A stretch of DNA of 64,000 nt. It comes from Candidatus Falkowbacteria bacterium (lineage in GTDB: Bacteria; Patescibacteriota; Patescibacteriia; XYB2-FULL-38-15). A program made the position numbers and the translations under genes. Under the pieces are notes generated by a model. The model ran no database searches. It was not told the DNA's origin and was given only the letters and a program-made list of their open reading frames with translations. This document shows positions 1-64,000 of the stretch, in pieces (within the stretch, counting starts at the first letter, position 1; each line of letters starts with the position of its first letter). Location of the stretch: positions 4,368-68,367 of the forward strand of contig JACRNW010000012.1 of NCBI GenBank assembly GCA_016214745.1, read 5' to 3'.

Positions 1-1533
1 GTGGAAGTGTTTATAGGTCCCGGTTGGAATGCCGCGGGGACGATTGCCACTGATGGTACGGCAGTTTTCTTAAACGATGATTTTACTTTTAATAAACTTG
101 GCACGGCAGACGGAATTATTCAGGGTTATGATTCAAAGGGTTTAGCTTTCCGCGGTTCAGGTTGGGACGGCGCGGCGGCGCAAAATGTGGAAATGAAAAT
201 TAGTAATGTTGTTACGAACGCATCAAATTATAAACTTTCAGTTTTAAATAACGCCGGACAGGAAGTTGCTTATCTTGATCAGAGCGGAGCGCTTGGTCTT
301 TCGGGGAAATTTTATCCGGCTTCTCCCACCGGCACGCAAACCGACGCTTACATTTTCTACCGGAACAATCGCATGAGAACGAACGCGTCTGGCTGGGCGA
401 CCGGATCATTTGACTTTGCCGAAATGTTTTTGTCAAACGAATTTTTGGAAGCCGGCGATGTTGTGGTGCTTGACGAAACGACAAATGAATATGTAAAAAA
501 ATCCGTTGCGGCGTATGACGCGATGGCGCTTGGTATTGTTTCTACTGAACCGGGATTTTTGGCCGGGACAAATGTCAATTTTGACGATCCTTCGGTCGAT
601 CAGGGTTATCCGATCGCTCTCGCCGGCCGCGTGCCGACCAAAGTTTCAGTTGAGAACGGTCCGATCCGGCCGGGTGATTTTCTAACAACCTCATCCGCGG
701 CAGGCGTGGCCATGAAAGCGACTGAGTCAGGAATGATTATTGGTACGGCACTTGAAAGTTTTGATGGTCCAGAGGTCGGTTTGATAAAAGTTTTTGTCAA
801 TCTTGCCTGGTACAACGTGACTGGAGACGTGACGCCGGTTAGTGAAATGTCACAACTCACTCTTTCCGGTGATTTGAATATGAATGGCAATTACATTTTG
901 AATGTCGGCAAGATTGTCGGACAAGATGAAAAATGGAGCATTGATGAAAATGGCGTTTTGAAAATTAAATTGGTGAGCAAAGACGCGACAGAAAAAGAAA
1001 TGTTTGGATTGTCATCGGCCAAAGTGGAATTAACTCTGTCTGGTACCGACCGATTGGAAAACGGCACTAAGATGATAGATCTAAGTTTAATTGATCCTGA
1101 ATTTGTTAAAAATATTTCCGCCGAAACGCCACTTAAAGTTGTGGTAACTCTGAACGAACAAGCTTACGGCGTTTATGTTGCTGAAAAAACTGCTTACAGT
1201 TTCCGCGTAGCGGAATTGAACGCCGGAACTTCCGACGCGGCTTTTGATTGGATTGTGATCGCGCGAAGAAAGGGCTACGAAGATCCGCCGCCGACTGAAA
1301 TTATACCTCCCGTGGAACCAACTCCGGCTCCGAGTGAACCTGCGCCTGCGCCGACGGAACCAGCGCCTACACCAGCACCGACCGAACCTACTCCAGTTCC
1401 GACTGAACCAACTCCGGCTCCGACAGAGCCTGCACCAACAGAACCGGCGCCAACTGAACCTGCCCCAGCTCCAGTCGAACCTGCGCCAACGCCGAGCGAA
1501 CCAGCACCAACAGAGCCAGCCCCAGCCATTTAA
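1..1533 (+). CDS. Partial (N-terminus off-window) secreted/surface protein. It shares a roughly 130-aa domain with the next gene (FDFAEMF..GRVPTKV..GDFLTTS..AMKATE..). It ends in a Pro/Thr/Glu-rich tandem repeat (PTEPAPT)n.
   Basis: The ORF runs open from the window edge. The paralogous domain is aligned by eye to ORF 1562..4108. The C-terminal low-complexity repeat covers 1276..1530. Confidence 0.6.
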   Translation: MEVFIGPGWNAAGTIATDGTAVFLNDDFTFNKLGTADGIIQGYDSKGLAFRGSGWDGAAAQNVEMKISNVVTNASNYKLSVLNNAGQEVAYLDQSGALGLSGKFYPASPTGTQTDAYIFYRNNRMRTNASGWATGSFDFAEMFLSNEFLEAGDVVVLDETTNEYVKKSVAAYDAMALGIVSTEPGFLAGTNVNFDDPSVDQGYPIALAGRVPTKVSVENGPIRPGDFLTTSSAAGVAMKATESGMIIGTALESFDGPEVGLIKVFVNLAWYNVTGDVTPVSEMSQLTLSGDLNMNGNYILNVGKIVGQDEKWSIDENGVLKIKLVSKDATEKEMFGLSSAKVELTLSGTDRLENGTKMIDLSLIDPEFVKNISAETPLKVVVTLNEQAYGVYVAEKTAYSFRVAELNAGTSDAAFDWIVIARRKGYEDPPPTEIIPPVEPTPAPSEPAPAPTEPAPTPAPTEPTPVPTEPTPAPTEPAPTEPAPTEPAPAPVEPAPTPSEPAPTEPAPAI

Positions 1534-1561
1534 AATTCATTGATAATTTATAATATATTTT

Positions 1562-4108
1562 ATGTTTGACTTCCCAGAAGTTCGTCCAATTGGTAAACAA
1601 AAACAAAATGACCCTTCGGGTCATCACCCGCATGGTGACAAAAATAGTTTAAGACCTCTGATTTTAATTTTGGGGTTTTTTGCCATTGCTTCCGCCGGCG
1701 TAATTTTATTTGCCCTATTTCAAAAATTGGGGCCGGAAGCTTCTGCCGCTCCGGGTATTTATAAAACTTTAAATTACCAGGGAAAATTGGAAGACGTTGG
1801 CGGCGTCACCGTGGCCGACGGGTCATATAATATTAAACTTACAATTTATGATGCCGCCGCGGCCGGCAACGTTCTTTGGACCGCTCGCGAGTCGGATGCT
1901 TGCGGCGCGCCGTTTAATCCGGCGGCAAAATCAGTCACGACTTCGCTTGGTGTTTTTTCAACACAACTTGGAGAATCTGGTGACTGTCCGATCAATTTGG
2001 ATTTTAATACAGATTCTTATTATCTTGGTGTGACAGTTGGCGCGGATTCGGAAATGACGCCGAGAAAAAGAATTGGCGCGGCTGGCTACGCCTTCAACGC
2101 AGATTTGTTAGATGGCCTTAATACTTCCGCGGTCGGCGGCGCTTCGGCTTTTGTTCCGGCAGCTGATTCCAGCGGAAATTTTGTTTTAACTGGCAACGTT
2201 ACTTTTGACACAAATACTTTTGCTCTTGATTCTACAAATGATAATATTGGGATCGGCACGGCGGCGCCTGATATTGCTCGTACTTTGGATTTAATAATCA
2301 GCAAAAAGTACGGAATTTATGCTTCATCAAACTCTACCACAAACCACATGGCGGTGATTTATGGCGAGGCGACAGACACAACTAACATTGATCAGATGGG
2401 CGGATATTTTTCCGCGGCAAGCCCCAGCGGAAAAGGTGTTTTTGGGACAGCGGTTACCGCCGGCAATCCGTTTATTCCAAATTATGGCGGATATTTTATT
2501 GCGGCTGGCGATTCTGGAAATGGTGTCTATGGCGAAGCTACCGCGACAACTGGGGCCACTAACTACGGCGGGTATTTCACGGCGGGGGGCGATACGGGCT
2601 ATGGAGTTTACGGTTGGGCTGCCGGCACGGGTGGAGTAAATTATGGAGGGTATTTTAGAGCAAACGGCCTTGGCGGTTATGGTGTTTATGGCTGGGCCGC
2701 GGATATGGGAGCCACAGGAAATTACGGCGGTTATTTCCAGGCTAGCGGTCAAAGTAGCTACGGCGTCTACGGCTACGCGAGCGAAGCCACGACGGTAAAT
2801 TACGGCGTCTACGGACAAGCCGAAGGCCCGGCTGGCTATGGTGTTAAAGGTTACGCGGGGAATATTGTTGGCGGAAATTACGGCGGGTATTTTGAGGGCG
2901 CCGCCGCAGGAAGTTACGGCGCTTACGGAAAAGCGCCGGGCACCGGCGGCTACGGTGTTTACGGTTGGGCTTCAAACGCGGGCGCGCCAAACTACGGCGG
3001 TTATTTTAAATCAGACGGCGCGGGCGGTTACGGCGTTTACGCGTTGGCTACTGATACCACCGCGGTCACAAACTACGGCGGCTATTTTACGGCCGCGGGA
3101 ACTACGGCGCGGGCGGTTTATGCTGAAGCCAGTGACCTTACCTCAATAAATTTTGGCGGTTATTTTATAGCTAGAGGGGTAGATGGGGGCACGAGTGGAG
3201 TTTATGGAGAAGCTACGGCTGCTGGTTCTGTTTACGGTGTTCAAGGATTTGCTTCTAATAGTGGGGCTGTAGCAAATTACGGCGGTAATTTTGCGGCTGA
3301 CGGCACTGGCGGTGCTCGTGGTGTTTTTGGTTTCGCCTCTAACGTCGCAGGCACCAATTACGGAGTTTATGGGCAAGTAGCCTCCTCGGCTGGCTGGGGC
3401 GGATATTTTACCGGCGGCAATGGGCTTTACGCTAGCAGATTTAGCATTGCTGATACAACGAGCGCCATATCTTACAACACTATCGGCGCGCCCGCGGCAA
3501 CACATACCGCAGCCGGAGAAATTGAAAACGCCTCGGATCTTTTTATTGCCGATGACTTGGAAATCGGCGGTCAGGGTTGGTCCACCGGAGGCTATACGGA
3601 CTTGGCTGAAATGATTGCTTACAGCGGAGAGGGTGAAGCTGGCGATGTGGTCGTAGTTGATGAAAACAACGATAACGCCGCGAAACTCGCGACAAAACCT
3701 TATGATCAAAGTGTTCTCGGAATAATTTCCACTAAACCGAGTTTAATAATTACCGGCGGTATTAAGGAAGGGAAATTGATGGCTGTGGCCGGCCGCGTGC
3801 CGACCAAGGTGACGAACGTAAACGGCGCGATTAAGCGCGGCGACTTACTGACAACTTCTGCGGCGCCTGGCCGCGCCATGAAGGCAACCGAGCCAGGACC
3901 GATTGTAGGTAAGGCTCTTGGAGAGTGCGACGAGAGTGAATGCACAATTTGGGTTTTTCTAAATGTTAGTTGGTATGGCGGTGTAAGAACTGAAACAACG
4001 GCAATAGTTTCTTCGGTAATTGAAGATGCCAAAAATTTGGAGAGAGAAAATCTTTTGACAAAATTATCAGAGCTATGGCAAAAAATTGTTTCGTTGTTGA
4101 AAAAATAA
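1562..4108 (+). CDS. Large membrane-anchored surface protein. It has about 12 tandem Gly/Tyr-rich repeats (NYGGYF.A.G..GYGVYG) and a C-terminal domain paralogous to the upstream ORF.
   Basis: The N-terminal hydrophobic segment reads ILILGFFAIASAGVILFALF. A roughly 66-nt periodic coding repeat spans 2400..3400. The shared motif is AGRVPTKVTNVNGAIKRGDLLTTSAAPGRAMKATEPG. Confidence 0.6.
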   Translation: MFDFPEVRPIGKQKQNDPSGHHPHGDKNSLRPLILILGFFAIASAGVILFALFQKLGPEASAAPGIYKTLNYQGKLEDVGGVTVADGSYNIKLTIYDAAAAGNVLWTARESDACGAPFNPAAKSVTTSLGVFSTQLGESGDCPINLDFNTDSYYLGVTVGADSEMTPRKRIGAAGYAFNADLLDGLNTSAVGGASAFVPAADSSGNFVLTGNVTFDTNTFALDSTNDNIGIGTAAPDIARTLDLIISKKYGIYASSNSTTNHMAVIYGEATDTTNIDQMGGYFSAASPSGKGVFGTAVTAGNPFIPNYGGYFIAAGDSGNGVYGEATATTGATNYGGYFTAGGDTGYGVYGWAAGTGGVNYGGYFRANGLGGYGVYGWAADMGATGNYGGYFQASGQSSYGVYGYASEATTVNYGVYGQAEGPAGYGVKGYAGNIVGGNYGGYFEGAAAGSYGAYGKAPGTGGYGVYGWASNAGAPNYGGYFKSDGAGGYGVYALATDTTAVTNYGGYFTAAGTTARAVYAEASDLTSINFGGYFIARGVDGGTSGVYGEATAAGSVYGVQGFASNSGAVANYGGNFAADGTGGARGVFGFASNVAGTNYGVYGQVASSAGWGGYFTGGNGLYASRFSIADTTSAISYNTIGAPAATHTAAGEIENASDLFIADDLEIGGQGWSTGGYTDLAEMIAYSGEGEAGDVVVVDENNDNAAKLATKPYDQSVLGIISTKPSLIITGGIKEGKLMAVAGRVPTKVTNVNGAIKRGDLLTTSAAPGRAMKATEPGPIVGKALGECDESECTIWVFLNVSWYGGVRTETTAIVSSVIEDAKNLERENLLTKLSELWQKIVSLLKK

Positions 4109-4248
4109 TTTTTAAATTGTAAGCGAGTTGTGCCTTCGGGTACGGGTCATAACTCGTGTATAATAGCAGCTCCCCACCGCAAGGTGAGGAGTTGTTGTAT
4201 TTGTAGAAAAAGAAGTTTGAAGTTGGAAGTTAGAAGTTGGTGTTAGTT

Positions 4249-4330
4249 TCCCCCTCTACCCTTGGGGGAGAGGGTTGGCCCGCCTGCCACGCTAGCGCTG
4301 GCGTTGCGGGCAGGGGTGAGGGGTATGCGG
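4249..4330. repeat. GC-rich hairpin repeat, copy R-a. It is the reverse complement of the copy inside the RT gene at 39826..39912.
   Basis: The sequence cccctctacccttgggggagagggttggcccgcctgccacgctagcgctggcgttgcgggcaggggtgagggg is the reverse complement of 39838..39905 with few mismatches. Confidence 0.8.
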
Positions 4331-4332
4331 GG

Positions 4333-4361
4333 TTGACAAAAAGGTAAAAATGTGGTATTAT
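4333..4361 (+). promoter_or_regulatory. Sigma70-like promoter (TTGACA, 17 nt, TATTAT). It belongs to a promoter-leader module that recurs at 37463 and 49596.
   Basis: The sequence is ggTTGACAaaaaggtaaaaatgtggTATTATaaat. It is nearly identical to 49594..49630 and 37462..37498. Confidence 0.55.
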
Positions 4362-4478
4362 AAATGGTAAAATTAAAGGATGGAGTTTAGGCGAAAAAGC
4401 TCTTAAATTAAAGCTTTTTCGGGTAAGCTTCAACTTTTGAAGAGCCGTCTCGGCAGCGCCGAGACAAGGAGGTTGGCA

Positions 4479-5096
4479 ATGAAGGGTTTGATGACGTGCG
4501 CGGCGCTCGGATTCGTGTTCGTGGCTGGCTGCTACGGGAGCTACCAGAACTACGGCGATGGCCGAGGGGAAGACAGCTTCCCGATCGTGACCTGCGAAGT
4601 CACGGTGACGACGAACGCAGACGGCGCGACCATCACGGTCGACGGCGTCGTGGCAGGCGGTACCGTGGAACTCACGGTGGGCTCCCACACTTTCGTGGCC
4701 ACGGCTGCCGGTTACATTCCGGCGAGCGCGGTCGTGGACGTGGACGAGACCTGTGCGCCTGTCGCGCTTCGGCTTCGGCCGAACCTGAACGGCGACTACG
4801 ATCTCGTCTTGCACAACAGCATCTACGACCGGCTCCTGCTGCACCTCGACCAGGACGAGGAAGGGAATCTCGTCGGCTACGACTGGTACGCCGATGACCC
4901 GGGACACAGCTTCCAGGAATTCACCGGCACTGTTTCGTTCGATGGGGAGGCTTATCTCCTTTCGGACGATTCGGTCCGGCTGAATCTCACTGGCCGCTGG
5001 ACTCCGCCGGGAATTGGCGGCATCTCTCGGATCGTTGGTACCTGGATTTCCGCCGCAGGAGGCGACGGAGAGTGGCTCGCCGAGTCGCGGCCGTAG
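4479..5096 (+). CDS. High-GC lipoprotein with a PEGA-like domain.
   Basis: A strong SD (aaggagg) sits 7 nt before the ATG. The lipobox is FVFVAGC. The PEGA-like stretch reads TVTTNADGATITVDGVVAGGTVELTVGSHTFVATAAGY. The ORF is about 63% GC against about 40% in the flanks. Confidence 0.6.
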   Translation: MKGLMTCAALGFVFVAGCYGSYQNYGDGRGEDSFPIVTCEVTVTTNADGATITVDGVVAGGTVELTVGSHTFVATAAGYIPASAVVDVDETCAPVALRLRPNLNGDYDLVLHNSIYDRLLLHLDQDEEGNLVGYDWYADDPGHSFQEFTGTVSFDGEAYLLSDDSVRLNLTGRWTPPGIGGISRIVGTWISAAGGDGEWLAESRP

Positions 5097-5285
5097 CATC
5101 GGCCGCGCTCGAACCGGCATCTGGCAGAAATCGTGAAGAACGATTCTGTCGGGTGCCGGCTTTTTTAATTTTCATTCCGCTGTGGATGAAAATTTTTTTA
5201 TAATCATTTTTTGTGCTATAATTAATTAATTAATTTAACGCTTGTCCTTAAAAGTGCGTCTTTTGAGGAAAGTAAAATTCAATTT

Positions 5286-7637
5286 ATGAACAAAATCGCA
5301 AACATTTGCGACAAAGTTCTAAAGGCCTCTCTTTATCTTTTGGTCTTTGCTTTGCCGCTCTTCTTTCTTCCTTGGACTTTTGAAGCCCTGGATTTTAACA
5401 AACAAAATTTACTGATTATTTTGACTTTGTTCGCTGGATTGGCTTGGCTCGGGAAAATGGTGGCTTCAAGGCAGGTTGTTTTGCGCCGCAGTTTTTTGAA
5501 TGTGTTGATTTTGCTGTATGTTGTGATTTATACTCTGGCGACAATTTTTTCATTGGACTCCATCAGAAGTTTTATCGGCGCTTCGGGTTTGGAAAAAGAG
5601 GGGCTTGTGACCGTGCTTTGTTTTGTTGTTCTTTATTTTGTCATTATCAACAATTTCCGCGACATAAAGGCGGTTAAAAATTTACTCTATTCATATATTT
5701 TAGGCGCGGGACTTGTAACTGTCTGGACACTTATCGCTTTTTTGGGAGTACTGCCGGCTATTCTTGTTCCCAGTCAGGCGTTAAATCCGGTCGGGACACT
5801 TAATAGTTTGGGAATATTTTTAGGAGCCGCGTTTGTTTTGCTTTGTCCATTATTTTTGGGAGCGGAAACGGAAAAAGCGGCAGCCAGCAAGAAAAATTTA
5901 ATTATGAAAATTGTGATGGCTGTTTTTGCCGCTCTTGCTTTATTCCTTTTAGCGACGATTGATAATTGGACTGTTTGGGCGATTTTTACGCCAGCCGTTG
6001 CATTGATTTTGGCTTTTGTCATTATTCGGGCTCATGAAGTTAAAAATTTAGGATGGTTGGCTCTTCCCATGGCGGCTTTTGTTGTGACGGTTCTACTGTT
6101 CTTCATAAATACTCCGATTGTCACGCGGCTGCCGGCGGAAATTATGCCGTCTTTTTCCGCGAGCGCGGGAATTGCCAGGCAGACACTGCGGGAAGCTCCG
6201 CTTCTTGGTTCTGGGCCAAGCACATTTGTTTTTGATTATGCTAAATTTAAACCGGCCGGAGTAAATGAAACACAGCTTTGGGACATTAAATTTGATCGTT
6301 CCGCTTCAAGGGTTCTGACCATGCTTACAACTACCGGGCTTTTTGGAATTATTTCATGGTTATTTCTGATCATCTTTCTGGCGGTTCAAACCGTCTTTAA
6401 TTTGATCAAGGAAAAATCCGGAGCGTTATGGCTGAATCAGCTGGCCGTGGGCTCTGCTTGGTTTTTACTTTTGATCGCCAAATTTCTTTATTCTTCAAAT
6501 TTAACTTTAGAATTTTCATTTTGGATATTGACGGCTATTCTGATTGTCATGACTTCGCATAAGTTCTGGGAAATTTCCCTTGGCAGCGCGCCGCGCATTT
6601 CTTTGATTCTGTCATTTCTTCTTGCCCTTGGTATGATTTTGGCGATTTCCTCTTTTTATCTTATCGGTGAACGCTACGCGGCCGACGCGAGATTTGTCCA
6701 GGCGCTTTCATCCATAAATCGGGGAGAAGATTTGAGCAAAACGACGGAACTTTTTAACAGCGCCGCATCGCTAAATCAACGAAACGACGTTTACCTTAGA
6801 AATTTGGCGCAGAGTTTACAGGCGCAAATTAATCAAGAATTAGCGGCAACGCCGAATGAAGAGCGCGCGAAAAAAATTCAGGAATTGGTAGCAGCGGATA
6901 TTAATGTGGCAAAAAGAGCCACTGAACTTTCTCCCAAAAATTCAGCGAATTGGGCGACGTTAGCTTCAATTTATCAGACAGTCATGCCGCTTATCCAGGG
7001 GTCTAGCGAATGGGCCATTAGTTCTTGGCAGAAAGCGATTGAACTTGAGCCGGGGAATCCATACTTTTACACTGAACTGGGAAAAACTTATGCGAGCATG
7101 GCCGATATTCTTTCCACCGGTCTTCAGTCAAGTGACGAAAAAGTAAAAGCTGACGCTGAAACAAAAATTAAAGAAAATTTAGCTAAAGCAGAAGAGCAAC
7201 TTAGCAAGGCCATTGAAGTTAAGGCAGATTATGCACCAGCCCATTTTGAATTGGCGCTTGTTTACAGCCGGCAAGGGAAAATAAAAGAAGCGATTAGTAA
7301 ATTGGAAGCAATTAAAGCAGATTTGCCGAACGATATTGGCGTGGCTTTTCAGTTGGGACTTCTCTATGCGCAAAATAAAGAATTGGATAAAGCGGTTACC
7401 GAACTTTCCCGGGCCGTGGAATTGGCGCCAAACTTTGCCAACGCGCGATGGTATTTGGCGGCAATTTACGAAGAGCAGGGCAAAAAGGATTTAGCCCTCG
7501 CTCAATTGGAAGAAATTTTGAAAACTAATCCGGAGAATGAAACCGTTAAGCAAAAAATAGACGCATTAAAAAATCCGCCAGCCAGAGAGTCTGAGCCGCT
7601 ACCAACTCCAATTCCCGAGGCGGCTCCGGCGCAATAA
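5286..7637 (+). CDS. Polytopic membrane protein (O-antigen-ligase-like N-terminal region) with C-terminal TPR repeats.
   Basis: The first 470 aa contain about 10 hydrophobic helices. The C-terminus has TPR-like repeats (AHFELALVYSRQGKIKEAI, AFQLGLLYAQNKELDKAV, ARWYLAAIYEEQGK). Confidence 0.55.
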   Translation: MNKIANICDKVLKASLYLLVFALPLFFLPWTFEALDFNKQNLLIILTLFAGLAWLGKMVASRQVVLRRSFLNVLILLYVVIYTLATIFSLDSIRSFIGASGLEKEGLVTVLCFVVLYFVIINNFRDIKAVKNLLYSYILGAGLVTVWTLIAFLGVLPAILVPSQALNPVGTLNSLGIFLGAAFVLLCPLFLGAETEKAAASKKNLIMKIVMAVFAALALFLLATIDNWTVWAIFTPAVALILAFVIIRAHEVKNLGWLALPMAAFVVTVLLFFINTPIVTRLPAEIMPSFSASAGIARQTLREAPLLGSGPSTFVFDYAKFKPAGVNETQLWDIKFDRSASRVLTMLTTTGLFGIISWLFLIIFLAVQTVFNLIKEKSGALWLNQLAVGSAWFLLLIAKFLYSSNLTLEFSFWILTAILIVMTSHKFWEISLGSAPRISLILSFLLALGMILAISSFYLIGERYAADARFVQALSSINRGEDLSKTTELFNSAASLNQRNDVYLRNLAQSLQAQINQELAATPNEERAKKIQELVAADINVAKRATELSPKNSANWATLASIYQTVMPLIQGSSEWAISSWQKAIELEPGNPYFYTELGKTYASMADILSTGLQSSDEKVKADAETKIKENLAKAEEQLSKAIEVKADYAPAHFELALVYSRQGKIKEAISKLEAIKADLPNDIGVAFQLGLLYAQNKELDKAVTELSRAVELAPNFANARWYLAAIYEEQGKKDLALAQLEEILKTNPENETVKQKIDALKNPPARESEPLPTPIPEAAPAQ

Positions 7638-7704
7638 CACTCGGTTGACAAAATTATAGTTTGTTGTAATCTTAAACAATCTCCCGCCTAGATTCATGGG
7701 ACGT

Positions 7705-7778
7705 GGGCCTATAGTATAGTAGTAAAACGCCTCCATGGCATGGAGGAGTCGAGGGTGCGATTCCCTCTAGGTCCACCA
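7705..7778 (+). tRNA. tRNA-Ala (anticodon GGC).
   Basis: I folded the cloverleaf by hand. It has a G3:U70 pair, anticodon loop ATGGCAT, T-stem GAGGG/CCCTC, and an encoded CCA end. A 19-nt inverted repeat (ctcccgcctagattcatgg / ccatgaacttaggcgggag) embeds the tRNA. Confidence 0.6.
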
Positions 7779-7879
7779 TGAACTTAGGCGGGAGGTTTTT
7801 GAACTGGTTTATAGTTCATAGTTCATGGTCAACTATCAACAACAAACTGTGAACTATTAACTATTAACTATCAACCGCT

Positions 7880-8974
7880 ATGTCTTTTAAAGTCGGAATT
7901 GTCGGCCTGCCGAACGTGGGCAAATCAACTTTGTTCAAAGCCCTGACAAGAAAACAGGTTGACATCGCCAATTATCCATTTTGTACCATTGAGCCGAATG
8001 TCGGTACGGTTGCCGTACCCGATTTTCGGTTACAAAAATTATCAGACCTTTATAATTCGGAAAAAATAGTGCCGACCGTGATTGAATTTGTAGATATTGC
8101 CGGTTTAGTTAAAGGCGCCCACGAAGGGCAGGGTCTGGGAAATAAATTTTTGTCGCATATCAGAGAAGTGGATGCTATTTGCCAGGTTATCCGCGCTTTT
8201 CACGACCCAAATGTCATTCACGTGGATGGGAAAATCAATCCCATTTCCGATTTGGAAGTTATAAATTTGGAATTAATTTTTGCCGACCAAGAAACCGTAA
8301 AAAAACGTTTAGCGAGCTTGGCGAGCGAACTTAAGGGCGGAAAAGAAAAAGCGCTTGTTAAAACCAATGAGACGCTTTTGAAGATTAAAGATGGATTGGA
8401 AAAAGGCGTGATGGCCGCGACTATGGAATTGAATGAAGAAGAAAAATTTTTAGTTAAGGAATTAAGTTTATTATCTTTGAAACAGACGCTTTATGCGTTG
8501 AATGTATCCGAGGCGGATATCAAGGCCGAGAAAAATGAAATTTTGAAAAAATTTAATTTGCCGCTTGATCCGGAAAAAGTGATTTTGGTTTCCGCGAAGA
8601 TTGAATCTGAGCTTGCGGAGTTGCCGCCCGAAGAAGCAAGAAATTATTTAAAAGAGTTGGGACTTGAAGAGTCCGGTTTGGATAAATTGATTCGGGCGAG
8701 TTATAAAGAACTTAATTTAATTACCTTTTTTACGGCCGGGCCGAAAGATTCTCACGCTTGGACAATAAAAAAAGGCGCGAAAGCGCCGGAAGCGGCCGGG
8801 AAAATTCACACCGATTTTGAACGAGGGTTTATTTGTGCTGAAGTAATTAATTGGCAGGATTTAGTTAATGCCGGTGGCGATGTCGGGGCAAAGGAGAAGG
8901 GGTTGATTAGATTGGAAGGAAAAGAATATGTTGTTCAAGACGGCGACGTGGTGGAGTTTAGGTTTAATGTCTAA
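7880..8974 (+). CDS. ychF: Ribosome-binding ATPase YchF (Obg family).
   Basis: The N-terminus reads GIVGLPNVGKSTLFKALT...ANYPFCTIEPNVG and there is a TGS-like C-terminus. Confidence 0.9.
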   Translation: MSFKVGIVGLPNVGKSTLFKALTRKQVDIANYPFCTIEPNVGTVAVPDFRLQKLSDLYNSEKIVPTVIEFVDIAGLVKGAHEGQGLGNKFLSHIREVDAICQVIRAFHDPNVIHVDGKINPISDLEVINLELIFADQETVKKRLASLASELKGGKEKALVKTNETLLKIKDGLEKGVMAATMELNEEEKFLVKELSLLSLKQTLYALNVSEADIKAEKNEILKKFNLPLDPEKVILVSAKIESELAELPPEEARNYLKELGLEESGLDKLIRASYKELNLITFFTAGPKDSHAWTIKKGAKAPEAAGKIHTDFERGFICAEVINWQDLVNAGGDVGAKEKGLIRLEGKEYVVQDGDVVEFRFNV

Positions 8975-10190
8975 AAATAAAAATTTCCCGCATTACTTTT
9001 TGATCTGGGCGTGAGTAAATTGTGGAGCCGCGTTTCGTGATTTTTAAAAAATTGAAATCAGTAAATTCTTTAGGTAGAAGGTCAGCGGCTTGAAAGCCGA
9101 TTTTTTTTATTTCATCTATAATTGGTAAAAATAAGTTTTCATTTTTTCTGTGGAAGACGGGAAAAGCAATGACAATTTTGCCGCCAGATTTTAGAATTTT
9201 TTTAAATTCGCGGAAAGCGGCGAGATAAAGAGCGGATAATTCTTCAACAACTTTTTTTATCATTTCGTCGGTTTCGTTTCCTTGCATCGGCGGACCGAGA
9301 TACGGTTCAGTAATAACCGCATCCACCGAGCGAGGTGGTAGTTTATTGCCAAGGTGGCGAACATCGGATTCAATTAAGTTATAAGTTTCAAGTTTTAAGT
9401 TATAAGTTTTTGAAAGCCATTCCAGGTTTTGTTTCGCGCCGGCGATAATTTCGGGATTAATGTCTGAACCAGTCAAATTCTGATAGCCCATTAGCGCCGC
9501 CTCGCCCAAAATTGTGCCGAGGCCCAAGAAGGGATCTAAAATAGTTGCAGATTTATCAATGTTGGCTAAATTAATCATAATTTTTGCTAATTTTGGCGGG
9601 AGAAGGCCGACTTTCATGCTTCGTACCGGGCGGCTGTAATCGCGGAAACTTAAATTTTCAAATTCTTGGACGGCTAAAGTTCTGCCGAGATAAGTTTTCT
9701 TTTCGTCAATCAAGAAAATTAATTCCGCGCCGGCTTCGGTCAGTAGTTTATTTTTTTCCACGACAACCGAACTTAAATTTTTTTCTTTTGAAGTAACCCA
9801 TCGGGCGGCCGCTCCGGTATCAGCCAGAATGTCTTTGATTGCCATAGCCATTTTTTTTATTTTTTGGGTTTTGTTTTGGAAGTTTTTTAATGGTAATTTG
9901 TCGTCTATTTTATAAAAACTAAAGCCAAAATAAGATTTTTTTCCGTGAACTCGGGGAATATTTTCCGCGATATCTTCTGGTCTTGGGTCATCAAAAGCAT
10001 TCAAAATTGTACCAATTTTTATTGTGCCGCCGAGTCGCGCCATAAGATCGAAAACATCCTGGTCTTTTTCGGTTAGAAGCAGGAGAGCCTCTGGCGAAAC
10101 GGCTAAAAATTTTGTTTTATCCGAAAGAAGCGAGACAATTTCAGCGCTTGACAAAGTTGGATTTTGGCCTAAAATAAAGAAGTATTTCAT
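8964..10190 (-). CDS. Class I SAM-dependent RNA/DNA methyltransferase (Trm11/RlmL-like).
   Basis: Motif I is ILDPFLGLGTILGEAALMGY and motif IV-like is VITEPYLGPP. Confidence 0.5.
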   Translation of the reverse strand: MKYFFILGQNPTLSSAEIVSLLSDKTKFLAVSPEALLLLTEKDQDVFDLMARLGGTIKIGTILNAFDDPRPEDIAENIPRVHGKKSYFGFSFYKIDDKLPLKNFQNKTQKIKKMAMAIKDILADTGAAARWVTSKEKNLSSVVVEKNKLLTEAGAELIFLIDEKKTYLGRTLAVQEFENLSFRDYSRPVRSMKVGLLPPKLAKIMINLANIDKSATILDPFLGLGTILGEAALMGYQNLTGSDINPEIIAGAKQNLEWLSKTYNLKLETYNLIESDVRHLGNKLPPRSVDAVITEPYLGPPMQGNETDEMIKKVVEELSALYLAAFREFKKILKSGGKIVIAFPVFHRKNENLFLPIIDEIKKIGFQAADLLPKEFTDFNFLKITKRGSTIYSRPDQKVMREIFIFRH

Positions 10191-10254
10191 AATCCTCTGG
10201 TTTATATGCGAAAGTAAAGAGTTATTTAGTTTTGTTTTATTATATCACATCTTA

Positions 10255-10382
10255 CCCCGTTAGAAGTCCTCCGCGTAAAAATTTAATAAATTTTTACGCC
10301 CAAAAGTCATCGTCGTTTTTAAAAAAAATATTCCAACTCCGGCTGTCGTTTAAAGATAAATTAAACGGACTTCTAACGAGGC
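10255..10382 (+). promoter_or_regulatory. Copy 1 of a structured leader-element family (CCCCGTTAGAAGTCC ... GGACTTCTAACGAGG), oriented toward rpsF.
   Basis: Terminal inverted repeats enclose an AT-rich hairpin (gcgtaaaaattt-aataa-atttttacgc). Homologous copies are at 17418..17545 and 49405..49545. Confidence 0.6.
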
Positions 10383-10513
10383 TTGCACAATTTTTAGGGT
10401 TATGCTAAACTTTTAGAAACTTTATTATCAAGCGAGCGAGAGAAATGAAATTTATTTCATTTCCGAGCGAGCGCAGATAACAGGGATTTAATGCCCTTTA
10501 TTTAAATAGTTTT

Positions 10514-10957
10514 ATGAAACATTACGAATTATTGTACATTATCCCGGGACGTTATACCGAGGAAGAGATGGAGGGGATCAGCGGCAAAATTAACGAGACG
10601 GTCAAAAAATACGGCGGGGAAATAACCTCAACCGATAATTTGGGTTCTAAAAAAATAGCTTACCCCATTGCCAATACTCAGGTTGGGAATTATCTTGTGA
10701 TTGAGTTTAATGCCGAGCCGGAAAAAATCAAGGAACTTGAAGGGGAGTTAAAATTAACACCAGAAGTTTTGCGGTGCGAAATCGTGCTGAAGAAATTAAA
10801 AACTCAGGCGGAAATTGACGCGGAAAAAATAAGAAAAGAAAAGATGGCCGAAAAAGCGAAGGTAGAAGAAGTAAAAGCAGAGCAACCGGCGCCCAAGGTC
10901 AGTTTGGAAGAATTAGACAAAAAACTCGGCGAAATCCTTGAAGGAGATATTATTTAA
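10514..10957 (+). CDS. rpsF: 30S ribosomal protein S6.
   Basis: The N-terminus reads MKHYELLYIIPGRYTEEEMEG and the C-terminus is acidic/Lys-rich. Confidence 0.9.
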   Translation: MKHYELLYIIPGRYTEEEMEGISGKINETVKKYGGEITSTDNLGSKKIAYPIANTQVGNYLVIEFNAEPEKIKELEGELKLTPEVLRCEIVLKKLKTQAEIDAEKIRKEKMAEKAKVEEVKAEQPAPKVSLEELDKKLGEILEGDII

Positions 10958-10975
10958 AAGTAAATATTCAACTTT

Positions 10976-11422
10976 ATGAATTTGAATAAAGCGATGATTA
11001 TCGGAAATTTGACTCGCGATCCAGAAGTTAAAACTACTCCTTCTGGTCAAAGCGTTTCCTCTTTTTCCGTGGCGACAAACCGCGTTTGGACAAATGCGCA
11101 GGGGCAAAAGCAGGAAGCGGTTGAATATCATAATATTGTTGCTTGGGGAAAATTAGCAGAAATTTGCGGCCAATATTTAAATAAAGGAAAAAAAGTTTAT
11201 ATTGAAGGGCGGCTGCAGACCAGAGATTGGCAGGGGCAAGACGGAGTTAAAAGATATAAAACTGAAATTGTTGCCGAAAATATGATTATGCTTGACCGCG
11301 GCGGCGCTCCGAGCGCTTCTTCGGGAGCATCAGCGTCGGCCCAGCCCTCGGAACCAGAAGTTCAGGCACCGGCCGAGGAGCCTCAAGAAGAAGAGATTAA
11401 AGTTGAAAACATTCCTTTTTAA
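10976..11422 (+). CDS. ssb: Single-stranded DNA-binding protein.
   Basis: An OB-fold N-terminus (MIIGNLTRDPEVKTTPSGQSV) is followed by a Gly/Ser-rich linker and an acidic tail ending in IPF. Confidence 0.9.
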   Translation: MNLNKAMIIGNLTRDPEVKTTPSGQSVSSFSVATNRVWTNAQGQKQEAVEYHNIVAWGKLAEICGQYLNKGKKVYIEGRLQTRDWQGQDGVKRYKTEIVAENMIMLDRGGAPSASSGASASAQPSEPEVQAPAEEPQEEEIKVENIPF

Positions 11423-11439
11423 ACAGACTAAATTAAATT

Positions 11440-11676
11440 ATGATTAGACAAAATAACAGCACAGCAACAACCGGACGGAAGACCTGCTACTTCTGCGCCA
11501 ATAACGTCAAGGAAATTGATTATAAAGATGAAGCGGTCCTTAGAAAATTTATTTCTTCTTACGGGAAGATTGTCCCGCGACGCCGGAGCGGAGTTTGCAC
11601 AAAGCATCAACGTAAGTTGGCGCTTGCAATAAAACGCGCTAGAATTCTCGGGATTTTGCCTTTTACAAATAAGTAA
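11440..11676 (+). CDS. rpsR: 30S ribosomal protein S18.
   Basis: The sequence reads CYFCANNVKEIDYKDEAVLRKFISSYGKIVPRRRSGVCTKHQRKLALAIKRAR. Confidence 0.9.
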   Translation: MIRQNNSTATTGRKTCYFCANNVKEIDYKDEAVLRKFISSYGKIVPRRRSGVCTKHQRKLALAIKRARILGILPFTNK

Positions 11677-11748
11677 ATATGGCGGAGCAATAAAATCCAC
11701 TCTTTAAAATCGGGGTGGATTTTGTAATGATGAGAGGAAGTCAATTTT

Positions 11749-12810
11749 ATGACGCCCAATTGGATGATCTTAAAAAAAGAAAAGGATAAACAAAAAAAGT
11801 TTTTTTTGAGAGCAAAAATTATTTCATTAATTAGAAATTTTTTTTGTAGAGAAAATTTTTTAGAAGTAGAGACACCAAGCCTTGTCCGGCTGCCGGGAAT
11901 GGAGCCGCATCTTGATCCCGTCAAAGTAAATTTTTCTATTTTGGGCGGAAAACGCGAAGCATATCTTACAACTTCGCCGGAATATGCCATGAAAAAAATT
12001 TTGGCGGCCGGTTTTTCTCGGATTTTTCAAATTTGCAAAAGTTTTCGCGGGGGAGAAGCGATGGACGATTTACACAATCCAGAATTTACTATTTTAGAAT
12101 GGTACAGGACAAATGCGGATTATAAGGATATTATGGATGATGCAGAAAAATTGATAACTTTTATTGGCGTTAATTTGCAAAACAAAAAACGCTTAACCTT
12201 CCCTAAAAAAATCAAGAATTTAAAGATAAAATATCAAGGAAAAATAATCGATTTAACTCCGCCTTGGCCGAAGCTCACCATAAGAGATGCGTTTTCTAAA
12301 TATGCTGGTATAGATTTAGATAAAGTGTTAGAGAGGAATAAAATAGTACGCGTGGCTAAAGATAAGGGTTATGTTATTTCAAAAAACGATAGTTTTGATG
12401 ACATTTTCTTTAAAATATTTTTAAGCGAGATTGAACCGCATTTAGGCCAAGAAAAACCGACAATCCTTTACGATTGGCCGGTTCAAATGGCTGCACTTTC
12501 CCGGCAGAAAAAAACCGATCCGCGTTATGCTGAAAGATTTGAGATTTATATCGGCGGCTTGGAACTGGGAAACGCCTTTTCGGAATTAATTGATTCGGGC
12601 GAGCAAAGAAGGCGGCTTGTCTCGGAAAGAAATTTGAGAAAAGAATTAGGCAAGGAAATTTACGATATTGATGAAGATTTTTTAGAAGCTCTCCGTGAAA
12701 TGCCGCCATCCGGAGGAATTGCTATGGGGGTAGACCGGATTGCGATGTTATTTGCTGACGCTAAAAGTATTGACGAAGTTATGTTTTTTACGGCCAAACA
12801 AATTTTATAA
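11749..12810 (+). CDS. epmA: EF-P lysine-34 lysyltransferase (class II LysRS paralog EpmA/GenX/PoxA).
   Basis: Class II aaRS motifs are present (FRGGE, EFTILEWY, GGIAMGVDRIAMLF). It lacks an anticodon-binding domain and sits immediately upstream of efp. Confidence 0.75.
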   Translation: MTPNWMILKKEKDKQKKFFLRAKIISLIRNFFCRENFLEVETPSLVRLPGMEPHLDPVKVNFSILGGKREAYLTTSPEYAMKKILAAGFSRIFQICKSFRGGEAMDDLHNPEFTILEWYRTNADYKDIMDDAEKLITFIGVNLQNKKRLTFPKKIKNLKIKYQGKIIDLTPPWPKLTIRDAFSKYAGIDLDKVLERNKIVRVAKDKGYVISKNDSFDDIFFKIFLSEIEPHLGQEKPTILYDWPVQMAALSRQKKTDPRYAERFEIYIGGLELGNAFSELIDSGEQRRRLVSERNLRKELGKEIYDIDEDFLEALREMPPSGGIAMGVDRIAMLFADAKSIDEVMFFTAKQIL

Positions 12811-12834
12811 ACTTTAAATTATAACTCTAAATTT

Positions 12835-13401
12835 ATGGCTTCAACGCAAGACATTAAGCGAGGCGTAGTCATTTTGTGGAAAAATGATCCGCATCTTGTA
12901 ACAGAATTTGAGCATATCATGCCGGGTAAGGGTTCGGCTTTTGTTCGCACGAAATTAAAAAATTTAAAAACTGGAAAAGTTTTAGAAAACACTTTTAAGG
13001 TTGGGGAAAAAATTGACGTGGTTGATTTGGAAAAAAGAAAAGTCCAATATCTTTATGCGAGCGGAGATAAATTTGCGTTTATGGATAATAACACTTATGA
13101 GCAATTTGAGTTGGGGGTTGAGGTCTTGGCCGGCTTTGAAAAATATTTAAAAGAGGGATTGGAAGTGGTTTTGCTTTTTTCCGACGGCATGCCGATAACT
13201 TGTGAATTTCCCAAAAAAGTTTCATACAAAGTTACAGAGGCCGAGCCGGGTGTAAAGGGCGATACCGCTTCTGGGCGGGTGACGAAAGAGGTCACTGCAG
13301 AAAATGGCCTGAAAATTCGTGCACCGCTTTTTATCAAAGAAGGTGACACAATTGTCGTCAATACAGAAACCGGCGAATATGCCGAAAGGGCGTCGGAGTA
13401 A
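12835..13401 (+). CDS. efp: Elongation factor P.
   Basis: The sequence reads KRGVVILWKNDPHLVTEFEHIMPGKGSAFVRTKLKNLKTGKV and includes the conserved modified Lys in the PGKG loop. Confidence 0.9.
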   Translation: MASTQDIKRGVVILWKNDPHLVTEFEHIMPGKGSAFVRTKLKNLKTGKVLENTFKVGEKIDVVDLEKRKVQYLYASGDKFAFMDNNTYEQFELGVEVLAGFEKYLKEGLEVVLLFSDGMPITCEFPKKVSYKVTEAEPGVKGDTASGRVTKEVTAENGLKIRAPLFIKEGDTIVVNTETGEYAERASE

Positions 13402-13419
13402 AAATTAAAAATAGAGAAT

Positions 13420-13458
13420 TAAAAAACTCGGCTAGTCTCGGCCGAGTTTTTAGTTTGG
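13420..13458. terminator. Bidirectional intrinsic terminator between efp (+) and recA (-).
   Basis: The hairpin aactcggctagtctcggccgagtt is flanked by an A-run and a T-run. Confidence 0.5.
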
Positions 13459-13465
13459 AATTTTT

Positions 13466-14527
13466 TTAAGCGTTATTGTCGGGATTTTCTGCCGCTGCCT
13501 CTACCACCGTATTTTCCGCCGTGGCCTGGGCGGCATCCATAACCAACTTTCTAATTTGCGCCATTAATTTTGGTTTTTCTTTGAGATATCTTTTGGCTGT
13601 TTCCCGGCCAACGCCCAATTTTTCTTCGCCAAAATTATAAGAGTTGCCGCTTTTATTAATGATTTTATGGATAACCGCCGTGTCCAAGAGATCGCCGGAA
13701 AGAGAAATACCCTCGTTATACATAATATCAAATTCGCAGAATCTGAATGGCGGAGCAACTTTATTTTTAACGATTTTTGCCTTGACGCGATTCCCGATAA
13801 TCTGGTCGCCTTGTTTAATTTGGGCGGCCCGACGGACTTCAATGCGCACTGAGGAATAAAATTTGAGGGCCATGCCTCCGGTCGTGGTTTCGGGGTTTCC
13901 AAAAACAATGCCAATTTTATGTCTGATCTGGTTAATGAAAATAAGAGCGGTTTTTGTTTTTGAAATAACACCGGTTAATTTACGTAAGGCCTGAGACATT
14001 AATCTCGCCTGCAACCCCATATGTTGGTCGCCCATTTCACCTTCAATTTCCGCTTTTGGAACAAGAGCCGCGACTGAATCAACAACAATCACATCAACCC
14101 CGCCGGAGCGAACGAGCGTTTCCACAATTTCAAGAGCTTGTTCCCCAGTGTCTGGTTGAGAAATTAAGAGTTCCTCAATATTGACGCCGATTTTTGACGC
14201 GTATTCCGGATCAAGGGCGTGTTCGGCGTCAACAAAAGCGGCGATACCGCCGGCTTTTTGAATTTCCGCCACGACGTGCTGGGCGAGAGTTGTTTTACCG
14301 CTGGCTTCCGGACCGAAAATTTCAATGATTCTTCCGCGGGGCATACCGCCGATACCCAGAGCTAAATCCAGAGAAAGGCAACCTGAGGGGATAGATTCAA
14401 CTTCCATTCTTTTGGCCTCGCCAAGTTTCATAATTGAACCATCGCCGAATCTTTCTTTAATTTGATTAATCGCTTCTTCGGCTGCTTTGAATTTTTCGGA
14501 GACTTTTTCTTTATTTTCTTTGGTCAT
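13466..14527 (-). CDS. recA: Recombinase RecA.
   Basis: A Walker A motif ([14 protein letters not shown]) and RecA loop regions are present. The full length of about 350 aa fits. Confidence 0.95.
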
Positions 14528-14547
14528 ATTTTTACGGTTTATTTAAA

Positions 14548-15234
14548 TTATTTTAAAATTACTTGTCGGTAAATGATATTTTCTCGGCTGCGTTTTTTTG
14601 CCGCTGAAATTTTTATGACATTTAAACCAGTTTTTAGACTGATAGACTCATTAAAATTTCCCAGAGCATCAGTTTGAATTGTTTGATCGTTAATTTTGAC
14701 GTTGACTTCTTTTTCCGTTTTTCCGGTCACAAAAATTGTTGGACTTTCAGTGGTTAAATTTTGGACGGGGTTTATTACCAGAAGATCGGGGGGCGAAAAA
14801 ATATTGTTTATTTCAAATCCGAGATATGTTAGAAAAAGGATAACAAGGATGGCGGCGATTGATATTTCAATCAGTCTTGGAGTAACAATAAAATGTTTTG
14901 AAGAAACTTTTTGGAGGAATGCCTGCTTTTTTGTTTGGTGATCAGTAAAATTTTCTTTGTCAAAGATTTTTTTTAATCCGGTAAGGTCTATATTCAAAAA
15001 ATTGGCGTAAGTCTCTAAAATTTTTTCAGAATAAACTCCGCCGGGCAAGTTTTCATAATCTCCAGCCTCGAGGGCAAGAATGTGATTTGGCCTGAGGCGA
15101 GTTGCCAGAGCCACCTCCTCAAGGGAAAGATTCTGTTCCCGGCGGGTTTCAGAAAGAATATCGCCAACAGTTTTATTTTTTATTTGAGTAACGGAAAATT
15201 TACGCATTTTCTTCGGGGTCCTCTTCCTCGGCAA
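14548..15234 (-). CDS. rodZ: RodZ-like HTH membrane protein.
   Basis: An N-terminal XRE-type HTH (VGDILSETRREQNLSLEEVALATRLRPNHILALEAGDYENLPGGVY) is followed by a single TM segment. Confidence 0.6.
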   Translation of the reverse strand: MPRKRTPKKMRKFSVTQIKNKTVGDILSETRREQNLSLEEVALATRLRPNHILALEAGDYENLPGGVYSEKILETYANFLNIDLTGLKKIFDKENFTDHQTKKQAFLQKVSSKHFIVTPRLIEISIAAILVILFLTYLGFEINNIFSPPDLLVINPVQNLTTESPTIFVTGKTEKEVNVKINDQTIQTDALGNFNESISLKTGLNVIKISAAKKRSRENIIYRQVILK

Positions 15235-17419
15235 GATTATCGTTATTATCGTTGTAGGAATTTGTCGGAGCCGCTACGCCGGCAATCAAAATATCGCGAG
15301 GTTTGGCGCCGTCAGCTGGTCCAATTATACCTTGTTCTTCCATAAGATCAAGCAAACGGGCAGCTCTTGCGTAGCCGACCTTAAGCCGTCGTTGAAGAAG
15401 GGAAGCCGAAGCCTTGCCGGCTTGGACAATAACTTCTTTGGCGTCGGAAAGCAATTCATCATCAGAATCGTTTCCCAAATCAAGTCCGGGGATAGAAACG
15501 CCGAACGTTGGTTTTTGAGTAACTTCTTCCAGATATTCCGGCTCGTCTTGATTTTTTAAATAATCAATAACTTTTTTAATTTCATGATCGCGGACGAGTG
15601 CTCCCTGCAGACGTTTCGGTTTGCCAAGATCCGGGCAAGTGTAAAGCATATCGCCGCGGCCTAAAAGTTTTTCTGCGCCGGAAGTGTCCAAAATTGTTCG
15701 CGAATCAGTGTTTGAGGCCACGGCAAAGGCGATGCGGGTTGTGATGTTGGCTTTAATTAAACCGGTAATAATATTAACGGACGGTCGTTGAGTGGCCAAA
15801 ATCAAGTGAATCCCTACGGCGCGCGCCATCTGAGCCAAACGGATAATTGCCGCTTCAACTTCCGCGGCGGCAACGACCATTAGGTCCGCTAATTCGTCAA
15901 TAATCAGAACGAGGTAAGGCATTTTCTCACCGGTTTCTCGGTTGAAAGCGCCAATGTCGCGTTTGCCATGTTTGGAAAGAAGTTCAAAGCGGCGATCCAT
16001 TTCGCCAATGACCCATTTTAGGGCGTTTACGGTTTTGACTGTGTCAGTAATAACCGGCGTCAAAAGATGCGGAATGCCGTTATAAACCGTAAATTCAACG
16101 CGCTTTGGATCAACCATAATCATCCGCAAATCATCTGGACTATTTTGGTAAAGCAAACTGACAATAATAGTATTTAAGCAAACACTTTTGCCAGAACCAG
16201 TCGATCCGGCCACGAGCAAATGCGGCATTTTTCCCAAATCGGAAACCCAAACTTTTCCCGAGACATCCTTACCAAGCGCCACCGTGAGATTAGTTTTTCT
16301 TTGTTTAAATTCTTGCGCCCGCAAAATTTCTTTCAAATTGACCGCGGCAACTTTTTGGTTTGGCACTTCAATGCCGACAAGTGATTTGCCGGGAATTGGC
16401 GCCTCAATTCTGATGGGATGAGCAGCCAGAGCCAGAGCTAAATCATTATGAAGACTTGTAATTTTAGTGAGCTTGACGCCGTCGGCCGGTTTTAAAGTGT
16501 ATTGAGTTACGGTTGGTCCAACCGAGATGTCTCCCATTTCCACAATAATACCGAAATTTTCCAAAGTTTTTTGAATAATATTCATTTGAGTTTTGATGTC
16601 GCCGCTTGTCGGTTTTTCAGATTGGTCATCAAGTAAATCTAATGGTAAATCAATTTTTTTTCGCGCAACCTTAACAATCATTGGGCTTGCTTCCGGCAGG
16701 GCGGATTGGTCCGATGTCTCGGCCGGCAAATTTTTTGCCTCAAAAGCAGGAGCAGTCGCGGGAGCCGCTTCAGCGGGTTCTTGTTCGCCTTCTCCATCAG
16801 CCGGAGATTCTTCAGGGCGGTCGTTAAATTTCATGCCCAAAAATAAAAGTTTGATATTTTGATAAATTTTTTTCCAGAAACTTCCTTTTTCCGCTATTTT
16901 ATGGAGCGAGGTATTGAAGGTTAAGAGAATTGAAGAAATAAAAACAGCCAGAAGAATTAGAGTAGTGGCCACTGATCCGAGAGAAGTTAAAAGCGGATAA
17001 GAAAGAGTGAGGCCCAAATATCCGCCGCCCTCGGAAAGTCCGGTGAAGGAAAATGGATCATTATAAGAAAAGCTAAGATGGAGCAAGCTTTCGGTTGAAA
17101 GAATTAAGAAAAAAAGACCAATGTAATTTGAAGCCCCAAGTTCGTATTTTTCTCCGTTCAAAATAATGTAGCCAAGCGCCAAAAAAATTATGGGGATGGC
17201 AAAACGGCCTAAACCAAAAAAGGAAGCCAGAGCTTTTTCCAGATGTTCTCCGGCCCCGCCTGCTAAATTGAAAAGACTTAAAATACTGATTCCGGCCAAG
17301 GCGAAAAGGAAAACAATTAAAATTCCTCGCCTGGTTTCCGGATTTAACCGCGATGTTCCTCGTCGGTTGCTTTTTCGTCCCTCATTTTTCTCGTTTTTTG
17401 TATATTTGATTTTAGGCAT
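15200..17419 (-). CDS. ftsK: DNA translocase FtsK/SpoIIIE.
   Basis: It has N-terminal TM helices, a Pro/Glu-rich linker, a Walker A motif (GSTGSGKSVCLN), and a C-terminal gamma domain. Confidence 0.9.
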   Translation of the reverse strand: MPKIKYTKNEKNEGRKSNRRGTSRLNPETRRGILIVFLFALAGISILSLFNLAGGAGEHLEKALASFFGLGRFAIPIIFLALGYIILNGEKYELGASNYIGLFFLILSTESLLHLSFSYNDPFSFTGLSEGGGYLGLTLSYPLLTSLGSVATTLILLAVFISSILLTFNTSLHKIAEKGSFWKKIYQNIKLLFLGMKFNDRPEESPADGEGEQEPAEAAPATAPAFEAKNLPAETSDQSALPEASPMIVKVARKKIDLPLDLLDDQSEKPTSGDIKTQMNIIQKTLENFGIIVEMGDISVGPTVTQYTLKPADGVKLTKITSLHNDLALALAAHPIRIEAPIPGKSLVGIEVPNQKVAAVNLKEILRAQEFKQRKTNLTVALGKDVSGKVWVSDLGKMPHLLVAGSTGSGKSVCLNTIIVSLLYQNSPDDLRMIMVDPKRVEFTVYNGIPHLLTPVITDTVKTVNALKWVIGEMDRRFELLSKHGKRDIGAFNRETGEKMPYLVLIIDELADLMVVAAAEVEAAIIRLAQMARAVGIHLILATQRPSVNIITGLIKANITTRIAFAVASNTDSRTILDTSGAEKLLGRGDMLYTCPDLGKPKRLQGALVRDHEIKKVIDYLKNQDEPEYLEEVTQKPTFGVSIPGLDLGNDSDDELLSDAKEVIVQAGKASASLLQRRLKVGYARAARLLDLMEEQGIIGPADGAKPRDILIAGVAAPTNSYNDNNDNLAEEEDPEENA

Positions 17420-17545
17420 ACCCCGTTAGAAGTCTGCTTTTGAGCAGATTAAGTAATCAAAGGTAAAATGGATGTATTTTTATCATTACCCCGTTTCGCT
17501 GTAAGCGAAAAATTTTTACGGAAAATTTTTCGCCAAGGATTTCTA
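17418..17545 (-). promoter_or_regulatory. Copy 2 of the structured leader element. Its 3' arm directly abuts the ftsK start codon.
   Basis: The minus strand reads CCCCGTTAGAAATCCTTGGCG-[cgaaaaatt..aatttttcg hairpin]-...GACTTCTAACGGGGT-ATG. Confidence 0.6.
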
Positions 17546-17721
17546 ACGGGGCATACCCCCTTAAATAATTGATAATTTGTTCTTAAATTATAGTATTATT
17601 GGGTAGAAAAGTAAATCCCCACACCAACAATTGTTGGTGTGGGGATAAACCCCTTCTGTCAATACCGAAACATTGGTGTCTATCTCTTGACAAGAGCATG
17701 ATTATTTCTTAAAATAACAAA

Positions 17722-17901
17722 AATCCCGCACTTTTTTTTAAAGTACGGGACAGACAAGATAGTAAGGAAAGAACTGGAGGCAGTGAGCTCGGCTTGGTCC
17801 CGTCATTCGACAGGACGCCGGACACGGGATTGGTTAAAGTGCCACCGCTAAAAGCGGGGTGCCGCCAAGGCGGCAAAAAATTGAGTGTGCACCCGATTTT
17901 T
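17722..17901 (+). ncRNA. Candidate small RNA of about 180 nt, identity unknown (size is compatible with 6S RNA but unverified).
   Basis: The upstream promoter is TTGACA(17687)-17nt-TAAAAT. A 5' hairpin (cccgcacttt/aaagtacggg) is present. The terminal stem cggggtgc...gcacccg is followed by a T-run at 17895..17901. No ORF is present. Both flanking genes are on the minus strand. Confidence 0.35.
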
Positions 17902-18072
17902 ACTATTCCAATCCTTCCCGACCCCCATTTCTTTCCTTGCTATTTTCTTTTAAATTAGCGCTTTTTAAACACTAACAAGTAATCATACCATAAAATTAGA
18001 ATTTTGTCAATAGTCATTGACAAAAACCGCCGAAAGGGCGGTTTTTAGTTTATCTTAGATTTAATTTTTCTG

Positions 18073-19695
18073 TTATTGATTTTTTACTTTGTAAATCGTC
18101 ACTTCGCCGTTTTGGTAAACTTTATCTAAATTTTTATCTGTTTCAGGGTTAAAATTAGCCACAGCCTTTTCTTCAGGACCGAAAAATAGGTAATTAATAT
18201 TATTTATTTTGAGAAATACAGCTCTTGTTTGACTTTGGCTGTCGGGTGTTCCGAAAAAATATTGTAGCCGCTCGGTTTTTATCGTTTGGGCGGCGGTTAA
18301 ACTCCATTGGCCGACATAGACCGGACGGAGAGAAAGGGCGGGGAGGAGATTGCCATTTACCGGAGTTGCTAAAATGATATTTTCTTCGGCCGTATTATTT
18401 TTAAGCCAGACCATCGCCTCTTTTTTATCCAGGGATAAATAGGAGGAATAAATTTGTGGCGGGTTTGAATAATAAATTAAGTCATCAGTAATTAAAAAAT
18501 AATTGGAAAGTCCGAGAAAAACAATAAAAATAAACCACATCAAGATTTTTTTCTTGGCGAATTTTTTGAAGATAGAATTTGTGTCATACAGATAAAACAA
18601 ACTGATGACAGCCAGGACGGACATTACTATTTGCAAGCCGGCAGTCATTCTTCTTTGAAAATTGAAAGGAGCGTAAATTAAAATTATCTGCGCGAAAAAC
18701 CAGGCGAGGAGGAAAAGAGATTTTTCCGTTTTTTCTTTTTTAAGTAAAACGAAGACGCCAAAACACGCTAAAATCAAAAGAAGTCCGTAGCTTAAAAATG
18801 CTGCTCCGGGTCCTGGCGTGAGACAGATATTTTGAAGAGCGAATTGCTGGCGGGTCCAGAAATTTTTTAGGGTCCATGCGTGATAAATAATTGCCGGAAG
18901 AGAAATTGATAGTAAAATAAAATAATGTTTTAAAATATCCCATCGGATTTTTTTATTTTCTATACATAAAAATAAAAAATGTAATCCGAGGATGCCGGCG
19001 AGAGTTGGCGCATTATAAGGATGAAATTGAAAAAGAAAAAGAGCCGCGAAGCCCGCCCCTAAACTATAAATTTTTTTGCCCCTCTCAATCGCGAAAAGGG
19101 TTAGTAACAAAACTGTAATAAAAAGAGTAAGCGAGGCGATAAAATGCGGAGAATTGTAAAGAGTGGAAAAAGTAAAGGCTTCGGGGACCCAAAGATCCAT
19201 GGGGAGGGAAGAGGGGGTTACGGAGAAAATTTTAGAGATCAACCAGACCATCCAGCCCAGACCCGAGGCAAAAATTAAAAAAAGAAAACCAAGTTTTCTT
19301 TTTTTCTCTTCCGTGAAAAAGTGGGAAATAAAAATGTAAGCGACAGCCAAAAAAATCGGAATTAAAAAAATTCTTGCGAGTTGGTAGGCGGCAAAACTTG
19401 AAAGAGAAAATGTTTTGGCAGAAAGGCCGACCCCGAGCCAAAATGGATCAAAGATAAATCGTCCTTCATTTTCGGAAGTAAATAAATTTTTGAAAAGAAG
19501 ATGGCCATCTTTTGCTTGTTCAATCCAGGAATAATAAACCGGAGTATCTGCATGATCAATAAACTGAAGTCCGAGAAAAACGTTATTTTGCGGAGTTGAA
19601 AGAAAACCAAATAATATCGGGAGAGAGGTAATAACAATCAGCAATAAACTTACGAGACCGATAAGTTTCCATTTTTTTAAACTAATTTCTGGCAT
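18073..19695 (-). CDS. Polytopic membrane protein, putative GT-C-type glycosyltransferase.
   Basis: It has more than 10 predicted TM helices and sits in a cluster with a GT2 enzyme and a second large membrane protein. Confidence 0.4.
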   Translation of the reverse strand: MPEISLKKWKLIGLVSLLLIVITSLPILFGFLSTPQNNVFLGLQFIDHADTPVYYSWIEQAKDGHLLFKNLFTSENEGRFIFDPFWLGVGLSAKTFSLSSFAAYQLARIFLIPIFLAVAYIFISHFFTEEKKRKLGFLFLIFASGLGWMVWLISKIFSVTPSSLPMDLWVPEAFTFSTLYNSPHFIASLTLFITVLLLTLFAIERGKKIYSLGAGFAALFLFQFHPYNAPTLAGILGLHFLFLCIENKKIRWDILKHYFILLSISLPAIIYHAWTLKNFWTRQQFALQNICLTPGPGAAFLSYGLLLILACFGVFVLLKKEKTEKSLFLLAWFFAQIILIYAPFNFQRRMTAGLQIVMSVLAVISLFYLYDTNSIFKKFAKKKILMWFIFIVFLGLSNYFLITDDLIYYSNPPQIYSSYLSLDKKEAMVWLKNNTAEENIILATPVNGNLLPALSLRPVYVGQWSLTAAQTIKTERLQYFFGTPDSQSQTRAVFLKINNINYLFFGPEEKAVANFNPETDKNLDKVYQNGEVTIYKVKNQ

Positions 19696-20401
19696 GGGAT
19701 TTTTTTAAACGCCAAATTTCTTTCAAATATCCAAGAGAAACTTTTATAAAACTCACCCGGCTTTTGCGGCCGATTTTTTTATGTTCGGTCCAGATGACGG
19801 GAATTTCTTTTATACGATAATTATTTTTTTCAGCCAAGATGACGAGCTCAGTATCAAAAAACCATTCATTATTTTTTATTTGCGGTATGATGTTTTGAAC
19901 AATGGCACGGTTTACGGCCTTGAAACCGCAAGGAGCGTCTTTTGTTTTGAGGCCAAGTATCATGCGGAGAATAAAGCGGTATATTCTGGAAATTAATTTT
20001 CGCAGAGTGGATCTATTAACCTTAGAATCTTTATGAAACCGCGCGCCGGCGGCGAGGTCATAATTTTCCCGGCCGACCGCAGCGACGAGAGCAGGAAGGG
20101 CAGAAAGATCAGTTGCCAAATCCGCGTCCATAAAAACATAGACCTCGGCGTCGTTGCTCTCCCAAGCCGCGCGAATGGCTCGTCCCTTTCCTTTTTGCGG
20201 GATATGCAGATATTTTATCTCCCCAATATTTTTTTCCAAATCTTTCCCGATGTCGCTCGTCCGGTCAGTAGAATTATTATCGGCAATAATAATTTGCCAG
20301 TCGTCCGCGATGTTTTTTTTCAGAAAATCATAAAGTTTTGTGACGTTTTCCGCCAGGATCGCTTCTTCATTATAAACAGGAATAGCAATTAAAATTTTCA
20401 T
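19682..20401 (-). CDS. Family 2 glycosyltransferase (polyprenol-phosphate sugar transferase-like).
   Basis: The N-terminus reads IAIPVYNEE and there is a DAD motif (VFMDADLATD). Confidence 0.8.
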   Translation of the reverse strand: MKILIAIPVYNEEAILAENVTKLYDFLKKNIADDWQIIIADNNSTDRTSDIGKDLEKNIGEIKYLHIPQKGKGRAIRAAWESNDAEVYVFMDADLATDLSALPALVAAVGRENYDLAAGARFHKDSKVNRSTLRKLISRIYRFILRMILGLKTKDAPCGFKAVNRAIVQNIIPQIKNNEWFFDTELVILAEKNNYRIKEIPVIWTEHKKIGRKSRVSFIKVSLGYLKEIWRLKKSHARN

Positions 20402-20406
20402 AAAAT

Positions 20407-20509
20407 CTACAAATTACAAATTTTGATACAAATATACAAATTCTTGCTTACACGTTGATCTAATAAAAATATACTTTATCGCTATTTGTAAATGATTTGT
20501 AATTTGTAG
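20407..20509. mobile_element. AT-rich MITE-like element, copy A (TIR CTACAAATTACAAAT...ATTTGTAATTTGTAG).
   Basis: It is about 90% identical to the reverse complement of 41325..41432, including the internal caaatatacaaattcttgct..acgcgtt.atctaa. Confidence 0.65.
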
Positions 20510-22174
20510 TTATTCTATCAATTTATAAATTTTCCCCTCATCGTCTTTATATACCATAAGAAAGTTCCCGTCACTTTTTAAATTATTTTCCAGGGCGATA
20601 TGGTCTTTATCAACAAAAACATATTCTGAATGGAAATCATTTTTAACAATCTCGGAAATGTTTTGCCGCCTGCCGGTTGTGATATCAACCCATTCTTTAT
20701 GCAGGTCTTTATTATAATCATACATAAAAGTCGGATCAAGGCCGGCGATGTAATAATTGTGGGTGTTGTAATAAAAAAGCGCCGGAAAATCATCCCAGTC
20801 ATTATGAAAAATAATTGCTCCGGCCGGAGTATTATTTTTTAACCATTCCGCCGCGCCGCGATATTTATAGATGGAGCCGCCGGAAAGATAGAGTTGTTTT
20901 ATGGACCAAACGTTCCGCCCGGCAGTAAGCGGAATCATAATTAAAATATAAAGAATAACGAGGCTGGAAAAAATTTTTCTTTTTTGTCGCCAATTATTAA
21001 ATGCGGTCCAATATTTTTTAATTAAAGACAGCGGCTGATTTAAGGTAAAGGCGGATGAAAGAGTCGCAAAAGGAATGAAGTATTCAACATTGCGGCGGGA
21101 GCGCAAAGTCAGCGCCAAGAAAAAAAGCGCGAGAAAAGTTGAGGTGAGAATTTTTGTCTTTGTCTTGCGGTCGGTTAGAGCGGGTTTTTCTTTGCCAGCG
21201 AAATTTTTAAGAAAATTTATAAAAAATACAGTGAAAGAGAGTATCAATAAAATAAAAATAAAAGAAGAATTGGCGATGAGATCGCCCAAACCGTAAGGAT
21301 ACCACTCGGCTCCCACGCCGATTTTATCTTGATAATTAATAACGGCGATTTTTATAATTTGTTGCCAGTAAAAAAATAAATTTTTTGGAAAAAACGGATT
21401 TAGAACAACGCCGGCAACAAGGCCGCCAAAACACGCCGTAAGCAGTTTGATATTTTGTTTAGTGAAGACACAACGGAAAAAGTATGAAGTATAAAGTATG
21501 AAGTATAAAGTATATTTTTTTATTTTTTGAGCCAGGTTTTTGATACTTAATACTTGATACCCAATACGATCATCTATCTGTTTTTGATGAGAAAAATTTA
21601 TAATCGCGTCGCTTAAAACATAGAATGTGGTTAGAATAAACATCAGCGGCCAGCCGCCGTAAGTCCAAACATAAATAAAAGATAAAAGAAAAAGCGGCCA
21701 GATTTTTCGATTAAAAATAAAATAAAGGCCAAAGAGTAGGATTATCAGTGAAATAGATGAGGCCTTAGCCAGATTAATTCTAAAAATAAAAGGACTTGAA
21801 ACAAGAAGAATTAGACAATAAAAAATTGCGCCCCTAATTTTAAATTTTTGGAGAAACCAATAAAAAGTTAAAATCAAAAGCGCAGCGGAAAACGCGGTAA
21901 AAAGTTTTATACCGACCAGCGGGTCAAAAAAAGTAACAAAAGGAATGAGGGCGACGTGATATAAAAAATGGTGGTCGGTATAATAATTTTTCAAAACAGT
22001 AAATTGCAGCCAGGGAAAATCCCGGACAATCCCTTGGTCGCTGGTTAAGACCGCCATCTTGGCGTGGTAGAAAGAATCCGGATCGGGAAAAGTCGGGGAA
22101 ATTTGAAAATACGAAAAAAGAGAAAACGAAACGATGAAAAGCAGAAGAAATTTTAAGAGTTCAGTTTTTTTCAT
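20510..22174 (-). CDS. Polytopic membrane protein, putative GT-C-type glycosyltransferase.
   Basis: It has many TM helices and an N-terminal loop with FPDPDSFYHAK. A 13-nt tandem repeat (aagtatgaagtat)x3 lies inside the coding region at about 21470. Confidence 0.4.
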   Translation of the reverse strand: MKKTELLKFLLLFIVSFSLFSYFQISPTFPDPDSFYHAKMAVLTSDQGIVRDFPWLQFTVLKNYYTDHHFLYHVALIPFVTFFDPLVGIKLFTAFSAALLILTFYWFLQKFKIRGAIFYCLILLVSSPFIFRINLAKASSISLIILLFGLYFIFNRKIWPLFLLSFIYVWTYGGWPLMFILTTFYVLSDAIINFSHQKQIDDRIGYQVLSIKNLAQKIKKYTLYFILYTSYFFRCVFTKQNIKLLTACFGGLVAGVVLNPFFPKNLFFYWQQIIKIAVINYQDKIGVGAEWYPYGLGDLIANSSFIFILLILSFTVFFINFLKNFAGKEKPALTDRKTKTKILTSTFLALFFLALTLRSRRNVEYFIPFATLSSAFTLNQPLSLIKKYWTAFNNWRQKRKIFSSLVILYILIMIPLTAGRNVWSIKQLYLSGGSIYKYRGAAEWLKNNTPAGAIIFHNDWDDFPALFYYNTHNYYIAGLDPTFMYDYNKDLHKEWVDITTGRRQNISEIVKNDFHSEYVFVDKDHIALENNLKSDGNFLMVYKDDEGKIYKLIE

Positions 22175-22207
22175 CGGACAGTTTCCTCCTTTAAAATCGC
22201 GAGACAG

Positions 22208-23245
22208 TTAGCCCAGTTGTTTTTTAAAGAAATCAACCCAGGGAATGGGCGATGGATCAAGATTATAAATCATTGCCAGATAAAAACTCGTGTAACTGCC
22301 GAAGAGCAGAGTTTCCGTTGATTGTTGAAGTTTGGTTTTGGCTTTCGGTCTATACTCAACAAAATCAATTTTATTTCTTCGCAAAACTTCTTTTAAAATT
22401 AGATATCTTTTTTGATTTCGCGGGTGGTAAAGATTGGAATTGATAAGAACAAACTTAATATTTTTGTTGGCACTTGGATTTTTTAGCCCTTCCATTAGGT
22501 GATGATTTAATTCGGGGAGTTCAAAATAAGCCGCGAAGCATTTGGCATTTTCATTAATTTGGTTTGCCATAATATGGCCATTGCCGAGCAAAAATTCTGA
22601 AGCAACAATTATCGGAATTTTGTTTTGTAATTTTTGGGCAAAAGTTTTGGCCGTGCCATTCTTATGGTTCAGGAGAGCAATAGCTTGATTAATTTCTTTT
22701 TCTTCAATTTTCAAGAGGCCGCATCGTGCGAGGAAGCCGAGTTGTCCGAAAATGGAATAGCCCAAGCCCATGCGCGGCTGATTTGATGGATTATAAGTTG
22801 GTTTAAAAATATAAGCCGGATAATTGTTGCGGCGTAAAAAATTAGCCAGCGCGCCGCCGGTAGCAAGACCCAAAATTTTAGCTTTTCTTTTTTGTCCTTC
22901 ACGGGCCGTGGCCAAAGTTTCCTCAGTATTGCCGGAATAACTTGAAAGAATTAAAAGAGTTTTTGGTCCGACGTAAGCGGGCAGGGAATAGCCGCGGACG
23001 ATTTCGAGGGGTTTTTTCAACTGATCGGCAAAAAGAGTTTGAATTAAATGTCCGCCGAGCGCTGATCCGCCCATACCAGAGACGACGATATTTTCCACAC
23101 CGCGGTAGGCGGCCGGAATTTTTATTTTTTTAACTTCCCGCCAGGCTGCTTCGCATTGTTCGCCCAGAAGTTCAATTGACCCGAGCAGGTTTGATTTGTC
23201 TAATTTTTTGATTTGTTGAGGGGTAATCATATTTGTAAATGTCAT
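22208..23245 (-). CDS. Bifunctional phosphoglucose/phosphomannose isomerase (SIS domain).
   Basis: The sequence includes VVSGMGGSALGGHLIQ ... ASEFLLGNGH. Confidence 0.75.
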   Translation of the reverse strand: MTFTNMITPQQIKKLDKSNLLGSIELLGEQCEAAWREVKKIKIPAAYRGVENIVVSGMGGSALGGHLIQTLFADQLKKPLEIVRGYSLPAYVGPKTLLILSSYSGNTEETLATAREGQKRKAKILGLATGGALANFLRRNNYPAYIFKPTYNPSNQPRMGLGYSIFGQLGFLARCGLLKIEEKEINQAIALLNHKNGTAKTFAQKLQNKIPIIVASEFLLGNGHIMANQINENAKCFAAYFELPELNHHLMEGLKNPSANKNIKFVLINSNLYHPRNQKRYLILKEVLRRNKIDFVEYRPKAKTKLQQSTETLLFGSYTSFYLAMIYNLDPSPIPWVDFFKKQLG

Positions 23246-23283
23246 CGTTTTTATTTCTTTATTCTAACATTTTCAAGACAAAT

Positions 23284-23312
23284 TAAAAAGCCCAGCCGGG
23301 CGGCTGGGCGGA
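23284..23312 (-). terminator. Intrinsic terminator downstream of uvrC.
   Basis: The hairpin gcccagcc-gggc-ggctgggc is followed by a T-run on the minus strand. Confidence 0.55.
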
Positions 23313-23327
23313 AAATGCGGTATTCTA

Positions 23328-24629
23328 TCATTTATTAAATAATTTTTTACGGCGGAGGAGCTTGTGATAGCCAATGGCAAAACGGTGGGCTTCATCGCGA
23401 ACTCGGAGCAAAATATCTTTGTGCAATTCAGCGACGCGGACGAGTTCAGGATTATTTTGATCGGCAATCAGCCGGTCTTGTTTGCGGTCAAAACCTTTGG
23501 CAACACCCAGCACCGGAATTTTTATTTTTTTCTCGGAGAGAATCTCGCGAACAGCGTTGATTTGCCCCCAGCCGCCGTCAACCAAAATTATATTTGGTAA
23601 TGGCCAATCAGAAAGATGCTTTAATCGTCGCGTCATTACTTCTTTCATCATCCCGACATCGTTTGGTGTGGTTAAAGTTTTAATTTTAAATTTTCGGTAT
23701 TCATTTTTATTTGGTTTACCATCTTCAAAAACAACCATGCTGCCGGTCGCCGAAGTGCCGCTGATGTTTGAAATGTCATAACCCTCAATTCGACCAAAAA
23801 TGTCAATTGTTCCGCTGGATACGAATAGCGAATCTTTTGCGAATTTGCGAATTCGTAAATTCGAAGTTAATTCGTTATTCGTATCCTTTGTCAAAATAGC
23901 CACATCCTGGATATGCTCCAGAGAAAAAATTTGATTGCGAAGTCGCGCTGCTTTTTCAAAATTTTCTTCGCGGCTCGCAATAGCCATTTCCTTTTTTAAA
24001 TTTTTAATGATTTTTTCTTTTTTTCCTTCAAAAAATAAAATTAAATGGTGGATGAGGCGGCGGTAATCTTTTATTGAAACAAATCCGGCGCAAGGTGCAG
24101 GGCATTGTTTTAAATGATAATGAAGGCACGGTTTTTTAGCCATAACCACGCAATCGCGGAAAGGAAAAATTTTCCGGCGCAGAATATCAAGCGCGGCGCG
24201 AAGCGAGGAGGCACTCGTGTACGGACCGAAAAGTTTGGCGATTTGTTTTTTCTCGCCGGATGTCATCCGAGCCAATTCTAATCCACGCAGTAAAAAAATC
24301 CGAGGAAATTTTTCTTTGCTGATCGCCACGTACAAAAACGATCTATCATCTTTTTCTTTAACATTATATTTTGGTAAATATTTTTTTATCAAATTGGCTT
24401 CCAAAATTAAAGCTTCAATCACGGTAGGAGTTTTTTGGTAATCAATATCTGCAATTTTTGAAACTAATTTTTCAATTCTAATATCGTGCGGTCGGTCAAA
24501 ATAGCTTTTTACCCGATCGCGGAGCGAAGTGGCTTTTCCGACATAAATAATTTTACCCACGGCATTTTTCATTAAATACATGCCCGGGGTTTTAGGAAAT
24601 TTTTTTATTTTATTTTTTAATTCCGGCAT
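23328..24629 (-). CDS. uvrC: Excinuclease ABC subunit C, short form. The start is reassigned to the internal Met.
   Basis: A GIY-YIG motif (GMYLMKNAVGKIIYVGKATSLRDRVKSYF), a UvrBC-interaction region, and a C-terminal RNase H-like endonuclease region are present. The longer ORF start at 24779 would read through the high-GC insert. Confidence 0.85.
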   Translation of the reverse strand: MPELKNKIKKFPKTPGMYLMKNAVGKIIYVGKATSLRDRVKSYFDRPHDIRIEKLVSKIADIDYQKTPTVIEALILEANLIKKYLPKYNVKEKDDRSFLYVAISKEKFPRIFLLRGLELARMTSGEKKQIAKLFGPYTSASSLRAALDILRRKIFPFRDCVVMAKKPCLHYHLKQCPAPCAGFVSIKDYRRLIHHLILFFEGKKEKIIKNLKKEMAIASREENFEKAARLRNQIFSLEHIQDVAILTKDTNNELTSNLRIRKFAKDSLFVSSGTIDIFGRIEGYDISNISGTSATGSMVVFEDGKPNKNEYRKFKIKTLTTPNDVGMMKEVMTRRLKHLSDWPLPNIILVDGGWGQINAVREILSEKKIKIPVLGVAKGFDRKQDRLIADQNNPELVRVAELHKDILLRVRDEAHRFAIGYHKLLRRKKLFNK

Positions 24630-24681
24630 ATTGACTTTTTTATTTTTTTGTTTCAAGATAAATTTGCGAAAGGAGGACGCA

Positions 24682-24972
24682 ATGAAGATAGGCCACCTCA
24701 GGGAGCGCGTAGAACGTGACGCGAAACGGGACTTACCCGAGAGATTAATCTTCGGCGTCTGGGATGCAACAGTCGGCAATTACGTCGAAAGAGCCGAGTG
24801 GATTGTTGTCGTGGCAGAAAATGCCAAGGTGACGGTTGATCGGCTGAAGGGAGTGATTGATTATTTCTCGTCAATGCAATGTAGCGGCGTATCGAGCGAC
24901 GTGCAGCAGATCATGACACGTTTCGGTATGGCGCTCTCGAGGCAGTGGAAGGTCTACCGGACCGCGAAGTGA
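24682..24972 (+). CDS. High-GC small hypothetical protein (97 aa) inserted between uvrC and uvrA.
   Basis: A strong SD (aaaggagg) precedes the ATG. A TTGACT promoter lies upstream. The ORF is about 58% GC in a 40% GC context. Confidence 0.45.
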   Translation: MKIGHLRERVERDAKRDLPERLIFGVWDATVGNYVERAEWIVVVAENAKVTVDRLKGVIDYFSSMQCSGVSSDVQQIMTRFGMALSRQWKVYRTAK

Positions 24973-25006
24973 GCCTTGGCAAAACTTGCCCGGGCTCTTT
25001 TTTTAT

Positions 25007-27598
25007 TTATTTTTTATTCAAAACTTTTTTCAAATATTGTCCAGTGTATGATTTGGGATTTTTTGCCAATTCTTCCGGCGTGCCGGTCGCAATCAATTGT
25101 CCGCCGGCGTCGCCGCCATCGGGTCCTAAATCAATAATCCAGTCGGCCGTTTTTATGAAATCCAGATTATGCTCAATTACAATGACGGTATTTCCCAAAC
25201 TAACCAAGCGATGCAAAACTTCCAGCAATTTTTCCACGTCGGCGTAATGCAAACCGACTGTCGGTTCATCCAAAATATAAATCGTCCGACCGGTAGAGCG
25301 GCGGGCAAGTTCAGCGCCGAGTTTAATTCTTTGCGCTTCGCCGCCGGATAAAGTTGTCGCGGCCTGACCGAGTGTTAAATATTGTAAACCAACTTCGCGA
25401 AGAATTTTCAGCCGATCATAAACAGGAGGAATATTTCGGAAAAAAGTTTCCGCTTCTTCAACAGTCATCTGAAGCACGTCGTGAATATTTTTTTCTTTGT
25501 ATTTTATAGCCAATGTCTCCCGGTCAAAACGAGTTCCTTTACAAACTGGACAAGTCACATAAACTGCCGGCAGAAAATGCATTTCAATTTTAATCAGGCC
25601 GGCGCCTTCGCAATTTTCACAGCGTCCGCCCGGCACGTTGAAACTGAAACGACCCGGCTGGTAGCCGCGGGCGCGAGCTTCCGGCATAGCGGTGAAGAGT
25701 TCGCGAATGTGTGTCCAGGCGCCAGTGTAAGTTACCGGATTGGAACGAGGCGTGCGGCCGATGGGAGATTGGTCGATCACGATAACTTTATCCAAATAAT
25801 CCAGGCCCTCAATCCGAGCGTGTTTTCCGATTTCCCAATTGGTGTGATTAAGTTTATTGGAAAGCCCTTTATACAAAATATCATTTATAAGCGTGCTTTT
25901 GCCCGAACCGGAAACGCCCGTCACGCAAACGAATCTTTTGAGCGGAATTCTGACGTCAATATTTTTTAAATTATTTTCCGTGGCGCCGACTATTTTTATT
26001 TGGCCCGAGGAAAAATATTTGCTTTTGCCGTCAACGTGGCGGCGTTTTTCCGGAGTCTTAATTTCCTTATCTCCGCGTAAATAAGCCGCAGTCAAAGATT
26101 TCTTATCTTGCAAAACGTCGGGCATTGGTCCGGCGGCGACAATTTCTCCGCCGTGCGCTCCGGCGCCCGGCCCGAGGTCAACCAAATAATCGGCCGTCCA
26201 AATTGTTTCCGGATCATGTTCAACCACGATGACCGTGTTGCCGATGTCTTTGATGTGTTTTAAGGTGGCCAGCAATTTTTCGTTATCTTTCGGATGCAGG
26301 CCGATCGTCGGTTCGTCCAAAATGTAGAGCGCACCGACCAAACGCGAGCCGACTTGCGAAGCCAAGCGAATGCGCTGCGCTTCGCCGCCCGAGAGCGTGC
26401 CGGCCTTGCGGTCAAGCGTCAGATATCCCAAACCGACATCCAGCATAAATTGCAGCCGGCTTTTTATTTCTTTCAAAATCGTTGAGGAAATTTCCAAATC
26501 AGTCACGCTCAAGGGATTTTTTTTATTTTCCAAGTCAGTCAGGGCACCAAAAAATTCGTACGCTTCGTGAATCGACATTTTTGTCGTCTCGACGATATTT
26601 TTTCCCGCCACAAAAACATGCAGACTTTCTTTTCTAAGCCGGGCGCTACCGCAGTCGGGACAGGGAGTTTCGGAAAATAAAAATTCGGTGCCGAGGCCGT
26701 GACAAGTCGGACAGGCGCCGTAAGGACTGTTGAAAGAAAATAAGCGCGGTTCTATTTCCGGAAAAGAGAAACCGTCGTCCGGGCAAGAAAATTTTCCCGA
26801 CATCACCATTTCTTCGCCGTTGTCCAAAATAATGGTCACTACCTCCTGTCCGTGTTTTAAAGCGATTTCCACGGCTTCGGCGAGGCGGGCGCGCATGCCT
26901 TTATTATTTTCAAGCGGCCAGCCGAGCGTAACTTTATCAACGATCAAATCGATGTTGTGCTGTTTATAACGTGGCAAAACGATTTTTTCCCGGAGCGGTT
27001 TAAATTTTCCGTTGACGCGGACTTCGGAAAATCCGTCGTTATATAAATCATAAAGCAGTTGGTAATATTCGCCCTTGCGGCCGCGGACGACCGGCGCGAG
27101 AATTGAAATGTGGTCGGCCGATTTCGCGGCAGAGAGCGCGTCTTTTTTCTTATCGTGGATTTCCACGGTTTTTTTCAAAATCCAATCAACGATTTCTTCC
27201 ACAGTCATTTTTTTAATTTCTTTTCCGCAGACGGGACAATACGGTTTCCCAACCCGCGCGAAAAGAACGCGGAGATAATCATAAATTTCCGTGATGGTGG
27301 CGACCGTGGAGCGGGGATTTGCGCTATGGGCTTTTTGATCAATGGAAATGGCCGGCGACAATCCCTCAATTTCATCAACGTCGGGTTTATCCATCTGGCC
27401 CAAAAATTGCCGGGCGTAAGCCGAGAGAGACTCAACATAACGGCGCTGGCCTTCGGCAAAAATTGTATCAAAAGCCAAAGAAGATTTTCCCGAACCGGAG
27501 AGGCCAGTGAAAACAGTCATTTTATTTCTGGGAATCTCGAGAGAAACATTTTTCAAATTATGTTCTCGGGCGCCTTTTATAATTATTTTATCTTGCAT
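25007..27598 (-). CDS. uvrA: Excinuclease ABC subunit A.
   Basis: Two ABC ATPase modules ([30 protein letters not shown]), zinc-finger Cys clusters, and LSGGEAQR signatures are present. Confidence 0.95.
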
Positions 27599-27639
27599 AT
27601 TGACATTTTTTAATAATTTTGTAATAATTCATTTTGTAC

Positions 27640-27900
27640 GGTTTTGGTTTGCCGTGTTGGCGGACCACCGTCCGAGGAAAGAAGGAGGTGGATAGAGGAA
27701 AATGAGCAACAAGTCTTCGCTCGTGCGCGAGGCCAAGGCGCAGACGGCGTGATGCGGTGATCCCGCTAGGAGGTGGATGTCGGGGCGCCCCTGACACGGG
27801 ACGGAGATCGTCGGTTTAGCGGCTTAAGTGCCGCCACAGAAATGTGAACCGGCGGAAGCTCCAGTAGCCCTCAGGAGAATCATTCCTTCATTGGATCCCC
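27640..27900. other. GC-rich noncoding insert between uvrA and uvrB with duplicated AGGAGGTGGAT motifs. It supplies the last roughly 10 codons of uvrB.
   Basis: The composition shifts to above 60% GC. The motifs gaaggaggtggatagagg and gctaggaggtggatgtcgggg are present. Only micro-ORFs are found. Confidence 0.4.
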
Positions 27901-30018
27901 GGGATGTGCTTCGGCATGTTTCGGGGATTTTTTTAATTCCCGAATTTCATCGCGCAAAATGGCGGCCAGCTCGAATTGTAAATTTTTCGCCGCCTCTTTC
28001 ATTTGCCTTTCTTTTTCGTTTATAATTTCTTCAATATTTTTTCCTTTTTCGCCGATAACATCCAGATCCAAAATATTTTTAACTTTTTCTTTTTTATCTT
28101 CTTCGCCGACAATATCTTTGATTTTCTTTTGAATAGTTTTTGGTGTGATGCCGTGTTTTTTGTTATAGTCCATTTGCGTTTTTCGCCGACGTTCGGTTTC
28201 GCGGATGGCGCGTTCCATTGAGCCAGTCATTTGATCGGCATAAAGTAAAACTTGCCCGTGGACATTTCTCGCCGCTCGGCCAATCGTCTGGATAAGCGAA
28301 GTTTCACTGCGCAAAAATCCTTCTTTGTCCGCGTCTAAAATGGCGACTAGGGTCACTTCCGGCAGATCCAATCCTTCGCGCAATAAATTAACGCCGACCA
28401 GAATATCAAATTTCCCCCGGCGAAATTCAGTCAGAATTTTTATCCGGTCCAATGTTTGAACCTCACTGTGGATGTAGTTAACTTTAAATTTTTTTTCCGC
28501 GAGATATTCGCTTAAATCCTCGGCCATTTTTTTAGTCAGAGTCGTGACAAGGACCCGTTCGTTTCGTTTTACGCGGTCGGCAATTCGTTCCATTAAATCA
28601 TCAACTTGAGATTTTTCACCGGAATTTTTTGGTGTGATCGGGCGAACAATAATTTCCGGATCAATCAAACCAGTCGGTCTGATAATTTGTTCAACAACTT
28701 GTCCGCTTCGAGTTAATTCATAATCCGCCGGCGTGGCCGAAGTATAAATTGTCTGCGGCATTCGCGTTTCAAATTCGCTGAATTTCAGCGGCCGATTATC
28801 GGCGGCGGAAGGCAGACGAAAACCAAAATCAATCAACGCTCTTTTTCGCGAAGCATCACCGTCATACATTCCGGAAATTTGCGGCACGGTGACATGTGAT
28901 TCATCAATTACCATTAGCCAATCGGATAGGTTGTGGTTATTTTTGCCGGGGGATACGAATTGCGAATCTTTTACGAATTTACGAATTTGCAAATTCGCAG
29001 TTAATTCGTTATTCGTATCCTTTTGTGATGAGCGCGGGAAATAATCTAAAAGTGTCTCCGGCGGTTCGCCCGCGGCGCGGCCAGAAAGATGGCGAGAATA
29101 ATTTTCAATCCCATGGCAGTAGCCGACTTCTTTTATCATTTCTAAATCATAATTGGTCCGGCGCTCCAATCGCTCGGCTTCAAGCAGTTTTCCATTTTTA
29201 TTAAAATAATCCAAGCGGTCTTTTAATTCTTCTTTGATTGTTTTGAACGCTCGCTCGCGTTCCGGGCCCAGCGTGACAAAATGTTTGGCCGGAAAAATCC
29301 AAACGTCGGATGGTTCATCTTTTATTTTTCTTGTTACTGGGTCAATCGCAAAAATATTTTTTATTTTCTGGTTGGCGGACTCTACTCGGTAAATAATTTC
29401 TTGGTTCACGGGCATTATTTCCAAAGTCTCCCCACGCAAACGAAATTCGCCGCGTTTTAAATCGGAGTTAGTCCGGTTAAATTGCATGGTGATTAACTGG
29501 TTCAATAAATCAGCGCGGGTGATAGTTTGATCTTTAGCCAAATGCAAAACAATTTTTTCATAGGTTTCCGGGGCGCCCAAACCATAAATACAAGAAACCG
29601 AAGCGACGATGATTACATCGCGCCGCGTCAAAAGCGCCTGAGTCGCGGCGTGGCGGAGGCGATCAATTTCGTCATTGATCATGGCTTCTTTTTCAATGTA
29701 AGTATCGGTTCGCGGCAAATATGCTTCAGGTTGGTAGTAATCGTAATAGGAAACAAAATATTCCACGGCATTATCCGGGAAAAATTCTCGAAACTCATTG
29801 CAAAGCTGCGCCGCCAGGGTTTTATTGTGGGCGATGACAAGAGTGGGTTTATTGATTTTTGCGATCACATTTGCCACAGTAAAAGTTTTGCCTGAACCGG
29901 TGACGCCGAGAAGCGTTTGATGACCGTAATTTTTTTTCAAACCACTAACAAGTTCGGCGATTGCTTTTGGCTGATCGCCCGATGGTTTAAATTTAGATTT
30001 TAATTTGAATTTGTTCAT
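27880..30018 (-). CDS. uvrB: Excinuclease ABC subunit B. The start is reassigned to MNKFKLKSKF.
   Basis: The sequence reads GDQPKAIAELVSGLKKNYGHQTLLGVTGSGKTF, with helicase motifs, a DESH box, and a C-terminal UVR domain (ELAAILRDEIRELK). Confidence 0.95.
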   Translation of the reverse strand: MNKFKLKSKFKPSGDQPKAIAELVSGLKKNYGHQTLLGVTGSGKTFTVANVIAKINKPTLVIAHNKTLAAQLCNEFREFFPDNAVEYFVSYYDYYQPEAYLPRTDTYIEKEAMINDEIDRLRHAATQALLTRRDVIIVASVSCIYGLGAPETYEKIVLHLAKDQTITRADLLNQLITMQFNRTNSDLKRGEFRLRGETLEIMPVNQEIIYRVESANQKIKNIFAIDPVTRKIKDEPSDVWIFPAKHFVTLGPERERAFKTIKEELKDRLDYFNKNGKLLEAERLERRTNYDLEMIKEVGYCHGIENYSRHLSGRAAGEPPETLLDYFPRSSQKDTNNELTANLQIRKFVKDSQFVSPGKNNHNLSDWLMVIDESHVTVPQISGMYDGDASRKRALIDFGFRLPSAADNRPLKFSEFETRMPQTIYTSATPADYELTRSGQVVEQIIRPTGLIDPEIIVRPITPKNSGEKSQVDDLMERIADRVKRNERVLVTTLTKKMAEDLSEYLAEKKFKVNYIHSEVQTLDRIKILTEFRRGKFDILVGVNLLREGLDLPEVTLVAILDADKEGFLRSETSLIQTIGRAARNVHGQVLLYADQMTGSMERAIRETERRRKTQMDYNKKHGITPKTIQKKIKDIVGEEDKKEKVKNILDLDVIGEKGKNIEEIINEKERQMKEAAKNLQFELAAILRDEIRELKKSPKHAEAHPGDPMKE

Positions 30019-30214
30019 ATACGCAAAAAATTCCCCGAGATTCCTCCTCACTAAGGGAGGAGTGGGGCGTGTCTGTAAAGAAACGAACAGATTTTCGTTC
30101 TTATTGTAAGAGTATAGTAGCAAGAGAATTCGGCTTTGTCAAGCGCAACTTGACAAATGAGGGTTTTTTGATTTAAGATAGACAATCGCGAACAATAAGG
30201 GAGGGAAGGGAGGA

Positions 30215-31021
30215 TTGATCGTGAGCGAAGGAAACGCAGGGAGCAGTGTTGGGGGTTGTTCGGACGACAACCAGGTGGGCGACGACACGCTGACTGGCAA
30301 CAAAACTGGTCGGTACGAACTGCCGCTGGACGATCCGGATTTTCTTGGCGAGCTGTTTAGGACGGCAGAGGAAGAGGGCTTGGCCAAGACCTTCCAGGCT
30401 GGCGAGTGGATCTTCCATGCCGGCGAAGAGCCGGAGGAGTACTGGCTCATCGGCAAGGGTCGGGTAGCCCAGTACCGTGGAGGCAGCGATACGGGCAGTT
30501 GCATCAATGAGCTTGGCCCGCGGAGATTCCTCGGGGTGAGAGCGTTCCACCTCGGGATGCCGCATACTACCTCGGCTCAGGCCATTGAACCCAGCACTCT
30601 GATCAGGATCGGGGGATCCCTCTACGGCAAGTTGCTCAAAGTTCCGCGGTTCGTCTACCTCGTTATCCAGCAGCAGGAGAAGGAAATCTGCGAGGTGAGC
30701 GACGCGGTTCTGCGGAGTCGCGTTGACCTTGAAGCGCTGCAGCGCGAGGTCGCCACTCTCCGGAGGGATATTGAGCGATATGAAAAGATGTCGCCAGAGC
30801 AGCTGGCTCAGAGGAACGTTAGGGCCGGGGTGGCGGAACGGACTCTGCATCTTCTGGCGCCGGATCTTGTGGGGCTCGACAAGGACGTGGCAGAGCTTCT
30901 TGCCACGCTTCCGCCAGAAGTTCTGAAGGCGGTACGCAACAATCTCGTTTTTGGCAGGATTTTCGCCGCCATTACGAGATGTCGGAACCAGGTTCGGCCG
31001 CTCGAGTTTACCCGCAAGTAG
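30215..31021 (+). CDS. High-GC cyclic-nucleotide-binding domain protein with a C-terminal coiled coil.
   Basis: The cNMP-binding fold signature is FQAGEWIFHAGEEPEEYWLIGKGRVAQYR...GPRRFLGVRAF. An SD (aagggagga) is present. The ORF is about 62% GC. Confidence 0.55.
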   Translation: MIVSEGNAGSSVGGCSDDNQVGDDTLTGNKTGRYELPLDDPDFLGELFRTAEEEGLAKTFQAGEWIFHAGEEPEEYWLIGKGRVAQYRGGSDTGSCINELGPRRFLGVRAFHLGMPHTTSAQAIEPSTLIRIGGSLYGKLLKVPRFVYLVIQQQEKEICEVSDAVLRSRVDLEALQREVATLRRDIERYEKMSPEQLAQRNVRAGVAERTLHLLAPDLVGLDKDVAELLATLPPEVLKAVRNNLVFGRIFAAITRCRNQVRPLEFTRK

Positions 31022-31028
31022 GGGGTTT

Positions 31029-31066
31029 GCCGGTTGCGCGCAAGTGCGACCGGCTTTTTTTATTTT
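31029..31066 (+). terminator. Intrinsic terminator.
   Basis: The hairpin gccggttgcgcgcaagtgcgaccggc is followed by ttttttt. Confidence 0.7.
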
Positions 31067-31075
31067 GTGGGAAGT

Positions 31076-31145
31076 AAACCCCGCCCCGATTTTGCCCCTC
31101 ACCCAACCCTCTCCCCGATGGGGAGAGGACTAAGGTGAAGGGGGT
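31076..31145. repeat. GC-rich hairpin repeat, copy R-f.
   Basis: The sequence is cccctcacccaaccctctccccgatggggagaggactaaggtgaaggggg. It shares the CCCCTCAC and CTCTCCCC-GNNG-GGGAGAG modules with the copies at 37533, 50699, 4249 and 39826. Confidence 0.7.
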
Positions 31146-31149
31146 GTAT

Positions 31150-31899
31150 TTAAAAAAATTCTGCCGCGGCTTGTGGCTTTGGCAGAATAGTGAAGACGAA
31201 CTCGTGGGTTCTACGGTTAGGGCGGAGTGCATCCCGCGACAGGACATTTGGTCGCGGTCCACTCCCCGAGATCTTCGCCGGTGGAATCGCGAATGACTCG
31301 GCCAACCACATTTTCGTGATCGGCGAATTCGCCGAGGTAGTGCCAGTCGCCAGACCAGAAATCAATTTCTCGGCCGTTGATTTCCGGTTCAAAAGAAGCG
31401 GCTTCAAGTTCTCGCCCACGATACTTCGCACCGTGTGCGGCGGGCTGCAGATTTCCGGCAGGCATTCAACGCAACCCGCCTCAATCACTTCGCAGTTGTT
31501 CGTCACGCAGGCCATGACCGTGGCTTTGGGTTCCGTGTCGCCGCCGCGATCAAGAATGTCGGCGGTGGTTTGGATCAGAGCCGTGGCTTCCCGTCGCGTT
31601 TCAGCCGACGCGCCGTTCGGCGCGAGAGTCAAAAGCGTCGGATTGTCGGAAATTTGCCAGTCCACATCCTTGATCATGATACCGTACGAGTTGTAGACGT
31701 AGGCGTGAAGCTTGTAGTCACTGACGCTGGTCGTGTCGCCGGCGGGGACGACCGAGATGCCGTCTTCCGGCGGAGCGCAGTCGGAGACGATCGCTACTGC
31801 CATGGCGACGCTTGAATCGTTGGGACAGGGGTCAATGAACTCATTCCGGCAGCCGAGCGCCATTGCGAAAAGAACCGCGAACAACATCTTCGTCTTCAT
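31150..31899 (-). CDS. High-GC lipoprotein, hypothetical.
   Basis: The lipobox is FAMALGC and the SD is aaggaggg. It is Cys-rich and about 60% GC. Confidence 0.5.
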   Translation of the reverse strand: MKTKMLFAVLFAMALGCRNEFIDPCPNDSSVAMAVAIVSDCAPPEDGISVVPAGDTTSVSDYKLHAYVYNSYGIMIKDVDWQISDNPTLLTLAPNGASAETRREATALIQTTADILDRGGDTEPKATVMACVTNNCEVIEAGCVECLPEICSPPHTVRSIVGENLKPLLLNRKSTAEKLISGLATGTTSANSPITKMWLAESFAIPPAKISGSGPRPNVLSRDALRPNRRTHEFVFTILPKPQAAAEFF

Positions 31900-32041
31900 T
31901 TGTACCCTCCTTGCTGATTTTATTTTAGCAAAATATAAATAAAATTAAAAATATTTTTTTAAATAATCTTTCCCATGAACCGGAATTAACAAAAATTTCT
32001 CCCTTGACAATTCCCCCAGATTTGTTTAAATAGAATATTCT

Positions 32042-32299
32042 TTGTTTTATCCTTGGAGGAAGATGAGGAGGGAGGGAAAGGTGGAAAAAACAAAGCTAAA
32101 GAGGGGAGACACGTTGGAGTTCACGCTTGAGGGTAAGACCCTGAAGTGCGAAGTTTTGACCAAGATGTGCGTTGGTGACGCCGACCTCGTCGCGTTTTCC
32201 GTCGTCGGCCAGCCGGGCAGGAAATTCTACATCTACCTGCAACAGTTGCCGAACGGCAACCTGATCCAGAAGCCGGGGACCAAAATCTTCGGACATTAG
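32042..32299 (+). CDS. High-GC small hypothetical protein (the start may be the internal ATG/GTG after the ggaggagggaggg SD).
   Basis: A TTGACA promoter is at about 32005. A second 38-aa ORF (32321..32437) with its own SD (gggaggag) follows. A terminator hairpin (aaaaagaggccgactggcctcttt) is at about 32452. Confidence 0.4.
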   Translation: MFYPWRKMRREGKVEKTKLKRGDTLEFTLEGKTLKCEVLTKMCVGDADLVAFSVVGQPGRKFYIYLQQLPNGNLIQKPGTKIFGH

Positions 32300-32735
32300 C
32301 GGGGCGGCGGGAGGAGCGGATGGCCGCGATGAAAGTTCAAACCGGAGACAGGGTTGGACTTGGTCTTGGAAACCGGGATCATCGGGTTGGGGAGGTAGCC
32401 CATTTCTCGCACGAGAGGCCGAGGATCGTTTTCTGACGGTCCTCTTTTTTTGTATAAAAAAAGAGGCCGACTGGCCTCTTTCCCTAAAATTATTGGCAGC
32501 AGCAGGAACAACCCCTTAATCTTTTGGTGTGTTTGCGTAATTCTTTTCCCTTTTTAGTGTTTTTCAGAGCCTGTTTAGTTCTGGCTTTGGCCGCGCTATT
32601 TTGTCCCATATTATTTTTCTAATTAATTATGTAGGTGGCTTTACTTTAATATAATTATCCAAAGTAGTCAAATGTATTGATTTTTTAACGAAAATTTTGT
32701 ATAATTAAATACGCATTAATTAATAAATTTAAACT

Positions 32736-33506
32736 ATGGAAAACGCTTTAATTACGATTGGCATCATCGTGGCGGCGATTATTTTGGCTTCAATCAGACA
32801 AATCAACCAGTATCAACGAGGCGTGAAGTTCACAATGGGAAGATTTTCCGGCGTGCTGGCGCCTGGCTGGCGTTTAGTAATTCCCGTTTTTCAGTCCGCC
32901 AGAAAAGTTGATATGAGAATCAAGGCGGTTGACGTGCCGGATCAGGAAGCGATTACTAAAGATAATATTTCCGTCCGCGTGAACGCCGTGATTTATTACA
33001 AGGTTCGCGACGCGGAAAAAGTGATTATTGAAGTGGAAGATTTTGGTTATGCCACTTCGCAACTTGCTCAAACGACGATGAGAAACGTGGTCGGCGAAGT
33101 AAATCTGGATGAATTACTCTCCAGCCGCGAAGCCATCGCTGAAAAAATCAGAGAAATTGTTGACAAGGCCACTGACGCTTGGGGTATTGAGGTACATTCA
33201 GTGGAATTGAAAGACGTGACTTTGCCGGAAGAAATGAAACGGGTCATTGGCAAGCAAGCCGAGGCCGAGCGGGAAAAGAGATCGGTCATCATCAAGGCCG
33301 AAGGTGAAGTGATTGCCGCGGAAAATTTAGCCAAGGCCGCGAATACCCTGTCCGCTTCCGACGGCGCGCTGCATCTCCGCACTTTGAGTACGATTAATGA
33401 TGTTAGTTCTGACCAGTCAAACACAATTGTCTTTGCTATTCCACTGGAAATTCTACGGGCGTTTGAAAGATTGGGGAAAAAAGATAAAGAAAAAGAGCAG
33501 GTGTAA
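32736..33506 (+). CDS. SPFH/band-7 (stomatin-prohibitin-like) membrane protein.
   Basis: An N-terminal TM helix is followed by an SPFH core (YQRGVKFTMGRFSGVLAPGWRLVIPVFQSARKVDMRIKAVDVPDQEAITKDNISVRVNAVIYYKV) and a C-terminal coiled coil. Confidence 0.8.
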   Translation: MENALITIGIIVAAIILASIRQINQYQRGVKFTMGRFSGVLAPGWRLVIPVFQSARKVDMRIKAVDVPDQEAITKDNISVRVNAVIYYKVRDAEKVIIEVEDFGYATSQLAQTTMRNVVGEVNLDELLSSREAIAEKIREIVDKATDAWGIEVHSVELKDVTLPEEMKRVIGKQAEAEREKRSVIIKAEGEVIAAENLAKAANTLSASDGALHLRTLSTINDVSSDQSNTIVFAIPLEILRAFERLGKKDKEKEQV

Positions 33507-33520
33507 AAAATAATTTAAAA

Positions 33521-33557
33521 AACGTCCCGGGAAATCTGGGACGTTTTTGTTTTGTAA
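33521..33557 (+). terminator. Intrinsic terminator.
   Basis: The hairpin aacgtcccgggaaatctgggacgtt is followed by tttgtttt. Confidence 0.75.
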
Positions 33558-33631
33558 ATAAAAAAACTCCCGCGCGAACCGAAGTTCGGGGGAGTGGGGT
33601 ACGGTGGTGCTGTATGTGGCAGGCAGTGAGT

Positions 33632-33868
33632 CTAGCGCTTGGGCATAGGACCGATTTTGACTGCAGTGAGAAACTGACGGTCGGCTTCGGTACGGGTTCG
33701 TTCGAGTTCGGTCCAGTCGATGGGGTCTCCTTCGGGAATGCCAAATCCTTCGTCGTTGTAGTCCCCGGTATTGACAGAGCCGACTCGCTCCAGAAAGCGT
33801 TTGGCTCTCTCGGGAAGGCCGCTACCCAATGGTCGGCGGATTTCCTCATCCGTCAATGTCACCTTCAT
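33632..33868 (-). CDS. High-GC small hypothetical protein (78 aa).
   Basis: An SD (aaaggaga) precedes the ATG. The ORF is about 60% GC and sits as an islet between SPFH and PAP2 genes of native GC. Confidence 0.45.
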   Translation of the reverse strand: MKVTLTDEEIRRPLGSGLPERAKRFLERVGSVNTGDYNDEGFGIPEGDPIDWTELERTRTEADRQFLTAVKIGPMPKR

Positions 33869-33941
33869 GGCAAGTTCTCCTTTCTTGCTGATTAAAGTTT
33901 ATCAATTTCCATATTTTTTGTAAATAATCCCCCGCGCGGAT

Positions 33942-35600
33942 TTAAAGATAAATGAGATAAGCCTGGCCGTCGGTCGTGAAACTGTCGCCCGCGGCATTAG
34001 TTCCTTTTATTTCTCCAACCAGACCAATTTTTTGAAAGCTTCCGATGAGGCCAGTTTTTTCGAGGTCAGTCATAATAAATTCTCTCTCGGCGTCTATGTT
34101 AGGATTGATTTTATGAACAGGCAACTGAATAATCGGGCCAAGCTCCACACCCTGGTCAAAACTCGCCGTGGCCACCCAAACTTCAGTATTGTTTATTTTA
34201 TAATTGGTTTCCCAATATCGAGTATGGTGCCGCTGGCGGGCAGTGTTTAGTTCAGTTGATTTTTCAAAACCCAAGTCGTTGATTTTACTTTGATAAAAAG
34301 ACGGAGTCATGGGAGCGGTGGGATAATTTATATTTTTTGCAATGGCGGAAGATAATTTAAGAAAATTTTTTAAATTTGGCTCTTCGGCCCTGGACCAGCC
34401 GGCCGCAGTAAACAAATTAATTATTTGTTGTTTCTCGCCGATAACTATAAAACTGATTGGTTCCATTTTCTGGCCGAACAAGTCTTCGCTGTAGAGCGAT
34501 GCCGTTTTTGAAAAATCGGTCAGGGTGGTCTCCGCGAAGGCGTTAGCGGGTTGAATAATTTTTATTTTTCCGAAAGAAACAATAGAAAAAATCAAAAATA
34601 AAACAGTGAAGGCGGACAGCAATAATTTTTTCTCCGGCAAGGGCGCCGGTTTTTTTGCGGAAAATTTATTTTTAATTTCCGCGAAAGTCACGCCGAGCGC
34701 CAAAATCGCGAAACCCAAATACCAGCCCGCCAAAACGTCGCTTGGGTAATGGACGCCCAGATAAGTTCGGCTTAAACCGATGAGCAGAGCCAGCAGCAAA
34801 AATAAAATCAGGATAGAAATTTTTGAAAATTTATTTTTTAATTTTTTAAATAAAAGGTAGGCAATAAAACCATAAAAACAAACGGAGATTAGCGCATGGC
34901 CGCTCGGCAGGCTGTACGAAGTTGGCGAGGCGATTAAATTGGCGGCGATTGGCCTTGGTCGGTGAAAAATTATTTTCGCGATATAAGACAATAAAAAACC
35001 GCCGGCCGTGGTGGCGATTAAATATTGGGCGGCCTTTTTATTTTTAGTGATAAAAAGATAAGCGGCGGCCAGCGTTAGCCCGACGACGATTGTCTGCCAA
35101 TTAGCCAGATTAGTAAAAAAGACAAAGAAGTAATCCAGTTTTTCCGAAGTCGTGGCGTGCAACAAAGAAATAATTCGTCGGTCGGCAAAATACAACGGAT
35201 CTTTAAACCAGATGTCCTGGATGATGCCGAGAAAAAGAAAGAAAAAGACAGCGCTGATAATGATACCGAGAGTTAAATACCACCCGGTCGGCCGGTCAGC
35301 TCTTATCCTGTTTATGAAAAATTGGTAAAGTCTTGGCCACTTAATTTTTATTTTGTGGTTAAACGCCTGCCATTTTTTGTTTGATTTTATGCGTTCAATG
35401 ATCGCCCGCGCCAAGGTTATTATTTTTGCTTTGTGCTGCAGAAGGAACGACAAAATAATTTCCCATAAAACAATAACAAGGGCAACAAGCAGAATAAGAA
35501 TATTTAAAGCTAATCCCCAGTAACTAAAATACCGAAACATTTCTACGGATACATATACTACCGCAATGGCAAGAATAATTTTTAGAATTGTTTTCACCAT
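33942..35600 (-). CDS. Membrane protein with a PAP2 phosphatase domain and a C-terminal extracytoplasmic domain.
   Basis: PAP2 motifs are present (KIIFHRPRP ... PSGHA ... SRTYLGVHYPSDV). There are multiple TM helices. Confidence 0.7.
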   Translation of the reverse strand: MVKTILKIILAIAVVYVSVEMFRYFSYWGLALNILILLVALVIVLWEIILSFLLQHKAKIITLARAIIERIKSNKKWQAFNHKIKIKWPRLYQFFINRIRADRPTGWYLTLGIIISAVFFFLFLGIIQDIWFKDPLYFADRRIISLLHATTSEKLDYFFVFFTNLANWQTIVVGLTLAAAYLFITKNKKAAQYLIATTAGGFLLSYIAKIIFHRPRPIAANLIASPTSYSLPSGHALISVCFYGFIAYLLFKKLKNKFSKISILILFLLLALLIGLSRTYLGVHYPSDVLAGWYLGFAILALGVTFAEIKNKFSAKKPAPLPEKKLLLSAFTVLFLIFSIVSFGKIKIIQPANAFAETTLTDFSKTASLYSEDLFGQKMEPISFIVIGEKQQIINLFTAAGWSRAEEPNLKNFLKLSSAIAKNINYPTAPMTPSFYQSKINDLGFEKSTELNTARQRHHTRYWETNYKINNTEVWVATASFDQGVELGPIIQLPVHKINPNIDAEREFIMTDLEKTGLIGSFQKIGLVGEIKGTNAAGDSFTTDGQAYLIYL

Positions 35601-35604
35601 AAGT

Positions 35605-35991
35605 TTAGGCGGCTCGTGTTATTTTTTTCTTTTTGAACCAACCAATCAGAAATAAAATTCCTATAAGAAATGCAGGCCCATCAAGTACTAGCGATATAGC
35701 GAGAGTAATATACCAGGGGTTAATGTTTTCTCTTAGAATTGAAAATACCATGTGTGCTATACCTGCAATAATAAAAGCAATCCCGCCAACTACCTCATAT
35801 TTCCAGGATATCCATATTATCACTGCTAATGTCAGTGCAGGGATATTGTGTAATAATAAACCTAAAATAGTTTGCCAAAAGCCTAAATTTTCATCAAAAA
35901 CATCCCCTGAAAGTATTGTTAAGAATAAAACTAGTATTATTGATAAAATTCTTGGCGTCCAATATACAAACTTATTAATTTTTTTCTCCAT
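35605..35991 (-). CDS. Small four-TM membrane protein, hypothetical.
   Basis: Hydrophobicity pattern only. Confidence 0.4.
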   Translation of the reverse strand: MEKKINKFVYWTPRILSIILVLFLTILSGDVFDENLGFWQTILGLLLHNIPALTLAVIIWISWKYEVVGGIAFIIAGIAHMVFSILRENINPWYITLAISLVLDGPAFLIGILFLIGWFKKKKITRAA

Positions 35992-36076
35992 ATATTTTTA
36001 TTAAGGGATAAATCTATTTTAATTATACTCTCTTTTCCAAAACCAAAACACCCCGCAGTATCGCGGGATGTGTTGG

Positions 36077-36151
36077 TGGGGTGGCTACTGGGAGTTGAAC
36101 CCAGGCCAGTGGGACCACAACCCACTGTTCTACCGTTAAACTATAGCCACC
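36077..36151 (-). tRNA. tRNA-His (anticodon GTG).
   Basis: It has a G-1 extra nucleotide, acceptor GGTGGCTA/TAGCCACC, anticodon loop TTGTGGT, T-loop GGTTCAACTCC, and an encoded CCA. Confidence 0.75.
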
Positions 36152-36152
36152 A

Positions 36153-36228
36153 TGGTGACCCCGCTAGGAATCGAACCTAGATATCCAGCTTAGAAGGCTG
36201 GTGTTCTATCCATTGAACTACGGGGCCG
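36153..36228 (-). tRNA. tRNA-Arg (anticodon TCT).
   Basis: Cloverleaf: GGCCCCG-TA-GTTCAATGGATAGAAC-A-CCAGCCTTCTAAGCTGG-ATAT-CTAGGTTCGATTCCTAG-CGGGGTC-A-CCA. Confidence 0.75.
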
Positions 36229-36322
36229 TAATAAGTTAAAAGTTTAAAGTGAAAAGTTAAAAGTTTTTGAGTAAATTATTTTTTAATATAACAAACAATT
36301 TTCAGATTGTCAATCGTGAATT

Positions 36323-36499
36323 TCTCCCCTTAAGATAAGGGGAGATTAAGAGGGGTTATGAGCGGTGGATTTTAGTGGCCGGTTCATAACGCCCCCGCCC
36401 GCCACGCAAGCCAGCCCCGCCTGCAACGCTATGCTTGCATTAGCGGGCAGGTTGCTGGCGTTGCGGGCAGGCCCAGCCCCTCTTACCTTAAGAGGGGAG
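36323..36499. repeat. Structured GC-rich direct repeat, copy 1, flanking the xer gene (related to the R-a/R-b core).
   Basis: It is nearly identical to 37648..37827. The end hairpins are tctcccctta-ag-taaggggaga and cccctctta-cc-ttaagagggg. The core is gctggcgttgcgggcagg. Confidence 0.8.
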
Positions 36500-36502
36500 T
36501 TA

Positions 36503-37420
36503 TCATTTCCCGCGTCGGCGGCCGTGAAAACTTTTGTGCACGTCGCGAAGTTGTTGATTTGTGATATGCGTATAAATTTGCGTAGTAGTAATGGAAGAAT
36601 GGCCGAGCATGGCCTGGACCGAACGGATGTCGGCGCCGTTCATCAATAAATCCGTGGCGTAAGAATGGCGCATGGTGTGCGGCGTAACTTTTTTGGTGAT
36701 GCCGGCGATTTTAGAATATTTTTTTACGAGCCGTTCCACGCTCCGGGGAGTGAGAGCCGCTTCACTCTCATGCGCCCGGTCGTGGGAAACGAACAAAAAC
36801 GGTGAAACGTCTTGGCGCGCCTCCAGATATTGTTTGACCCAAAACTTGGCCTGGTTTGATAAAAAGACTATGCGCGGTTTGTCGCCCTTGCCGCGGACTG
36901 TAAATTCCTCTTTTTTTAAATTGACTTGTTCTTTTTTTAAATTTGCCAGCTCAGAAACGCGGAGTCCGGTGGAAAAAAGCATTTCCACAATCGCCTTGTC
37001 TCGTTTTTTTATAATTTCCGGCGTCTCGGCGAGCGTTGGCGCTTCAAGTAGCCGCTCCAAATCGCTTCCTTCTAAAAAATCCACCACGCGTTCGGGCATT
37101 TTGCCCAATTCAATTTTTTCCGCAGACAAAGTTTTGATGTCGCGCTTGGCCAGATATTTCAAAAAAGCTCGTAGGGCGATCAGATGATAATTTTGCGTAT
37201 TCTTTTTTAATTCTCTTCCTGTTTCGTCGGCAAAACGATTAAGCCAAAGGCGATACTGCCTAACCTTTTCTTGGGTAATGCCGGAAGGGGAGGAATTGCC
37301 TGCCCACTCGTTAAACCTTTTTAAATAAAAATCATAATTCCGTATGGTCTTGGAGGAACGGTTTTTTTCTATTTCCAAATATTCCAGAAATTGAGTGATC
37401 AAAGTGTTGAGGTTGGCCAT
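36503..37420 (-). CDS. xerC: Tyrosine site-specific recombinase, XerC/XerD-like.
   Basis: The N-terminal SAM-like domain reads FLEYLEIEKNRSSKTIRNYDFYLKRF. The catalytic C-terminus reads HTMRHSYATDLLMNGADIRSVQAMLGHSSITTTQIYTH. Confidence 0.85.
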   Translation of the reverse strand: MANLNTLITQFLEYLEIEKNRSSKTIRNYDFYLKRFNEWAGNSSPSGITQEKVRQYRLWLNRFADETGRELKKNTQNYHLIALRAFLKYLAKRDIKTLSAEKIELGKMPERVVDFLEGSDLERLLEAPTLAETPEIIKKRDKAIVEMLFSTGLRVSELANLKKEQVNLKKEEFTVRGKGDKPRIVFLSNQAKFWVKQYLEARQDVSPFLFVSHDRAHESEAALTPRSVERLVKKYSKIAGITKKVTPHTMRHSYATDLLMNGADIRSVQAMLGHSSITTTQIYTHITNQQLRDVHKSFHGRRRGK

Positions 37421-37462
37421 AGAGGATTTTTAGTGTCGCACAATTATATTTTACTACACATT

Positions 37463-37520
37463 TTTACTATTGACAAAATCCTCAAAATGTGGTATATTTA
37501 ATTGTTAGTAAATAGTTCTT
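37463..37520 (+). promoter_or_regulatory. Conserved promoter-leader module (TTGACAaaatcctcaaaatgtggTATATTtaattgttagtaaa), paralogous to 4333 and 49596.
   Basis: Aligned by eye to 49594..49650 (ttgacaaaatggttaaaatgtgttattctaaattgttagtaaa) and to 4333..4375. Confidence 0.55.
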
Positions 37521-37532
37521 TTAAAGGTAAAA

Positions 37533-37610
37533 CCCCCTCACTCCAACTCTCTCCCCGAAGGGGAGAGAGAGTCTCCTCGCCCCATTGGGGAGAGGATTAA
37601 GGTGAGGGGG
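37533..37610. repeat. GC-rich hairpin repeat, copy R-e (double hairpin).
   Basis: The sequence ccccctcac...ctctccccgaaggggagagagagtctcctcgccccattggggagagg...gtgaggggg has flanking inverted repeats. Confidence 0.75.
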
Positions 37611-37647
37611 CAACAAGTTCACAGTTTTCTTTTGGCGGCGCTCTGGT

Positions 37648-37827
37648 TTCTCCCCTTAAGGTAAGGGGAGATTAAGAGGGGTTATGAAAGGTGGATTTTT
37701 AAAATCACAATTCATAACGCCCCCGCCCGCCACGCAAGCCAGCCCCGCCTGCAACGCTATGCTTGCATTAGCGGGCAGGTTGCTGGCGTTGCGGGCAGGC
37801 CCAGCCCCTCTTATCTTAAGAGGGGAG
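37648..37827. repeat. Structured GC-rich direct repeat, copy 2 (partner of 36323..36499).
   Basis: About 97% identical over about 175 bp. Confidence 0.8.
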
Positions 37828-37923
37828 GAGCGAGCACAATCAAAAGAAGGCTGGGAAACCGGCGCTTCCTCTTTGCCACATCGGCGAGGAGAAAGCTTTC
37901 GCGTAAGGCGGAGGCAAAAGGAA

Positions 37924-38391
37924 ATGAAGATGGATACCCTGCGTTCCGCGTCCCACCTGCAGCGCGAGATCGGCGACGAGCTGTTCGCGGCTCTCGTGAA
38001 CTCGGACAACACCGCGGCGGTGCGGAAGTTCGCCGCGACGCTCGTCAAGTCCGCCCTCCCGACCGAGATGACGGTCGGCGGGGTCACCTACGAGATCCTC
38101 TCGTTCCTCAAGGGGGACGAGAAGAGCGTGGTCGGCCACACCATGGTCGAGCGGGCGAAGGAGATGGGCGCCAACCTCGGGGAGGAGGATTGCGAGCGCT
38201 TCCTGAAGAACCAGTCCGACATCCCCGCCGCGCTCTGCGGCAAGGTCGCCTTCGTCTTCCCGGACTTGCGGCACCCGGACGACCGCGAGTACGTCGCGGA
38301 CCTCGACTGGGGCGGCGACGGCTGGTACCTGCTCTGGGGCTGGCTCTCGCGCGACTGGCGCGGCCGCGGTCGTCTCCTTCGCCGCAAGTAA
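37924..38391 (+). CDS. DGR target protein (156 aa, high GC) with a C-terminal variable region.
   Basis: RBS aaaggaa. The last roughly 45 codons (38262..38387) align to the TR at 38735..38870. Differences fall mostly at TR adenines (AAC->GGC/CGC/GAC/CTC; GAC->GGC). The 3' 15 nt are identical (cgtctccttcgccgc). Confidence 0.75.
   Translation: MKMDTLRSASHLQREIGDELFAALVNSDNTAAVRKFAATLVKSALPTEMTVGGVTYEILSFLKGDEKSVVGHTMVERAKEMGANLGEEDCERFLKNQSDIPAALCGKVAFVFPDLRHPDDREYVADLDWGGDGWYLLWGWLSRDWRGRGRLLRRK
38262..38387 (+). repeat. DGR variable repeat (VR).
   Basis: It is homologous to the TR. All TR AAC codons are substituted in the VR. An IMH-like GC-rich 3' end is present. Confidence 0.75.
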
Positions 38392-38456
38392 TGTTTTGTA
38401 ACTCGGCCCTTCAAAAAGGCCGTGTCGCTCGGACCCTTGGACACTCGGTTCCTCGG

Positions 38457-38500
38457 GCCCTCACACATTTCGTTGTGTGAGGGCCTATTTTTTTAAACTA
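38457..38500 (+). terminator. Perfect 12-bp hairpin downstream of the VR, followed by a T-run (terminator and/or DGR homing-associated stem-loop).
   Basis: The hairpin is ggccctcacaca-tttcgt-tgtgtgagggcc, followed by ctattttttt. Confidence 0.6.
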
Positions 38501-38734
38501 AATTTTGATATACTTCAAAATAGATTTTACGGTTACGGCGTCGGCTATTGCTTATGCGCGTAGAATCTCGCCATTTCATTTTTCAGAATGCGATCGGTTA
38601 AGGCTTATCGCAGAGCAAGAATGAAGTGACTAAAATGAAGATACTTGGTGCGGCTTGTTAGGGAGACATAGCTTCTCCGAATACGATTCAACCCCGAGAG
38701 TATTCAAAGGGTGGTGGCACGGACGACAGGCCGC

Positions 38735-38870
38735 ATAATTCTGCGCAACCCGAACGGCAACCTCTACGTCGCCTACCTCAACTGGAACGACGACCGCTGG
38801 ATCGTGAACTTCAACTGGCTCGACAACGACTGGAACGACAACGATCGTCTCCTTCGCCGCCAGTCTCTTC
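38735..38870 (+). ncRNA. DGR template repeat (TR), a noncoding template rich in AAC codons.
   Basis: It contains seven in-frame AAC triplets where the VR has G/C-containing codons. The ORF called at 38711..39172 is the TR read in frame and overlaps avd on the other strand. Confidence 0.75.
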
Positions 38871-38900
38871 ATCAACGCTCCCGTCCCTTTGGGCGGGAGT

Positions 38901-39209
38901 TTATTTTCGGAAGGATTGTAAATTTTTTATCCAACCACCAAGCATTATACCGGCGGACGAAAGTTTTTGGGAGAGCCGCGCGTATTTTCCGGTATCTATT
39001 CCTTTTGCTTCCCAGAGAATTGCCACAAAAAATTTCAGATTGTCTAATTTACGATTTAATTGCAGCAAAAAGTTTAATTTATCTTCGCGTCTTGTATATT
39101 GCGCGGTTAAGGCCAATTCCAAAATATTTACGAATAATTCGTCTATTTTTTTGCCGAGCGTGTAGCGTGTGAGGCGGGGCAGATGCGTTAAAAAACTATG
39201 CCACAACAA
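38901..39209 (-). CDS. avd: DGR accessory variability determinant (Avd, four-helix-bundle protein).
   Basis: It is 102 aa. The C-terminal LGGWIKNL resembles the Bordetella Avd LGSWIARV. Four-helix-bundle / 23S-IVS family features are present. It lies between the TR and the RT but is transcribed divergently from the RT. Confidence 0.65.
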   Translation of the reverse strand: MLWHSFLTHLPRLTRYTLGKKIDELFVNILELALTAQYTRREDKLNFLLQLNRKLDNLKFFVAILWEAKGIDTGKYARLSQKLSSAGIMLGGWIKNLQSFRK

Positions 39210-39234
39210 ATAAGTTTCTTTGAAAGTGGAGATA

Positions 39235-40362
39235 ATGGGAATCTCGGTAAAATTCCGTTGGGGGGGGGGATTTAAAGGGCGGATCGTTCCGAAAATTCAA
39301 TTGGCTCATAAATTTGAAGATATTATTTCTTTAGAAAATTTATTTTTGGCCTGGCAGGAATTTTTAGTTGGCAAAAAGGGTAAGCGCGACGTCCAGATTT
39401 TTGCTCGCGACTTGGCTGATAATATTTTAGCGCTCCACGAAGATTTAGCAAATAAAACTTATCGCCACGGCGGATATGAAAGTTTTTACGTCAACGATCC
39501 GAAACGCCGACATATTCATAAAGCGGCGGCGCGCGACCGTTTACTCCATCACGCCGTTTACAGAATTCTTTATCAGTTTTTTGAAAAAACATTTATTGCC
39601 GACTCCTTTTCCTGTCGCTTAGGGAAAGGAACACACAAGGCCATTAATCGTTTCCGGGCCATGGCTTTTCGGGTAAGCCAAAATCACACGCGGACGGTTT
39701 GGGTTTTGAAATGCGACATTAAAAAGTTTTTCGCGAGCATTGACCACGAGGTTTTACTTAAAATTTTGAAAGAATATATTCCGGATGAAAATATTTTGTG
39801 GCTGCTGAAAAATGTGATAGAAAGTTTTGCCACTCTCCCCCTCACCCCTGCCCGCAACGCCAGCGCTAGCGTGGCAGGCGGGCCAACCCTCTCCCCGAAG
39901 GGGCGAGGGGACGAAAACGGTGTTGGTCTGCCGCTTGGCAATTTGACCTCGCAACTTTTCGCCAATGTTTATATGAATGTTTTTGATCAGTGGGTTAAAC
40001 ATAAACTGAAAGCCAAAAATTATTTACGCTATGCCGACGACTTTGTTTTTCTTTCCGAAAATCGTGAGTGGCTTTTGAATATCGTGCCGCAGATTAAAAA
40101 GTTTTTGGCGGAAGAATTAAAACTGACGCTTCATCCAAAGAAAATTATTTTGAAAACCGTCGTTTCGGGCGTTGATTTTTTGGGTTGGGTGTGCTTCTCG
40201 GACCATCGCGTCCTGCGGCAGACGGCGCGGCGGCGGATGTTAGCGCGTATTTTGGAAAATCCCACACAAGAAACTCTGCAATCATATTTAGGTCTTCTGA
40301 AACACGGCAATACTCTTGGAGTACGGTGGCAGACTCTTATAAATTATTGGTTGTGGGGGTGA
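39235..40362 (+). CDS. DGR reverse transcriptase.
   Basis: Motifs present: ENLFLAWQEFLVGKKGKR; GLPLGNLTSQLFANVYMN (DGR-type motif 4); LRYADDFVFL (YADD). There is no maturase/X domain and no intron structure. A G10 tract sits at 39260..39269 near the N-terminus. An in-frame GC-hairpin repeat insert lies at 39826..39912. Confidence 0.85.
   Translation: MGISVKFRWGGGFKGRIVPKIQLAHKFEDIISLENLFLAWQEFLVGKKGKRDVQIFARDLADNILALHEDLANKTYRHGGYESFYVNDPKRRHIHKAAARDRLLHHAVYRILYQFFEKTFIADSFSCRLGKGTHKAINRFRAMAFRVSQNHTRTVWVLKCDIKKFFASIDHEVLLKILKEYIPDENILWLLKNVIESFATLPLTPARNASASVAGGPTLSPKGRGDENGVGLPLGNLTSQLFANVYMNVFDQWVKHKLKAKNYLRYADDFVFLSENREWLLNIVPQIKKFLAEELKLTLHPKKIILKTVVSGVDFLGWVCFSDHRVLRQTARRRMLARILENPTQETLQSYLGLLKHGNTLGVRWQTLINYWLWG
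39826..39912. repeat. GC-rich hairpin repeat, copy R-b, inserted in-frame within the RT gene.
   Basis: It is the reverse complement of 4249..4330. It translates as ATLPLTPARNASASVAGGPTLSPKGRGDENG without stops. Confidence 0.8.
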
Positions 40363-40468
40363 TGGAATTTTTTATCAATCCTTGCCAAATAAAAAAGGTT
40401 GTGTTAATATGATTAAGTAAATTATTAATGACGGTTCGCTGGGCTACGGAGGGTAGACTCGGCAACCC

Positions 40469-40738
40469 GTGACAAAAATGTTAGACAAAAAAGCAAAAGA
40501 CAAAATTATTGAAAAGTTTCGAATTCACGAAACTGATACTGGTTCACCGCAGGTGCAGGTCGCCATTTTGACATCAGAGATCAAAGAATTGGTTGAACAC
40601 TTGAAAGAGCACAAAAAAGATTTCTCTTCCCGCCGCGGGTTGCTGAAAAAAGTCGGTGAGCGGCGCAGACTCTTGAAATATCTTGAGAGGGAAGACAAAA
40701 AGGGCCATGCCGAGTTAATGGAGAAATTAAAATTGTAA
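40469..40738 (+). CDS. rpsO: 30S ribosomal protein S15.
   Basis: The sequence reads [56 protein letters not shown]. Confidence 0.9.
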
Positions 40739-40797
40739 AAAATTTAGAGCCCCTCCTCTCGGAGGGGTTTTCGTCTTAAAAATAAGGAGGAAATTTT

Positions 40798-41319
40798 ATG
40801 GTAACTTATAAAGAGCAGCGCGTCGGAGTTTTTATCGACGTGCAAAACATGTATTATTCAGCCAAGAATTTATATAATGCAAAAGTAAATTTTGGTAATA
40901 TTTTAGAAACAGCAGTTGGAAATCGTAAATTAATTCGGGCCATCGCCTATGTTGTAAAAACAAAAACCGGCGAGGAAAAAGTTTTTTTTGAAGCGTTGGA
41001 AAAATTGGGTTTAGAAACCAGAGAAAAAGAATTAATGATTTACGATGGCGCGAAAAAAGCCGATTGGGATGTTGGAATTTGTATTGACTCAATTGCCTTG
41101 GCTGAAAGATTAGACGTCATTGTTATTGTTTCCGGCGACGGCGATTTTATTCCGCTCGTGCAATATTTAAAAATGAATAAAGGATGCCGGGTTGAATCAA
41201 TGGCTTTTCGTGAAACGACATCCACAAAATTAGTAGAAACGGTTGACAATTTTGTTGATTTGAGCCAAGATAAAAGACGGTATTTGATTAGCGGCCGGAC
41301 AAAGAGAACGATTATTTAA
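40798..41319 (+). CDS. NYN-domain (LabA/YacP-like) putative RNase.
   Basis: The sequence reads VGVFIDVQNMYYSAK ... AYVVKT ... VIVIVSGDGDFIPLVQYL. Confidence 0.7.
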   Translation: MVTYKEQRVGVFIDVQNMYYSAKNLYNAKVNFGNILETAVGNRKLIRAIAYVVKTKTGEEKVFFEALEKLGLETREKELMIYDGAKKADWDVGICIDSIALAERLDVIVIVSGDGDFIPLVQYLKMNKGCRVESMAFRETTSTKLVETVDNFVDLSQDKRRYLISGRTKRTII

Positions 41320-41324
41320 CTAAT

Positions 41325-41432
41325 CTACAAATTACAAATCATTTACAAATATACAAATAATAACGGAACGTGTTTTGTTAGATTAACGCGTCAGCAAGAA
41401 TTTGTATATTTGTATTAAATTCGTAATTTGTA
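41325..41432. mobile_element. AT-rich MITE-like element, copy B (inverted relative to copy A at 20407).
   Basis: Shares the same TIRs and internal sequence with copy A. Confidence 0.65.
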
Positions 41433-41515
41433 GTAATTTAATTTTTGATCGCCAGACAAGTAGGCTTCTTCTGGGTCACCAGAAGTCTAAAGTTTGGCGG
41501 TCAAAGCAAAAAATT

Positions 41516-43693
41516 ATGGTAAAAAAGTTTGAGTTGGAGTGGGGAGGAAAAAATTTAATTATTGAAACGGGAAAATTCGCCGGCCAGGCCAACGGCAGTT
41601 GCACGGTTCGTTACGGCGACACCTTGGTTTTGGCCACAGCCACAATGTCGGGAAATCAAAGGGAAGGAATTGATTTTTTTCCTTTGATGGTTGAGTACGA
41701 AGAAAAACTTTACGCGGCCGGAAAAATAAAAGGTTCTCGTTTTATAAAACGCGAGGGCCGTCCGACTGACGAAGCGATTTTAACAGCGCGCCTGATTGAT
41801 CGTGCGATCCGGCCGTTTTTTGATGACCGAATGAGAAACGATATTCAGGTAGTACTTTCCACTTTGTCTTGGGATCAGAAAAACGATCCGGATATCCCGG
41901 CTATGGTTGGCGCTTCAGTGGCCCTGATGATATCTGATATTCCCTGGAACGGGCCGATTGCCGCGGCAAGAGTCGGACAGATTAACGGGGAGTGGGTGTT
42001 AAATCCGACCTATGAAGCTCGGACAAAAAGTTCAATGGATGTTGTCGTGGCCGGCACGGAAGAAAAAGTTTGTATGCTTGAGGCCGGAGCGAGCGAAGTT
42101 TTGGAAACGGATGTTTTGGAAGCGATTAAGTTTGGACAGAAGCATTTAAAATCAATTACTAAATTAGTTGAAGCCATTCGCGAAGAAATAGGTAAAACTA
42201 AGATGTCCATTGTGGAAGAAGATCCGGAAGCCGCTTCCGAAAAAGAGGGATTGAAAAATAAAGTTAAAGAATTTTTGCGCGAAAAACTTGCGAGTTGTCT
42301 TTTTGACAGTAAAAAAGAAAGTAAAGCTTCGCGCCAGGAAGTTTTGGATAAGCTGGAAAAAGAATTGGAAGAATATTTAAAAGAGGAAGGGATTGGAAAA
42401 GATCGCCGAAAGGACGCCATGGGTTTTTTCTACGGAATTGTTGAAGAGGAAATCAGCCGGGTAATTTTGGAAAAAGAATTGCGGGTTGATTGCCGTGCCT
42501 TAACCGAGATTAGACCGCTCGCCGCTGAAGTGGCGTTGTTGCCCCGAACTCATGGTTCAGGATATTTTACTCGCGGTGATACGCACGTCTTGTCCGCGGT
42601 GACTTTGGGTTCGCCGGCGGACGAGCAGACTTTGGATGGGATGGAAGTTTCCGGCAAAAAAAGATTTATGCATCATTATAATTTTCCGCCCTTTTCTGTT
42701 GGTGAGGCTTCGCCGATGCGCGGACCGGGCCGGCGGGAAATTGGTCATGGCGCTCTCGCAGAACGCGCTCTTCTTCCGGTTTTGCCAAAAACGGAAATTT
42801 TCCCTTACACCATTCGCGTTGTCTCTGAAGTTTTAAGTTCCAACGGTTCTTCTTCCATGGCTTCGACCTGCGCTTCAACGTTGGCTTTGATGGATGCGGG
42901 CGTGCCGATTCACGCTCCGGTAGCGGGCATTGCCATGGGTTTGGCTTCGGACGAAAAAGGAAATTATAGAGTTTTGACAGATCTGCAAGACCTGGAAGAC
43001 AGCAAGGGCGGCATGGATTTTAAAATCGCCGGCACGAGAACGGGAATTACCGCCATTCAGATGGATACCAAAACTTTGGGATTGACCATGGAAATGGTGG
43101 AAAAAACTTTGGGGCAGGGTCGGGAAGCGAGAATGAAAATTTTGGACGTGATGGAGAGCGCGATTGCCACGCCGCGTCCGGAACTTTCGCCATACGCGCC
43201 GAGAATTATTTCTTTCAAAATTAATCCAGACAGAATTCGCGACGTCATTGGTCCTGGTGGAAAAATTATTAATGAGATTATTGATAACACGGGCGTTTCA
43301 ATTGATATTGCGAACGACGGGACAGTAGTAATTTGTTCGTCCCAGCCGCCGTCGCTTGATAAAGCCGTGGCTTGGGTTAAAAGTTTGACGCAGGAAGCTG
43401 AAGTCGGAGAAATTTATCAAGGGCCAGTCACGCGCATTCTTGATTTCGGCGCCTTCGTGGAAATTTTTCCGCACAAAGATGGACTAGTCCATATCTCGGA
43501 ACTCGCGCCGTACCGCGTAGACAAGGTAACCGACATTGTTAAAATCGGCGATGTTGTCCGAGTGAAAGTTATTAAGGTTGATGAACAGGGCAGAGTCGAT
43601 CTTTCCATAAAACGATTGCAAGAAAATGGAGATAAAAACGGCGGGCACGACCGAGACAATACGCGACCGAGAAACGATCGGCCAAGAAGATAG
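41516..43693 (+). CDS. pnp: Polynucleotide phosphorylase. The start is reassigned to MVKKFELEW.
   Basis: Two RNase PH domains, a KH domain, and a C-terminal S1 domain (GEIYQGPVTRILDFGAFVEI) are present. A 5' leader hairpin cttctgggtcaccagaag lies at about 41466. Confidence 0.95.
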   Translation: MVKKFELEWGGKNLIIETGKFAGQANGSCTVRYGDTLVLATATMSGNQREGIDFFPLMVEYEEKLYAAGKIKGSRFIKREGRPTDEAILTARLIDRAIRPFFDDRMRNDIQVVLSTLSWDQKNDPDIPAMVGASVALMISDIPWNGPIAAARVGQINGEWVLNPTYEARTKSSMDVVVAGTEEKVCMLEAGASEVLETDVLEAIKFGQKHLKSITKLVEAIREEIGKTKMSIVEEDPEAASEKEGLKNKVKEFLREKLASCLFDSKKESKASRQEVLDKLEKELEEYLKEEGIGKDRRKDAMGFFYGIVEEEISRVILEKELRVDCRALTEIRPLAAEVALLPRTHGSGYFTRGDTHVLSAVTLGSPADEQTLDGMEVSGKKRFMHHYNFPPFSVGEASPMRGPGRREIGHGALAERALLPVLPKTEIFPYTIRVVSEVLSSNGSSSMASTCASTLALMDAGVPIHAPVAGIAMGLASDEKGNYRVLTDLQDLEDSKGGMDFKIAGTRTGITAIQMDTKTLGLTMEMVEKTLGQGREARMKILDVMESAIATPRPELSPYAPRIISFKINPDRIRDVIGPGGKIINEIIDNTGVSIDIANDGTVVICSSQPPSLDKAVAWVKSLTQEAEVGEIYQGPVTRILDFGAFVEIFPHKDGLVHISELAPYRVDKVTDIVKIGDVVRVKVIKVDEQGRVDLSIKRLQENGDKNGGHDRDNTRPRNDRPRR

Positions 43694-43694
43694 G

Positions 43695-43722
43695 GCAAGC
43701 CCTTTCCCTTTTTGTTTGGGTT
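43695..43722 (+). terminator. Intrinsic terminator after pnp.
   Basis: The hairpin agggcaagccct is followed by ttccctttttgttt. Confidence 0.5.
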
Positions 43723-43786
43723 AAATAAAAGTAATATTTATTTTACCCCCCGTCATCGGTTAGTTAGAAATAATTCTGGCAAACTA

Positions 43787-44893
43787 ATGTTTTTTGAATT
43801 CTTCAAAAAAAATAGAACGAAAACCTTGCTGTGCGCGGCAGGGTTTTTGGTTATCGCAGGGCTTGTAGGATTTTCTTTTTGGTTTTATTTTAATTTTTTG
43901 AAAAGCGAGGAAGCATTTTTGGAAGTTGTGCCGGCTGATGCGGCAGTCTATTGGCATAGTGATTCTGGCCGAGGCGCGGATGATGCTTGGCTTTGGGCAA
44001 TGTCCCGGGCAACGCTTTCTCACGAAGCGGCAGACCAGACTAATTTTTTGGAAGAATTTTTGGCGCCGGAGACAAGTGAAATGGGTTTTGTGATTCTGCC
44101 GGACTTTGCGGACTTTGTTTTTTTCGGCCGGGTTGACGCTCCGAAATTTAATTTACTGAGGAGTAAATTAGAAGAACAAAATTATCATTATATTTTTGAA
44201 GACGGCAACAGAGCGATAATTTCAAGCACAAGGTCTGGTCTTGGAGAGGCGGTCGCAGTTTTAAGCCAAGAAAAATCATCTATGGCCGATCAGAAAATGA
44301 AATTGATGTCCTTTAACAGAGCAAGGCGCCGTTCGTCAGCTCAAATTTATTTTGGAGAAAATTTTAAAATAGATGATTTCCGCGCCATGTCCTGGAATTC
44401 TGATTTTTGGTCGAGCAATAAATTAACTATAGCCGCGAAAAGGGGAGCAGAGGTCGGTTTAGATGTCGCTGATTTTGATTTTTTGGCCGTTTCAGACGAT
44501 GAGTACCTTAAAGAGAACATGGAAAAAATTCTGAAAGACGATTTGGCCGTACTTTTGCCGGAAATTCGTGAGAAAATTTTGCCCGATAAGACTGTAGTCA
44601 AGGAACTTTTGGCCAACCCTGACGCTTTTTTGTTTGAAGACAAGAAGATTGGCGTTTTTTTGGTTCATTATCTTTTTGTGTCGGCCATAAATCAAGAGTT
44701 TTTGGTTGGAGAGGAGCGTCAGAAAGTAATTATCAGCAATTCAACCGGAATGTTTGAGAATTTTTTGGCTGATTCGGTTCGCCGGCCGGATTATTACGGA
44801 AAAAATTTGATAGAGTTGATTTTAGGCGGGTTAAAATGGCTGACAGCGGATTTTAATGGAGTAATTTTTGAAATTAATGTGGATAACCTGTGA
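43787..44893 (+). CDS. Membrane-anchored hypothetical protein.
   Basis: An N-terminal TM segment reads LLCAAGFLVIAGLVGFSFWFYF. No motif was recognised. Confidence 0.45.
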   Translation: MFFEFFKKNRTKTLLCAAGFLVIAGLVGFSFWFYFNFLKSEEAFLEVVPADAAVYWHSDSGRGADDAWLWAMSRATLSHEAADQTNFLEEFLAPETSEMGFVILPDFADFVFFGRVDAPKFNLLRSKLEEQNYHYIFEDGNRAIISSTRSGLGEAVAVLSQEKSSMADQKMKLMSFNRARRRSSAQIYFGENFKIDDFRAMSWNSDFWSSNKLTIAAKRGAEVGLDVADFDFLAVSDDEYLKENMEKILKDDLAVLLPEIREKILPDKTVVKELLANPDAFLFEDKKIGVFLVHYLFVSAINQEFLVGEERQKVIISNSTGMFENFLADSVRRPDYYGKNLIELILGGLKWLTADFNGVIFEINVDNL

Positions 44894-45016
44894 ACAAGAA
44901 TATCGTTCTTCTGGGGATAACTGGCCATTAATTTTAAACAACAAAATGATTTTTCTTTTAAATAAGCCAAAGTTTTAGGATTGACAAGAAGGCTTATTTC
45001 ATGATATAATATCTAT

Positions 45017-45334
45017 AGAACATTGAAATCAGAGACGTTTGGCAGAAAGATCGGCCAAATTTCTCTCTTCTCTACTTTTCGTCAAAGGTTCTCAGCTGGC
45101 AGAACCTGACTCTAAAACAAAAACAAAAATTACATTTTCGGTGGGGTTCTCGCGAACTTCACCATAAGAATGGTAGAGGGGCCTTTCGCTTTGAAGTCAG
45201 CAAAAAGCGTTCCTTCCCCCAAGACCGGTATCTCTTTAATCCTCTCCGGAGGACAAAAGGGTGTGTCAAGGGGGCATAAGGGCGCAACGGCCATTTATTA
45301 ATTATATTATATAAGGGCGCAGTTGCGCCCTTTT
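45017..45334 (+). ncRNA. Candidate ncRNA of about 320 nt, identity unknown.
   Basis: The promoter is TTGACA(44981)-18nt-TGaTATAAT (an extended -10). No ORF of 40 aa or more is present. The terminator is gggcgcagttgcgccc+tttt at 45315..45334. Internal hairpins are present. The downstream dksA-like gene has its own promoter at about 45412. Confidence 0.4.
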
Positions 45335-45497
45335 AAAGTTGAGCGAAGTCCCCCGATAAATCGGGGACGAAGCGAAATCCCGAGCAGAGCGAGGGATCCC
45401 ATGAACACTTGAAAAAACTTGCCTATTCATATATACTTAATTTAAAGAGTTTATCATTAAATAAACGCGAAAATCGTTAAAGTTAAATGGCAATTAT

Positions 45498-45884
45498 ATG
45501 GCAGTCAAAAACAATCTTGATAAAGAATTTTTAAAGAAAATTGAAAATCAACTTTTGGCGGAAAGGGCGCGCTTGGAAAAGGAGTTGGCTCAATTCACCA
45601 AAAAGAATCCGCATAACGCGTCTGACTACGACGCTAATTTTCCGACGATCGGCGACGCGGAAGACGAAAATGCGGCCGAGGTTGCCGTCTATAGCGATAA
45701 TCTGACCTTGGAGCGAACGCTTGAGTCTGCTTTGCGCGATGTCAATGGCGCCCTGAAACGCATTGAAGACGGAACTTATGGGATTTGTCGTTATTGCGGC
45801 AAACCAATTGATCCAAAACGATTAGAGGCGCGTCCAGCTTCTTCCGCCTGCATGGAATGTAAATCAAAGTTTAGCGGAAAATAA
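45498..45884 (+). CDS. DksA/TraR-family C4 zinc-finger protein.
   Basis: An N-terminal coiled coil is followed by CRYCGKPI...CMECK. Confidence 0.65.
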   Translation: MAVKNNLDKEFLKKIENQLLAERARLEKELAQFTKKNPHNASDYDANFPTIGDAEDENAAEVAVYSDNLTLERTLESALRDVNGALKRIEDGTYGICRYCGKPIDPKRLEARPASSACMECKSKFSGK

Positions 45885-45895
45885 CACGGGAAGCG

Positions 45896-46363
45896 ATGAA
45901 TTTAACCTTTGCTAAAAAAATGATGCTTATCAACTTTCTGATAAGCATTTTGTTTTTGGCCGACCGATTGGCTAAGTGGTGCGCTCTCGGAATTTCCGAA
46001 GGAGGCGTTTTTTTATTTTCGGAAAAATTTGTCGGCCTGCGTTTCTATAAAAATTTTAATTTGATTTTTAATATCGCTTTACCAGAGATTCTGATGTACG
46101 GACTGATCAGCATAATTTTGGCGGTGCTCGCCTGGCTGCTTATAAAAAATTATCGGCAGAAAAATATTTTTTTAATTTTCTCCTTTAGTTTAATTATTGC
46201 CGGGGCGGTGAGTAATCTAATTGATCGGCTGTATTTTGGTTTTGTAATTGATTTTATAAGTTTTTTTGATTATTCAGTTTTTAATTTATCCGACGTTTAT
46301 ATTATTGGTGGCGTGGGATTAATTTTTATCAGAGAATTTTTTTTAAAAAATAAAAATTTATAG
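45896..46363 (+). CDS. lspA: Lipoprotein signal peptidase II.
   Basis: Four TM helices. The conserved FNLSDVYIIGGVGL (FN.AD motif) is present. Confidence 0.75.
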   Translation: MNLTFAKKMMLINFLISILFLADRLAKWCALGISEGGVFLFSEKFVGLRFYKNFNLIFNIALPEILMYGLISIILAVLAWLLIKNYRQKNIFLIFSFSLIIAGAVSNLIDRLYFGFVIDFISFFDYSVFNLSDVYIIGGVGLIFIREFFLKNKNL

Positions 46364-46366
46364 TTC

Positions 46367-47974
46367 TTGAACATGTCTTCAAAAATATTATCGGCGGCGA
46401 TTGTCGGATTGGACGCGGAGCTCGTTGAAGTAGAGGCTGATATTTCGCCGGGACTTAGTCATTTTACAATTGTTGGCCTGCCGGACATGGCCGTGCAAGA
46501 ATCGCGCGAGCGGGTTCGGGCAGCCATTAAAAATAGTAATCTCCCGTTTCCGAGAACTCGCGTTACGGTAAATTTGGCACCGGCTGATTTAAAAAAAGAG
46601 GGCCCGTCTTATGATTTGCCCATCGCGATTGCAATTCTTTTAGCTTCACATTTTTTGAAAATGCCGGAAAAGACAAGAGAGACAGGCGGAGAAAATCTTG
46701 AACTCTTGGCAAGCGCAAAACCCGACTCCATTCTTTGTTGTTTCGACGCTCTCTTTGTCGGCGAGTTGGCTCTGGACGGAGTAGTGAGGCCGGTAAATGG
46801 AATGTTGGCCATTGCCGCGGCCGCCCGCGCCCGCGGTATAAAAATATTGTGTGTTCCCGAGGCAAACGCTCGGGAAGCGAGTTTGATTGAAGGTCTGGAA
46901 ATTATTCCGATAAAAAATTTATTTCAGTTGGTTGAACATTTAGCCGGAAAAAATTTAATTCCATTATTTTCCCGCGAAAAACCGTTTGATTTTGGCGATA
47001 CTGGTTTGGTCGATGAAGAAAACTTTGATATGGCCTACGTCCGCGGACAGGAATATGCCAAGCGCGCCCTGGAAATCGTGGCTGCCGGAGGTCATAATCT
47101 TTTGATGTCCGGTCCGCCGGGTTCGGGGAAAACCTTACTTTCAAAAACACTGCCTTCAATTTTGCCTTCACTTACGATTGATGAAGCGCTTGAAGTAACG
47201 CGAATTTATTCGGTTGCCGGCCTTCTGCCGCCGGACCAGCCGCTTATGATTCGCCGGCCGTTTCGAAGTCCGCACCATACCGCCTCAAATGTTTCGCTTG
47301 TGGGCGGCGGCGCTTGGCCGCGGCCGGGCGAAGTGAGTTTGTCTCATCGCGGCGTTTTATTTTTGGACGAACTCCCCGAATTCAGCCGCGCCGTGCTTGA
47401 AAGTTTGCGCCAACCTCTGGAAGACGGCGTAGTTACAATTTCTCGCGCCGCGGGCAGTCTGCAGTTTCCGGCAAAATTCATTTTAGTGGCGGCGCGGAAT
47501 CCCTGCCCCTGCGGCTACAACACCGATCCGGAAAAATTTTGTACCTGTTCACCATCGGCAATTTTACGTTATCAGAAAAAAATTTCCGGACCGCTCCTGG
47601 ACAGAATTGATTTGCACATTGAAGTGCCGCGGGTAAAATTTGAAAAATTGGCTGAAGAAAAAGTAGCGGAAAGTTCAGCGGAAATAAAAAAACGGGCGGA
47701 GCGAGCGCGAAATTTGCAGCGAGCGAGATATAAGGGTTACAAAATTATGACCAACGCCGAGCTTCCCTCCAAATTAATTAAAGATTTTTGCCAGATTGAC
47801 GGAGCGAGTCAGGATTTCTTAAAAAATGCGGTGAATCAGATGCGTTTATCGGCTCGCGCTTATTATCGTTTGTTAAAAATTTCCCGGACAATTGCCGATT
47901 TATCGGGTGAAGAAAAAATTTTACTGCCGCACGTGGCCGAGGCGCTGCAATATCGAGCAAAGGCGGCGGAGTAA
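46367..47974 (+). CDS. comM: Mg-chelatase-like AAA+ protein YifB/ComM.
   Basis: A Lon-like N-terminal domain (AAIVGLDAELVEVEADIS), a Walker A motif (GPPGSGKT), and a C-terminal ChlI-like domain are present. Confidence 0.9.
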   Translation: MNMSSKILSAAIVGLDAELVEVEADISPGLSHFTIVGLPDMAVQESRERVRAAIKNSNLPFPRTRVTVNLAPADLKKEGPSYDLPIAIAILLASHFLKMPEKTRETGGENLELLASAKPDSILCCFDALFVGELALDGVVRPVNGMLAIAAAARARGIKILCVPEANAREASLIEGLEIIPIKNLFQLVEHLAGKNLIPLFSREKPFDFGDTGLVDEENFDMAYVRGQEYAKRALEIVAAGGHNLLMSGPPGSGKTLLSKTLPSILPSLTIDEALEVTRIYSVAGLLPPDQPLMIRRPFRSPHHTASNVSLVGGGAWPRPGEVSLSHRGVLFLDELPEFSRAVLESLRQPLEDGVVTISRAAGSLQFPAKFILVAARNPCPCGYNTDPEKFCTCSPSAILRYQKKISGPLLDRIDLHIEVPRVKFEKLAEEKVAESSAEIKKRAERARNLQRARYKGYKIMTNAELPSKLIKDFCQIDGASQDFLKNAVNQMRLSARAYYRLLKISRTIADLSGEEKILLPHVAEALQYRAKAAE

Positions 47975-48037
47975 AAGTTATAAGTTTTATAAAATAAAAA
48001 AACGAACTTTTGGCAAGCTCGTTTTTTTTGAGTCTTT

Positions 48038-49399
48038 TTATTTTATGTAATTTAACGGATTATACACTTTGCCATTAATTCTAACTTCAAAGTGCAAGTG
48101 AGGGCCAGTGGAACGGCCGGTTGAACCCTCTAATCCGATTTTTTGTCCTCTTTCAATAGTGTCTCCATCTTCAACCAGAATTGTAGTCATGTGTCCGTAA
48201 AGAGTTACTACTCCTCCGCCGTGATTAACCATGACGTTATGTCCGTAACCGGAGTTCAGATACTGAACGCGAATAACCACGCCGTCATCGGCGGCAAGAA
48301 TAGGTGTGCCGGCTGGGCAGGCGATATCAACGCCGGTGTGGCGCCAGCCAAAATATTGAGAAATGCGGCTGCAGCCATTGGGCCAGAGCATTTTTCCGCT
48401 CGTAGGAACGGGACCATACGAAGGAATATTCACGGTATTTCTGCCGGCGACAGATGGTCGCGGGGCCGGAGCTGGTGCCGGAACCTTTCCGTCCGGTACT
48501 ATTATATATTCGCCGACTTTGATATCACTTGCATCGGGTAATGCGTTAAATTCCAAAACTTTTTCCGCATCGGTGTTGTAGTATTTAGCAATTTTTTCTA
48601 CAGTGTCGCCGGTTTTTACTTGATGCAGTACGCCGCTCGTCGGCAAAATTACGAGTTTGTCGCCCGGACGGATTGTACTCGTGCTCGTGAGTTTGTTGGC
48701 CCAGAGGATCGTGGTTACGCCGATATTAAATTTTTCCGCGATAGTGCCAATCGTGTCGCCGCCTTCAACTTGATATTCAATGACTTTGGTTCGGCTGTTG
48801 GAATTTATACTTGAAGGAAGATTGGGGTTTAAAAGTGTGCTGTTGTCTCCGATTGAAGCGATTGGCAAATCGCCGGAAAAGTCGTCATTCCCCAGAGCTG
48901 CAGCTGGCAGCGGCATGCCGATATCAGATTCCAAATAACTTACAGTTTTGATGTTACTTTGGTCAGCCGTTTCTTGGATGAAATCATTTAATTCTGAGTC
49001 GCTGTTGTAGGATAAAGTGTAGAGGATACTTTTTTGACCGATCTGTTCAGAATTTTCGAGCGAGGCCGCTTTGGCATTTAAACTTGAAGCCACGGAGAGA
49101 AGAGTAATTAAGGCTATAACCGTGTGGGTGATATAGCGGCGGGTGAAGGGATAAATAATTTTAACTTTAATCGGCGCGTAAATTTTATCCCACCAGCGAA
49201 TTTTTATAAAAAGGGCGATTTTGTAGATTTTTACCGCAAATGAAAAAAGGACAGTTTTACCGAACCATTGTAATGGTTTTGCGACTGTCCAAGTCAGGAT
49301 AAAAACGATTAAATTTTTTAAATGAATCAGACCGCCCAAAAAGCCAACCAGAATCTTGATGCCCATCTTTTTCAGCAAGAATAAAGCATTTTGTGCCAT
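48038..49399 (-). CDS. LysM-domain M23 family peptidoglycan endopeptidase.
   Basis: Two LysM repeats (GDTIGTIAEKFNIGVTTILWANKL; GDTVEKIAKYYNTDAEKVLEFN). The M23 motifs are HTGVDIA and GSTGRSTGPHLHFEV. Confidence 0.85.
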   Translation of the reverse strand: MAQNALFLLKKMGIKILVGFLGGLIHLKNLIVFILTWTVAKPLQWFGKTVLFSFAVKIYKIALFIKIRWWDKIYAPIKVKIIYPFTRRYITHTVIALITLLSVASSLNAKAASLENSEQIGQKSILYTLSYNSDSELNDFIQETADQSNIKTVSYLESDIGMPLPAAALGNDDFSGDLPIASIGDNSTLLNPNLPSSINSNSRTKVIEYQVEGGDTIGTIAEKFNIGVTTILWANKLTSTSTIRPGDKLVILPTSGVLHQVKTGDTVEKIAKYYNTDAEKVLEFNALPDASDIKVGEYIIVPDGKVPAPAPAPRPSVAGRNTVNIPSYGPVPTSGKMLWPNGCSRISQYFGWRHTGVDIACPAGTPILAADDGVVIRVQYLNSGYGHNVMVNHGGGVVTLYGHMTTILVEDGDTIERGQKIGLEGSTGRSTGPHLHFEVRINGKVYNPLNYIK

Positions 49400-49404
49400 A
49401 CACC

Positions 49405-49545
49405 CCGTTAGAAATCTGTTAAGAATTAAATTACAGATTAAGCGAGAAAAGGTGCGTTTTTATTTAAGTCCCGTCAAAACGGACGCAGAGAAAAATCGTT
49501 AAATTTTTCTCTGCCAAGGATTTCTAACGGGGTAAATAATTCAAT
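49405..49545 (-). promoter_or_regulatory. Copy 3 of the structured leader element. Its 3' arm abuts the M23 peptidase start codon.
   Basis: The minus strand reads CCCCGTTAGAAATCCTTGGCAG-[cagagaaaaat..atttttctctg hairpin]-...GATTTCTAACGGGGTGT-ATG. Confidence 0.6.
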
Positions 49546-49593
49546 TGTAATCATACCAGAAAGGGGGTGGCGTGTCAATCTCGGCGACAAGCC

Positions 49594-49650
49594 GGGTTGA
49601 CAAAATGGTTAAAATGTGTTATTCTAAATTGTTAGTAAAATTGGTCTTTT
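49594..49650 (+). promoter_or_regulatory. Conserved promoter-leader module (ggTTGACAaaatggttaaaatgtgtTATTCTaaattgttagtaaa).
   Basis: Paralogous to 4333 and 37463. Confidence 0.55.
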
Positions 49651-49810
49651 AAACTTATTCTTAGCCTTATTTTGGCGGTTTTATGACCATCAAAACAAGG
49701 CTGGGAGTGGTTTCCCGGCTGTTCTTGCCTTCCGGCGAATCGGACAAGGTGTCTGGCAATGGTGCCGAGTGCTTTGTTTGACTACCGGCGGGTGAGGGAG
49801 GAAAGAGACG

Positions 49811-50479
49811 ATGGCAAGGGCGACGATTAGTCAGGTGCACGAACTGGGGGAGCAGATCAGGCGCGGGCAGATTCCGGCGTGGAAGGTGAGGATCGTTTTC
49901 GGGCTTTCCGAAAAGGAAACGGAAACGCCGTTCCACATGTTCCTCAGCCTGGTAAAGGCCGCCAAGGCCGAGATCGTCTCGGCCGAGCAGATGCAGATGA
50001 TCCTCGAGGGAAGGTGCGAATCCTTCGGGATTTTCAAGGTGACGGTGGATTACGGTCTCACTCTCTCCGAGATGATCGCCGCTGGCCGTTATGACGTCGT
50101 AGACAGCTACATCACTACCGAGTATTTCCCTGTGACCGGCAAGGGGAGGGTAGAGCGCGAGGTCGTCGCGGTTTACCTGAATCGTGAAGTAAAGGACGGT
50201 GATGTCATCGCCGAGCTCGCCCTTCGCGGTTTCCGGCCCGCCAAGATCGAGGATCTTCTTGCTTTGAGCGCACTGCATCCCGATTTTCGGGAAGGATTTC
50301 CGACGACGGTGCTTGGTCCTAAGGGAGATCTGAGCGGTGATCGCGGCTGTTTCTACACGTGTCACGGTCTGACTGAGGGCATGTGGGTCTTGGCTCACGG
50401 CTGGTTCAATCTCCGCCTGTGCGTTCCCTGCTGGGGGAAGTCCTGTCGGTTTCTGGCCGTCCGCAAGGACGCTGCGTAG
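49811..50479 (+). CDS. High-GC hypothetical protein (222 aa).
   Basis: SD gagggagga. About 60% GC. C-terminal Cys/Trp-rich. No motif was recognised. Confidence 0.45.
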   Translation: MARATISQVHELGEQIRRGQIPAWKVRIVFGLSEKETETPFHMFLSLVKAAKAEIVSAEQMQMILEGRCESFGIFKVTVDYGLTLSEMIAAGRYDVVDSYITTEYFPVTGKGRVEREVVAVYLNREVKDGDVIAELALRGFRPAKIEDLLALSALHPDFREGFPTTVLGPKGDLSGDRGCFYTCHGLTEGMWVLAHGWFNLRLCVPCWGKSCRFLAVRKDAA

Positions 50480-50698
50480 TTCGAACCTCATCCTGACACT
50501 TTCGGCGTAAGCCGAGAGAGTCGGGTGGAACGGACCTGCTGACTCCTACCTTTGGTGTAACAACCGGGGTAGGAGTCTTTTTTATTTCGCGAAAACGCAA
50601 AAGAAACAAAGACGCAAAAACCCCAACTGCAAGTTTTGAATTTTGGTCATTGGGATTTATTTGGAATTTGATGTTTTGGATTTTGGATTTTTGATATC

Positions 50699-50752
50699 GT
50701 CCCCCTCACCTCAATCCTCTCCCGCAAGGGGAGAGGAGGAAATTGTGGGGAT
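50699..50752. repeat. GC-rich hairpin repeat, copy R-g. It is preceded by a ttttggat tandem repeat at 50641..50695.
   Basis: The sequence is ccccctcacctcaatcctctcccgcaaggggagaggagg. Confidence 0.7.
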
Positions 50753-50835
50753 TTATTCTCTTTACAATTTTTATATTTTAATGTAAATTTAACAAATAAC
50801 TTTTAACAATTAACCGTTAACTATTAACTAATTGT

Positions 50836-52857
50836 ATGTTGTATTCTCTGCTTTTCTCTCTGGGCGCCGCGATTTTGGCCATCGTTTTTGGATTTTTCCT
50901 TATGCGATGGATTTTAAAACTTCCGGCCGGAGACGAAAAAATGCAATCAATTGCCAAGGCCATTCAAGAAGGGGCCAAGGCGTATTTAAATCGGCAGTAC
51001 AAAACCGTGGCGATTGTCGCGGTCATTTTATTTGTTTTGCTTTTATTCCTCGGAATTTACGCCTCGCTTGGATTTTTAGTTGGCGCGGCGGCCTCGGCTC
51101 TGGCCGGATACCTCGGCATGTACATTTCTGTGCGAGCCAATGTCCGGACAACCGAAGCGGCAAAGAGCGGTTTAAAAAATGCCCTGAATGTCGCTTTCCG
51201 CGGCGGAACGGTGACGGGTTTATTGGTTGTCGGCTTGGCGCTTTTGGCGGTGACTGGATTTTTTATGCTTTTAGTCTATGGATTTAAACAAGACGCAGTC
51301 GATGCGGTGAAAGCTTTAGTCGGCTTAGGTTTTGGCGGAAGTTTGATTTCAGTTTTTGCCCGGCTCGGCGGCGGCATTTATACCAAGGGTGCTGACGTCG
51401 GCGCTGATTTGGTGGGAAAAGTTGAAGCCGGTATTCCGGAAGATGACCCAAGAAATCCAGCCGTGATTGCCGACAATGTCGGTGATAATGTTGGCGACTG
51501 CGCGGGCATGGCCGCGGACTTGTTTGAAACTTACGCTATCTCGGCGATTGCCGCGATGTTACTCGGTACACTTCTCTTGCCAGATTTTTCCAACTCATTG
51601 ATTTATCCGTTGGTTCTTGGTGGAGTTTCCATTATTTGTTCAATCATCGGAACGTTTTTTGTCCGTCTCGGAAGAAAACAGGCGATTATGGGCGCGCTTT
51701 ACAAAGGATTGGTTGCGAGCGCGGTTTTGGCGGCGGCAGCTTTTTATCCGATTACTTCATGGCTCATGAAAGGAAACGGATCTTTTGAAGTTTGGAAACT
51801 TTATGTTGTGTCACTCGTCGGAATTCTTATAACTTTTGGCATGATGGCGATTACGGAATATTACACTTCAAAAAAATATCGGCCGGTGCGGGAAATTGCC
51901 AAGGCCTCAACCACCGGACATGGGACAAATATTATTACCGGTCTTGCGATGTCTATGGAGTCAACCGCCATGCCAGTACTTTTGATTGTCGCGGGAATTT
52001 TAGTTTCTTTTTGGCTCGCGGGAATTTATGGTGTGGCAATTGCAGTCATGACGATGTTATCAATGACCGGAATTATTGTGGCGATTGATGCTTTTGGTCC
52101 GATTACTGATAACGCCGGCGGCATTGCAGAAATGGCCGGATTGCCGAAAGAAGTTCGCGACGTGACCGATCCGCTAGACGCGGTTGGAAATACAACGAAA
52201 GCGGTGACCAAAGCATATGCCATTGCTTCGGCCGGACTCGCGGCGCTTGTGCTCTTTGCATCTTATGTCCACGAAATTACGGCGCTTGGATTTAAGGATA
52301 ATGTTTTTGACTTGTCTGATCCAAAAATTATTGCTGGATTATTTATCGGCGGATTGCTTCCGTATTTGTTTGGTTCAATGGCCATGAGAGCGGTCGGCAA
52401 GGCCGGCGGAAAAGTGGTTGACGAGGTTCGCCGCCAATGGAAAGAAATAAAAGGTTTGATGGAAGGCACAGCCAAAGCCGATTACGCGGCGTGCGTGGAT
52501 ATTGTCACAAAATCTGCTATTCGCCAGATGATTGTGCCGGCGCTTTTGCCGGTGGTCGCGCCGATTTTGGTTGGTCTGCTTTTGGGACCAAAAGCTTTGG
52601 GCGGATTATTGGTGGGTTCAATCGTGACGGGAATTTTTGTCGGAATTTCCATGACTTCGGGCGGCGCGGCTTGGGATAATTCCAAAAAATTTATTGAAGA
52701 AGGAAATTTCGGCGGCAAAGGATCTTTTGCCCATCAGGCGGCGGTGACCGGCGACACAGTTGGCGATCCCTACAAAGATACGGCCGGCCCGGCGATTAAT
52801 CCAATGATTAAGGTGTTGAACATTGTCGCGCTTTTGATTATTGGTTTTTTGATCTAG
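50836..52857 (+). CDS. hppA: Membrane-bound proton/sodium-translocating pyrophosphatase.
   Basis: The signature is [55 protein letters not shown]. About 15 TM helices are present. Confidence 0.95.
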
Positions 52858-52865
52858 CTTAAAAT

Positions 52866-52902
52866 AAAAAATCCACTCGCCTAATCAGCGGGTGGATTTT
52901 TG
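52866..52902 (+). terminator. Intrinsic terminator after hppA.
   Basis: The hairpin atccactcgc-ctaatca-gcgggtggat is followed by ttttgttt. Confidence 0.65.
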
Positions 52903-53156
52903 TTTGACAAAATTTTAAGGTTTAGTTAAAATGATTTTTGTATGACAGTTAAGAGAATTTTTATTTTGATTAGCATTATTACTGGCCATAGGCGGTCTAG
53001 GCGTTTTTAATAGTTATAAATTAAAAATGAACTGGCCGCCAAACGCGGTCAGTTTTATTTTTAGGATATTGTCTCTCTAAAATAGTCGCGAAAATTTTGC
53101 CGCTGTTTTGGGGAGGGAAATGGATGGGCGCGGGAGGCGCCGGGAGGAGAAACGAG

Positions 53157-53756
53157 ATGGACGACAAAAGGCTGCGGGAAGTGAAGATCTGTCCGGTGCA
53201 CGGGGAGGCGATGGAGGAGAGGCCGGATGGTCTCTATTGTCAGCACTGTGATCGGCTGGGACGACACGGCCATGTGGTTGTTGCGGCTTGTCTCAATTGC
53301 GGCTCAGTCCTGCTCGACATCGGCCATTTCATGAGCTGCTACCCCTCGATCGTACTCGGCTGGCGCTGCACCGAGGAGCGACTCCGGGATGGCCGGGAAC
53401 ACGTGCTTCACGTTTCGGCCGTCTGGGGAGATCACGCGGTCCATCCGGATGCGGACATCGTACCGGGGAGTGTTCTCAACCTTTTCTGTCCTCGCTGCAA
53501 GGCGGAGTTCCCGAGGGTTTCCTATTGCAACGAGTGTCGCGCCAAGGTGGTGCGGATCGGGGCGCGGCACATGTACGACGGGAGGGACGGTTTCATCGAA
53601 GTTTGTGCCAGGTGGGGCTGCCCGCAACATCGCAAGGTGAGTCCGGACGAGTCTGCGGCTGTGGCCGGTCCCCAGGTCATGTGCGGCGGGGGACGCCACA
53701 TGGACATCGCTGCGATGAGAGCCGACGTGGTTCTGCGCAACGGCGCCGGAAGGTAG
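53157..53756 (+). CDS. High-GC Cys-rich (multiple CxxC) putative zinc-ribbon protein.
   Basis: SD gggaggag 6 nt before the ATG. Cys pairs: CPVHG..CQHCD, CLNCG, CPRCK..CNECR, CARWGC. About 64% GC. Confidence 0.45.
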   Translation: MDDKRLREVKICPVHGEAMEERPDGLYCQHCDRLGRHGHVVVAACLNCGSVLLDIGHFMSCYPSIVLGWRCTEERLRDGREHVLHVSAVWGDHAVHPDADIVPGSVLNLFCPRCKAEFPRVSYCNECRAKVVRIGARHMYDGRDGFIEVCARWGCPQHRKVSPDESAAVAGPQVMCGGGRHMDIAAMRADVVLRNGAGR

Positions 53757-53953
53757 GAACGCCGGGGCACAGGTGAGGAGTGGGGGGTCTTCGGGCGGAT
53801 CTGTGAAGTTGCATTGAGTGCAACAACGCAGGTTCGCCCTCTTTTTTATATGCGAAATTGTAAAAGGCGACGAAAATGTAAAATTAAAAAAAGAGGCCTT
53901 GCCTCCTTCCGCCCCCTTGACAAGATTTTTACATATGTTATGATAATCTGTTC

Positions 53954-54078
53954 GGAACAAAAACCGCCGGAAACCTGCAGACACGACAAGCACGGGGGTT
54001 AATTCTGCGCTCGCCTGGCTTTGGCTCGGCAAAGCGCGGAAATAACTCTCTTGTCTGCAGATTCCCGGTGGTTTTTTA
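53954..54078 (+). ncRNA. Candidate small RNA of about 125 nt.
   Basis: The promoter is TTGACA(53917)-17nt-ATGATAAT. A 24-nt closing stem (aaaaaccgccggaaacctgcagac / gtctgcagattcccggtggttttt) ends in a T-run. No ORF is present. The downstream gene is on the opposite strand. Confidence 0.4.
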
Positions 54079-54096
54079 TTTAAAAGATTTTTGGTT

Positions 54097-56097
54097 TTAA
54101 AAAGTCAGAGGGTTTAACGCCGGATCGGGGATTCCTGACGGTGAGGTTGGTACAGTCGCCGGCGGTTCTGTTGGCGGCGGGGTCGGTTCTTTTCCGACCA
54201 AACAAACCGCGCTCCATGGAACATAATGGCTTGTCCAAGTTTCAGTTTTTATTTCACCGTCCTTAGAAGCAATAGTTCTCTCAAACGCAGCGTCCGCGCC
54301 GGTATGCGCGCGCTCAGTACATTTTTTTTCGCCGGGCGCCAAGTCCGTGGTTTCAACAATTTTAGTCGGGCCGGGGCTCACAAAATTAAAAACTCTTGGC
54401 GTTGTTATTTCTACCTTACGTCCGTCGGGCGTACCCCAGAGTTCAAAAATTAATTCATTGCCGTCAATTTTCGTTTGGAGCAAAAGATAAGCCGGCGTAT
54501 CATTGATAAACTTAAGATCAGGACTTGGACTGTAAATTGTCGCGTCCATGCCGGCTGGTTCATAATAAACTACGCGGTAAGAATGAGGCCGGCGTTCGGT
54601 AATGGGCAGGCCGGCGTTTAAAGCCACGCGGAACATTGTCGTGCCGATTTGGCAGAGGCCGCCGCCGTATTCGGGAATTGTTTTATCGCCCTTGATAACC
54701 AGCTCCTGCAGATAGCCGGTACGTCCGCTTATTTCTCCGAGAGTTTTGTCGGTGGAAAATTCTTCGCCAGGAGCAATTAAGACGCCATTAAGTTTTGCCG
54801 CTCCGACCGCGATGTTGTGGCGGCGATTTACCGGGCTTCCGGAAAAATCTGAAATACCTTCGCCGACCAATTCCTGAATTCCTAAATTATTAAGACTGCC
54901 GATTGGAATTTGCGGAGCGGTAATTTTTACAATTAATTGGATAATGTCAGAATTGTCTAGTTTATAATTTGACGGACAACTGGCGGGAATTTTTGTTTCG
55001 TCAAAATTTATCAAGTAATCATTTATGATATTGTAGCTTGCCTCAACATTTAATTCTTTTCCGCCCTGATGGAGCTGAAATTCTTTGACAACGCCGTTTT
55101 CAATCGTGAACTTGGCGTTTTGCGGGGCGACGTCAATCGTCTTTGCCAAAGTTTTTAAATATTCTTCAGTTTTTTCTTTATTTAGTCCGGCTATTACGCT
55201 GTTCGGCGTTAATTGAAACTCCATCCATAATCTGATTTGATCTTGAGTTATATTCCAGATTTTTTTATTTTCTTTGACAGAGATAAGGCAAAGTCCAGCC
55301 AGTTTTTTTGCTCGATCCGCGGCCAAGGTCGCTTCGGCTTTTTTTATTTTTGCTTTTCCGGCCACAAAATCAATCGGCGTCGGGGTTGTATCAAGGACGG
55401 AAACTTTGGCAAAAGCTTCATCAATTGCTGATGAATAATCAAAGACTTGGCCGTCTTCTTCGTCGCTCACTTTGGTGGAAACAGTTCGTCCGTTTGTAAT
55501 TATTTCGAGTTGGGCATCTTTAATCGGTTTTTCAAGATAACCAAAATTTTCTTTTAAGACTGCCAGAATTTCTTCTTCATTTAGTTGATATTTAAGTTTA
55601 AGCTTTTGTCCGAAGAGTAAAAGATAAAAATGCTGCTTCAAATCATTCCAAAAATTTCCTGACCGTCCCAAGGCCATGGCTTCTTCAATTGTTCCTTTAT
55701 TATCCAAAGTAAAGACGGAGCGGGAGAGGTCGGGGTCAGTTGGGGCAGTAACAAGCGGAACGACTGATGCTTTTTTATTTTGGTAAATAAAAGTAACCCC
55801 TTCCTCGTTGTAGGTTCTGGTTGTCTCATTGAGCAGGTTGAAGGCATGATCGTTTGTTTTTCCGCCGATATTTAAATCCCCGATTTTTACGCCGGGAAAA
55901 ATTTTATCGGAGAAAACTTCTTCAAAGGCAAAAACCGTGGCGGTCGGCAAAACTATTAATAACAAAAAAATGGCAATAACAATTTTATGCCATTTTTTAA
56001 TGATGAATTTTCGCGGAGTTGCTTCAGCTATTTTCACCTCGGGATTTGCTAAATTTTTATTTTTTTCTTTACGCATCTTTTCTTGCCCGCTCACCAA
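54097..56097 (-). CDS. VanW-domain membrane-anchored protein with a Pro-rich C-terminus.
   Basis: An N-terminal TM segment is present. The VanW core reads YGGGLCQIGTTMFRVALNAGLPITERRPHSYRVVYYEPAGMDATIY. Confidence 0.7.
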   Translation of the reverse strand: MVSGQEKMRKEKNKNLANPEVKIAEATPRKFIIKKWHKIVIAIFLLLIVLPTATVFAFEEVFSDKIFPGVKIGDLNIGGKTNDHAFNLLNETTRTYNEEGVTFIYQNKKASVVPLVTAPTDPDLSRSVFTLDNKGTIEEAMALGRSGNFWNDLKQHFYLLLFGQKLKLKYQLNEEEILAVLKENFGYLEKPIKDAQLEIITNGRTVSTKVSDEEDGQVFDYSSAIDEAFAKVSVLDTTPTPIDFVAGKAKIKKAEATLAADRAKKLAGLCLISVKENKKIWNITQDQIRLWMEFQLTPNSVIAGLNKEKTEEYLKTLAKTIDVAPQNAKFTIENGVVKEFQLHQGGKELNVEASYNIINDYLINFDETKIPASCPSNYKLDNSDIIQLIVKITAPQIPIGSLNNLGIQELVGEGISDFSGSPVNRRHNIAVGAAKLNGVLIAPGEEFSTDKTLGEISGRTGYLQELVIKGDKTIPEYGGGLCQIGTTMFRVALNAGLPITERRPHSYRVVYYEPAGMDATIYSPSPDLKFINDTPAYLLLQTKIDGNELIFELWGTPDGRKVEITTPRVFNFVSPGPTKIVETTDLAPGEKKCTERAHTGADAAFERTIASKDGEIKTETWTSHYVPWSAVCLVGKEPTPPPTEPPATVPTSPSGIPDPALNPLTF

Positions 56098-56140
56098 TTC
56101 TAGAAAAATTTTTCCATTGCAAAAAATTATTTCACGGGAG

Positions 56141-56398
56141 TTAAGGTTTTTTATGATGATCTTTGTCGGAATTGGTGGGCGGGTGAACCTGTAATATTTC
56201 GTTCAGGAGAGTTTTGGCCAATTTAGCTCTTTCTTCTTCATCAGTTTGGCTTGTAGAAATACTAAGCCGGAGAGCTGAACCTTCTTTTGCGTCATCGGGG
56301 AGATCTTTTTTGGGCCAGATAATTTCTTGTCCGTCTTCGGTTTTTATAACAGCAGAATCGCCTTCAAATCGATCAACCGCCGCTTTTATAAATTTCAT
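56141..56398 (-). CDS. Small hypothetical protein (DUF3006-like).
   Basis: 85 aa. The sequence includes FEGDSAVIKTEDGQEIIWPKKDLP. Confidence 0.4.
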   Translation of the reverse strand: MKFIKAAVDRFEGDSAVIKTEDGQEIIWPKKDLPDDAKEGSALRLSISTSQTDEEERAKLAKTLLNEILQVHPPTNSDKDHHKKP

Positions 56399-56403
56399 AA
56401 AAT

Positions 56404-56841
56404 TTAAAACTCCTCCTTAACTTTAATTTGAGCGTCGGAAACAGCTTTGGGCAGAATAATTGTCAGAAGTCCGTTTTTTAGAATTGCTTTTATTTTATCC
56501 GCTTTGACATCTTGAGGCAGAACAATAGTTCTTGAAAAACCTCCCCAGTAGCATTCGCGGTAAAGATAATCGGAAGGGTTAATATTGGCCTCGGCTTCGC
56601 GTTTTCCACGGATAGTCAGAAGATCATTATTTACGAGAATATTTAAATCTTCCGGTTTTACGCCAGCCACGGTTGACCGAACAACAATTTCTTTATCATT
56701 ATGATAAACATCAACAGAGAGCTGGCCTTCATATTCTTTGGCCAGCCAGGTATGGGGCTCTCCGTCGCCCTCTTTTTGCACCGGGAAAAAATTCTCCTCT
56801 TCAGGTTTTTGATTTTTTAATGGGAAGAGGTTTTTGAGCAT
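56404..56841 (-). CDS. Hsp20/alpha-crystallin family small heat-shock protein.
   Basis: The alpha-crystallin domain reads VDVYHNDKEIVVRSTVAGVKPEDLNILVNNDLLTIRGKRE ... KNGLLTIILPKA. Confidence 0.85.
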   Translation of the reverse strand: MLKNLFPLKNQKPEEENFFPVQKEGDGEPHTWLAKEYEGQLSVDVYHNDKEIVVRSTVAGVKPEDLNILVNNDLLTIRGKREAEANINPSDYLYRECYWGGFSRTIVLPQDVKADKIKAILKNGLLTIILPKAVSDAQIKVKEEF

Positions 56842-56925
56842 AGGCTTTAAATAAGTTATATTATTGTAGTAGATTTTTAAATAGTTGTCAAAATTTTTAA
56901 CTTCTGATATTATATTAAATAACTT

Positions 56926-57003
56926 GGCCCTATCGTCTAGTCTGGTCTAGGACACCACGCTTTCAATGTGGTAACCCGGGTTCGAATCCCGGTGGGGCTA
57001 CCA
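56926..57003 (+). tRNA. tRNA-Glu (anticodon TTC).
   Basis: Cloverleaf: GGCCCTA-TC-GTCTAGTCTGGTCTAGGAC-A-CCACGCTTTCAATGTGG-TAAC-CCGGGTTCGAATCCCGG-TGGGGCT-A-CCA. The 3' end is overlapped by IR1-L and by the recombinase ORF tail. Confidence 0.75.
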
Positions 57004-58525
57004 GAAAAAAACTTTTCGGATTTTCGGTAAAAATTTGGTTGACGGCGCACAGCGCCGCCCACGGGTTTTTCGGCGAATTGTCGCCGTTTTTTATTTCCCC
57101 CCACACCACTTGTCCGCCCGTAAGGCGGAGGTTCGAGCCAAATATTTTTTTGGCCATAACCTTTTTGTCTAAAAGGTTATGCTCCCGCGCGATTTTAGGC
57201 AGATTCTCTGCCTCTTTTATCCATTCCTTCATCGGTTCGATCCAGCCAGTCCGCTTTTGTTTCAGGTGGACAATTTTTTCTTCCAGCGACTTTTTCTCAC
57301 TTATAAATTTAGCCTTCTTTTCTAAGTATACCTCTCGCTCAATATCCTGCTCCAAGTAACTATCTAAAAGTCGCTGTAGCTTCATTTTTAGGGACTCTAT
57401 GGTATTTTTGATCTCTTGAACAAAAGCGGCCGAGGATTGGGCATCTTGGTTTTTGTCTTTTTCGAGCAAGGCGGTTAATTGCGTTGCCCAATCCTCGCTC
57501 AAAGAAAATTTTTCAAGCAAAAGGGATGTCTGCTCATCTAAACACTCCTGGCGAATACAGGGCTCGTCACATTTTATTGCCTTGTTCTTTTTGGTGCAGT
57601 GATAATAAATATAATCATGAGTATTACCATTCTTTTGTTTTTTCACCCTGTATTCGCCAGTTATGCCCATACCACAAGTGCCACATCTTAACATGCCGCA
57701 AAATGCTTGCGGTTCATTTTTTGTTTTGTGGTGCGGTCTGCTTTTTTGCTTCAAAATATTCTGTACTTGGTCAAAAATTTTCTTTGAGATGACTGGCTGA
57801 TGTTTGCCCTCATAAAGTTCTTTACCGTACCTAAAAAATCCAACATAAAACGGATTGGAAAGGATAAAAGAAACTCTGTCTCGTTTCCAGTGTTTACCAT
57901 TACGCGATGTTATTCCTTGTTGCGCCAAAAAGTTAGAGATATCCTCTAGTCGTGAATTGCCTTGCGCGTATAGTTCAAAAGTTTTTCGCAAGATTTCCGC
58001 TTGCTTTTTATCCACAGCCACATTTTTAGTGCGGGGGTCGTTGAAATACCAAAACGGCGCAAGGCCGGGATACTCTCCGCGCCTAACTTTTTGGCGCATA
58101 CCTCGCTTTACATTTTCGGATAATGAATCAACATAATATTTGCTTTGCCCAAAAGCAATATTTAGCATAAATTTCCCTTGTGGCGTGCTTTCAAACCAAA
58201 ACTGCGGAAATTTTAAGGCCGTAATATGCCCGCAATCTAAAAGATAAATTATCTTTCCACCATCCACAGAATTGCGCGCTAATCGGTCGGGATGCCACGA
58301 AATTATGCCATTTGCTTCCCCGCGCTCTATTCTTTCTAACATGGTATTAAAAACCGGTCTGCCTGGAATTTTAGCCGATTGTTTTTCTATTAACTCCTCA
58401 ACAATAATCAGACCTTCATTTCTGGCAAAGGCGCGCAATTCTGTGGTCTGGGCTTCAATACTCAAAACTTGCTTATCTTCCACATCCGTGGATTTGCGGG
58501 CATACAAAAAGAATTTTTGTTCCAT
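56963..58525 (-). CDS. Large serine recombinase (resolvase/invertase N-domain + recombinase domain + zinc ribbon). Its C-terminal roughly 45 aa are encoded by IR1-L.
   Basis: Catalytic N-terminus LYARKSTDVEDKQVLSIEAQ ... GIISWHPDRLARN. Zinc ribbon CGMLRCGTCGMGITGEY..YYHCTKK. A C-terminal coiled coil is present. The start is reassigned to MEQKFFLYARKST. Confidence 0.85.
   Translation of the reverse strand: MEQKFFLYARKSTDVEDKQVLSIEAQTTELRAFARNEGLIIVEELIEKQSAKIPGRPVFNTMLERIERGEANGIISWHPDRLARNSVDGGKIIYLLDCGHITALKFPQFWFESTPQGKFMLNIAFGQSKYYVDSLSENVKRGMRQKVRRGEYPGLAPFWYFNDPRTKNVAVDKKQAEILRKTFELYAQGNSRLEDISNFLAQQGITSRNGKHWKRDRVSFILSNPFYVGFFRYGKELYEGKHQPVISKKIFDQVQNILKQKSRPHHKTKNEPQAFCGMLRCGTCGMGITGEYRVKKQKNGNTHDYIYYHCTKKNKAIKCDEPCIRQECLDEQTSLLLEKFSLSEDWATQLTALLEKDKNQDAQSSAAFVQEIKNTIESLKMKLQRLLDSYLEQDIEREVYLEKKAKFISEKKSLEEKIVHLKQKRTGWIEPMKEWIKEAENLPKIAREHNLLDKKVMAKKIFGSNLRLTGGQVVWGEIKNGDNSPKNPWAALCAVNQIFTENPKSFFLVAPPGFEPGLPH
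56999..57135. repeat. Inverted repeat IR1-L (137 bp), a perfect inverted copy of 58737..58873. It starts in the tRNA-Glu 3' end.
   Basis: The reverse complement of 58737..58873 matches base-for-base as read. It contains the hairpin ccgcc-cgtaa-ggcgg. Confidence 0.85.
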
Positions 58526-58736
58526 ATATTTTTTATTAAAATTTAAATAGCCGCCCTGGTGCAGCCAACCCAAGAGAAAGTCTCAAGGATTGATTCCAAG
58601 ACGGCTATTAAAAAAGACTTTCTTGATTTGGTTGGCTGCGTATTAAGTATACCACAAATATAAAAAACAACAAAACAAAAATTCTTTTTGTCGGGCAAAG
58701 CAAATAACGAGACAGAATTTCAAATCGCGCGGGTGG

Positions 58737-58873
58737 CGAACCTCCGCCTTACGGGCGGACAAGTGGTGTGGGGGGAAATAAAAAACGGCGACAATTCGCC
58801 GAAAAACCCGTGGGCGGCGCTGTGCGCCGTCAACCAAATTTTTACCGAAAATCCGAAAAGTTTTTTTCTGGTA
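58737..58873. repeat. Inverted repeat IR1-R.
   Basis: Partner of 56999..57135. It generates the spurious ORF 58688..58918. Confidence 0.85.
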
Positions 58874-58887
58874 TCACTTTACAACGA

Positions 58888-59009
58888 AATACGAACCTTT
58901 TTTGAACAAAATTATTAGGGGTTTATGGTGTAGGGGCTGGCCGCCCCTACAACCCCGCAAATTCGTGCGGGCAAAAAGGAAGGGGTTTTAGGGGAGGGAA
59001 TTTTTGCCC
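58888..59009. repeat. Inverted repeat IR2-L (122 bp), a perfect inverted copy of 63129..63251, composed of three hairpins.
   Basis: gaaatacgaaccttttttgaacaaaattattaggggtttatggtgtaggggctggccgcccctacaaccccgcaaattcgtgcgggcaaaaaggaaggggttttaggggagggaatttttgccc equals the reverse complement of 63129..63251. Confidence 0.85.
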
Positions 59010-62000
59010 AGTTGGTACGCCGCGATACTCAAATCGAACGAAGTAAAAGTCCTCGCCACCCAAGTATTTATCCATTTTTTCATTGTGTGTCAAGAAAAAT
59101 CCTCGGCTTTCAAACCACTGTCGCACTCGTTCGTTCATTATCATTGCATATGATGTGCTTGCTCGCGCTTCCGCTTCAATCGGTACTTTGTATGCTGTCG
59201 CGATATCAAGGACGCGCTCCATCATTTTTCTTGCCAAACCTTTTCCTTGGTAGTTTGGCAAAATGGCCATATCATGCACATGAGCTGCGCGTTCGCTGGG
59301 ATTGACTTCCGATTCTTCAGGAAGAACAAGTAGGTAACCAGCGGCTTCTTTACCGGATCTGACGACAAAACTCGACGCGGCGCCGGGCACTTCCAATTCG
59401 CGCTGCTTGCGCAAAATATCAGCGATGTGCGCTTTCCCTTGAGTCATTCCTTGCGGATAAATTGCTTCTTCAAGTTTTGCAATGAGTTCCACATCTCTTT
59501 CAGTAAGATTGGCGTAAGTAATGGCTTCGTCTAAAGATTCAACGCCGCGAATTTTAGGCATATCATAAATTTGGTCGCCGCGCGCGTCGGAATATCCAAC
59601 ATGCGTTTTCGGCTCGTACACATTTTGTTCAAGCCTTCCACCAGGCGGAATCAAATCTGAATAACCAGTCCCAACTTTTACCGGACGACTCGTATATTCT
59701 GCCCAAAATGTTTGGTACACACGCGCTAAAAGCGGGGAAAGATTTTTGTAATTATTCGCCACCTCGATATTATCCAAGATCACCACATCTGAATTATCTC
59801 GACGATTCCGGCTGTCGACGATAACGGATTGCGCAACAATGCGTCCATTGTATTTGATAGTGAAGTATTGAGTGGAAGGATTAAACATGTAGTCAGTATT
59901 TTTGGAGTCGCCAAACGGCATGCAACAATCCGTATAGTTTCCACACACCCACCCTTCAGGGTCTGATTTTGCGTGAACTTGTGCTTCAACCAATGGACCA
60001 ACATCAACATTTTGTTCTTGAAGCAAGCGAATAACATCCTCCTCAATATCAACGGGTATATTTTGAAAAAGATCAGGTACTTCCATTTGTTTTTCGCCCA
60101 TTTTTCGGCCTTTGATTAGTTGCTTGAGTTGAAAGAATAACCCCTTAATGTCTTTAGCGGTGCCGCGGATTTTCATTTTTTGAGAACCTAATCCTTCTTT
60201 TAGGGCTTCAGTTAAGGCTCGGCCGGCAAAAATACGGCGGTGCGGTTCAAATGGTTGCTCGCTGTCCAATTTTCCCTCTGCGAGATCGTGAAAATCTGCT
60301 CTGCGTTTTAATTTTTCAAGCGCGCCAAGATTAAATCCTGGGGCGGCGGTAATTTCTAAAATTTCAGGAGGCAAACCGGAAAGATCAAGATTAGATTCAA
60401 CTGCAAACACTCGTTTTTTTAATTCACGCAAAGATGACACTGGACCATGATTTTGAAACGGATCGCGTTCTTTGTTATATCGTGGCAGGAAGTTAATAAA
60501 TTCTTGATTATCATCCATTGTCTGTATTCCATTCAAAATGCCTTTTGCTTCAGCTGGTTCAAGTCGTCGAATATTTGGCACCCAAAAAAGTACATCATGC
60601 CAATTTGCCAATCGTCCGTCGGTTCCTCGCGTTGCGTTAAACCGCAAAAGATAATTCTGCACCACCGTGCCGCCCGTATATTCTGCCGCTTCTTTATACC
60701 AACCTCTGATTTCTGGTGTTTGAGCCGCGAGACATAGTCTGAAATCAAGATCGTTTTTTGATTCAGGGGTTTCTGCAAAAATCTTTTGCCATTCGCGGCC
60801 TTCTGCGCTCGCGCGCCATTCGGCATAACGCACGAGGCCATTTGGGTCGCGCAAAACATAATCATTAGCGTACTCGTAATACATCTCAACTTCTGCCTGC
60901 GACACTGCGGTTTGTAATTCCGCTGGCCAATCAGCGACGGCAAAAGAAAGATCATCGCCTTCGTGTCCGTCAACAATACCTTTTAGATATCGCTGTTTAT
61001 CATGTGCTAAAGCAACGCCTCTCAAATCCTGTCCATGTTCCAATGCCTGAACGACAAGTCCAAGAGTTGCCTGTTTTCCTTGCTGTTCAGTTTGTTCTCT
61101 GCCATAACCACCGGCTTCCTGTTGTCCTAAAAGTGCAGCGATTAAATTACCATGTTGTTCAAGATATTTATTTAATTTATCTTGAGGCACGTCTGCAACG
61201 GATAAATCATAACGGCCCCAGTCAACCCACTGCTGATAAAATTTTGTTCCTTCAGCGCGATAGGGATTTTTCAAAAAAACTTGCAAGGCCAGCCAGTGCA
61301 TGCGCTTGCCTTCAAAAAATAAATCACGGCAAGCCCTTACGCCGATGACTTCTTCCCATGTTTTTCCTTCCGCTCGTTTTCCAAGCCGCTTTCGCGCCGC
61401 TTCAATTCTTGGCGCTTCGCGTTGCTGTAAATACTGCCAGACGCCTTTTTCAATGAGTTTGTGCGCTTCTGCTAACTGTTTTTTCAGTTTATCTGGTTCC
61501 ATTTTACTTACATCAAATCCGAGTTTTTCCAAAAGTTGCCAGCCGCTCATTTGACGGGAAACATCTCTATCATCAGCGGCGAGTATGCCTTTGGCGCGTT
61601 CCGGTCCTACGGCCTTCAAAAAATCATAAACCACCGCGTCGGAATAGTTATACGGCGACTGTTCTCCTCTGCGACAACGAAATTGCTCAATAAGTTCTGC
61701 GGTTTCCGGGTCTGCTTTTGCCGCGCGCAAACCTAAGGTCTCACGAACGCCAGTTTTTACTTGGGCAACCGCATTTTCTCTATCAATTTTTCCAAAAATA
61801 ACAGGCTTGTCATAAAATTTAGAAAGCACAAAATCAATTGTCGCTCCTTGCCGCTCGCTCTCGTTTGGTTCGGCGAAAAGTCGTTCCAGTCGTCTTGAAG
61901 TTCGCTCAAAATTTTGATAATCACGCAAAGCGTCACCAGACAGCAAGCCATATTTTTTTGCTATGGCCTCATACTTAAAATGTAATTGGCGCATGACCCT

Positions 62001-62933
62001 GCCGGAAGAAACGCCAGTCAATAATAGCTCGCGGTCGCGTATATTTTGACCAAGTTCTGCCGCCATTCTTTCTCGCGCCGCATGAATGACTGGGGCTCGA
62101 GCTTGACTTTCAATCTGGCCTCTTTCTTCCCAAGCTAAGTATTCGCCTGTTGGTAATTGTCCGTGTTCATTTACACCGCGTGCTTCAAAAGCAGTGCGCA
62201 CCGCTTCAGTCATGGATAAATTTGCTTGCTCAGAAAATTTGTCATTGTAATATATTGATAAATTTTCAGAAATTCTTGCGAGCTGATGTTTCATCGTGCG
62301 CACAAGCGGAGCAATGTTGCGCACATCCGGCTCAAACATTGTATTCGTTTGTTCATCCCAAGCACGCATGCCAAAATCGTTTACGCCAAGGTAGCGATTT
62401 TGTGAGCGAAGAAAATAGCGATGTGGCATAGCTACATCCGCCCCTTGCACATCTCGTCGAGTATCAATCCTGACATTCTCTTTCGCCCACGCCAACGCTA
62501 AAAGATCTGCGGTTGTAATTTCCGAGGCAGGAGAACCGTCGGGATTGTATTCGTCAGTTTTATAAATGGTTTTCTTTCCATTCTCTTCGCGAATAAAATA
62601 CTGCCCACCCAGCATGGCGATTTCTTCGTTGGTTAATCGCAGACGACGAATAACTGCGTCTTGATCTACTTCTTGGCCTTCCGCAAGCAAAAGCGGCAAC
62701 AATTCCTTAAAATGTTTTTCGGTAAAAGAAGACGCTTCGGTTTCAATATCTTTTCTTGTTAAGGGTTTTTCAGCTGCCTCAACTTCAAACTGTTCATCCA
62801 ATTCGGGATGATGACCGCCTTCTTTGCTTTTTGGAGTTTGCCGCCATTCCTCCAAACCCTCATCGATTTCTTTTGCCGCCTGACGTTTTGAATATCGTTC
62901 AGGCATTGAAAAACGTTCTGACATAAATTTCAA
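58947..62933 (-). CDS. Large (1328 aa) cytoplasmic hypothetical protein with a C-terminal GNAT N-acetyltransferase domain.
   Basis: The GNAT motif is HVHDMAILPNYQGKGLARKMMERVLDIATAYKVPIEAEA. No signal peptide. About 47% GC. Its 3' end lies within IR2-L. Confidence 0.6.
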   Translation of the reverse strand: MKFMSERFSMPERYSKRQAAKEIDEGLEEWRQTPKSKEGGHHPELDEQFEVEAAEKPLTRKDIETEASSFTEKHFKELLPLLLAEGQEVDQDAVIRRLRLTNEEIAMLGGQYFIREENGKKTIYKTDEYNPDGSPASEITTADLLALAWAKENVRIDTRRDVQGADVAMPHRYFLRSQNRYLGVNDFGMRAWDEQTNTMFEPDVRNIAPLVRTMKHQLARISENLSIYYNDKFSEQANLSMTEAVRTAFEARGVNEHGQLPTGEYLAWEERGQIESQARAPVIHAARERMAAELGQNIRDRELLLTGVSSGRVMRQLHFKYEAIAKKYGLLSGDALRDYQNFERTSRRLERLFAEPNESERQGATIDFVLSKFYDKPVIFGKIDRENAVAQVKTGVRETLGLRAAKADPETAELIEQFRCRRGEQSPYNYSDAVVYDFLKAVGPERAKGILAADDRDVSRQMSGWQLLEKLGFDVSKMEPDKLKKQLAEAHKLIEKGVWQYLQQREAPRIEAARKRLGKRAEGKTWEEVIGVRACRDLFFEGKRMHWLALQVFLKNPYRAEGTKFYQQWVDWGRYDLSVADVPQDKLNKYLEQHGNLIAALLGQQEAGGYGREQTEQQGKQATLGLVVQALEHGQDLRGVALAHDKQRYLKGIVDGHEGDDLSFAVADWPAELQTAVSQAEVEMYYEYANDYVLRDPNGLVRYAEWRASAEGREWQKIFAETPESKNDLDFRLCLAAQTPEIRGWYKEAAEYTGGTVVQNYLLRFNATRGTDGRLANWHDVLFWVPNIRRLEPAEAKGILNGIQTMDDNQEFINFLPRYNKERDPFQNHGPVSSLRELKKRVFAVESNLDLSGLPPEILEITAAPGFNLGALEKLKRRADFHDLAEGKLDSEQPFEPHRRIFAGRALTEALKEGLGSQKMKIRGTAKDIKGLFFQLKQLIKGRKMGEKQMEVPDLFQNIPVDIEEDVIRLLQEQNVDVGPLVEAQVHAKSDPEGWVCGNYTDCCMPFGDSKNTDYMFNPSTQYFTIKYNGRIVAQSVIVDSRNRRDNSDVVILDNIEVANNYKNLSPLLARVYQTFWAEYTSRPVKVGTGYSDLIPPGGRLEQNVYEPKTHVGYSDARGDQIYDMPKIRGVESLDEAITYANLTERDVELIAKLEEAIYPQGMTQGKAHIADILRKQRELEVPGAASSFVVRSGKEAAGYLLVLPEESEVNPSERAAHVHDMAILPNYQGKGLARKMMERVLDIATAYKVPIEAEARASTSYAMIMNERVRQWFESRGFFLTHNEKMDKYLGGEDFYFVRFEYRGVPTGQKFPPLKPLPFCPHEFAGL

Positions 62934-63128
62934 AAATATTAAAATATTAAAATGATGCTAAATCACTACTCATAATTTATCATAAATCGAGTTCTAAAGC
63001 AATGAGGAGCAATACTTGCGCGCGCACGGGCGGGTGGGGCAAGCGCAAATAGTTTCGGCGGCGCATTCGCGTAAGCGAATACGAAAACTCGCGCCGTCGG
63101 CGAAAAAGCGGCGGGCGAAAATAAGGGC

Positions 63129-63251
63129 GGGCAAAAATTCCCTCCCCTAAAACCCCTTCCTTTTTGCCCGCACGAATTTGCGGGGTTGTAGGGGCGGCCA
63201 GCCCCTACACCATAAACCCCTAATAATTTTGTTCAAAAAAGGTTCGTATTT
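63129..63251. repeat. Inverted repeat IR2-R.
   Basis: Partner of 58888..59009. Confidence 0.85.
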
Positions 63252-63261
63252 TATGCAGAAC

Positions 63262-63292
63262 CCGTTTTGACGGGTTTATTTTTTAGAGTAAA
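63262..63292 (+). terminator. Intrinsic terminator-like hairpin.
   Basis: The hairpin aacccgttttgacgggtt is followed by tatttttt. Confidence 0.55.
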
Positions 63293-63302
63293 ATACCAAT
63301 AT

Positions 63303-63920
63303 ATGAAGTCTAAAAGTATTTACATAATAACTATCGTCCTCGCGATAATCTTGGCAGGATTTTTATATTTTATAATTAAAAGTAATAATAAAGAAATTGA
63401 ACTGCCCAAAATAAACTTTGATGCAGAAGCTCAACTGCCGAATGCCAATATTAATTTCAAATATCCGAAGGAGGGATTTTACAAACTAGGGATCAATCTG
63501 ACTGATTTGGCAACCAGTGAAACTTTAATATCCGGAATACATATTGAACCCACCGCAGAATTTGATAGGAACGCCCAAAGTGCTTACGTAGTGGAGGAGA
63601 TTAAATTGTTGAAGAATGAAAAAAATTTTAAAAACATGGAAGAGCTTGAGTCATTTTATAAAACAGATTTTAGTCTTTCGGAGTTTGAAAGAGAGTATGC
63701 TAAAGAAAATGGACATATTTTAGATATCAATGATAACAAATATTTTATATATAAAGTGACAGAAGACGCGACTGTGTGGCATGCATTAACTATCGCAGAA
63801 GAAGGTGTTATTGAAGTTAGTTTAGCTTACACCAATGGTTTTACCCCTTATTCAGAAAATATATACAAAAATAATGACGGACTCTTTTTGGAAATATTAG
63901 AAAATATTAATCCCAGATAA
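63303..63920 (+). CDS. Hypothetical membrane-anchored protein.
   Basis: The N-terminal TM segment reads IYIITIVLAIILAGFLYFII. No motif was recognised. Confidence 0.4.
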   Translation: MKSKSIYIITIVLAIILAGFLYFIIKSNNKEIELPKINFDAEAQLPNANINFKYPKEGFYKLGINLTDLATSETLISGIHIEPTAEFDRNAQSAYVVEEIKLLKNEKNFKNMEELESFYKTDFSLSEFEREYAKENGHILDINDNKYFIYKVTEDATVWHALTIAEEGVIEVSLAYTNGFTPYSENIYKNNDGLFLEILENINPR

Positions 63921-64000
63921 TAATCCGAACGCCTGACAAAAATTATAAATGAAAACAACGGCTTTTCCGGCCACTGTTTTTATTTTTACTCAGCCACGAC

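Follow-up and report, generated by a model that had tools for sequence, protein, structure and literature searches.

The window, that is, the whole 64-kb stretch of DNA that we analysed, belongs to a Candidatus Falkowbacteria (Patescibacteria) contig of low GC content, and an NCBI protein under that name has 100% identity to the reverse transcriptase described below. The window contains a DGR preceded by genes for tRNA-His and tRNA-Arg (36077-36227, minus strand) and for an Xer-type tyrosine recombinase (xer; 36503..37420, minus strand). The DGR neighbourhood comprises the DGR target gene (37924-38391, plus strand), bAvd (38901-39209, minus strand), the reverse transcriptase (RT) gene (39301..40362, plus strand) and, last, after the RT, the gene for ribosomal protein S15. 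Of the 96 positions compared between TR (38765-38860) and VR (38290-38385), 27 differ, and at 18 of these TR has an adenine. Upstream of the target gene there is a sigma-70-type promoter (TTGACA, 17 nt, TG-TATATT; 37470..37498, plus strand), conserved in loci L001, L002 and L010, and a conserved leader hairpin (37627..37857, plus strand) with the stem halves TTCTTTTGGCG and CAAAAGAAGGCTGGGAA, which read CCCAGC-TTTCTTTTG and CAAAAGAA-GGCTGGG. The basal leader loop is 13 nt long in L010 and in a second leader within the window (49667-49707, loop 49680-49692). GC-rich islets were also considered as extra DGR targets and rejected, the known VR being the sole match when TR was compared; the islet proteins showed no mutual similarity by BLASTP.

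An earlier note on this DNA had described seven GC-rich hairpin copies (here A to G) as a single modular family of stable hairpins found in both orientations, three of them beside short tandem repeats or terminators. Checking the sequence confirmed all seven at the coordinates first given, with motif counts far above those of shuffled sequence: the inner palindrome CTCTCCCCGNNGGGGAGAG, with up to three mismatches, is present at 6 sites (12 matches over both strands, 0.08 expected), CCCCTCACY-N5-YCTCTCCC at 5 sites (0.01 expected) and the 18-mer GCTGGCGTTGCGGGCAGG four times without a mismatch (A, C, E and F, against an expectation of 0.01). In the window search, CGCTAGCG was confined to A and F. 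Both orientations indeed occur, A being the reverse complement of F with 96% identity over 73 nt and 98.5% over 65 nt (64/65), and this identity extends to arbitrary loop bases. C and E, 177-181 nt long and sharply ended, are 99% identical over 117 nt, with the difference between them limited to one hairpin loop. As judged by folding z-scores relative to shuffles, the hairpins of B, D and G (-3.3 to -5.8) and of C and E (-6.7 to -10.3) are stable, as had been claimed, while A and F fold more weakly, little above shuffles (-0.7 to -2.8). The adjacent tandem repeats are real (4211-4240, 36233-36265 and 50674-50695), although 7-nt AT-rich repeats are common in spacers throughout the window. Scanning with Rfam at gathering and permissive thresholds returned only tRNAs and chance miRNA-like matches, and no family for the hairpins. 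The modules are shared between copies, as proposed; however, the seven copies represent three nested kinds of repeat and not a single family.

The first kind is the triplex-motif (TM) unit, of which B, D and G are built and which A and F have as their shell. Copy B (31093..31145, minus strand), located between two convergent terminators, consists of a TM unit (31096-31129, minus strand) and an additional fourth block, which by pairing with block 3 closes the full palindrome. Copy D (37533..37610), within the 5′ leader of the DGR target gene, is built from two inverted TM units (37535-37569, minus strand, and 37574-37608, plus strand). Copy G (50699..50752, minus strand; TM unit at 50703-50737) lies at the right edge of a 1.2-kb indel, some 20 nt upstream of the promoter-like TTTACA of the H+-PPase. 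Copies A (4249..4330, plus strand) and F (39826..39912, minus strand) are TM units that carry a 36-nt element of the second kind, the CC element, in their second loop (4279..4314, plus strand, in A, detected by covariance model and regular expression; 39847-39882 in F). The 3′ end of A is 3 nt ahead of a -35 TTGACA at 4333.

Querying the literature with the DNA strings CCCTCTCCC and GGGAGAGGG retrieved the description of TMECO (Holder et al. 2015, NAR, PMC4666352), a motif on record for E. coli and for over 260 genomes; from this paper we took the three-block consensus CCCTCNCCC-N3-6-GGGNGAGGG-N3-GGGNGAGGG. Over its 27 specified positions, B fits with one substitution and each half of D, as well as G, with three; there was no match in 20 local shuffles, and exact matches are found in the RT genes of the relatives L001 and L002. 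By reading, A and F fit as well once the 36-nt insert is removed, and F without its insert (CCCTCGCCCCTTCGGGGAGAGGGTTGGGGTGAGGGG) is identical at 34 of 36 positions to the commonest TMECO of E. coli K-12 (Table 1 entry 7, PMC4666352). D has matches of 80-95% identity in 4747 of 5426 complete E. coli genomes, the median number of places being 7, and at least 120 IMG/VR contigs, the majority with a GC content of 50-70%, contain the left half of the TM motif. The double inverted architecture of D was found twice in locus L016. The consensus fit and the E. coli matches thus identify the TM module as the old BoxC/PIT/TMECO repeat.

TMECO can fold into hairpins, forms an intrastrand triplex in vitro, shows no strand bias, occurs also in inverted pairs, and its loci are linked to rearrangement and genomic instability (PMC4666352). 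The three-block sequence, absence of strand bias, inverted pairs (D) and variable loci are common to the units in the Candidate Phyla Radiation (CPR); the association with variable loci holds here, as all copies vary among relatives and G adjoins the 1.2-kb indel. While the copies of E. coli K-12 are all intergenic (PMC4666352), F lies in frame within the RT ORF, the remaining window units being intergenic; intergenic location is a descriptive trait of the E. coli copies and stands outside the motif definition. Further differences from the E. coli repeat are the host, here a low-GC CPR bacterium, the presence of another palindrome in the second loop of two window units (A and F) and the extra fourth block of B. 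That TM units are nearly identical in different phyla could be due to selection on structure or on a protein-binding site, instead of mobility.

The CC element is an imperfect palindrome of 25-83 nt with terminal inverted repeats, in which conserved, slightly asymmetric ends (CCCGCCYGC...GCGGGCAGG) surround a variable interior; the 18-mer core GCTGGCGTTGCGGGCAGG is its 3′ arm. A 42-nt form of the hairpin, CCCGCCCGCCACGCAAGCCAGC-TT-GCTGGCGTTGCGGGCAGG, is present in at least about 50 low-GC, CPR-like metagenome contigs, and the 42-nt consensus is identical in at least 21 metagenome loci with about 19 distinct flank contexts. Matches of the 18-mer in high-GC contigs are due to chance, and searches of viral contigs (18-mer) and GenBank phages (42-mer) gave nothing meaningful among the matches listed. 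The insert of both A and F is the 36-nt variant CCCGCCTGCCACGCTAGCGCTGGCGTTGCGGGCAGG. A covariance model (R1) built from 18 variants scores the CC element of A at 58.7 bits (E=1.4e-11) and detects diverged copies in RT loci of Terrybacteria and other Patescibacteria, which retain the same ends around a variable hairpin. The model scores the forward strand far above the reverse, and the element is therefore oriented; in the model alignment most rows are identical, and palindromic matches enter on both strands.

The third kind is a 177-nt composite of four hairpins, represented by C (36321..36499, plus strand), between the xer stop codon and the -35 box of the tRNA-Arg/His promoter (36313-36285, minus strand), and by E (37647..37827, plus strand), in the apical loop of the conserved leader hairpin, whose stem halves bracket it. 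From one side to the other it comprises an end hairpin, a variable-loop hairpin (GTTATGA...TCATAAC), a CC element within a CC element, and a second end hairpin. In the nested part, the 36-nt variant sits inside the loop of a 42-nt-type CC element (36394..36471 with the inner unit at 36416-36451 in C; 37722..37799 with the inner unit at 37744-37779 in E; both on the plus strand). The same nesting is repeated in the metagenome loci L146, L161 and L178, and a related composite was found in L141. CC elements are accordingly seen both in loop 2 of TM units and in the loop of other CC elements. We found no name for the CC element or the composite in Rfam, the phage database or the literature searched, and both appear to be unnamed so far.

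We compared the window with syntenic loci from L001, from a closed 886-kb genome (L002, L343 and L345) and from two other metagenome contigs (L342 and L344, and L346), the YchF, UvrB and RT proteins of these relatives being 82-94% identical to those of the window. The A site is empty in L344 and L345, and the A spacer of L346 holds three GTCATTGCGAG-type elements. B is not in the corresponding spacer of L342 and L343, where the convergent terminators abut. The C site is empty in L002 and occupied by another GC hairpin cluster in L001; D is missing from the leaders of both. In L001 the leader hairpin loop, that is, the E site, is occupied by a TTCTCGAC-type hairpin, and in L002 by a GTCATTGCGAG...CTCGCAATGAC element. 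In the case of F, the TM unit is present in L001 and L002 and the 36-nt CC insert is not, while G and the adjoining 1.2-kb segment are missing in L002, which has a different element at that site. All seven sites (for F, the CC insert) are lineage-specific, with presence and absence differing among close relatives. The window RT differs from that of L002 by exactly the 36-nt unit, inserted within the GGGG run of TM loop 2; here, at the sole boundary resolvable to the base (n=1), there is no target duplication. Dispersed, palindromic, near-identical and variable in presence at all seven sites, the copies are REP/MITE-like in the broad sense, as first suggested. Their proposed association with islets is borne out by G, which adjoins an indel, and not by B, next to which the genes are conserved in relatives.

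F lies in frame in the DGR RT gene and encodes ATLPLTPARNASASVAGGPTLSPKGRGDENG, an insert of 32 residues between ...IESF and GLPLGNLTSQLF. Across 82 CPR RT loci the loop at this position is mostly 6-8 aa long; about 20 of the loci have a strongly folding loop of 12-49 aa, with a GC content of 0.5-0.72 against 0.3-0.45 in the flanks. Roughly 26 of the 30 closest RT homologues have an expanded loop. The loop peptides resemble several translated hairpin repeats (PLTPTLSPNGRGD, PLTPPRGGGE, LDSRFRGNDK and RLLRRSAPRNDK), and several inserts match intergenic copies from their own or other CPR loci. In the AlphaFold model of the RT, residues 178-206 (pLDDT <50) form a loop between confident helices, which suggests that the insert is tolerated by the protein.

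Among the matches listed, about 15 of 48 distinct CC sites are in frame in long ORFs, identified by motif reading as UvrD/PcrA-, GatA-, MnmA-, Dus- and TatD-like. All reading frames and both orientations are represented (10 same-strand, 7 opposite), and the unit lengths of 36, 42, 45, 51 and 78 nt are multiples of three. In proteins, survival is restricted to insertions that preserve the reading frame.

The window also has an AT-rich palindromic repeat unrelated to these kinds (23802-23889 and 28936-29023), which lies in frame in UvrC and UvrB. This repeat is missing in a 94%-identical UvrB (P0121), and other homologues carry different inserts at that UvrB site.

In our view the seven copies probably go back to the recent insertion of small, selfish palindromic DNA repeats that are non-coding and belong to three kinds, nested in one another. 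A matches F and C matches E: the repeats have been copied within the genome by recent copy-paste. They insert into spacers by promoters and terminators, into the apical loops of hairpins, each other's included, and into permissive surface loops of proteins, and these permissive sites are reused by unrelated repeat families. Their orientation relative to transcription is not consistent.

Would the hairpins rather be functional cis-acting structures selected in place, that is, RNA leaders or attenuators, mRNA-stabilising or terminator hairpins, DNA insulators or DGR accessory hairpins? Their positions invite this reading: D and E lie inside the conserved leader and its hairpin, between a strong promoter (37470), which would transcribe both, and the DGR target gene; A, C and G are immediately upstream of -35 boxes; and the folding is very stable. 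Retrohoming of the Bordetella phage DGR requires a GC hairpin just 3′ of VR, which would count in favour of a DGR-accessory role. Here, however, the hairpin 3′ of VR is an ordinary terminator (38455-38486), and none of the copies A-G is located there. Moreover, orientation relative to the neighbouring genes is mixed (E sense, C antisense, F antisense in an ORF, and CC elements in ORFs split as given above), relatives carry nothing or unrelated elements at these sites, no U-tract was found after the hairpins, Rfam matched no family, and TMECO has neither promoter nor terminator activity (PMC4666352). Selection in place is thus unlikely. While the positions at promoters and in the leader make a side effect on expression possible for A, C, G, D and E, such an effect does not explain the distribution of the repeats. 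The association with the DGR stems from permissive hot spots, namely the leader hairpin loop and the RT loop, and not from a shown DGR function.

Generation of the hairpins on the spot at non-B DNA, through hairpin-templated synthesis, slippage or convergent triplex-forming tracts and with no donor, would agree with the instability tied to TM motifs (PMC4666352), with hot spots being struck repeatedly and with recurrence across phyla, which could represent convergence. We regard it as quite improbable: the 64 of 65 nt common to A and F include arbitrary loop bases, the 42-nt CC consensus is identical in at least about 19 unrelated contexts, and C and E share 99% of 117 nt. For such identity to arise, an existing copy must have served as template.

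The earlier note had also raised the possibility of recombination sites for the adjacent tyrosine recombinase. Such sites would be attC-, dif- or att-like, and C and E would bound an xer cassette. In favour of this, xer lies between C and E, which are repeated in direct orientation at a distance of 1.3 kb and are imperfect hairpins like attC sites; furthermore, two double-TM repeats in direct orientation bracket a DGR-target-like ORF in L016. However, L001 and L002 also have xer between the tRNA genes and the DGR, and they lack C and E, their C site being empty (L002) or different (L001) and their E site filled with unrelated elements. As the position of xer is kept in repeat-less relatives, the recombination-site reading fails, and a mobile xer cassette marked by C and E was rejected on synteny. 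In addition, A, B and G are 6-33 kb away from xer and distant from any recombinase, thousands of E. coli genomes contain TM units, CC elements are found inside housekeeping ORFs, and the element ends contain, by reading, neither an 11-6-11 (28-bp) dif core nor the R''/L''-L'/R' GTTRRRY of attC; this explanation is therefore very hard to sustain. Finally, although other GC-rich stretches occur in this genome and the folding of A and F barely beats shuffles, chance resemblance among unrelated GC-rich low-complexity stretches has a negligible probability given 4-12 matches against 0.01-0.08 expected, the absence of the TMECO consensus from shuffles and the long near-identical pairs A/F and C/E.

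Under the preferred reading of the copies as insertions of selfish palindromic repeats, the repeats would act as DNA and not as RNAs, and would be copied into DNA that is for a time single-stranded or cruciform, the target not being duplicated. The copying could proceed by template switching or gene conversion, or could depend on a nuclease or transposase specific for hairpins and supplied in trans, with the adjacent Xer recombinase presumably a bystander. The best lead for a mobilising enzyme may be the stand-alone small GIY-YIG nucleases. In 7-8 of the 48 distinct contexts among the matches listed, the CC element is located 15-35 nt upstream of a 78-90-aa GIY-YIG ORF (Pfam GIY-YIG E-value 2e-16); at these loci it sits in the D-loop of a 5′ tRNA-gene fragment, and an intact copy of the tRNA gene follows the ORF. 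Other GIY-YIG ORFs lie between long inverted repeats or have different hairpins in that D-loop position. A GIY-YIG homing endonuclease inside a tRNA gene cluster is described for phage T4 (PMC2330249). The adjacency of CC and GIY-YIG could reflect mobilisation by a structure-specific nuclease or, equally, a shared hot spot; tblastn detected no GIY-YIG gene in the window or the syntenic loci.

Two more specific ideas were rejected. Insertion of CC into intact tRNA genes was not seen, as ARAGORN found none after excision of CC; the upstream pieces are merely 5′ tRNA fragments, which accounts for this result. Universal targeting of loops fails as well: among the matches listed, flank complementarity is strong at a minority of the 48 CC sites and many have none, so that the targeting of loops is no more than a tendency. 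A broader proposal is that CPR bacteria harbour nested palindromic nano-elements that a structure-specific enzyme, most plausibly a small stand-alone GIY-YIG nuclease, copies preferentially into the apical loops of hairpins. The targets would be leader hairpins, other elements, D-loops of tRNA fragments and permissive protein loops such as that of the DGR RT, and one mechanism would also lie behind the spread of the BoxC/triplex motif across phyla. We consider this extension doubtful.

Returning to the copies as selfish palindromic repeats, their behaviour is that described for the Rickettsia palindromic elements (RPEs), in-frame palindromes that reside in housekeeping genes unrelated to one another, leave the ORF intact and use tolerated protein loops as insertion places (PMC10969869). 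The same is seen here in the RT, in the CC-bearing ORFs and, with a second repeat family, in UvrB/UvrC, and by this analogy the behaviour of the small palindromic repeats can be called RPE-like. The comparison is by description and not by sequence: RPEs are about 100-150 nt long (PMC10969869), as opposed to 36-42 nt here, and the present elements are GC-rich in an AT-rich genome, nested and found in another host phylum. REP/REPIN-RAYT systems offer a likeness in their short, imperfect, GC-rich dispersed palindromes, often in inverted pairs and mainly extragenic (PMC3116915, PMC3733652). The REP/REPIN head GTAG/CGTC is, however, missing here, where the ends read CCCCTCAC, CCCGCC and CTCCCCTTAAG, none of which corresponds to a motif listed in PMC3733652, and insertion in ORFs is frequent and accompanied by nesting. 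No RAYT (Y1) transposase gene was detected among the ~30 window ORFs scanned with Pfam. Like a MITE of a DDE-type IS, CC has terminal inverted repeats, but a target-site duplication is absent at the RT insertion (n=1); the window showed no IS. Cyanobacterial small dispersed palindromic repeats reportedly insert into each other and into hairpin tips and are said to have no transposase of their own; they differ in sequence and phylum, and the likeness is one of description. Also by description, the GC clusters of yeast mtDNA, an organelle genome with other sequences, resemble our repeats as GC-rich mobile palindromes of a compact AT-rich genome (PMC4478555). Literature searches by DNA string for other repeat families and for CPR repeats found nothing.

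Of the modules, BoxC/PIT/TMECO is already named, and the CC element and the composite appear to be unnamed. The E. coli BoxC/triplex motif extends into the CPR, where it can persist inside a protein-coding gene. The CC element, a previously unnamed palindromic family, is now defined by its conserved ends and has a working covariance model. The tiny genomes of the CPR tolerate RPE-like in-frame repeats, in the DGR RT and UvrB/UvrC here and in UvrD, GatA and MnmA elsewhere. For annotation, these repeats account for odd low-complexity inserts in CPR proteins (PLTPTLSPKGRGD, PARNASASVAGG) and advise caution against reading them as functional domains. Finally, a single hairpin loop filled by unrelated elements, together with the adjacency of CC and GIY-YIG, provides handles on how repeats that encode no enzyme move.

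Upstream of the DGR target gene we find a conserved promoter, reading TTGACAAAAT..TGTGNTAT, together with a leader hairpin whose stem halves are CCCAGCTTTCTTTTG and CAAAAGAAGGCTGGG. The same promoter and hairpin also precede a GC-rich gene of the window (49811-50479), the C-terminus of which is similar to the ends of DGR targets (...RFLAVRK). The arrangement is located at 37470-37857 and 49597-49707 in the window, at 8170-8380 and 20558-20640 in L001 and 7890-8122 in L002 (the syntenic loci of two relatives), and at 7400-7533 in L010, a further locus with a basal 13-nt loop in its leader hairpin. The promoter and hairpin may constitute a regulatory leader common to DGR-target-type genes. At the Yanofskybacteria DGR locus L016, an ORF of 213 aa with a DGR-target-like C-terminus is flanked by two direct repeats of ~120 nt each (6295-6415 and 7680-7800), and inside each of them lies a D-type double, i.e. 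two inverted units of the BoxC/PIT/TMECO triplex-motif (TM) repeat.

Repeats are also found within coding sequence. A second, AT-rich palindromic family is present in frame in UvrC and UvrB (window 23802-23889 and 28936-29023): the two copies are 86% identical, each is an inverted repeat, and the repeat contributes ~24-30 residues, DTNNELT(A/S)NL(Q/R)IRKF(V/A)KDS..FVS. The 94%-identical UvrB P0121 is without the repeat, as are the relatives' UvrC proteins, and in other UvrB homologues the same site is occupied by different inserts. The reverse transcriptase (RT) of the DGR has a second variable loop directly N-terminal of the YADD motif, between KHKLK and YxRYADDF (about columns 383-408 of RT alignment A3); some homologues (P0004, P0006, P0048 and P0118) carry inserts here, with peptides characteristic of other translated hairpin repeats.

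In intergenic spacers, AT-rich palindromes built of TACAAAT-like units (window 20422-20509 and 41325-41433; L001 8021-8138 and 12031-12140) are another dispersed palindromic family, shared by the window and its relative. Spacers upstream of promoters also frequently hold short, AT-rich tandem arrays of 7-nt units such as AAGTTAA, TTAACTA and TTTTGGA (window 4211-4240, 7829-7875, 9375-9408, 21479-21514, 36233-36265, 50674-50695 and 50789-50830); where these arrays adjoin the GC-rich hairpins, the two merely have their location in common and are not specifically linked.

Window region 56926-63251 is a candidate for an element that has integrated or can invert. It contains a large serine recombinase gene (56963-58573) with 137-nt perfect inverted repeats around it (56999-57135 / 58737-58873) that start within the 3' end of tRNA-Glu, as well as a second perfect pair (58887-59009 / 63129-63251) flanking a 1328-aa GNAT-domain ORF.

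Small GIY-YIG nuclease ORFs (78-90 aa) in metagenome loci L098, L100, L104, L129, L148, L150, L178 and L198 follow a tRNA-gene 5' fragment spanning position 1 to roughly position 31 and precede the intact tRNA gene, with the D-loop of the fragment holding a hairpin repeat, mostly the 42-nt CC element, a GC-rich palindrome with conserved ends. Elsewhere, the GIY-YIG ORF is flanked by long inverted repeats (L022, L027) or adjoins the 5' end of RNase P RNA (L065). Finally, the exact 42-nt CC element was found in two metagenome contigs of higher GC, 64% (L149) and 54% (L131), the L149 flanks being similar to those in low-GC L103/L203; the range of the element may extend past CPR genomes.

Follow-up and report, generated by a model that had tools for sequence, protein, structure and literature searches.

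A Falkowbacteria diversity-generating retroelement of the CPR B3 type with non-cognate VR and TR, most likely produced by module exchange between sister elements

The diversity-generating retroelements (DGRs) of Patescibacteria (CPR) are built in a rather uniform way, and in 90% of them a TR is followed by a reversed avd and then by the RT, an architecture known as B3 (Wu et al., 2018, NAR 46:11, PMC5758913). The VR class has been ranked among the most stable DGR features (Wu et al., 2018, PMC5758913), and DGR clade 2 is confined to Patescibacteria (Roux et al., 2021). Here we describe a DGR located in a stretch of 64,000 nucleotides (the window) belonging to a Candidatus Falkowbacteria metagenome-assembled genome (MAG). 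It is a complete cassette, comprising a target gene with its VR, a TR, an Avd, and a DGR-type reverse transcriptase (RT). The features of the locus are given below (L numbers stand for related loci).

36503..37420, minus strand: XerC/XerD-like tyrosine recombinase, conserved upstream neighbour of the DGR, given as context
37924..38391, plus strand: target gene, 155 aa (GenBank HZB93_03580), a "type A" target
38268..38388 (alignment to 38389), plus strand: VR, the final 40 codons of the target gene
38370..38385, plus strand: IMH-like 3' end of the VR, 16 adenine-free nucleotides equal to TR 38845-38860
38404..38422, plus strand: short GC hairpin (CGGCC...GGCCG), a predicted fold 13 nt past the stop codon
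38455..38494, plus strand: intrinsic-terminator-like hairpin with T run, predicted to end the target transcript
38506..38514, plus strand: extended -10 promoter-like element, TGATATACT in the window and TGnTATAAT in L029, L030, L031, and L036
38632..38740, plus strand: structured leader RNA just 5' of the TR, from RNAalifold on nine loci
38743..38864, plus strand: TR, with 30 adenines and 10 in-frame AAC codons
38877..38900, plus strand: hairpin with a T-rich tail, 10-bp stem, 12 nt past the TR, terminator-like on the plus strand
38901..39209, minus strand: avd, 102 aa, between TR and RT (Pfam PF22296 bAvd, NCBIfam NF033474)
39220..40362, plus strand: DGR RT with LGNLTSQ (motif 4) and YADD (RVT_1, E = 4e-24)
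39838..39910, plus strand: copy of a GC-rich palindromic repeat, in frame in an RT loop between ESF and VGLPLGNLTSQ

With its core running TR (+), avd (-), and RT (+), this chromosomal element is a Patescibacteria DGR of architecture B3 and most likely a member of clade 2 of Roux et al. A first-pass annotation of the window had regarded the layout as unusual, a view that does not hold given the prevalence of B3 among CPR DGRs and the fact that the order target-TR-(reversed avd)-RT, found again in 13 related loci, is kept by all the relatives that bear a core. Sister loci have the same reversed 102-aa avd, of equal length and on the same strand in L009 (91% amino acid identity), L030, and L033, and a local inversion or truncation of avd was rejected on these grounds. 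The DGR as such adds nothing new; its layout, its host group, and its small target devoid of known domains are the published norm for CPR.

The Avd-like protein proposed in the first pass is confirmed by a match to Pfam bAvd above the cutoff of 40 (E = 1.2e-10, 42.3 bits), accompanied by one to the NCBIfam model DivGenRetAVD below its cutoff of 80 (8e-18, 64.7 bits), so that the Avd accessory protein of DGRs is present. Similarly, the GNLTSQ and YADD motifs reported for the RT are indeed found in its ORF, and both the motifs (motif 4 of the form [LIV]GxxxSQ, and YxDD) and homology searches place it in the DGR lineage and not with group II intron or retron RTs. The best match among solved structures was the Bordetella bRT (8ub7, 1.8e-37), group II intron and retron RTs giving values no better than 1e-13, i.e., 24 orders of magnitude behind bRT, and the NCBIfam group II model reached only 131 bits against a cutoff of 300. 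We retrieved at least 7988 RT relatives at E <= 1e-60, of which the source-named ones come from Patescibacteria-group MAGs, and close relatives of the RT adjoin adenine-only VR/TR pairs. Translation likely begins at the ATG at 39235 (the GenBank start is the TTG at 39301). The palindromic repeat copy within the RT, 96% complementary to 4251-4323, represents a net insertion of 48 nt compared to L009, and the alignment with bRT breaks there. Inactivation of the RT by this insertion was nevertheless rejected, because it is in frame and the loop that holds it is length-variable across the clade (roughly 5 to 60 aa), often containing translated repeat fragments. Taken together, the bAvd match, the bRT-like RT, the VR/TR pair, and the adenine-only pairs of close relatives bear out that the DGR is complete.

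The target gene has a GC content of 67.7% and a GC3 of 0.95 in a window of 44% GC. Its nearest database homolog is 71% identical, and its own protein cluster has a single member. Sequence searches of the target against Pfam, NCBIfam, and PDB sequences gave no match. The AlphaFold model (pLDDT 93.8) has an N-terminal three-helix region followed by a compact C-type-lectin-like domain, and its structural matches are almost exclusively C-type lectin-like, including the DGR targets TvpA and Mtd. Thus, the earlier statement that the target lacks a C-type-lectin scaffold fails at the fold level, and the model puts the VR at the C-terminus of what would be a ligand-binding scaffold of the kind used by DGRs (C-type lectin or Ig fold). 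Target loci were searched with a 13-sequence alignment, one of 34 sequences being too diverse.

The VR (38268-38389) and the TR (38743-38864) align without gaps at an offset of +475, with 85 of 122 bases identical. Of the 37 mismatches, 22 fall on TR adenines (22 of the 30 adenines are changed) and 15 on other bases; such non-adenine differences had been noticed before, although their number was put at about 13. When the last codon is left out, changes affect 22 of 29 adenine sites and 14 of 88 other sites (Fisher p = 5.8e-9), a clear concentration at TR adenines, and none of the 10 in-frame AAC codons of the TR is kept in the gene copy, as the first pass had suggested. To look for copies we scored both strands of the window on the non-adenine TR positions only. 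The VR matches 77 of these 95 positions, against a window-wide background of 22 +/- 4.9, and no further copy of TR or VR was found on either strand of the window. The repeat pair with adenine-biased changes is therefore real and unique in the window. Still, at non-adenine positions the VR is not nearly identical to its adjacent TR (15 mismatches versus 0-2 in relatives), something that concerns the cognacy of this particular pair and not the nature of the element.

The related loci give the scale for this comparison. Adenine-only pairs with the same layout occur in L009, L010, L011, L014 (with two VRs), L019, and L029-L035; nine scored cognate pairs have 0-2 non-adenine differences over 105-117 nt, and the 90-nt cores of L032-L035 have none. 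One syntenic locus, whose RTs are 72-79% identical, harbours four target/TR types (A to D), and homology among loci breaks right around the target, from about 37430 to 38500. The order tRNA-His/Arg, xerC, [target, TR, avd, RT], rpsO, NYN, pnp is conserved: five or more other genomes show a collinear tRNA-xerC and rpsO-NYN-pnp context, and the recombinase itself is syntenic in L027, L029, L030, L031, L033, and L036. This recombinase hits NCBIfam XerC (4e-74) and XerD (4e-73), both below cutoff, and XerA_Arch above cutoff. A mobile island put into the tRNA genes by the adjoining integrase was rejected, as the context is collinear and the recombinase XerC/D-like. In L036 (P0089) the target is an A/B chimera and TR, avd, and RT have been lost, while the MAG CAYZNO contains both a type-A and a type-C DGR, with two cores (L009 and L035) and several type-A targets (L002, L009, L024, and L026). 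Targets without a nearby DGR are common in the family of the window target.

When compared to these loci, the window VR shows only 5 non-adenine mismatches to the TR of L009, versus 15 to its own TR. At those 15 positions the VR has the base of the L009 (type-A) TR in 13 cases and the window TR has the base of the L029 (type-B) TR in 14. These matches imply that the adjacent TR did not write most of the VR, and therefore the alignment is not a simple record of TR-to-VR transfer. By sequence comparison, the two repeats are not cognate, in that the target is of type A and the TR next to it has a type-B-like body. This body (38743 to about 38845) shares 90-95% identity with the type-B TRs of L029 and L030, and the 3' end of the TR (38846-38863, encoding RLLRRQ) is type-A or ancestral-like, the switch from one to the other being confined to 9 nt (38839-47). 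Over 120 positions, the window TR has 12 differences to that of L029, with half of these lying at the 3' end, and 25 differences to that of L009. As outgroup TRs show RLLRR to be the ancestral state, the window TR could equally be an evolutionary intermediate and not a two-breakpoint patch. A scan of JGI metagenomes with the A-to-N pattern of the TR body recovered only L031, a further type-B locus of the ordinary kind, and gave no cognate VR, and an exact-sequence look-up of the window target and of its paralog P0064 among indexed contigs had no match. The adenine-site changes of the window pair (13 to G, 7 to C, and 2 to T) had been taken for a spectrum made almost exclusively of G and C, but this is misleading because the TR is non-cognate; the cognate pairs of relatives together give 93 G, 17 C, and 38 T, a G bias in which T is common.

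For a CPR B3 DGR with a non-cognate VR and TR, exchange of modules between sister DGRs is in our opinion the most likely origin. A second DGR acting in trans, whereby a type-A TR located elsewhere in the genome wrote the VR and still maintains it while the local TR serves another target, would be compatible with such exchange and seems to us possible, if rather doubtful. The first-pass suggestion of an older VR or a second TR elsewhere pointed in the right direction; the VR fits a type-A TR such as that of L009. A type-A paralog of the target is encoded on a different contig of the same MAG (P0064, HZB93_01850), and its VR residues, taken codon by codon, can all be derived by adenine changes from an L009-type TR and not from the window TR. 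The two DGR cores and several type-A targets of the sister MAG CAYZNO count in the same direction, as do the frequent targets of this family without an adjacent DGR and the remote targets known for other DGRs (Wu et al., 2018, PMC5758913). However, a second RT or TR of the source MAG was not found among the retrieved sequences, two TRs sharing one IMH* would compete for the VR, and the final 36 nt of the VR (38350-38385) have no non-adenine mismatch to the local TR and two to that of L009. An assembly chimera, in which the nearly identical terminator and leader region linked a target to the TR-avd-RT of a different strain or locus, appears improbable. The source is a metagenome-assembled genome, sister loci are 98-100% identical over terminator-leader stretches (38428-38507) whose length would allow a graph mis-join, and two paralogous DGRs can be present in one genome. 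A single mis-join in 38428-38587 would lead to an indistinguishable result, provided that a strain with the cognate target was also in the sample. Yet joining canonical type-A and type-B loci needs two switches, one of them inside the 9-nt interval of the TR. The k-mers of de Bruijn-graph assemblers are assumed to be longer than 9 nt, so this internal junction is unlikely to be an assembly join. A single switch, on the other hand, requires a target type with a B-like body and an RLLRRK end, for which a pattern scan found no example, and both the xerC and the rpsO-pnp flanks are collinear with four independent assemblies.

Explanations based on the accumulation of errors have far less to recommend them. 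A decaying DGR, inactive and with the 15 non-adenine differences due to neutral drift of VR or TR (the drift considered in the first pass), strikes us as very improbable. Drift would certainly yield non-adenine mismatches, the syntenic L036 keeps just an orphan target, and the RT carries an extra insertion, but one sister TR has the VR base at 13 of the 15 positions and another has the window TR base at 14, so that these are inherited states and not new mutations. Moreover, whole codons differ at two or three positions (GAG/CTC, TCG/GAC, TGG/TTC), the non-coding flanks are conserved (91-100% identity to L009) while the TR itself is only 80% identical, and intact avd and RT ORFs, 10 AAC codons, promoter, leader, and hairpins are all preserved. 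Low-fidelity mutagenesis, with an RT that also mutates non-adenines, has been suggested for CPR DGRs with several non-A-to-N differences (Wu et al., 2018, PMC5758913). For this locus we find it scarcely credible, given that nine cognate pairs of the clade have 0-2 non-adenine differences in 105-117 nt, four more have none in their 90-nt cores, and the differences seen in the window coincide with fixed differences between types A and B. The matches to the L009 and L029 TRs led us to reject both drift and non-adenine mutagenesis as the source of the 15 mismatches.

The sequences that would guide homing are also recognizable. The identical 3' end of VR and TR, IMH-like as first described, spans 16 nt and not 15, and is directly followed by an A/C difference (38386 vs. 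38861) that also separates VR and TR in L009, L010, and L011; the similarity is gone from 38392 on, just past the stop codon. A GC-rich, adenine-free shared 3' end, divergence thereafter, and an inverted repeat after the VR thus appear in the order expected for IMH and IMH*, as far as sequence features can tell. The perfect 12-bp hairpin reported after the VR exists, with a 13-bp stem, a 6-nt loop, and then T7 (38455-38486), but it lies 64 nt past the stop codon and scores as an intrinsic terminator. We therefore consider it the terminator of the target gene, and its role as DGR inverted repeat or cruciform was rejected. It is 100% conserved in L009, with other hairpin-plus-T-run elements in its place in L029 and L030. 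The small GC hairpin at 38404-38422, whose conservation extends over loci of both type A and type B (L009, L029, L030, and L036), is better placed, and is our candidate for the GC-rich inverted repeat that follows the IMH in DGRs.

Beyond the target terminator, the TR seems to constitute its own structured transcription unit within the B3 architecture. The conserved extended -10 element, by its match to the consensus, would mark the start of a separate TR transcript. The leader RNA folds into a long-range helix (38647-38659 with 38722-38736) around two internal hairpins, with 95.8% of cells paired across the nine loci compared to 33-50% when the partners are slid, and eight pairs have compensatory changes, versus 0-2 in slid controls and none of 500 shuffles reaching this number. 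The stem of the hairpin with T run located 3' of the TR covaries as well among loci (CTCCCGTC/GGCGGGAG, CTCCCTC/GAGGGAG, and CTCTCTCG/CGGGAGAG), and this hairpin may correspond to the 3' spacer region of the Bordetella DGR RNA, a role in priming being suggested by analogy. No Rfam family was found for the TR leader or the hairpins, either at the gathering threshold or at E <= 1.

By analogy with the Bordetella phage DGR, a short separate transcript would start from the promoter at 38506 and include the leader, the TR, and the terminator-like hairpin. The RT-Avd complex, encoded by the divergently placed genes, would bind this TR RNA and reverse-transcribe it with misincorporation opposite adenines. 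If the element is active, the resulting cDNA would then take the place of the VR, at the 3' end of the target gene. The 16-nt IMH-like identity would direct this step, perhaps together with the small GC hairpin that follows the stop codon, and about 20 surface positions of the compact C-type-lectin-like domain would be re-coded. The VR bears the fixed non-adenine bases of a type-A TR like that of L009, and in the resident TR a type-B-like body, also seen in L029, L030, L031, and L033, continues into a type-A or ancestral 3' end. The most likely cause is homologous exchange between sister DGRs, whether it was the target module or the TR body that moved. These DGRs share one conserved locus with flanks about 90% identical; no full-length homing would have taken place after the exchange.

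This window provides a documented case of non-adenine VR/TR mismatches that come from the mixing of two sister DGR types and not from drift or a sloppy RT, whereas surveys usually discard such mismatches or score them as low fidelity. The syntenic series, with four target/TR classes at one locus around a conserved RT-Avd-leader core and loss of this core in L036, is natural material to study how DGRs acquire, swap, and lose targets, and the proposed independent, structured TR transcript offers a testable model of the production and recognition of DGR RNAs in CPR. More tentatively, the window DGR may have been caught in the middle of a retargeting, with target-plus-TR modules (of at least four classes) exchanged among related Falkowbacteria beside the Xer-like recombinase. 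If so, the next full-length homing would give the type-A scaffold a variable surface of type B, the IMH* end being compatible, and the uniformly GC-rich targets (GC3 up to 0.95 in surroundings of 31-50% GC) would be a pool of horizontally circulating cassettes. Were this general, DGRs would have a second, coarser layer of diversification, in which TR bodies and targets recombine around a constant RT-Avd-leader core.

The element resembles the described CPR B3 DGRs in how TR, avd, and RT are ordered and oriented, in its single adjacent upstream target, its CPR host, and its chromosomal location, as well as in the small target without transmembrane segment or known domain. It departs from them in the non-cognate VR and TR, with 15 non-adenine mismatches that map onto two sister TR types, and in the four VR/target classes at one syntenic site among RTs 72-79% identical. 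With the DGR of Bordetella phage BPP-1 (mtd-VR, avd, TR, brt) it shares the closest RT of solved structure, an IGxxxSQ-type motif 4 and YxDD, an Avd partner, an AAC-rich TR, a C-terminal VR in a fold of C-type-lectin type, and a GC-rich IMH-like end with an inverted repeat after the VR. In contrast, avd is here inverted and placed between TR and RT, and the TR, which in BPP-1 lies between avd and brt on one transcript, apparently forms a unit of its own, with a covarying leader of about 100 nt and a terminator hairpin. The window element is also cellular and does not reside in a phage, and its 155-aa target looks cytoplasmic and is not a tail fibre. Among compact DGR variable proteins of C-type-lectin fold, the target can be compared to Treponema TvpA (2y3c) and Mtd (1yu0), nanoarchaeal AvpA being another protein of this kind.

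ORFs were listed over 37700-40700, and the variable and template repeats (VR and TR) of the diversity-generating retroelement (DGR) were compared by ungapped alignment at an offset of +475. The elements are given below, where type A (as in L009) and type B (L029, L030, L031, and L033) denote two target/TR classes among related loci from other genomes and metagenomes (L001-L036).

37924-38391 (+): target gene; the same protein is in GenBank as HZB93_03580, from a Candidatus Falkowbacteria MAG
38268-38389 (+): VR, pairing with the TR at 38743-38864 in the ungapped alignment
38404-38422: small GC hairpin, 13 nt past the target stop codon, conserved in type-A and type-B loci
38455-38486: terminator-like hairpin with a 13-bp stem and a T7 run, 64 nt past the target stop codon
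38506-38514: conserved extended -10 element, TGATATACT in the window, just past the terminator
38632-38740: structured final ~100 nt of the leader upstream of the TR, in which 38647-38659 pairs over a long range with 38722-38736 and two hairpins form internally
38877-38900: 3' hairpin and T run, 12 nt past the TR, with a stem that covaries across loci
38901-39209 (-): avd
39220-40362 (+): reverse transcriptase (RT)

The two repeats are identical at 85 of 122 positions. Classifying the 37 mismatches position by position, as the first-pass annotation had proposed, places 22 on TR adenines (22 of 30 changed) and 15 elsewhere, slightly more non-adenine differences than that annotation had counted. 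With the last codon omitted, changes affect 22/29 adenine sites versus 14/88 others (Fisher p = 5.8e-9), which confirms the adenine-specific repeat pair. None of the TR's 10 in-frame AAC codons survives in the VR, and an adenine-free run of 16 nt (38370-38385) reproduces the TR 3' end exactly before an A/C difference. When only the non-adenine TR positions were scanned over both strands of the whole window, the VR scored 77/95 against a background of 22 +/- 4.9, and no second VR-like copy of the TR was found within the 64 kb.

The ORF at 38901-39209 matches Pfam bAvd above the cutoff; its hit to the DGR Avd model of NCBIfam (8e-18) falls under that model's own cutoff. The following ORF is an RVT_1 reverse transcriptase with LGNLTSQ and YADD motifs, whose top match among solved structures is the Bordetella bRT (8ub7, E = 1.8e-37), whereas group II intron and retron RTs reach 1e-13 at best, so a grouping with the latter is not seen and its assignment as a DGR-type RT holds. 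The RT gene is a net 48 nt longer than that of L009, through an in-frame insertion at the loop where the bRT alignment splits; the inserted sequence is a GC-rich palindromic repeat copy with 96% complementarity to 4251-4323. Inactivation of the RT by this insertion is not well supported, since members of the clade differ widely in the length of this loop, which frequently contains translated pieces of similar repeats. Near the 5' end of the RT frame, between an ATG at 39235 and the GenBank start at 39301, there is a G10 homopolymer (39260-39269, codons WGGGF) whose length is unchanged in L009 and L030; slipped-strand switching of RT expression is one possible role, a simple conserved leader another.

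The palindromic modules, MITE- or REP-like (CCTGCCCGCAACGCCAGC...; CCTCTCCCCGAAGGGGAGAGG), are scattered over this AT-rich genome, with copies at 39838-39910 (in frame inside the RT gene) and 4251-4323, 36383-36499 and 37711-37827, 37543-37610, 31103-31143, and 50701-50751. A 117-nt repeat pair, 99% identical, brackets the xerC-like gene, and sister loci carry different insertions of this kind, in L009 within the VR-TR spacer. Two perfect (100%) inverted-repeat pairs are also present, 56999-57135 / 58737-58873 (137 nt) and 58887-59009 / 63129-63251 (123 nt). One brackets a large serine recombinase (56963-58573, minus strand; Resolvase, Recombinase, and Zn_ribbon domains) and the other a 1328-aa ORF that has GNAT as its C-terminal domain and adjoins tRNA-Glu; the segment may be invertible or mobile, or an assembly artefact. 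Tandem degenerate 21/27-nt repeats, presumably proline/threonine-rich, lie at 1302-1514 and 2399-3309 together with an array of repeats of ~80-nt period that have AAATTACGGCGGTTATTTT in common and whose product would be a repetitive protein.

The target has no match in Pfam, NCBIfam, or PDB sequences. Its 90 homologs, of ~155 aa each, also lack any Pfam domain, and those with a source name all come from Patescibacteria-group MAGs. In the family alignment, the last ~35 residues alternate conserved W/L/G/R with hypervariable positions (xWxGxxWVxxWxWLGxxWxGxxRxLRRK), the pattern that would be expected of a DGR VR. At almost every locus examined (L001-L036) the target family is richer in GC (0.46-0.68) than the remainder of the locus (0.31-0.50), with the targets of types A-D occupying this slot at 0.66-0.68 versus 0.41-0.46 for their neighbours; GC3 is 0.95 for the window target versus 0.47 for the RT. 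This excess spans the whole gene, beyond the VR, in target types A, B, and C, and such a target-specific bias is unmentioned in Wu et al. (2018) and Roux et al. (2021).

Of the hairpins downstream of the target, the one reported in the first-pass annotation does exist and scores as an intrinsic terminator, and the small GC hairpin at 38404-38422 is a better candidate for the post-IMH inverted repeat (IMH being the VR 3' end and IMH* that of the TR). The extended -10 element reads TGnTATAAT in L029, L030, L031, and L036. Over nine loci, the leader structure has 95.8% of cells paired versus 33-50% for slid partners and 8 pairs with compensatory changes versus 0-2 in slid controls, values matched by none of 500 shuffles. 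The leader and the hairpin at 38877-38900 are common to type-A and type-B loci and to remoter members of the clade, and the leader and hairpins correspond to no Rfam family. We infer that the TR would be a self-contained transcript of ~385 nt, with predicted ends at ~38521 and ~38905 and with divergent expression of avd and RT; the 3' hairpin region may be the counterpart of the spacer in the Bordetella DGR RNA. A near-consensus promoter (37470-37498; TTGACA, 17-nt spacer, TG, TATATT) lies ~430 nt 5' of the target start, ahead of the repeat cluster, and similar TTGACA...TGTGGTAT(A/T)AT sequences recur at 4327-4368 and 49591-49632.

What sets this element apart is the number of non-adenine mismatches, 14 plus the IMH codon, versus 0-2 in nine cognate VR/TR pairs of relatives (scored over 105-117 nt) and none in the 90-nt cores of four further pairs. 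For the window VR, the TR of L009 is a far better match (17 adenine-site and 5 other mismatches) than the adjacent one (22 and 15). L009 is 91% identical to the window in Avd, 79% in RT, and 69% in target, with a VR-TR spacer at 91% and a TR-avd spacer at 100%, and the TRs are only 80% identical. The body of the window TR is 90-95% identical to the type-B TRs of L029, L030, L031, and L033, syntenic loci with cognate TRs and type-B targets of 189-203 aa ending in RLARCK, while its 3' end CGTCTCCTTCGCCGCCAG (RLLRRQ) and the following spacer resemble L009 and outgroup TRs. The VR base equals that of the L009 TR at 13 of the 15 positions and the window TR base equals that of the L029 TR at 14, the two exceptions being 38299 and the IMH/IMH* C/A site at 38386. 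Opposite VR positions 38326-38349, the fixed type-B bases of the window TR are ATC/GTG/TTC/GAC. Judged from these base identities, the 15 mismatches are fixed differences between two TR types, and therefore both drift, which had been offered earlier as a cause, and low-fidelity reverse transcription are excluded. Partial homing confined to the VR 3' end is possible, because its last 36 nt (38350-38385) fit the resident TR with no non-adenine mismatch.

Several genomes share the same chromosomal gene order (tRNA-His/Arg, XerC/D-like recombinase on the minus strand, target, TR, avd on the minus strand, RT, rpsO, NYN, pnp). Nucleotide homology is 84-91% across the tRNAs and xerC, is lost at ~37430, and is strong again near 38500. 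Four target/TR classes occupy this one slot among RTs 72-79% identical to that of the window: A (window, L009), B (L029, L030, L031, L033), C (L027, L034, L035), and D (L032). The target homolog P0089, from L036, fuses a type-A N-terminus to a B-like C-terminal domain, and its VR has F-x-W-L as in the window TR. In L036, a syntenic locus (JGI Ga0568848_0069844, 2444-2970), the DGR core is deleted from mid-leader through RT, leaving the target, terminator, TR promoter, and first ~60 nt of the leader followed by the rpsO upstream region. In MAG CAYZNO, a type-A DGR coexists with a type-C one.

The non-cognate mosaic is best explained, from these comparisons, by module exchange at the conserved locus. 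A crossover in the conserved leader/terminator would import a new target without its TR, and a short conversion patch would swap the TR body; either would suffice for the window configuration. The source being a MAG, a single mis-join within the near-identical stretch 38428-38587 could mimic the mosaic if a co-occurring strain had a target cognate to the TR, but no VR cognate to the window TR came up in a pattern scan of the JGI metagenomes. The switch from B-like to A-like inside the TR is moreover confined to 9 nt, and the k-mers of de Bruijn-graph assemblers are taken to be longer than this, so that, assuming such an assembly, the junction within the TR is probably genuine. Alternatively, the window VR may have been written by another DGR, of type A, at a different place in the genome, as adenine changes alone suffice to derive the whole VR of P0064 (HZB93_01850), a paralog on another contig of the same MAG, from an L009-type TR.

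[quoted passage not shown] A locus search with the family alignment returned 26 loci, all from CPR MAGs (several wrongly titled 'Gammaproteobacteria'), and the order target(+), TR(+), avd(-), RT(+) is the same in L009, L010, L011, L014, and L019, as well as in L027, L029, L030, L033, and L034, found through the closest RTs; it is architecture B3, the CPR norm (Wu et al., 2018). Targets typically without transmembrane or known domains characterize a DGR clade restricted to Patescibacteria (Roux et al., 2021). The window element is thus a genuine DGR of the CPR type already described, which shares the layout of its relatives and differs in one truly unusual feature only, a VR that is non-cognate with the adjacent TR, which makes the element a mosaic with parts from two sister types of DGR.

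Follow-up and report, generated by a model that had tools for sequence, protein, structure and literature searches.

The window, that is the whole stretch of 64,000 nucleotides of Candidatus Falkowbacteria DNA analysed here, carries a DGR cassette in which a reverse transcriptase (RT) gene is accompanied by an Avd accessory gene, a template repeat (TR) and a variable repeat (VR) (Table 1). The gene is a DGR RT by several features: a Pfam RVT_1 domain (E 4.3e-24), the catalytic YADD, a motif B of DGR type, its likeness to the Bordetella bRT (8ub7_A, phmmer E 1.8e-37), and the presence of Avd and of the TR/VR pair beside it. The same bRT structure is the best PDB match of the RT model in Foldseek (E 6.9e-22, TM 0.86, rmsd 2.5). 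Among 121 homologues, PLGNLTSQ is invariant and ADD nearly invariant, and the window RT possesses all the invariant residues, namely D166, D256, PLGNLTSQ and Y268/R270 beside the near-invariant YADD. The mechanically called ORF of the RT begins at a TTG at 39220, and the codon numbers of the element described below (207-231) are those of this ORF (39220..40362).

Table 1. Features of the DGR locus and copies of the palindromic repeat family in the window
Feature	Position	Strand	Remarks
Intergenic long-form copy of the composite element	4251..4323	-	between ORF 1562..4108 and PEGA-domain gene 4437..5096
Short-form family copy, intergenic	31095..31143	+	downstream of cNMP-binding gene
Family copy, two hairpins within outer stem, intergenic	37530..37611	+	between integrase and variable-protein genes
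DGR variable repeat (VR)	38267..38389	+	3' end of variable-protein ORF 37684..38391
DGR template repeat (TR)	38742..38864	+	
Avd accessory gene	38901..39209	-	Pfam bAvd, E 1.2e-10
DGR reverse transcriptase CDS	39301..40362	+	start inferred from NCBI protein P0001, 353 aa
RT motif A / RT3, DIKKFFASIDH	39715..39747	+	
Composite palindromic element, whole	39838..39912	+	75 nt, codons 207-231, peptide PLTPARNASASVAGGPTLSPKGRGD
Outer left arm, CCCCTCACCCC	39838..39848	+	common to orthologues L081 and L082
Nested 36-nt hairpin module, TGCCCGCAACGCCAGCGCTAGCGTGGCAGGCGGGCC	39849..39884	+	among RTs, in this genome's only
Outer right hairpin module, AACCCTCTCCCCGAAGGGGCGAGGGGAC	39885..39912	+	common to orthologues
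RT motif B / RT4, GLPLGNLTSQ, DGR-type	39925..39954	+	
RT motif C, catalytic YADD	40030..40041	+	
Family copy, intergenic	50700..50751	+	upstream of H+-PPase gene

Between motifs A and B, the RT gene contains a composite palindromic element of 25 codons, which keeps the frame and is free of stops. An earlier note, made from the sequence alone, had described here an in-frame, MITE-like dispersed repeat of 87 bp (39826-39912) with another copy in intergenic DNA. The repeat is real, the frame and the site between the motifs are as described, and the other copy does lie between genes, on the opposite strand at 4251-4323; however, the unit itself runs from 39838 to 39912, and 39826-39837 (FATL) is native flank. 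In relatives without insert, the native loop counts only 5-7 residues, e.g. SFATEGKKGVGLP, so that 39838-39912 is an insertion and not native RT sequence. Its GC content is 0.69, against 0.44 in the flanking RT sequence. The outer left arm (39838-39848) is complementary to GGGGCGAGGGG (39900-39910) at 10/11 positions, and the two constitute terminal inverted repeats. Of the hallmarks of a MITE, the element displays these inverted repeats but not the target-site duplication, no direct repeat being found around the copy in the RT or around that at 4251. Folded by itself, it is only modestly more stable than shuffled sequence (z -1.9).

Other identities were considered for the element. With 75 nt it is too small to hold intein blocks, an endonuclease or splicing motifs, which rules out an intein or a self-splicing intron. 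A terminator function was dropped because the flanks present the order T-run, hairpin, A-run and neither strand has a hairpin followed by T. Finally, the Rfam search gave no match at E <= 1 over 39838-39912, and returned only two tRNAs and sub-threshold chance matches.

The element is a member of a multi-copy dispersed palindromic repeat family of the same genome, whose other copies in the window are intergenic. The 4251 copy is located upstream of the PEGA-domain gene, immediately upstream of a promoter-like motif, and 39838-39910 is 96% complementary to it over 73 nt. A 38-mer identical between these two copies occurs nowhere else, and none of 100 shuffles matched (0/100). Within a left stretch of 59 identical nt, the nested module agrees fully (100%) with its intergenic partner; this identity over 59 nt indicates that the nested module is very recent, and that exchange between copies does occur. 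Besides, 18 nt of the nested 36-nt module are also present in the 180-nt repeats at 36321-36502 and 37647-37830. Related 180-nt repeats border a tyrosine recombinase gene (36503..37420) near the RT. A tie between this neighbouring recombinase and the inserts was rejected, the gene being found in the syntenic Falkowbacteria loci and absent at most other insert-bearing loci.

Comparison with orthologues reveals a two-step history of the element. Loci L081 and L082/L083 are syntenic with the window locus, with the same succession integrase-VP-Avd-RT-rpsO-NYN-PNPase, and display the element in a 39-nt form from which the 36-nt core is absent. In orthologue L084, a different element (GTCATTGC...GCAATGAC) occupies the same position. 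An older 39-nt hairpin module (CCCCTCACCCC plus AACCCTCTCCCCGAAGGGGCGAGGGGAC) had been established by the time of the common ancestor of the window RT and its syntenic orthologues, and the 36-nt hairpin came to lie within it later, in this genome only. Two routes are conceivable for this second step: an insertion into the older module, or short-patch gene conversion with a long-form copy like 4251-4323 as donor. The lineage specificity expected by the earlier note is thus true of the nested 36 nt (39849-39884) but not of the outer 39 nt, and a single recent lineage-specific event has to be abandoned since the outer 39 nt are already common to the syntenic orthologues. As to its reservation that the same segment might turn up in RTs of unrelated taxa, the outer module was found in orthologues only, among the RT relatives covered. 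We also rejected concerted evolution as the only cause of insert conservation: the right module includes a C at 39904 (within GGGGCGAGGGG), a derived, RT-specific base shared by the RT copies in three genomes and absent from the paralogous copies.

In the AF2 model of the RT (mean pLDDT 85.9), residues 202-234, which include the insert, are coil, and pLDDT falls below 50 at 217-220 and 225-231. The insert comes after two helices (176-186 and 190-201) and contributes to neither. According to this model, it would form a disordered loop linking the post-motif-A helices to motif B, probably exposed to solvent, in agreement with the surface location that the earlier note had proposed to look for by modelling. 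Insert-bearing RTs are under purifying selection (dN/dS 0.13-0.19), and the changes unique to the window branch are mostly synonymous (32, with 8 nonsynonymous), with an N/S lower than in the orthologues. Clean adenine-specific TR/VR pairs are found at 23/24 insert-bearing loci versus 78/82 insert-free loci. The pair of the window itself shows 22 mismatches at adenines and 15 at non-adenine positions, i.e. 59% of mismatches at A, a proportion that reaches at least 80% in 101/105 other loci; in a separate count, 21/28 TR adenines and 14/82 non-A positions differ. The window TR agrees with the orthologous TRs, and the non-A changes are located in the VR; the drift has therefore taken place in the VR, not in the TR. 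Its own TR/VR pair being an outlier, the window DGR is only putatively active at present; translation through the insert and activity of the window's own RT are inferred. Of the two outcomes envisaged in the earlier note, a tolerated insertion or an inactivating one, the evidence comes down mostly on the side of tolerance, with the caveat of the 15 non-adenine VR mismatches to TR.

The insertion is not a one-off either, as roughly half of the closest RTs carry unrelated hairpins in the same loop. Inserts of at least 4 aa are present at the loop in 64 of the 121 close homologues (53%), the remaining 57 having only the short native loop; at any other internal RT site, an insert occurs in at most 2 sequences. 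Among 172 loci, 36 bear an insert at the loop and 136 the short native loop only. The inserts of these 36 loci fall into 18 sequence-unrelated clusters, one same family being present in opposite orientations, and stacked inserts are found in P0010, P0003 and P0046. Insert types are interleaved over the RT tree. Inheritance by descent with losses only was rejected, and multiple insertion events are needed, because the nearest relatives of insert-bearing RTs have other inserts or none and because a same family is found in both orientations; the NJ tree of the RTs is too weak to count these events. All inserts (36/36) are in frame and stop-free, in locus sets chosen by intact RT matches, where frame-disrupting insertions would be under-sampled. 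They reach 114 aa alongside intact RTs, and L004, with a motif A-to-B span of 96 aa, has 17/17 of its TR/VR mismatches at A. In 1.3 Mb of CPR DNA, copies of the insert families number 22 at the RT site and 22 elsewhere, the latter being a lower bound as the flank was sampled over about 10 kb per genome; within 3 kb of the RT, the count is 15/22. The loop is thus a hotspot for many unrelated hairpin repeats in RTs of the ultra-small CPR bacteria. Full-text literature searches brought up no account of inserts in the DGR RTs of this group.

The left junction differs by about 5-20 nt among elements at the loop, and the insert junctions examined have no target-site duplication, no fixed nucleotide junction and, apart from conserved AGTTTT (Ser-Phe) codons upstream, no common target word. 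The signature of classical site-specific transposition is missing, given that there is neither duplication nor fixed junction. PYPS and like families have identical junctions and replace the same native codons, which is what had suggested the inheritance by descent rejected above.

What the inserts have in common is the capacity to form hairpins. Their longest perfect stem measures 9 bp in the median and at least 8 bp in 25/35 of them, compared with a median of 5 and 13/173 in RT-gene control segments of the same length. The C-rich strand is mostly the sense strand, and the antisense strand folds better in 28/35 inserts; we attribute this bias to the lack of C in stop codons, not to an antisense function, and it led us to reject selection for a hairpin in the sense mRNA. 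The inserts are also strongly conserved at the nucleotide level. Three-way identity is 95% in the insert versus 75% for the gene mean, five-way identity in a second insert family is 92% versus 59%, and synonymous positions within inserts are conserved as strongly as catalytic motifs, or more. Since inserts exceed their host gene in nucleotide conservation, pure tolerance does not explain them. Those of L064, L076 and L146 are AT-rich perfect palindromes of which no other copies are detectable, and between L075 and L108 paired changes keep a perfect palindrome.

We consider it probable that the element is an in-frame, non-autonomous repeat of REP/MITE/RPE type with a two-step origin, borne by an enzyme that is functional, in a loop which acts as a hotspot subject to an open-reading-frame filter. 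The element would be read as a disordered surface loop of 25 residues and the enzyme would remain functional. Hairpin elements of many unrelated families have entered the loop-coding site repeatedly, in both orientations and sometimes by stacking, and the surviving copies would be only those in frame and stop-free, mostly with the C-rich strand as sense. As cause of the hotspot, the explanation we favour is that elements insert preferentially at the site and turn over there, presumably with this filter acting afterwards, and retention of the inserts may be reinforced by some nucleotide-level constraint. That no transposase or other mobilising enzyme was recognised, in a non-systematic look, counts against this explanation, as do the missing transposition signature, the outlying TR/VR pair of the window and the high conservation of the inserts, which mere insertion followed by tolerance does not predict.

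Other readings share part of this evidence. It is possible, albeit on the unlikely side, that small hairpin elements home to, or land in, the loop-coding site between RT3a and motif B of CPR DGR RTs specifically, or that this site hosts a selected DNA or RNA hairpin; in both versions, unrelated palindromes would be actively targeted to it and maintained there. Their passage from one diverged RT gene to another would then outpace the evolution of the genes themselves, and the retroelement's own machinery or a structure-specific recombinase might assist it. Likewise on the unlikely side, repeats might insert at random, the loop being simply the only harmless in-frame site of the RT and the inserts neutral and functionless. 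The predicted disorder of the loop, the short and sequence-variable native loop, the left junction shifting by several codons and a strand bias accounted for by stop-codon avoidance all fit such tolerance, for which Rickettsia palindromic elements provide a precedent of tolerated in-frame palindromes (PMC10969869). Yet this hardly accounts for an occupancy of 53% in close homologues by at least 18 families, in both orientations and in stacks, nor for a site of about 20 bp having as many family copies as the rest of the 1.3 Mb, intergenic DNA included; moreover, inserts carried neutrally in a disordered loop would be expected to diverge faster than anything else, yet they are strongly conserved at synonymous positions. 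A selected cis-acting hairpin, acting as a structure in RNA or DNA or as a palindrome bound by protein, which might regulate RT expression or take part in DGR transactions and for which any stable hairpin would suffice, so that unrelated sequences were recruited, appears improbable. A strong hairpin is indeed the sole feature common to the inserts, including the AT-rich ones of L064, L076 and L146, two independent families are more conserved at the nucleotide level than the gene that hosts them, the paired changes of L075/L108 preserve the palindrome, and 15/22 family copies cluster at 3 kb or less from the RT. But about half of the close relatives and 79% of the wider set lack an insert, and their TR/VR pairs are just as cleanly A-specific, so that DGR function does not depend on the hairpin. 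The weaker fold of the sense RNA in 28/35 speaks against an mRNA hairpin, the region is without Rfam family match and, mobile palindromic repeats being all hairpins by nature, a shared hairpin is expected even without function.

Inactivation of the window RT by the insertion, or by the nested 36 nt specifically, with a decaying DGR, is very improbable in our view, even though the window has the sole non-adenine-specific TR/VR pair among the 24 insert-bearing loci (15/37 mismatches non-A). The insert ends 7-8 residues ahead of motif-B residues whose bRT equivalents contact the template base and the dNTP (10.1101/2023.10.23.563531). Against such decay, the ORF is intact with all catalytic motifs, constraint is not relaxed on the window branch (N/S = 8/32), the nested module is very recent whereas the 15 VR changes would have needed a long time, and larger inserts coexist elsewhere with intact RTs and clean TR/VR pairs (L004). 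The least credible proposal, to which we give almost no weight, is that the segment is native RT sequence that seeded the intergenic copies, or an assembly artefact from a repeat-induced misjoin. The RT and 4251 copies are near-identical, so that the direction of transfer is unreadable from the pair alone, and the nested 36 nt are known from one assembly only (P0001, 1 contig). However, only a short native loop is seen in 136/172 loci and 57/121 homologues, the outer module is present in three independent orthologue assemblies, the common flanking words of 11-12 nt are below typical assembler k-mers, and a misjoin would not restore the RT frame at both sides.

The preferred reading, a repeat that entered in frame at a hotspot, echoes several known systems. 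Rickettsia palindromic elements (RPEs; Ogata et al. 2000, 2002, summarised in PMC10969869), of about 100-150 bp, occur in many unrelated genes, with 44 insertions in Rickettsia conorii (PMC10969869). They are the closest precedent, as dispersed palindromes lying in frame in coding genes and translated with the host protein, at sites tolerated by the fold, with several families in a small reduced genome. The elements here differ by their size (30-140 nt), by being mostly GC-rich in AT-rich CPR genomes, by the convergence of 18 or more unrelated families upon a single loop of a single gene family, where stacking and turnover take place, and by a conservation above that of the host gene. As host phylum and base composition differ, the likeness is claimed as an analogy in mode only. 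With REP/BIME, ERIC, Correia and MITE-like repeats, the elements share short non-coding modular hairpins that are mainly intergenic, like the other copies in the window, and a proneness to nesting and inter-copy recombination. They are distinguished by the lack of target-site duplication and of a cognate transposase or RAYT recognised in a non-systematic look; in-frame intragenic copies, exceptional in those families, are the rule at the RT loop.

RTs of group II introns and non-LTR elements possess a variable region between RT3 and RT4, and telomerase has an insertion in the fingers domain. The position between motifs A and B is likewise where RT lineages accommodate extra sequence, but those regions are ancient, folded and lineage-defining, whereas the extra sequence here is disordered, of recent date, and has its origin in mobile hairpin DNA. 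Yeast mitochondrial byps, which derive from GC clusters, are skipped by the ribosome, while inteins and introns splice out. Like byps, inteins and homing introns, the inserts described here are selfish-type sequences that persist in conserved coding regions, often recurring at one position in diverged hosts, and their conservation is higher than that of the gene around them. Unlike them, they are in frame and stop-free in 36/36 cases, which argues for plain read-through.

These observations extend to the candidate phyla radiation the in-frame protein palindromes that were classically a Rickettsia curiosity. One loop of the DGR RT is refilled by unrelated hairpins while its motifs, purifying selection and, mostly, the adenine signature persist, making of this loop a naturally validated permissive site for engineered insertions into DGR RTs. 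The length heterogeneity that the inserts create can also mislead the classification of RTs, and the calling of genes, in CPR metagenomes. They offer a tractable system to study target preferences or cis functions of small hairpin repeats, and if the site proved to be targeted or maintained, this would be a selfish or cis-regulatory insertion of a new kind, specific to one gene and compatible with its protein.

The gene that hosts the element encodes the reverse transcriptase (RT) of a diversity-generating retroelement (DGR), since its ORF carries the Pfam domain RVT_1 beside an adjoining bAvd accessory gene, a template/variable repeat (TR/VR) pair is present, phmmer relates it to the Bordetella DGR RT (bRT; E 1.8e-37) and its AlphaFold model finds bRT 8ub7_A as top PDB match (TM 0.86). 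The MAG that hosts it belongs to Candidatus Falkowbacteria (CPR/Patescibacteria), and the identical NCBI protein, P0001, is 353 aa long. A GC-rich block inside this ORF matches 73 nt of an intergenic copy, read from the opposite strand, with 96% identity, a match reproduced in 0 of 100 shuffles; an identical 38-mer common to both copies is found nowhere else within the window. The earlier note had placed here an in-frame repeat copy of 87 bp. The in-frame copy stands, its extent does not: the first 12 nt are native flank, and the inserted unit occupies the 75 nt between motif A (DIKKFFASIDH) and motif B (GLPLGNLTSQ), with a GC of 0.69 versus 0.44 for adjacent RT sequence. Because ~180-nt direct repeats of the window also contain 18 nt of the inner module, the family is modular. 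The element belongs to a dispersed palindromic family as a composite, in-frame copy.

Features of the window, with positions and distinguishing traits
Feature	Position	Remark
RT ORF	39220..40362	380 aa
Inserted unit	39838-39912	75 nt, exactly codons 207-231 (sequence read against frame); peptide PLTPARNASASVAGGPTLSPKGRGD
Nested hairpin in the unit	39849-39884	36 nt, TGCCCGCAACGCCAGCGCTAGCGTGGCAGGCGGGCC
Long intergenic copy	4251-4323	73 nt matched, opposite strand
Other family copies, intergenic	31095-31143, 37530-37611, 50700-50751	
TR	38742-38864	
VR	38267-38389	end of ORF upstream of RT
Variable-protein gene, GC-rich region	37936-38390	
Hairpin, then T-run	38878-38900	CTCCCGTCCCTTTGGGCGGGAG; between TR and convergent avd gene
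~180-nt direct repeats	36321-36502, 37647-37830	~95% identity; end in inverted CTCCCCTTAAG...CTTAAGAGGGGAG motifs
Tyrosine recombinase gene	36503..37420	between the direct repeats
tRNA-His and tRNA-Arg genes	36077-36227	immediately beside the direct repeats
42-nt promoter-like motif	4327-4368, 37464-37505, 49591-49632	TTGACA ... TGTGGTATTAT
88-nt AT-rich element	23802-23889, 28936-29023	86% identity; internally palindromic (GGATACGAATAGCGAA...TTCGTATCC)
137-nt inverted repeats	56999-57135 / 58737-58873	100% identical, 1.6 kb apart
123-nt inverted repeats	58887-59009 / 63129-63251	100% identical, 4.1 kb apart

The window element arose in two steps. The native loop at this site, as seen in insert-free relatives, is 5-7 residues long (e.g. 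SFATEGKKGVGLP and SFxSTKPGVGLP). The locus has syntenic orthologues at three RT loci from other genomes or metagenomes (L081, L082/L083 and L084), with the common gene order integrase, variable protein, Avd (minus strand), RT, rpsO, NYN and PNPase. At the same site L081 and L082 carry CCCCTCACCC(C/T)-AACCCTCTCCCCGAA(G/T)GGGCGAGGGGAC, which is the window element without its central 36 nt; on this sequence comparison, the outer hairpin module of 39 nt is old and the nested one specific to the window genome. The long intergenic copy has the same long form. Its left 59 nt agree with the RT copy at every position (100%); the three mismatches are confined to the right hairpin, where the RT arm has a C (GGGGCGAGGGG) common to orthologous RT copies and absent from the paralogues. 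Either the 36-nt module would have nested into both copies or the RT short form would have been converted over a short patch by a long-form copy, and the pattern fits either route.

The earlier note described a single insert in one RT gene; in this RT clade, inserts prove to fall in the same loop repeatedly and almost nowhere else. The stretch between motifs A and B is known to vary among RT lineages. When the window RT was aligned with its 120 best homologues (60-80% identity, all from the candidate phyla radiation, CPR), 64 of the 121 sequences had an insert in this loop of 4 residues or more, and each remaining internal site had one in at most 2 sequences. The peptides resemble translated palindromic repeats of different kinds (LPLTPTLSPNGRGD, PPLTPPRGGGE, LLRRSAPRNDK, LDSRFRGNDK, CHSHRNGNPDNCRLDSRCDGNDK, VASNGNHPYPSLERRGY), and some RTs, e.g. 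P0003 and P0010, stack two or three elements. At the DNA level, 172 loci were compared (80 in species-representative genomes, another 80 in metagenomes, 11 retrieved for single proteins, plus the window); inserts are present in 36, all 36 in frame and stop-free, and fall into at least 18 clusters without detectable mutual similarity. Some families are found in both orientations, depending on the RT (L001 vs L084; L004 and L014 vs L086; L075 vs L108). In a loop-masked tree insert types are interleaved, the closest RT relatives usually having a different insert or none. BLAST of these inserts against 1.3 Mb of RT loci located 22 copies in the RT loop and only 22 elsewhere, 15 of the latter within 3 kb of the RT.

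P0046 (474 aa) has 114 extra residues in the loop, a pile-up of several repeat-derived peptides with a partial duplicate of the start of motif B (VGLPPGNLT), which suggests that the target region was duplicated during insertion. A rare second site, beyond residue ~264 of the window RT and located between motifs B and C, is occupied in P0084 and P0006/L081: the P0084 insert, KPHPYPPLLGERQREG, resembles the PYPS peptide family of the main site, and that of L081, at the same position, has 17 aa. In L075, a perfect palindrome with a 17-bp stem (3897-3934) occupies a second position in the RT gene, past motif C; its 18-nt core, CATACGATATATCGTATG, is also present in an element 7.6 kb off (11481-11522); since protein length is unchanged, it replaced coding sequence rather than adding any.

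The feature shared by the inserts is the hairpin. The longest perfect stem in 35 distinct inserts has a median of 9 bp and reaches at least 8 bp in 25, versus a median of 5 bp in 173 same-length segments of the same genes, 13 of which reach 8 bp. Some inserts are GC-rich and have family members elsewhere in CPR DNA (families GTCATTCCCGC..., ...CGCAATGAC and CCCTCTCCCC...), and the L108 element is also present in L079 and L045; for the AT-moderate perfect palindromes of L064, L075, L076 and L146 no further copy was found within the 2 Mb sampled. Between L075 and L108, changes in one arm are paired with changes in the other, so that the palindrome stays perfect. The more stable fold belongs to the antisense strand in 28/35 inserts, the sense strand being the C-rich one, which argues against selection for an mRNA hairpin. 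The simplest reason is that an open-reading-frame filter passes the C-rich orientation only, because stop codons have no C.

The enzyme probably tolerates the insert. In the AF2 model of the window RT, confident overall (mean pLDDT 85.9), residues 202-234, among them the insert (207-231), form a predicted disordered coil, with pLDDT <50 at 217-220 and 225-231, after helices 176-186 and 190-201 and before the motif-B strand. Aligned with bRT, the insert falls in a short linker (~158-173) and ends 7-8 residues ahead of the bRT residues I181, G182 and Q187, which are reported to contact the template base and dNTP (cryo-EM, 10.1101/2023.10.23.563531). Insert-bearing orthologues evolve under purifying selection (pairwise dN/dS 0.13-0.19 at dS 0.66-1.27), and the window branch has 32 synonymous versus 8 nonsynonymous unique changes, so that constraint is not relaxed. 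In an automated TR/VR search over all fetched loci, TR adenines accounted for 80% or more of the mismatches in 23/24 insert-bearing loci with sufficient upstream sequence, many at 100%, versus 78/82 insert-free ones. The sole insert-bearing exception is the window, where 22 mismatches fall on adenines and 15 on other bases. The other outcome raised by the earlier note, that the element has killed the RT, is unlikely, although this odd VR lends it some weight. As the window TR agrees with orthologous TRs, the extra changes belong to VR, which has drifted or been replaced; mainly on account of its 15 non-adenine changes, we do not call the window DGR demonstrably active.

The DGR cassette and the integrase, which the ~180-nt repeats enclose, may both belong to an integrated or invertible/excisable module. 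The variable-protein gene has a far higher GC than the genome (0.36-0.45 in most 1-kb windows), with long stretches of at least 72% GC (40-nt windows). The hairpin directly after TR looks like a bidirectional terminator, so that a Bordetella-type spacer RNA would scarcely fit there. The promoter-like motif directly adjoins a GC-rich hairpin repeat at 2 of its 3 sites, and the AT-rich element represents a second, unrelated palindromic family. The two inverted-repeat pairs could be insertion-sequence ends, invertible segments or assembly features.

The inserts are also better conserved than the gene that carries them. The 39 nt common to the window, L081 and L082 show 95% three-way identity, tied only by motif A, versus a gene mean of 74.6%. 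In a second, unrelated family (L003, L168-L171), whose RT cores are just 74-84% identical, a 51-nt insert reaches 92% five-way identity versus a surrounding average of 59%, motif A being at 0.77 and YADD at 0.74. Were they neutral passengers in a disordered loop, the inserts should evolve faster than the rest of the gene, contrary to what they display. Constraint at the nucleotide level (structure or binding site), homing-like recent spread into diverged RT genes and homogenisation against other genomic copies are all possible.

We propose that hairpin repeats would enter preferentially at the loop site, with turnover and nesting into earlier elements, that selection would then retain only in-frame, stop-free copies, and that the insert peptide would be read through in translation. 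Neither target-site duplications nor a fixed junction were found at inserts of the RT site, nor was a mobilising enzyme, and Rfam has no family for the element. By analogy, the closest described phenomenon is the Rickettsia palindromic elements, in-frame palindromic repeats that protein folds likewise accommodate (Ogata 2000, 2002, reviewed in PMC10969869). The RT inserts differ from them by their CPR host and small, GC-rich elements, in that many unrelated families converge on one loop of one gene family, and by a conservation exceeding that of the host gene. Roux et al. (PMC8144416), who defined the CPR-restricted DGR clade 2, do not mention inserts, and our literature searches turned up no account of such RT-loop inserts. 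The hotspot and the conservation of the inserts merit follow-up.
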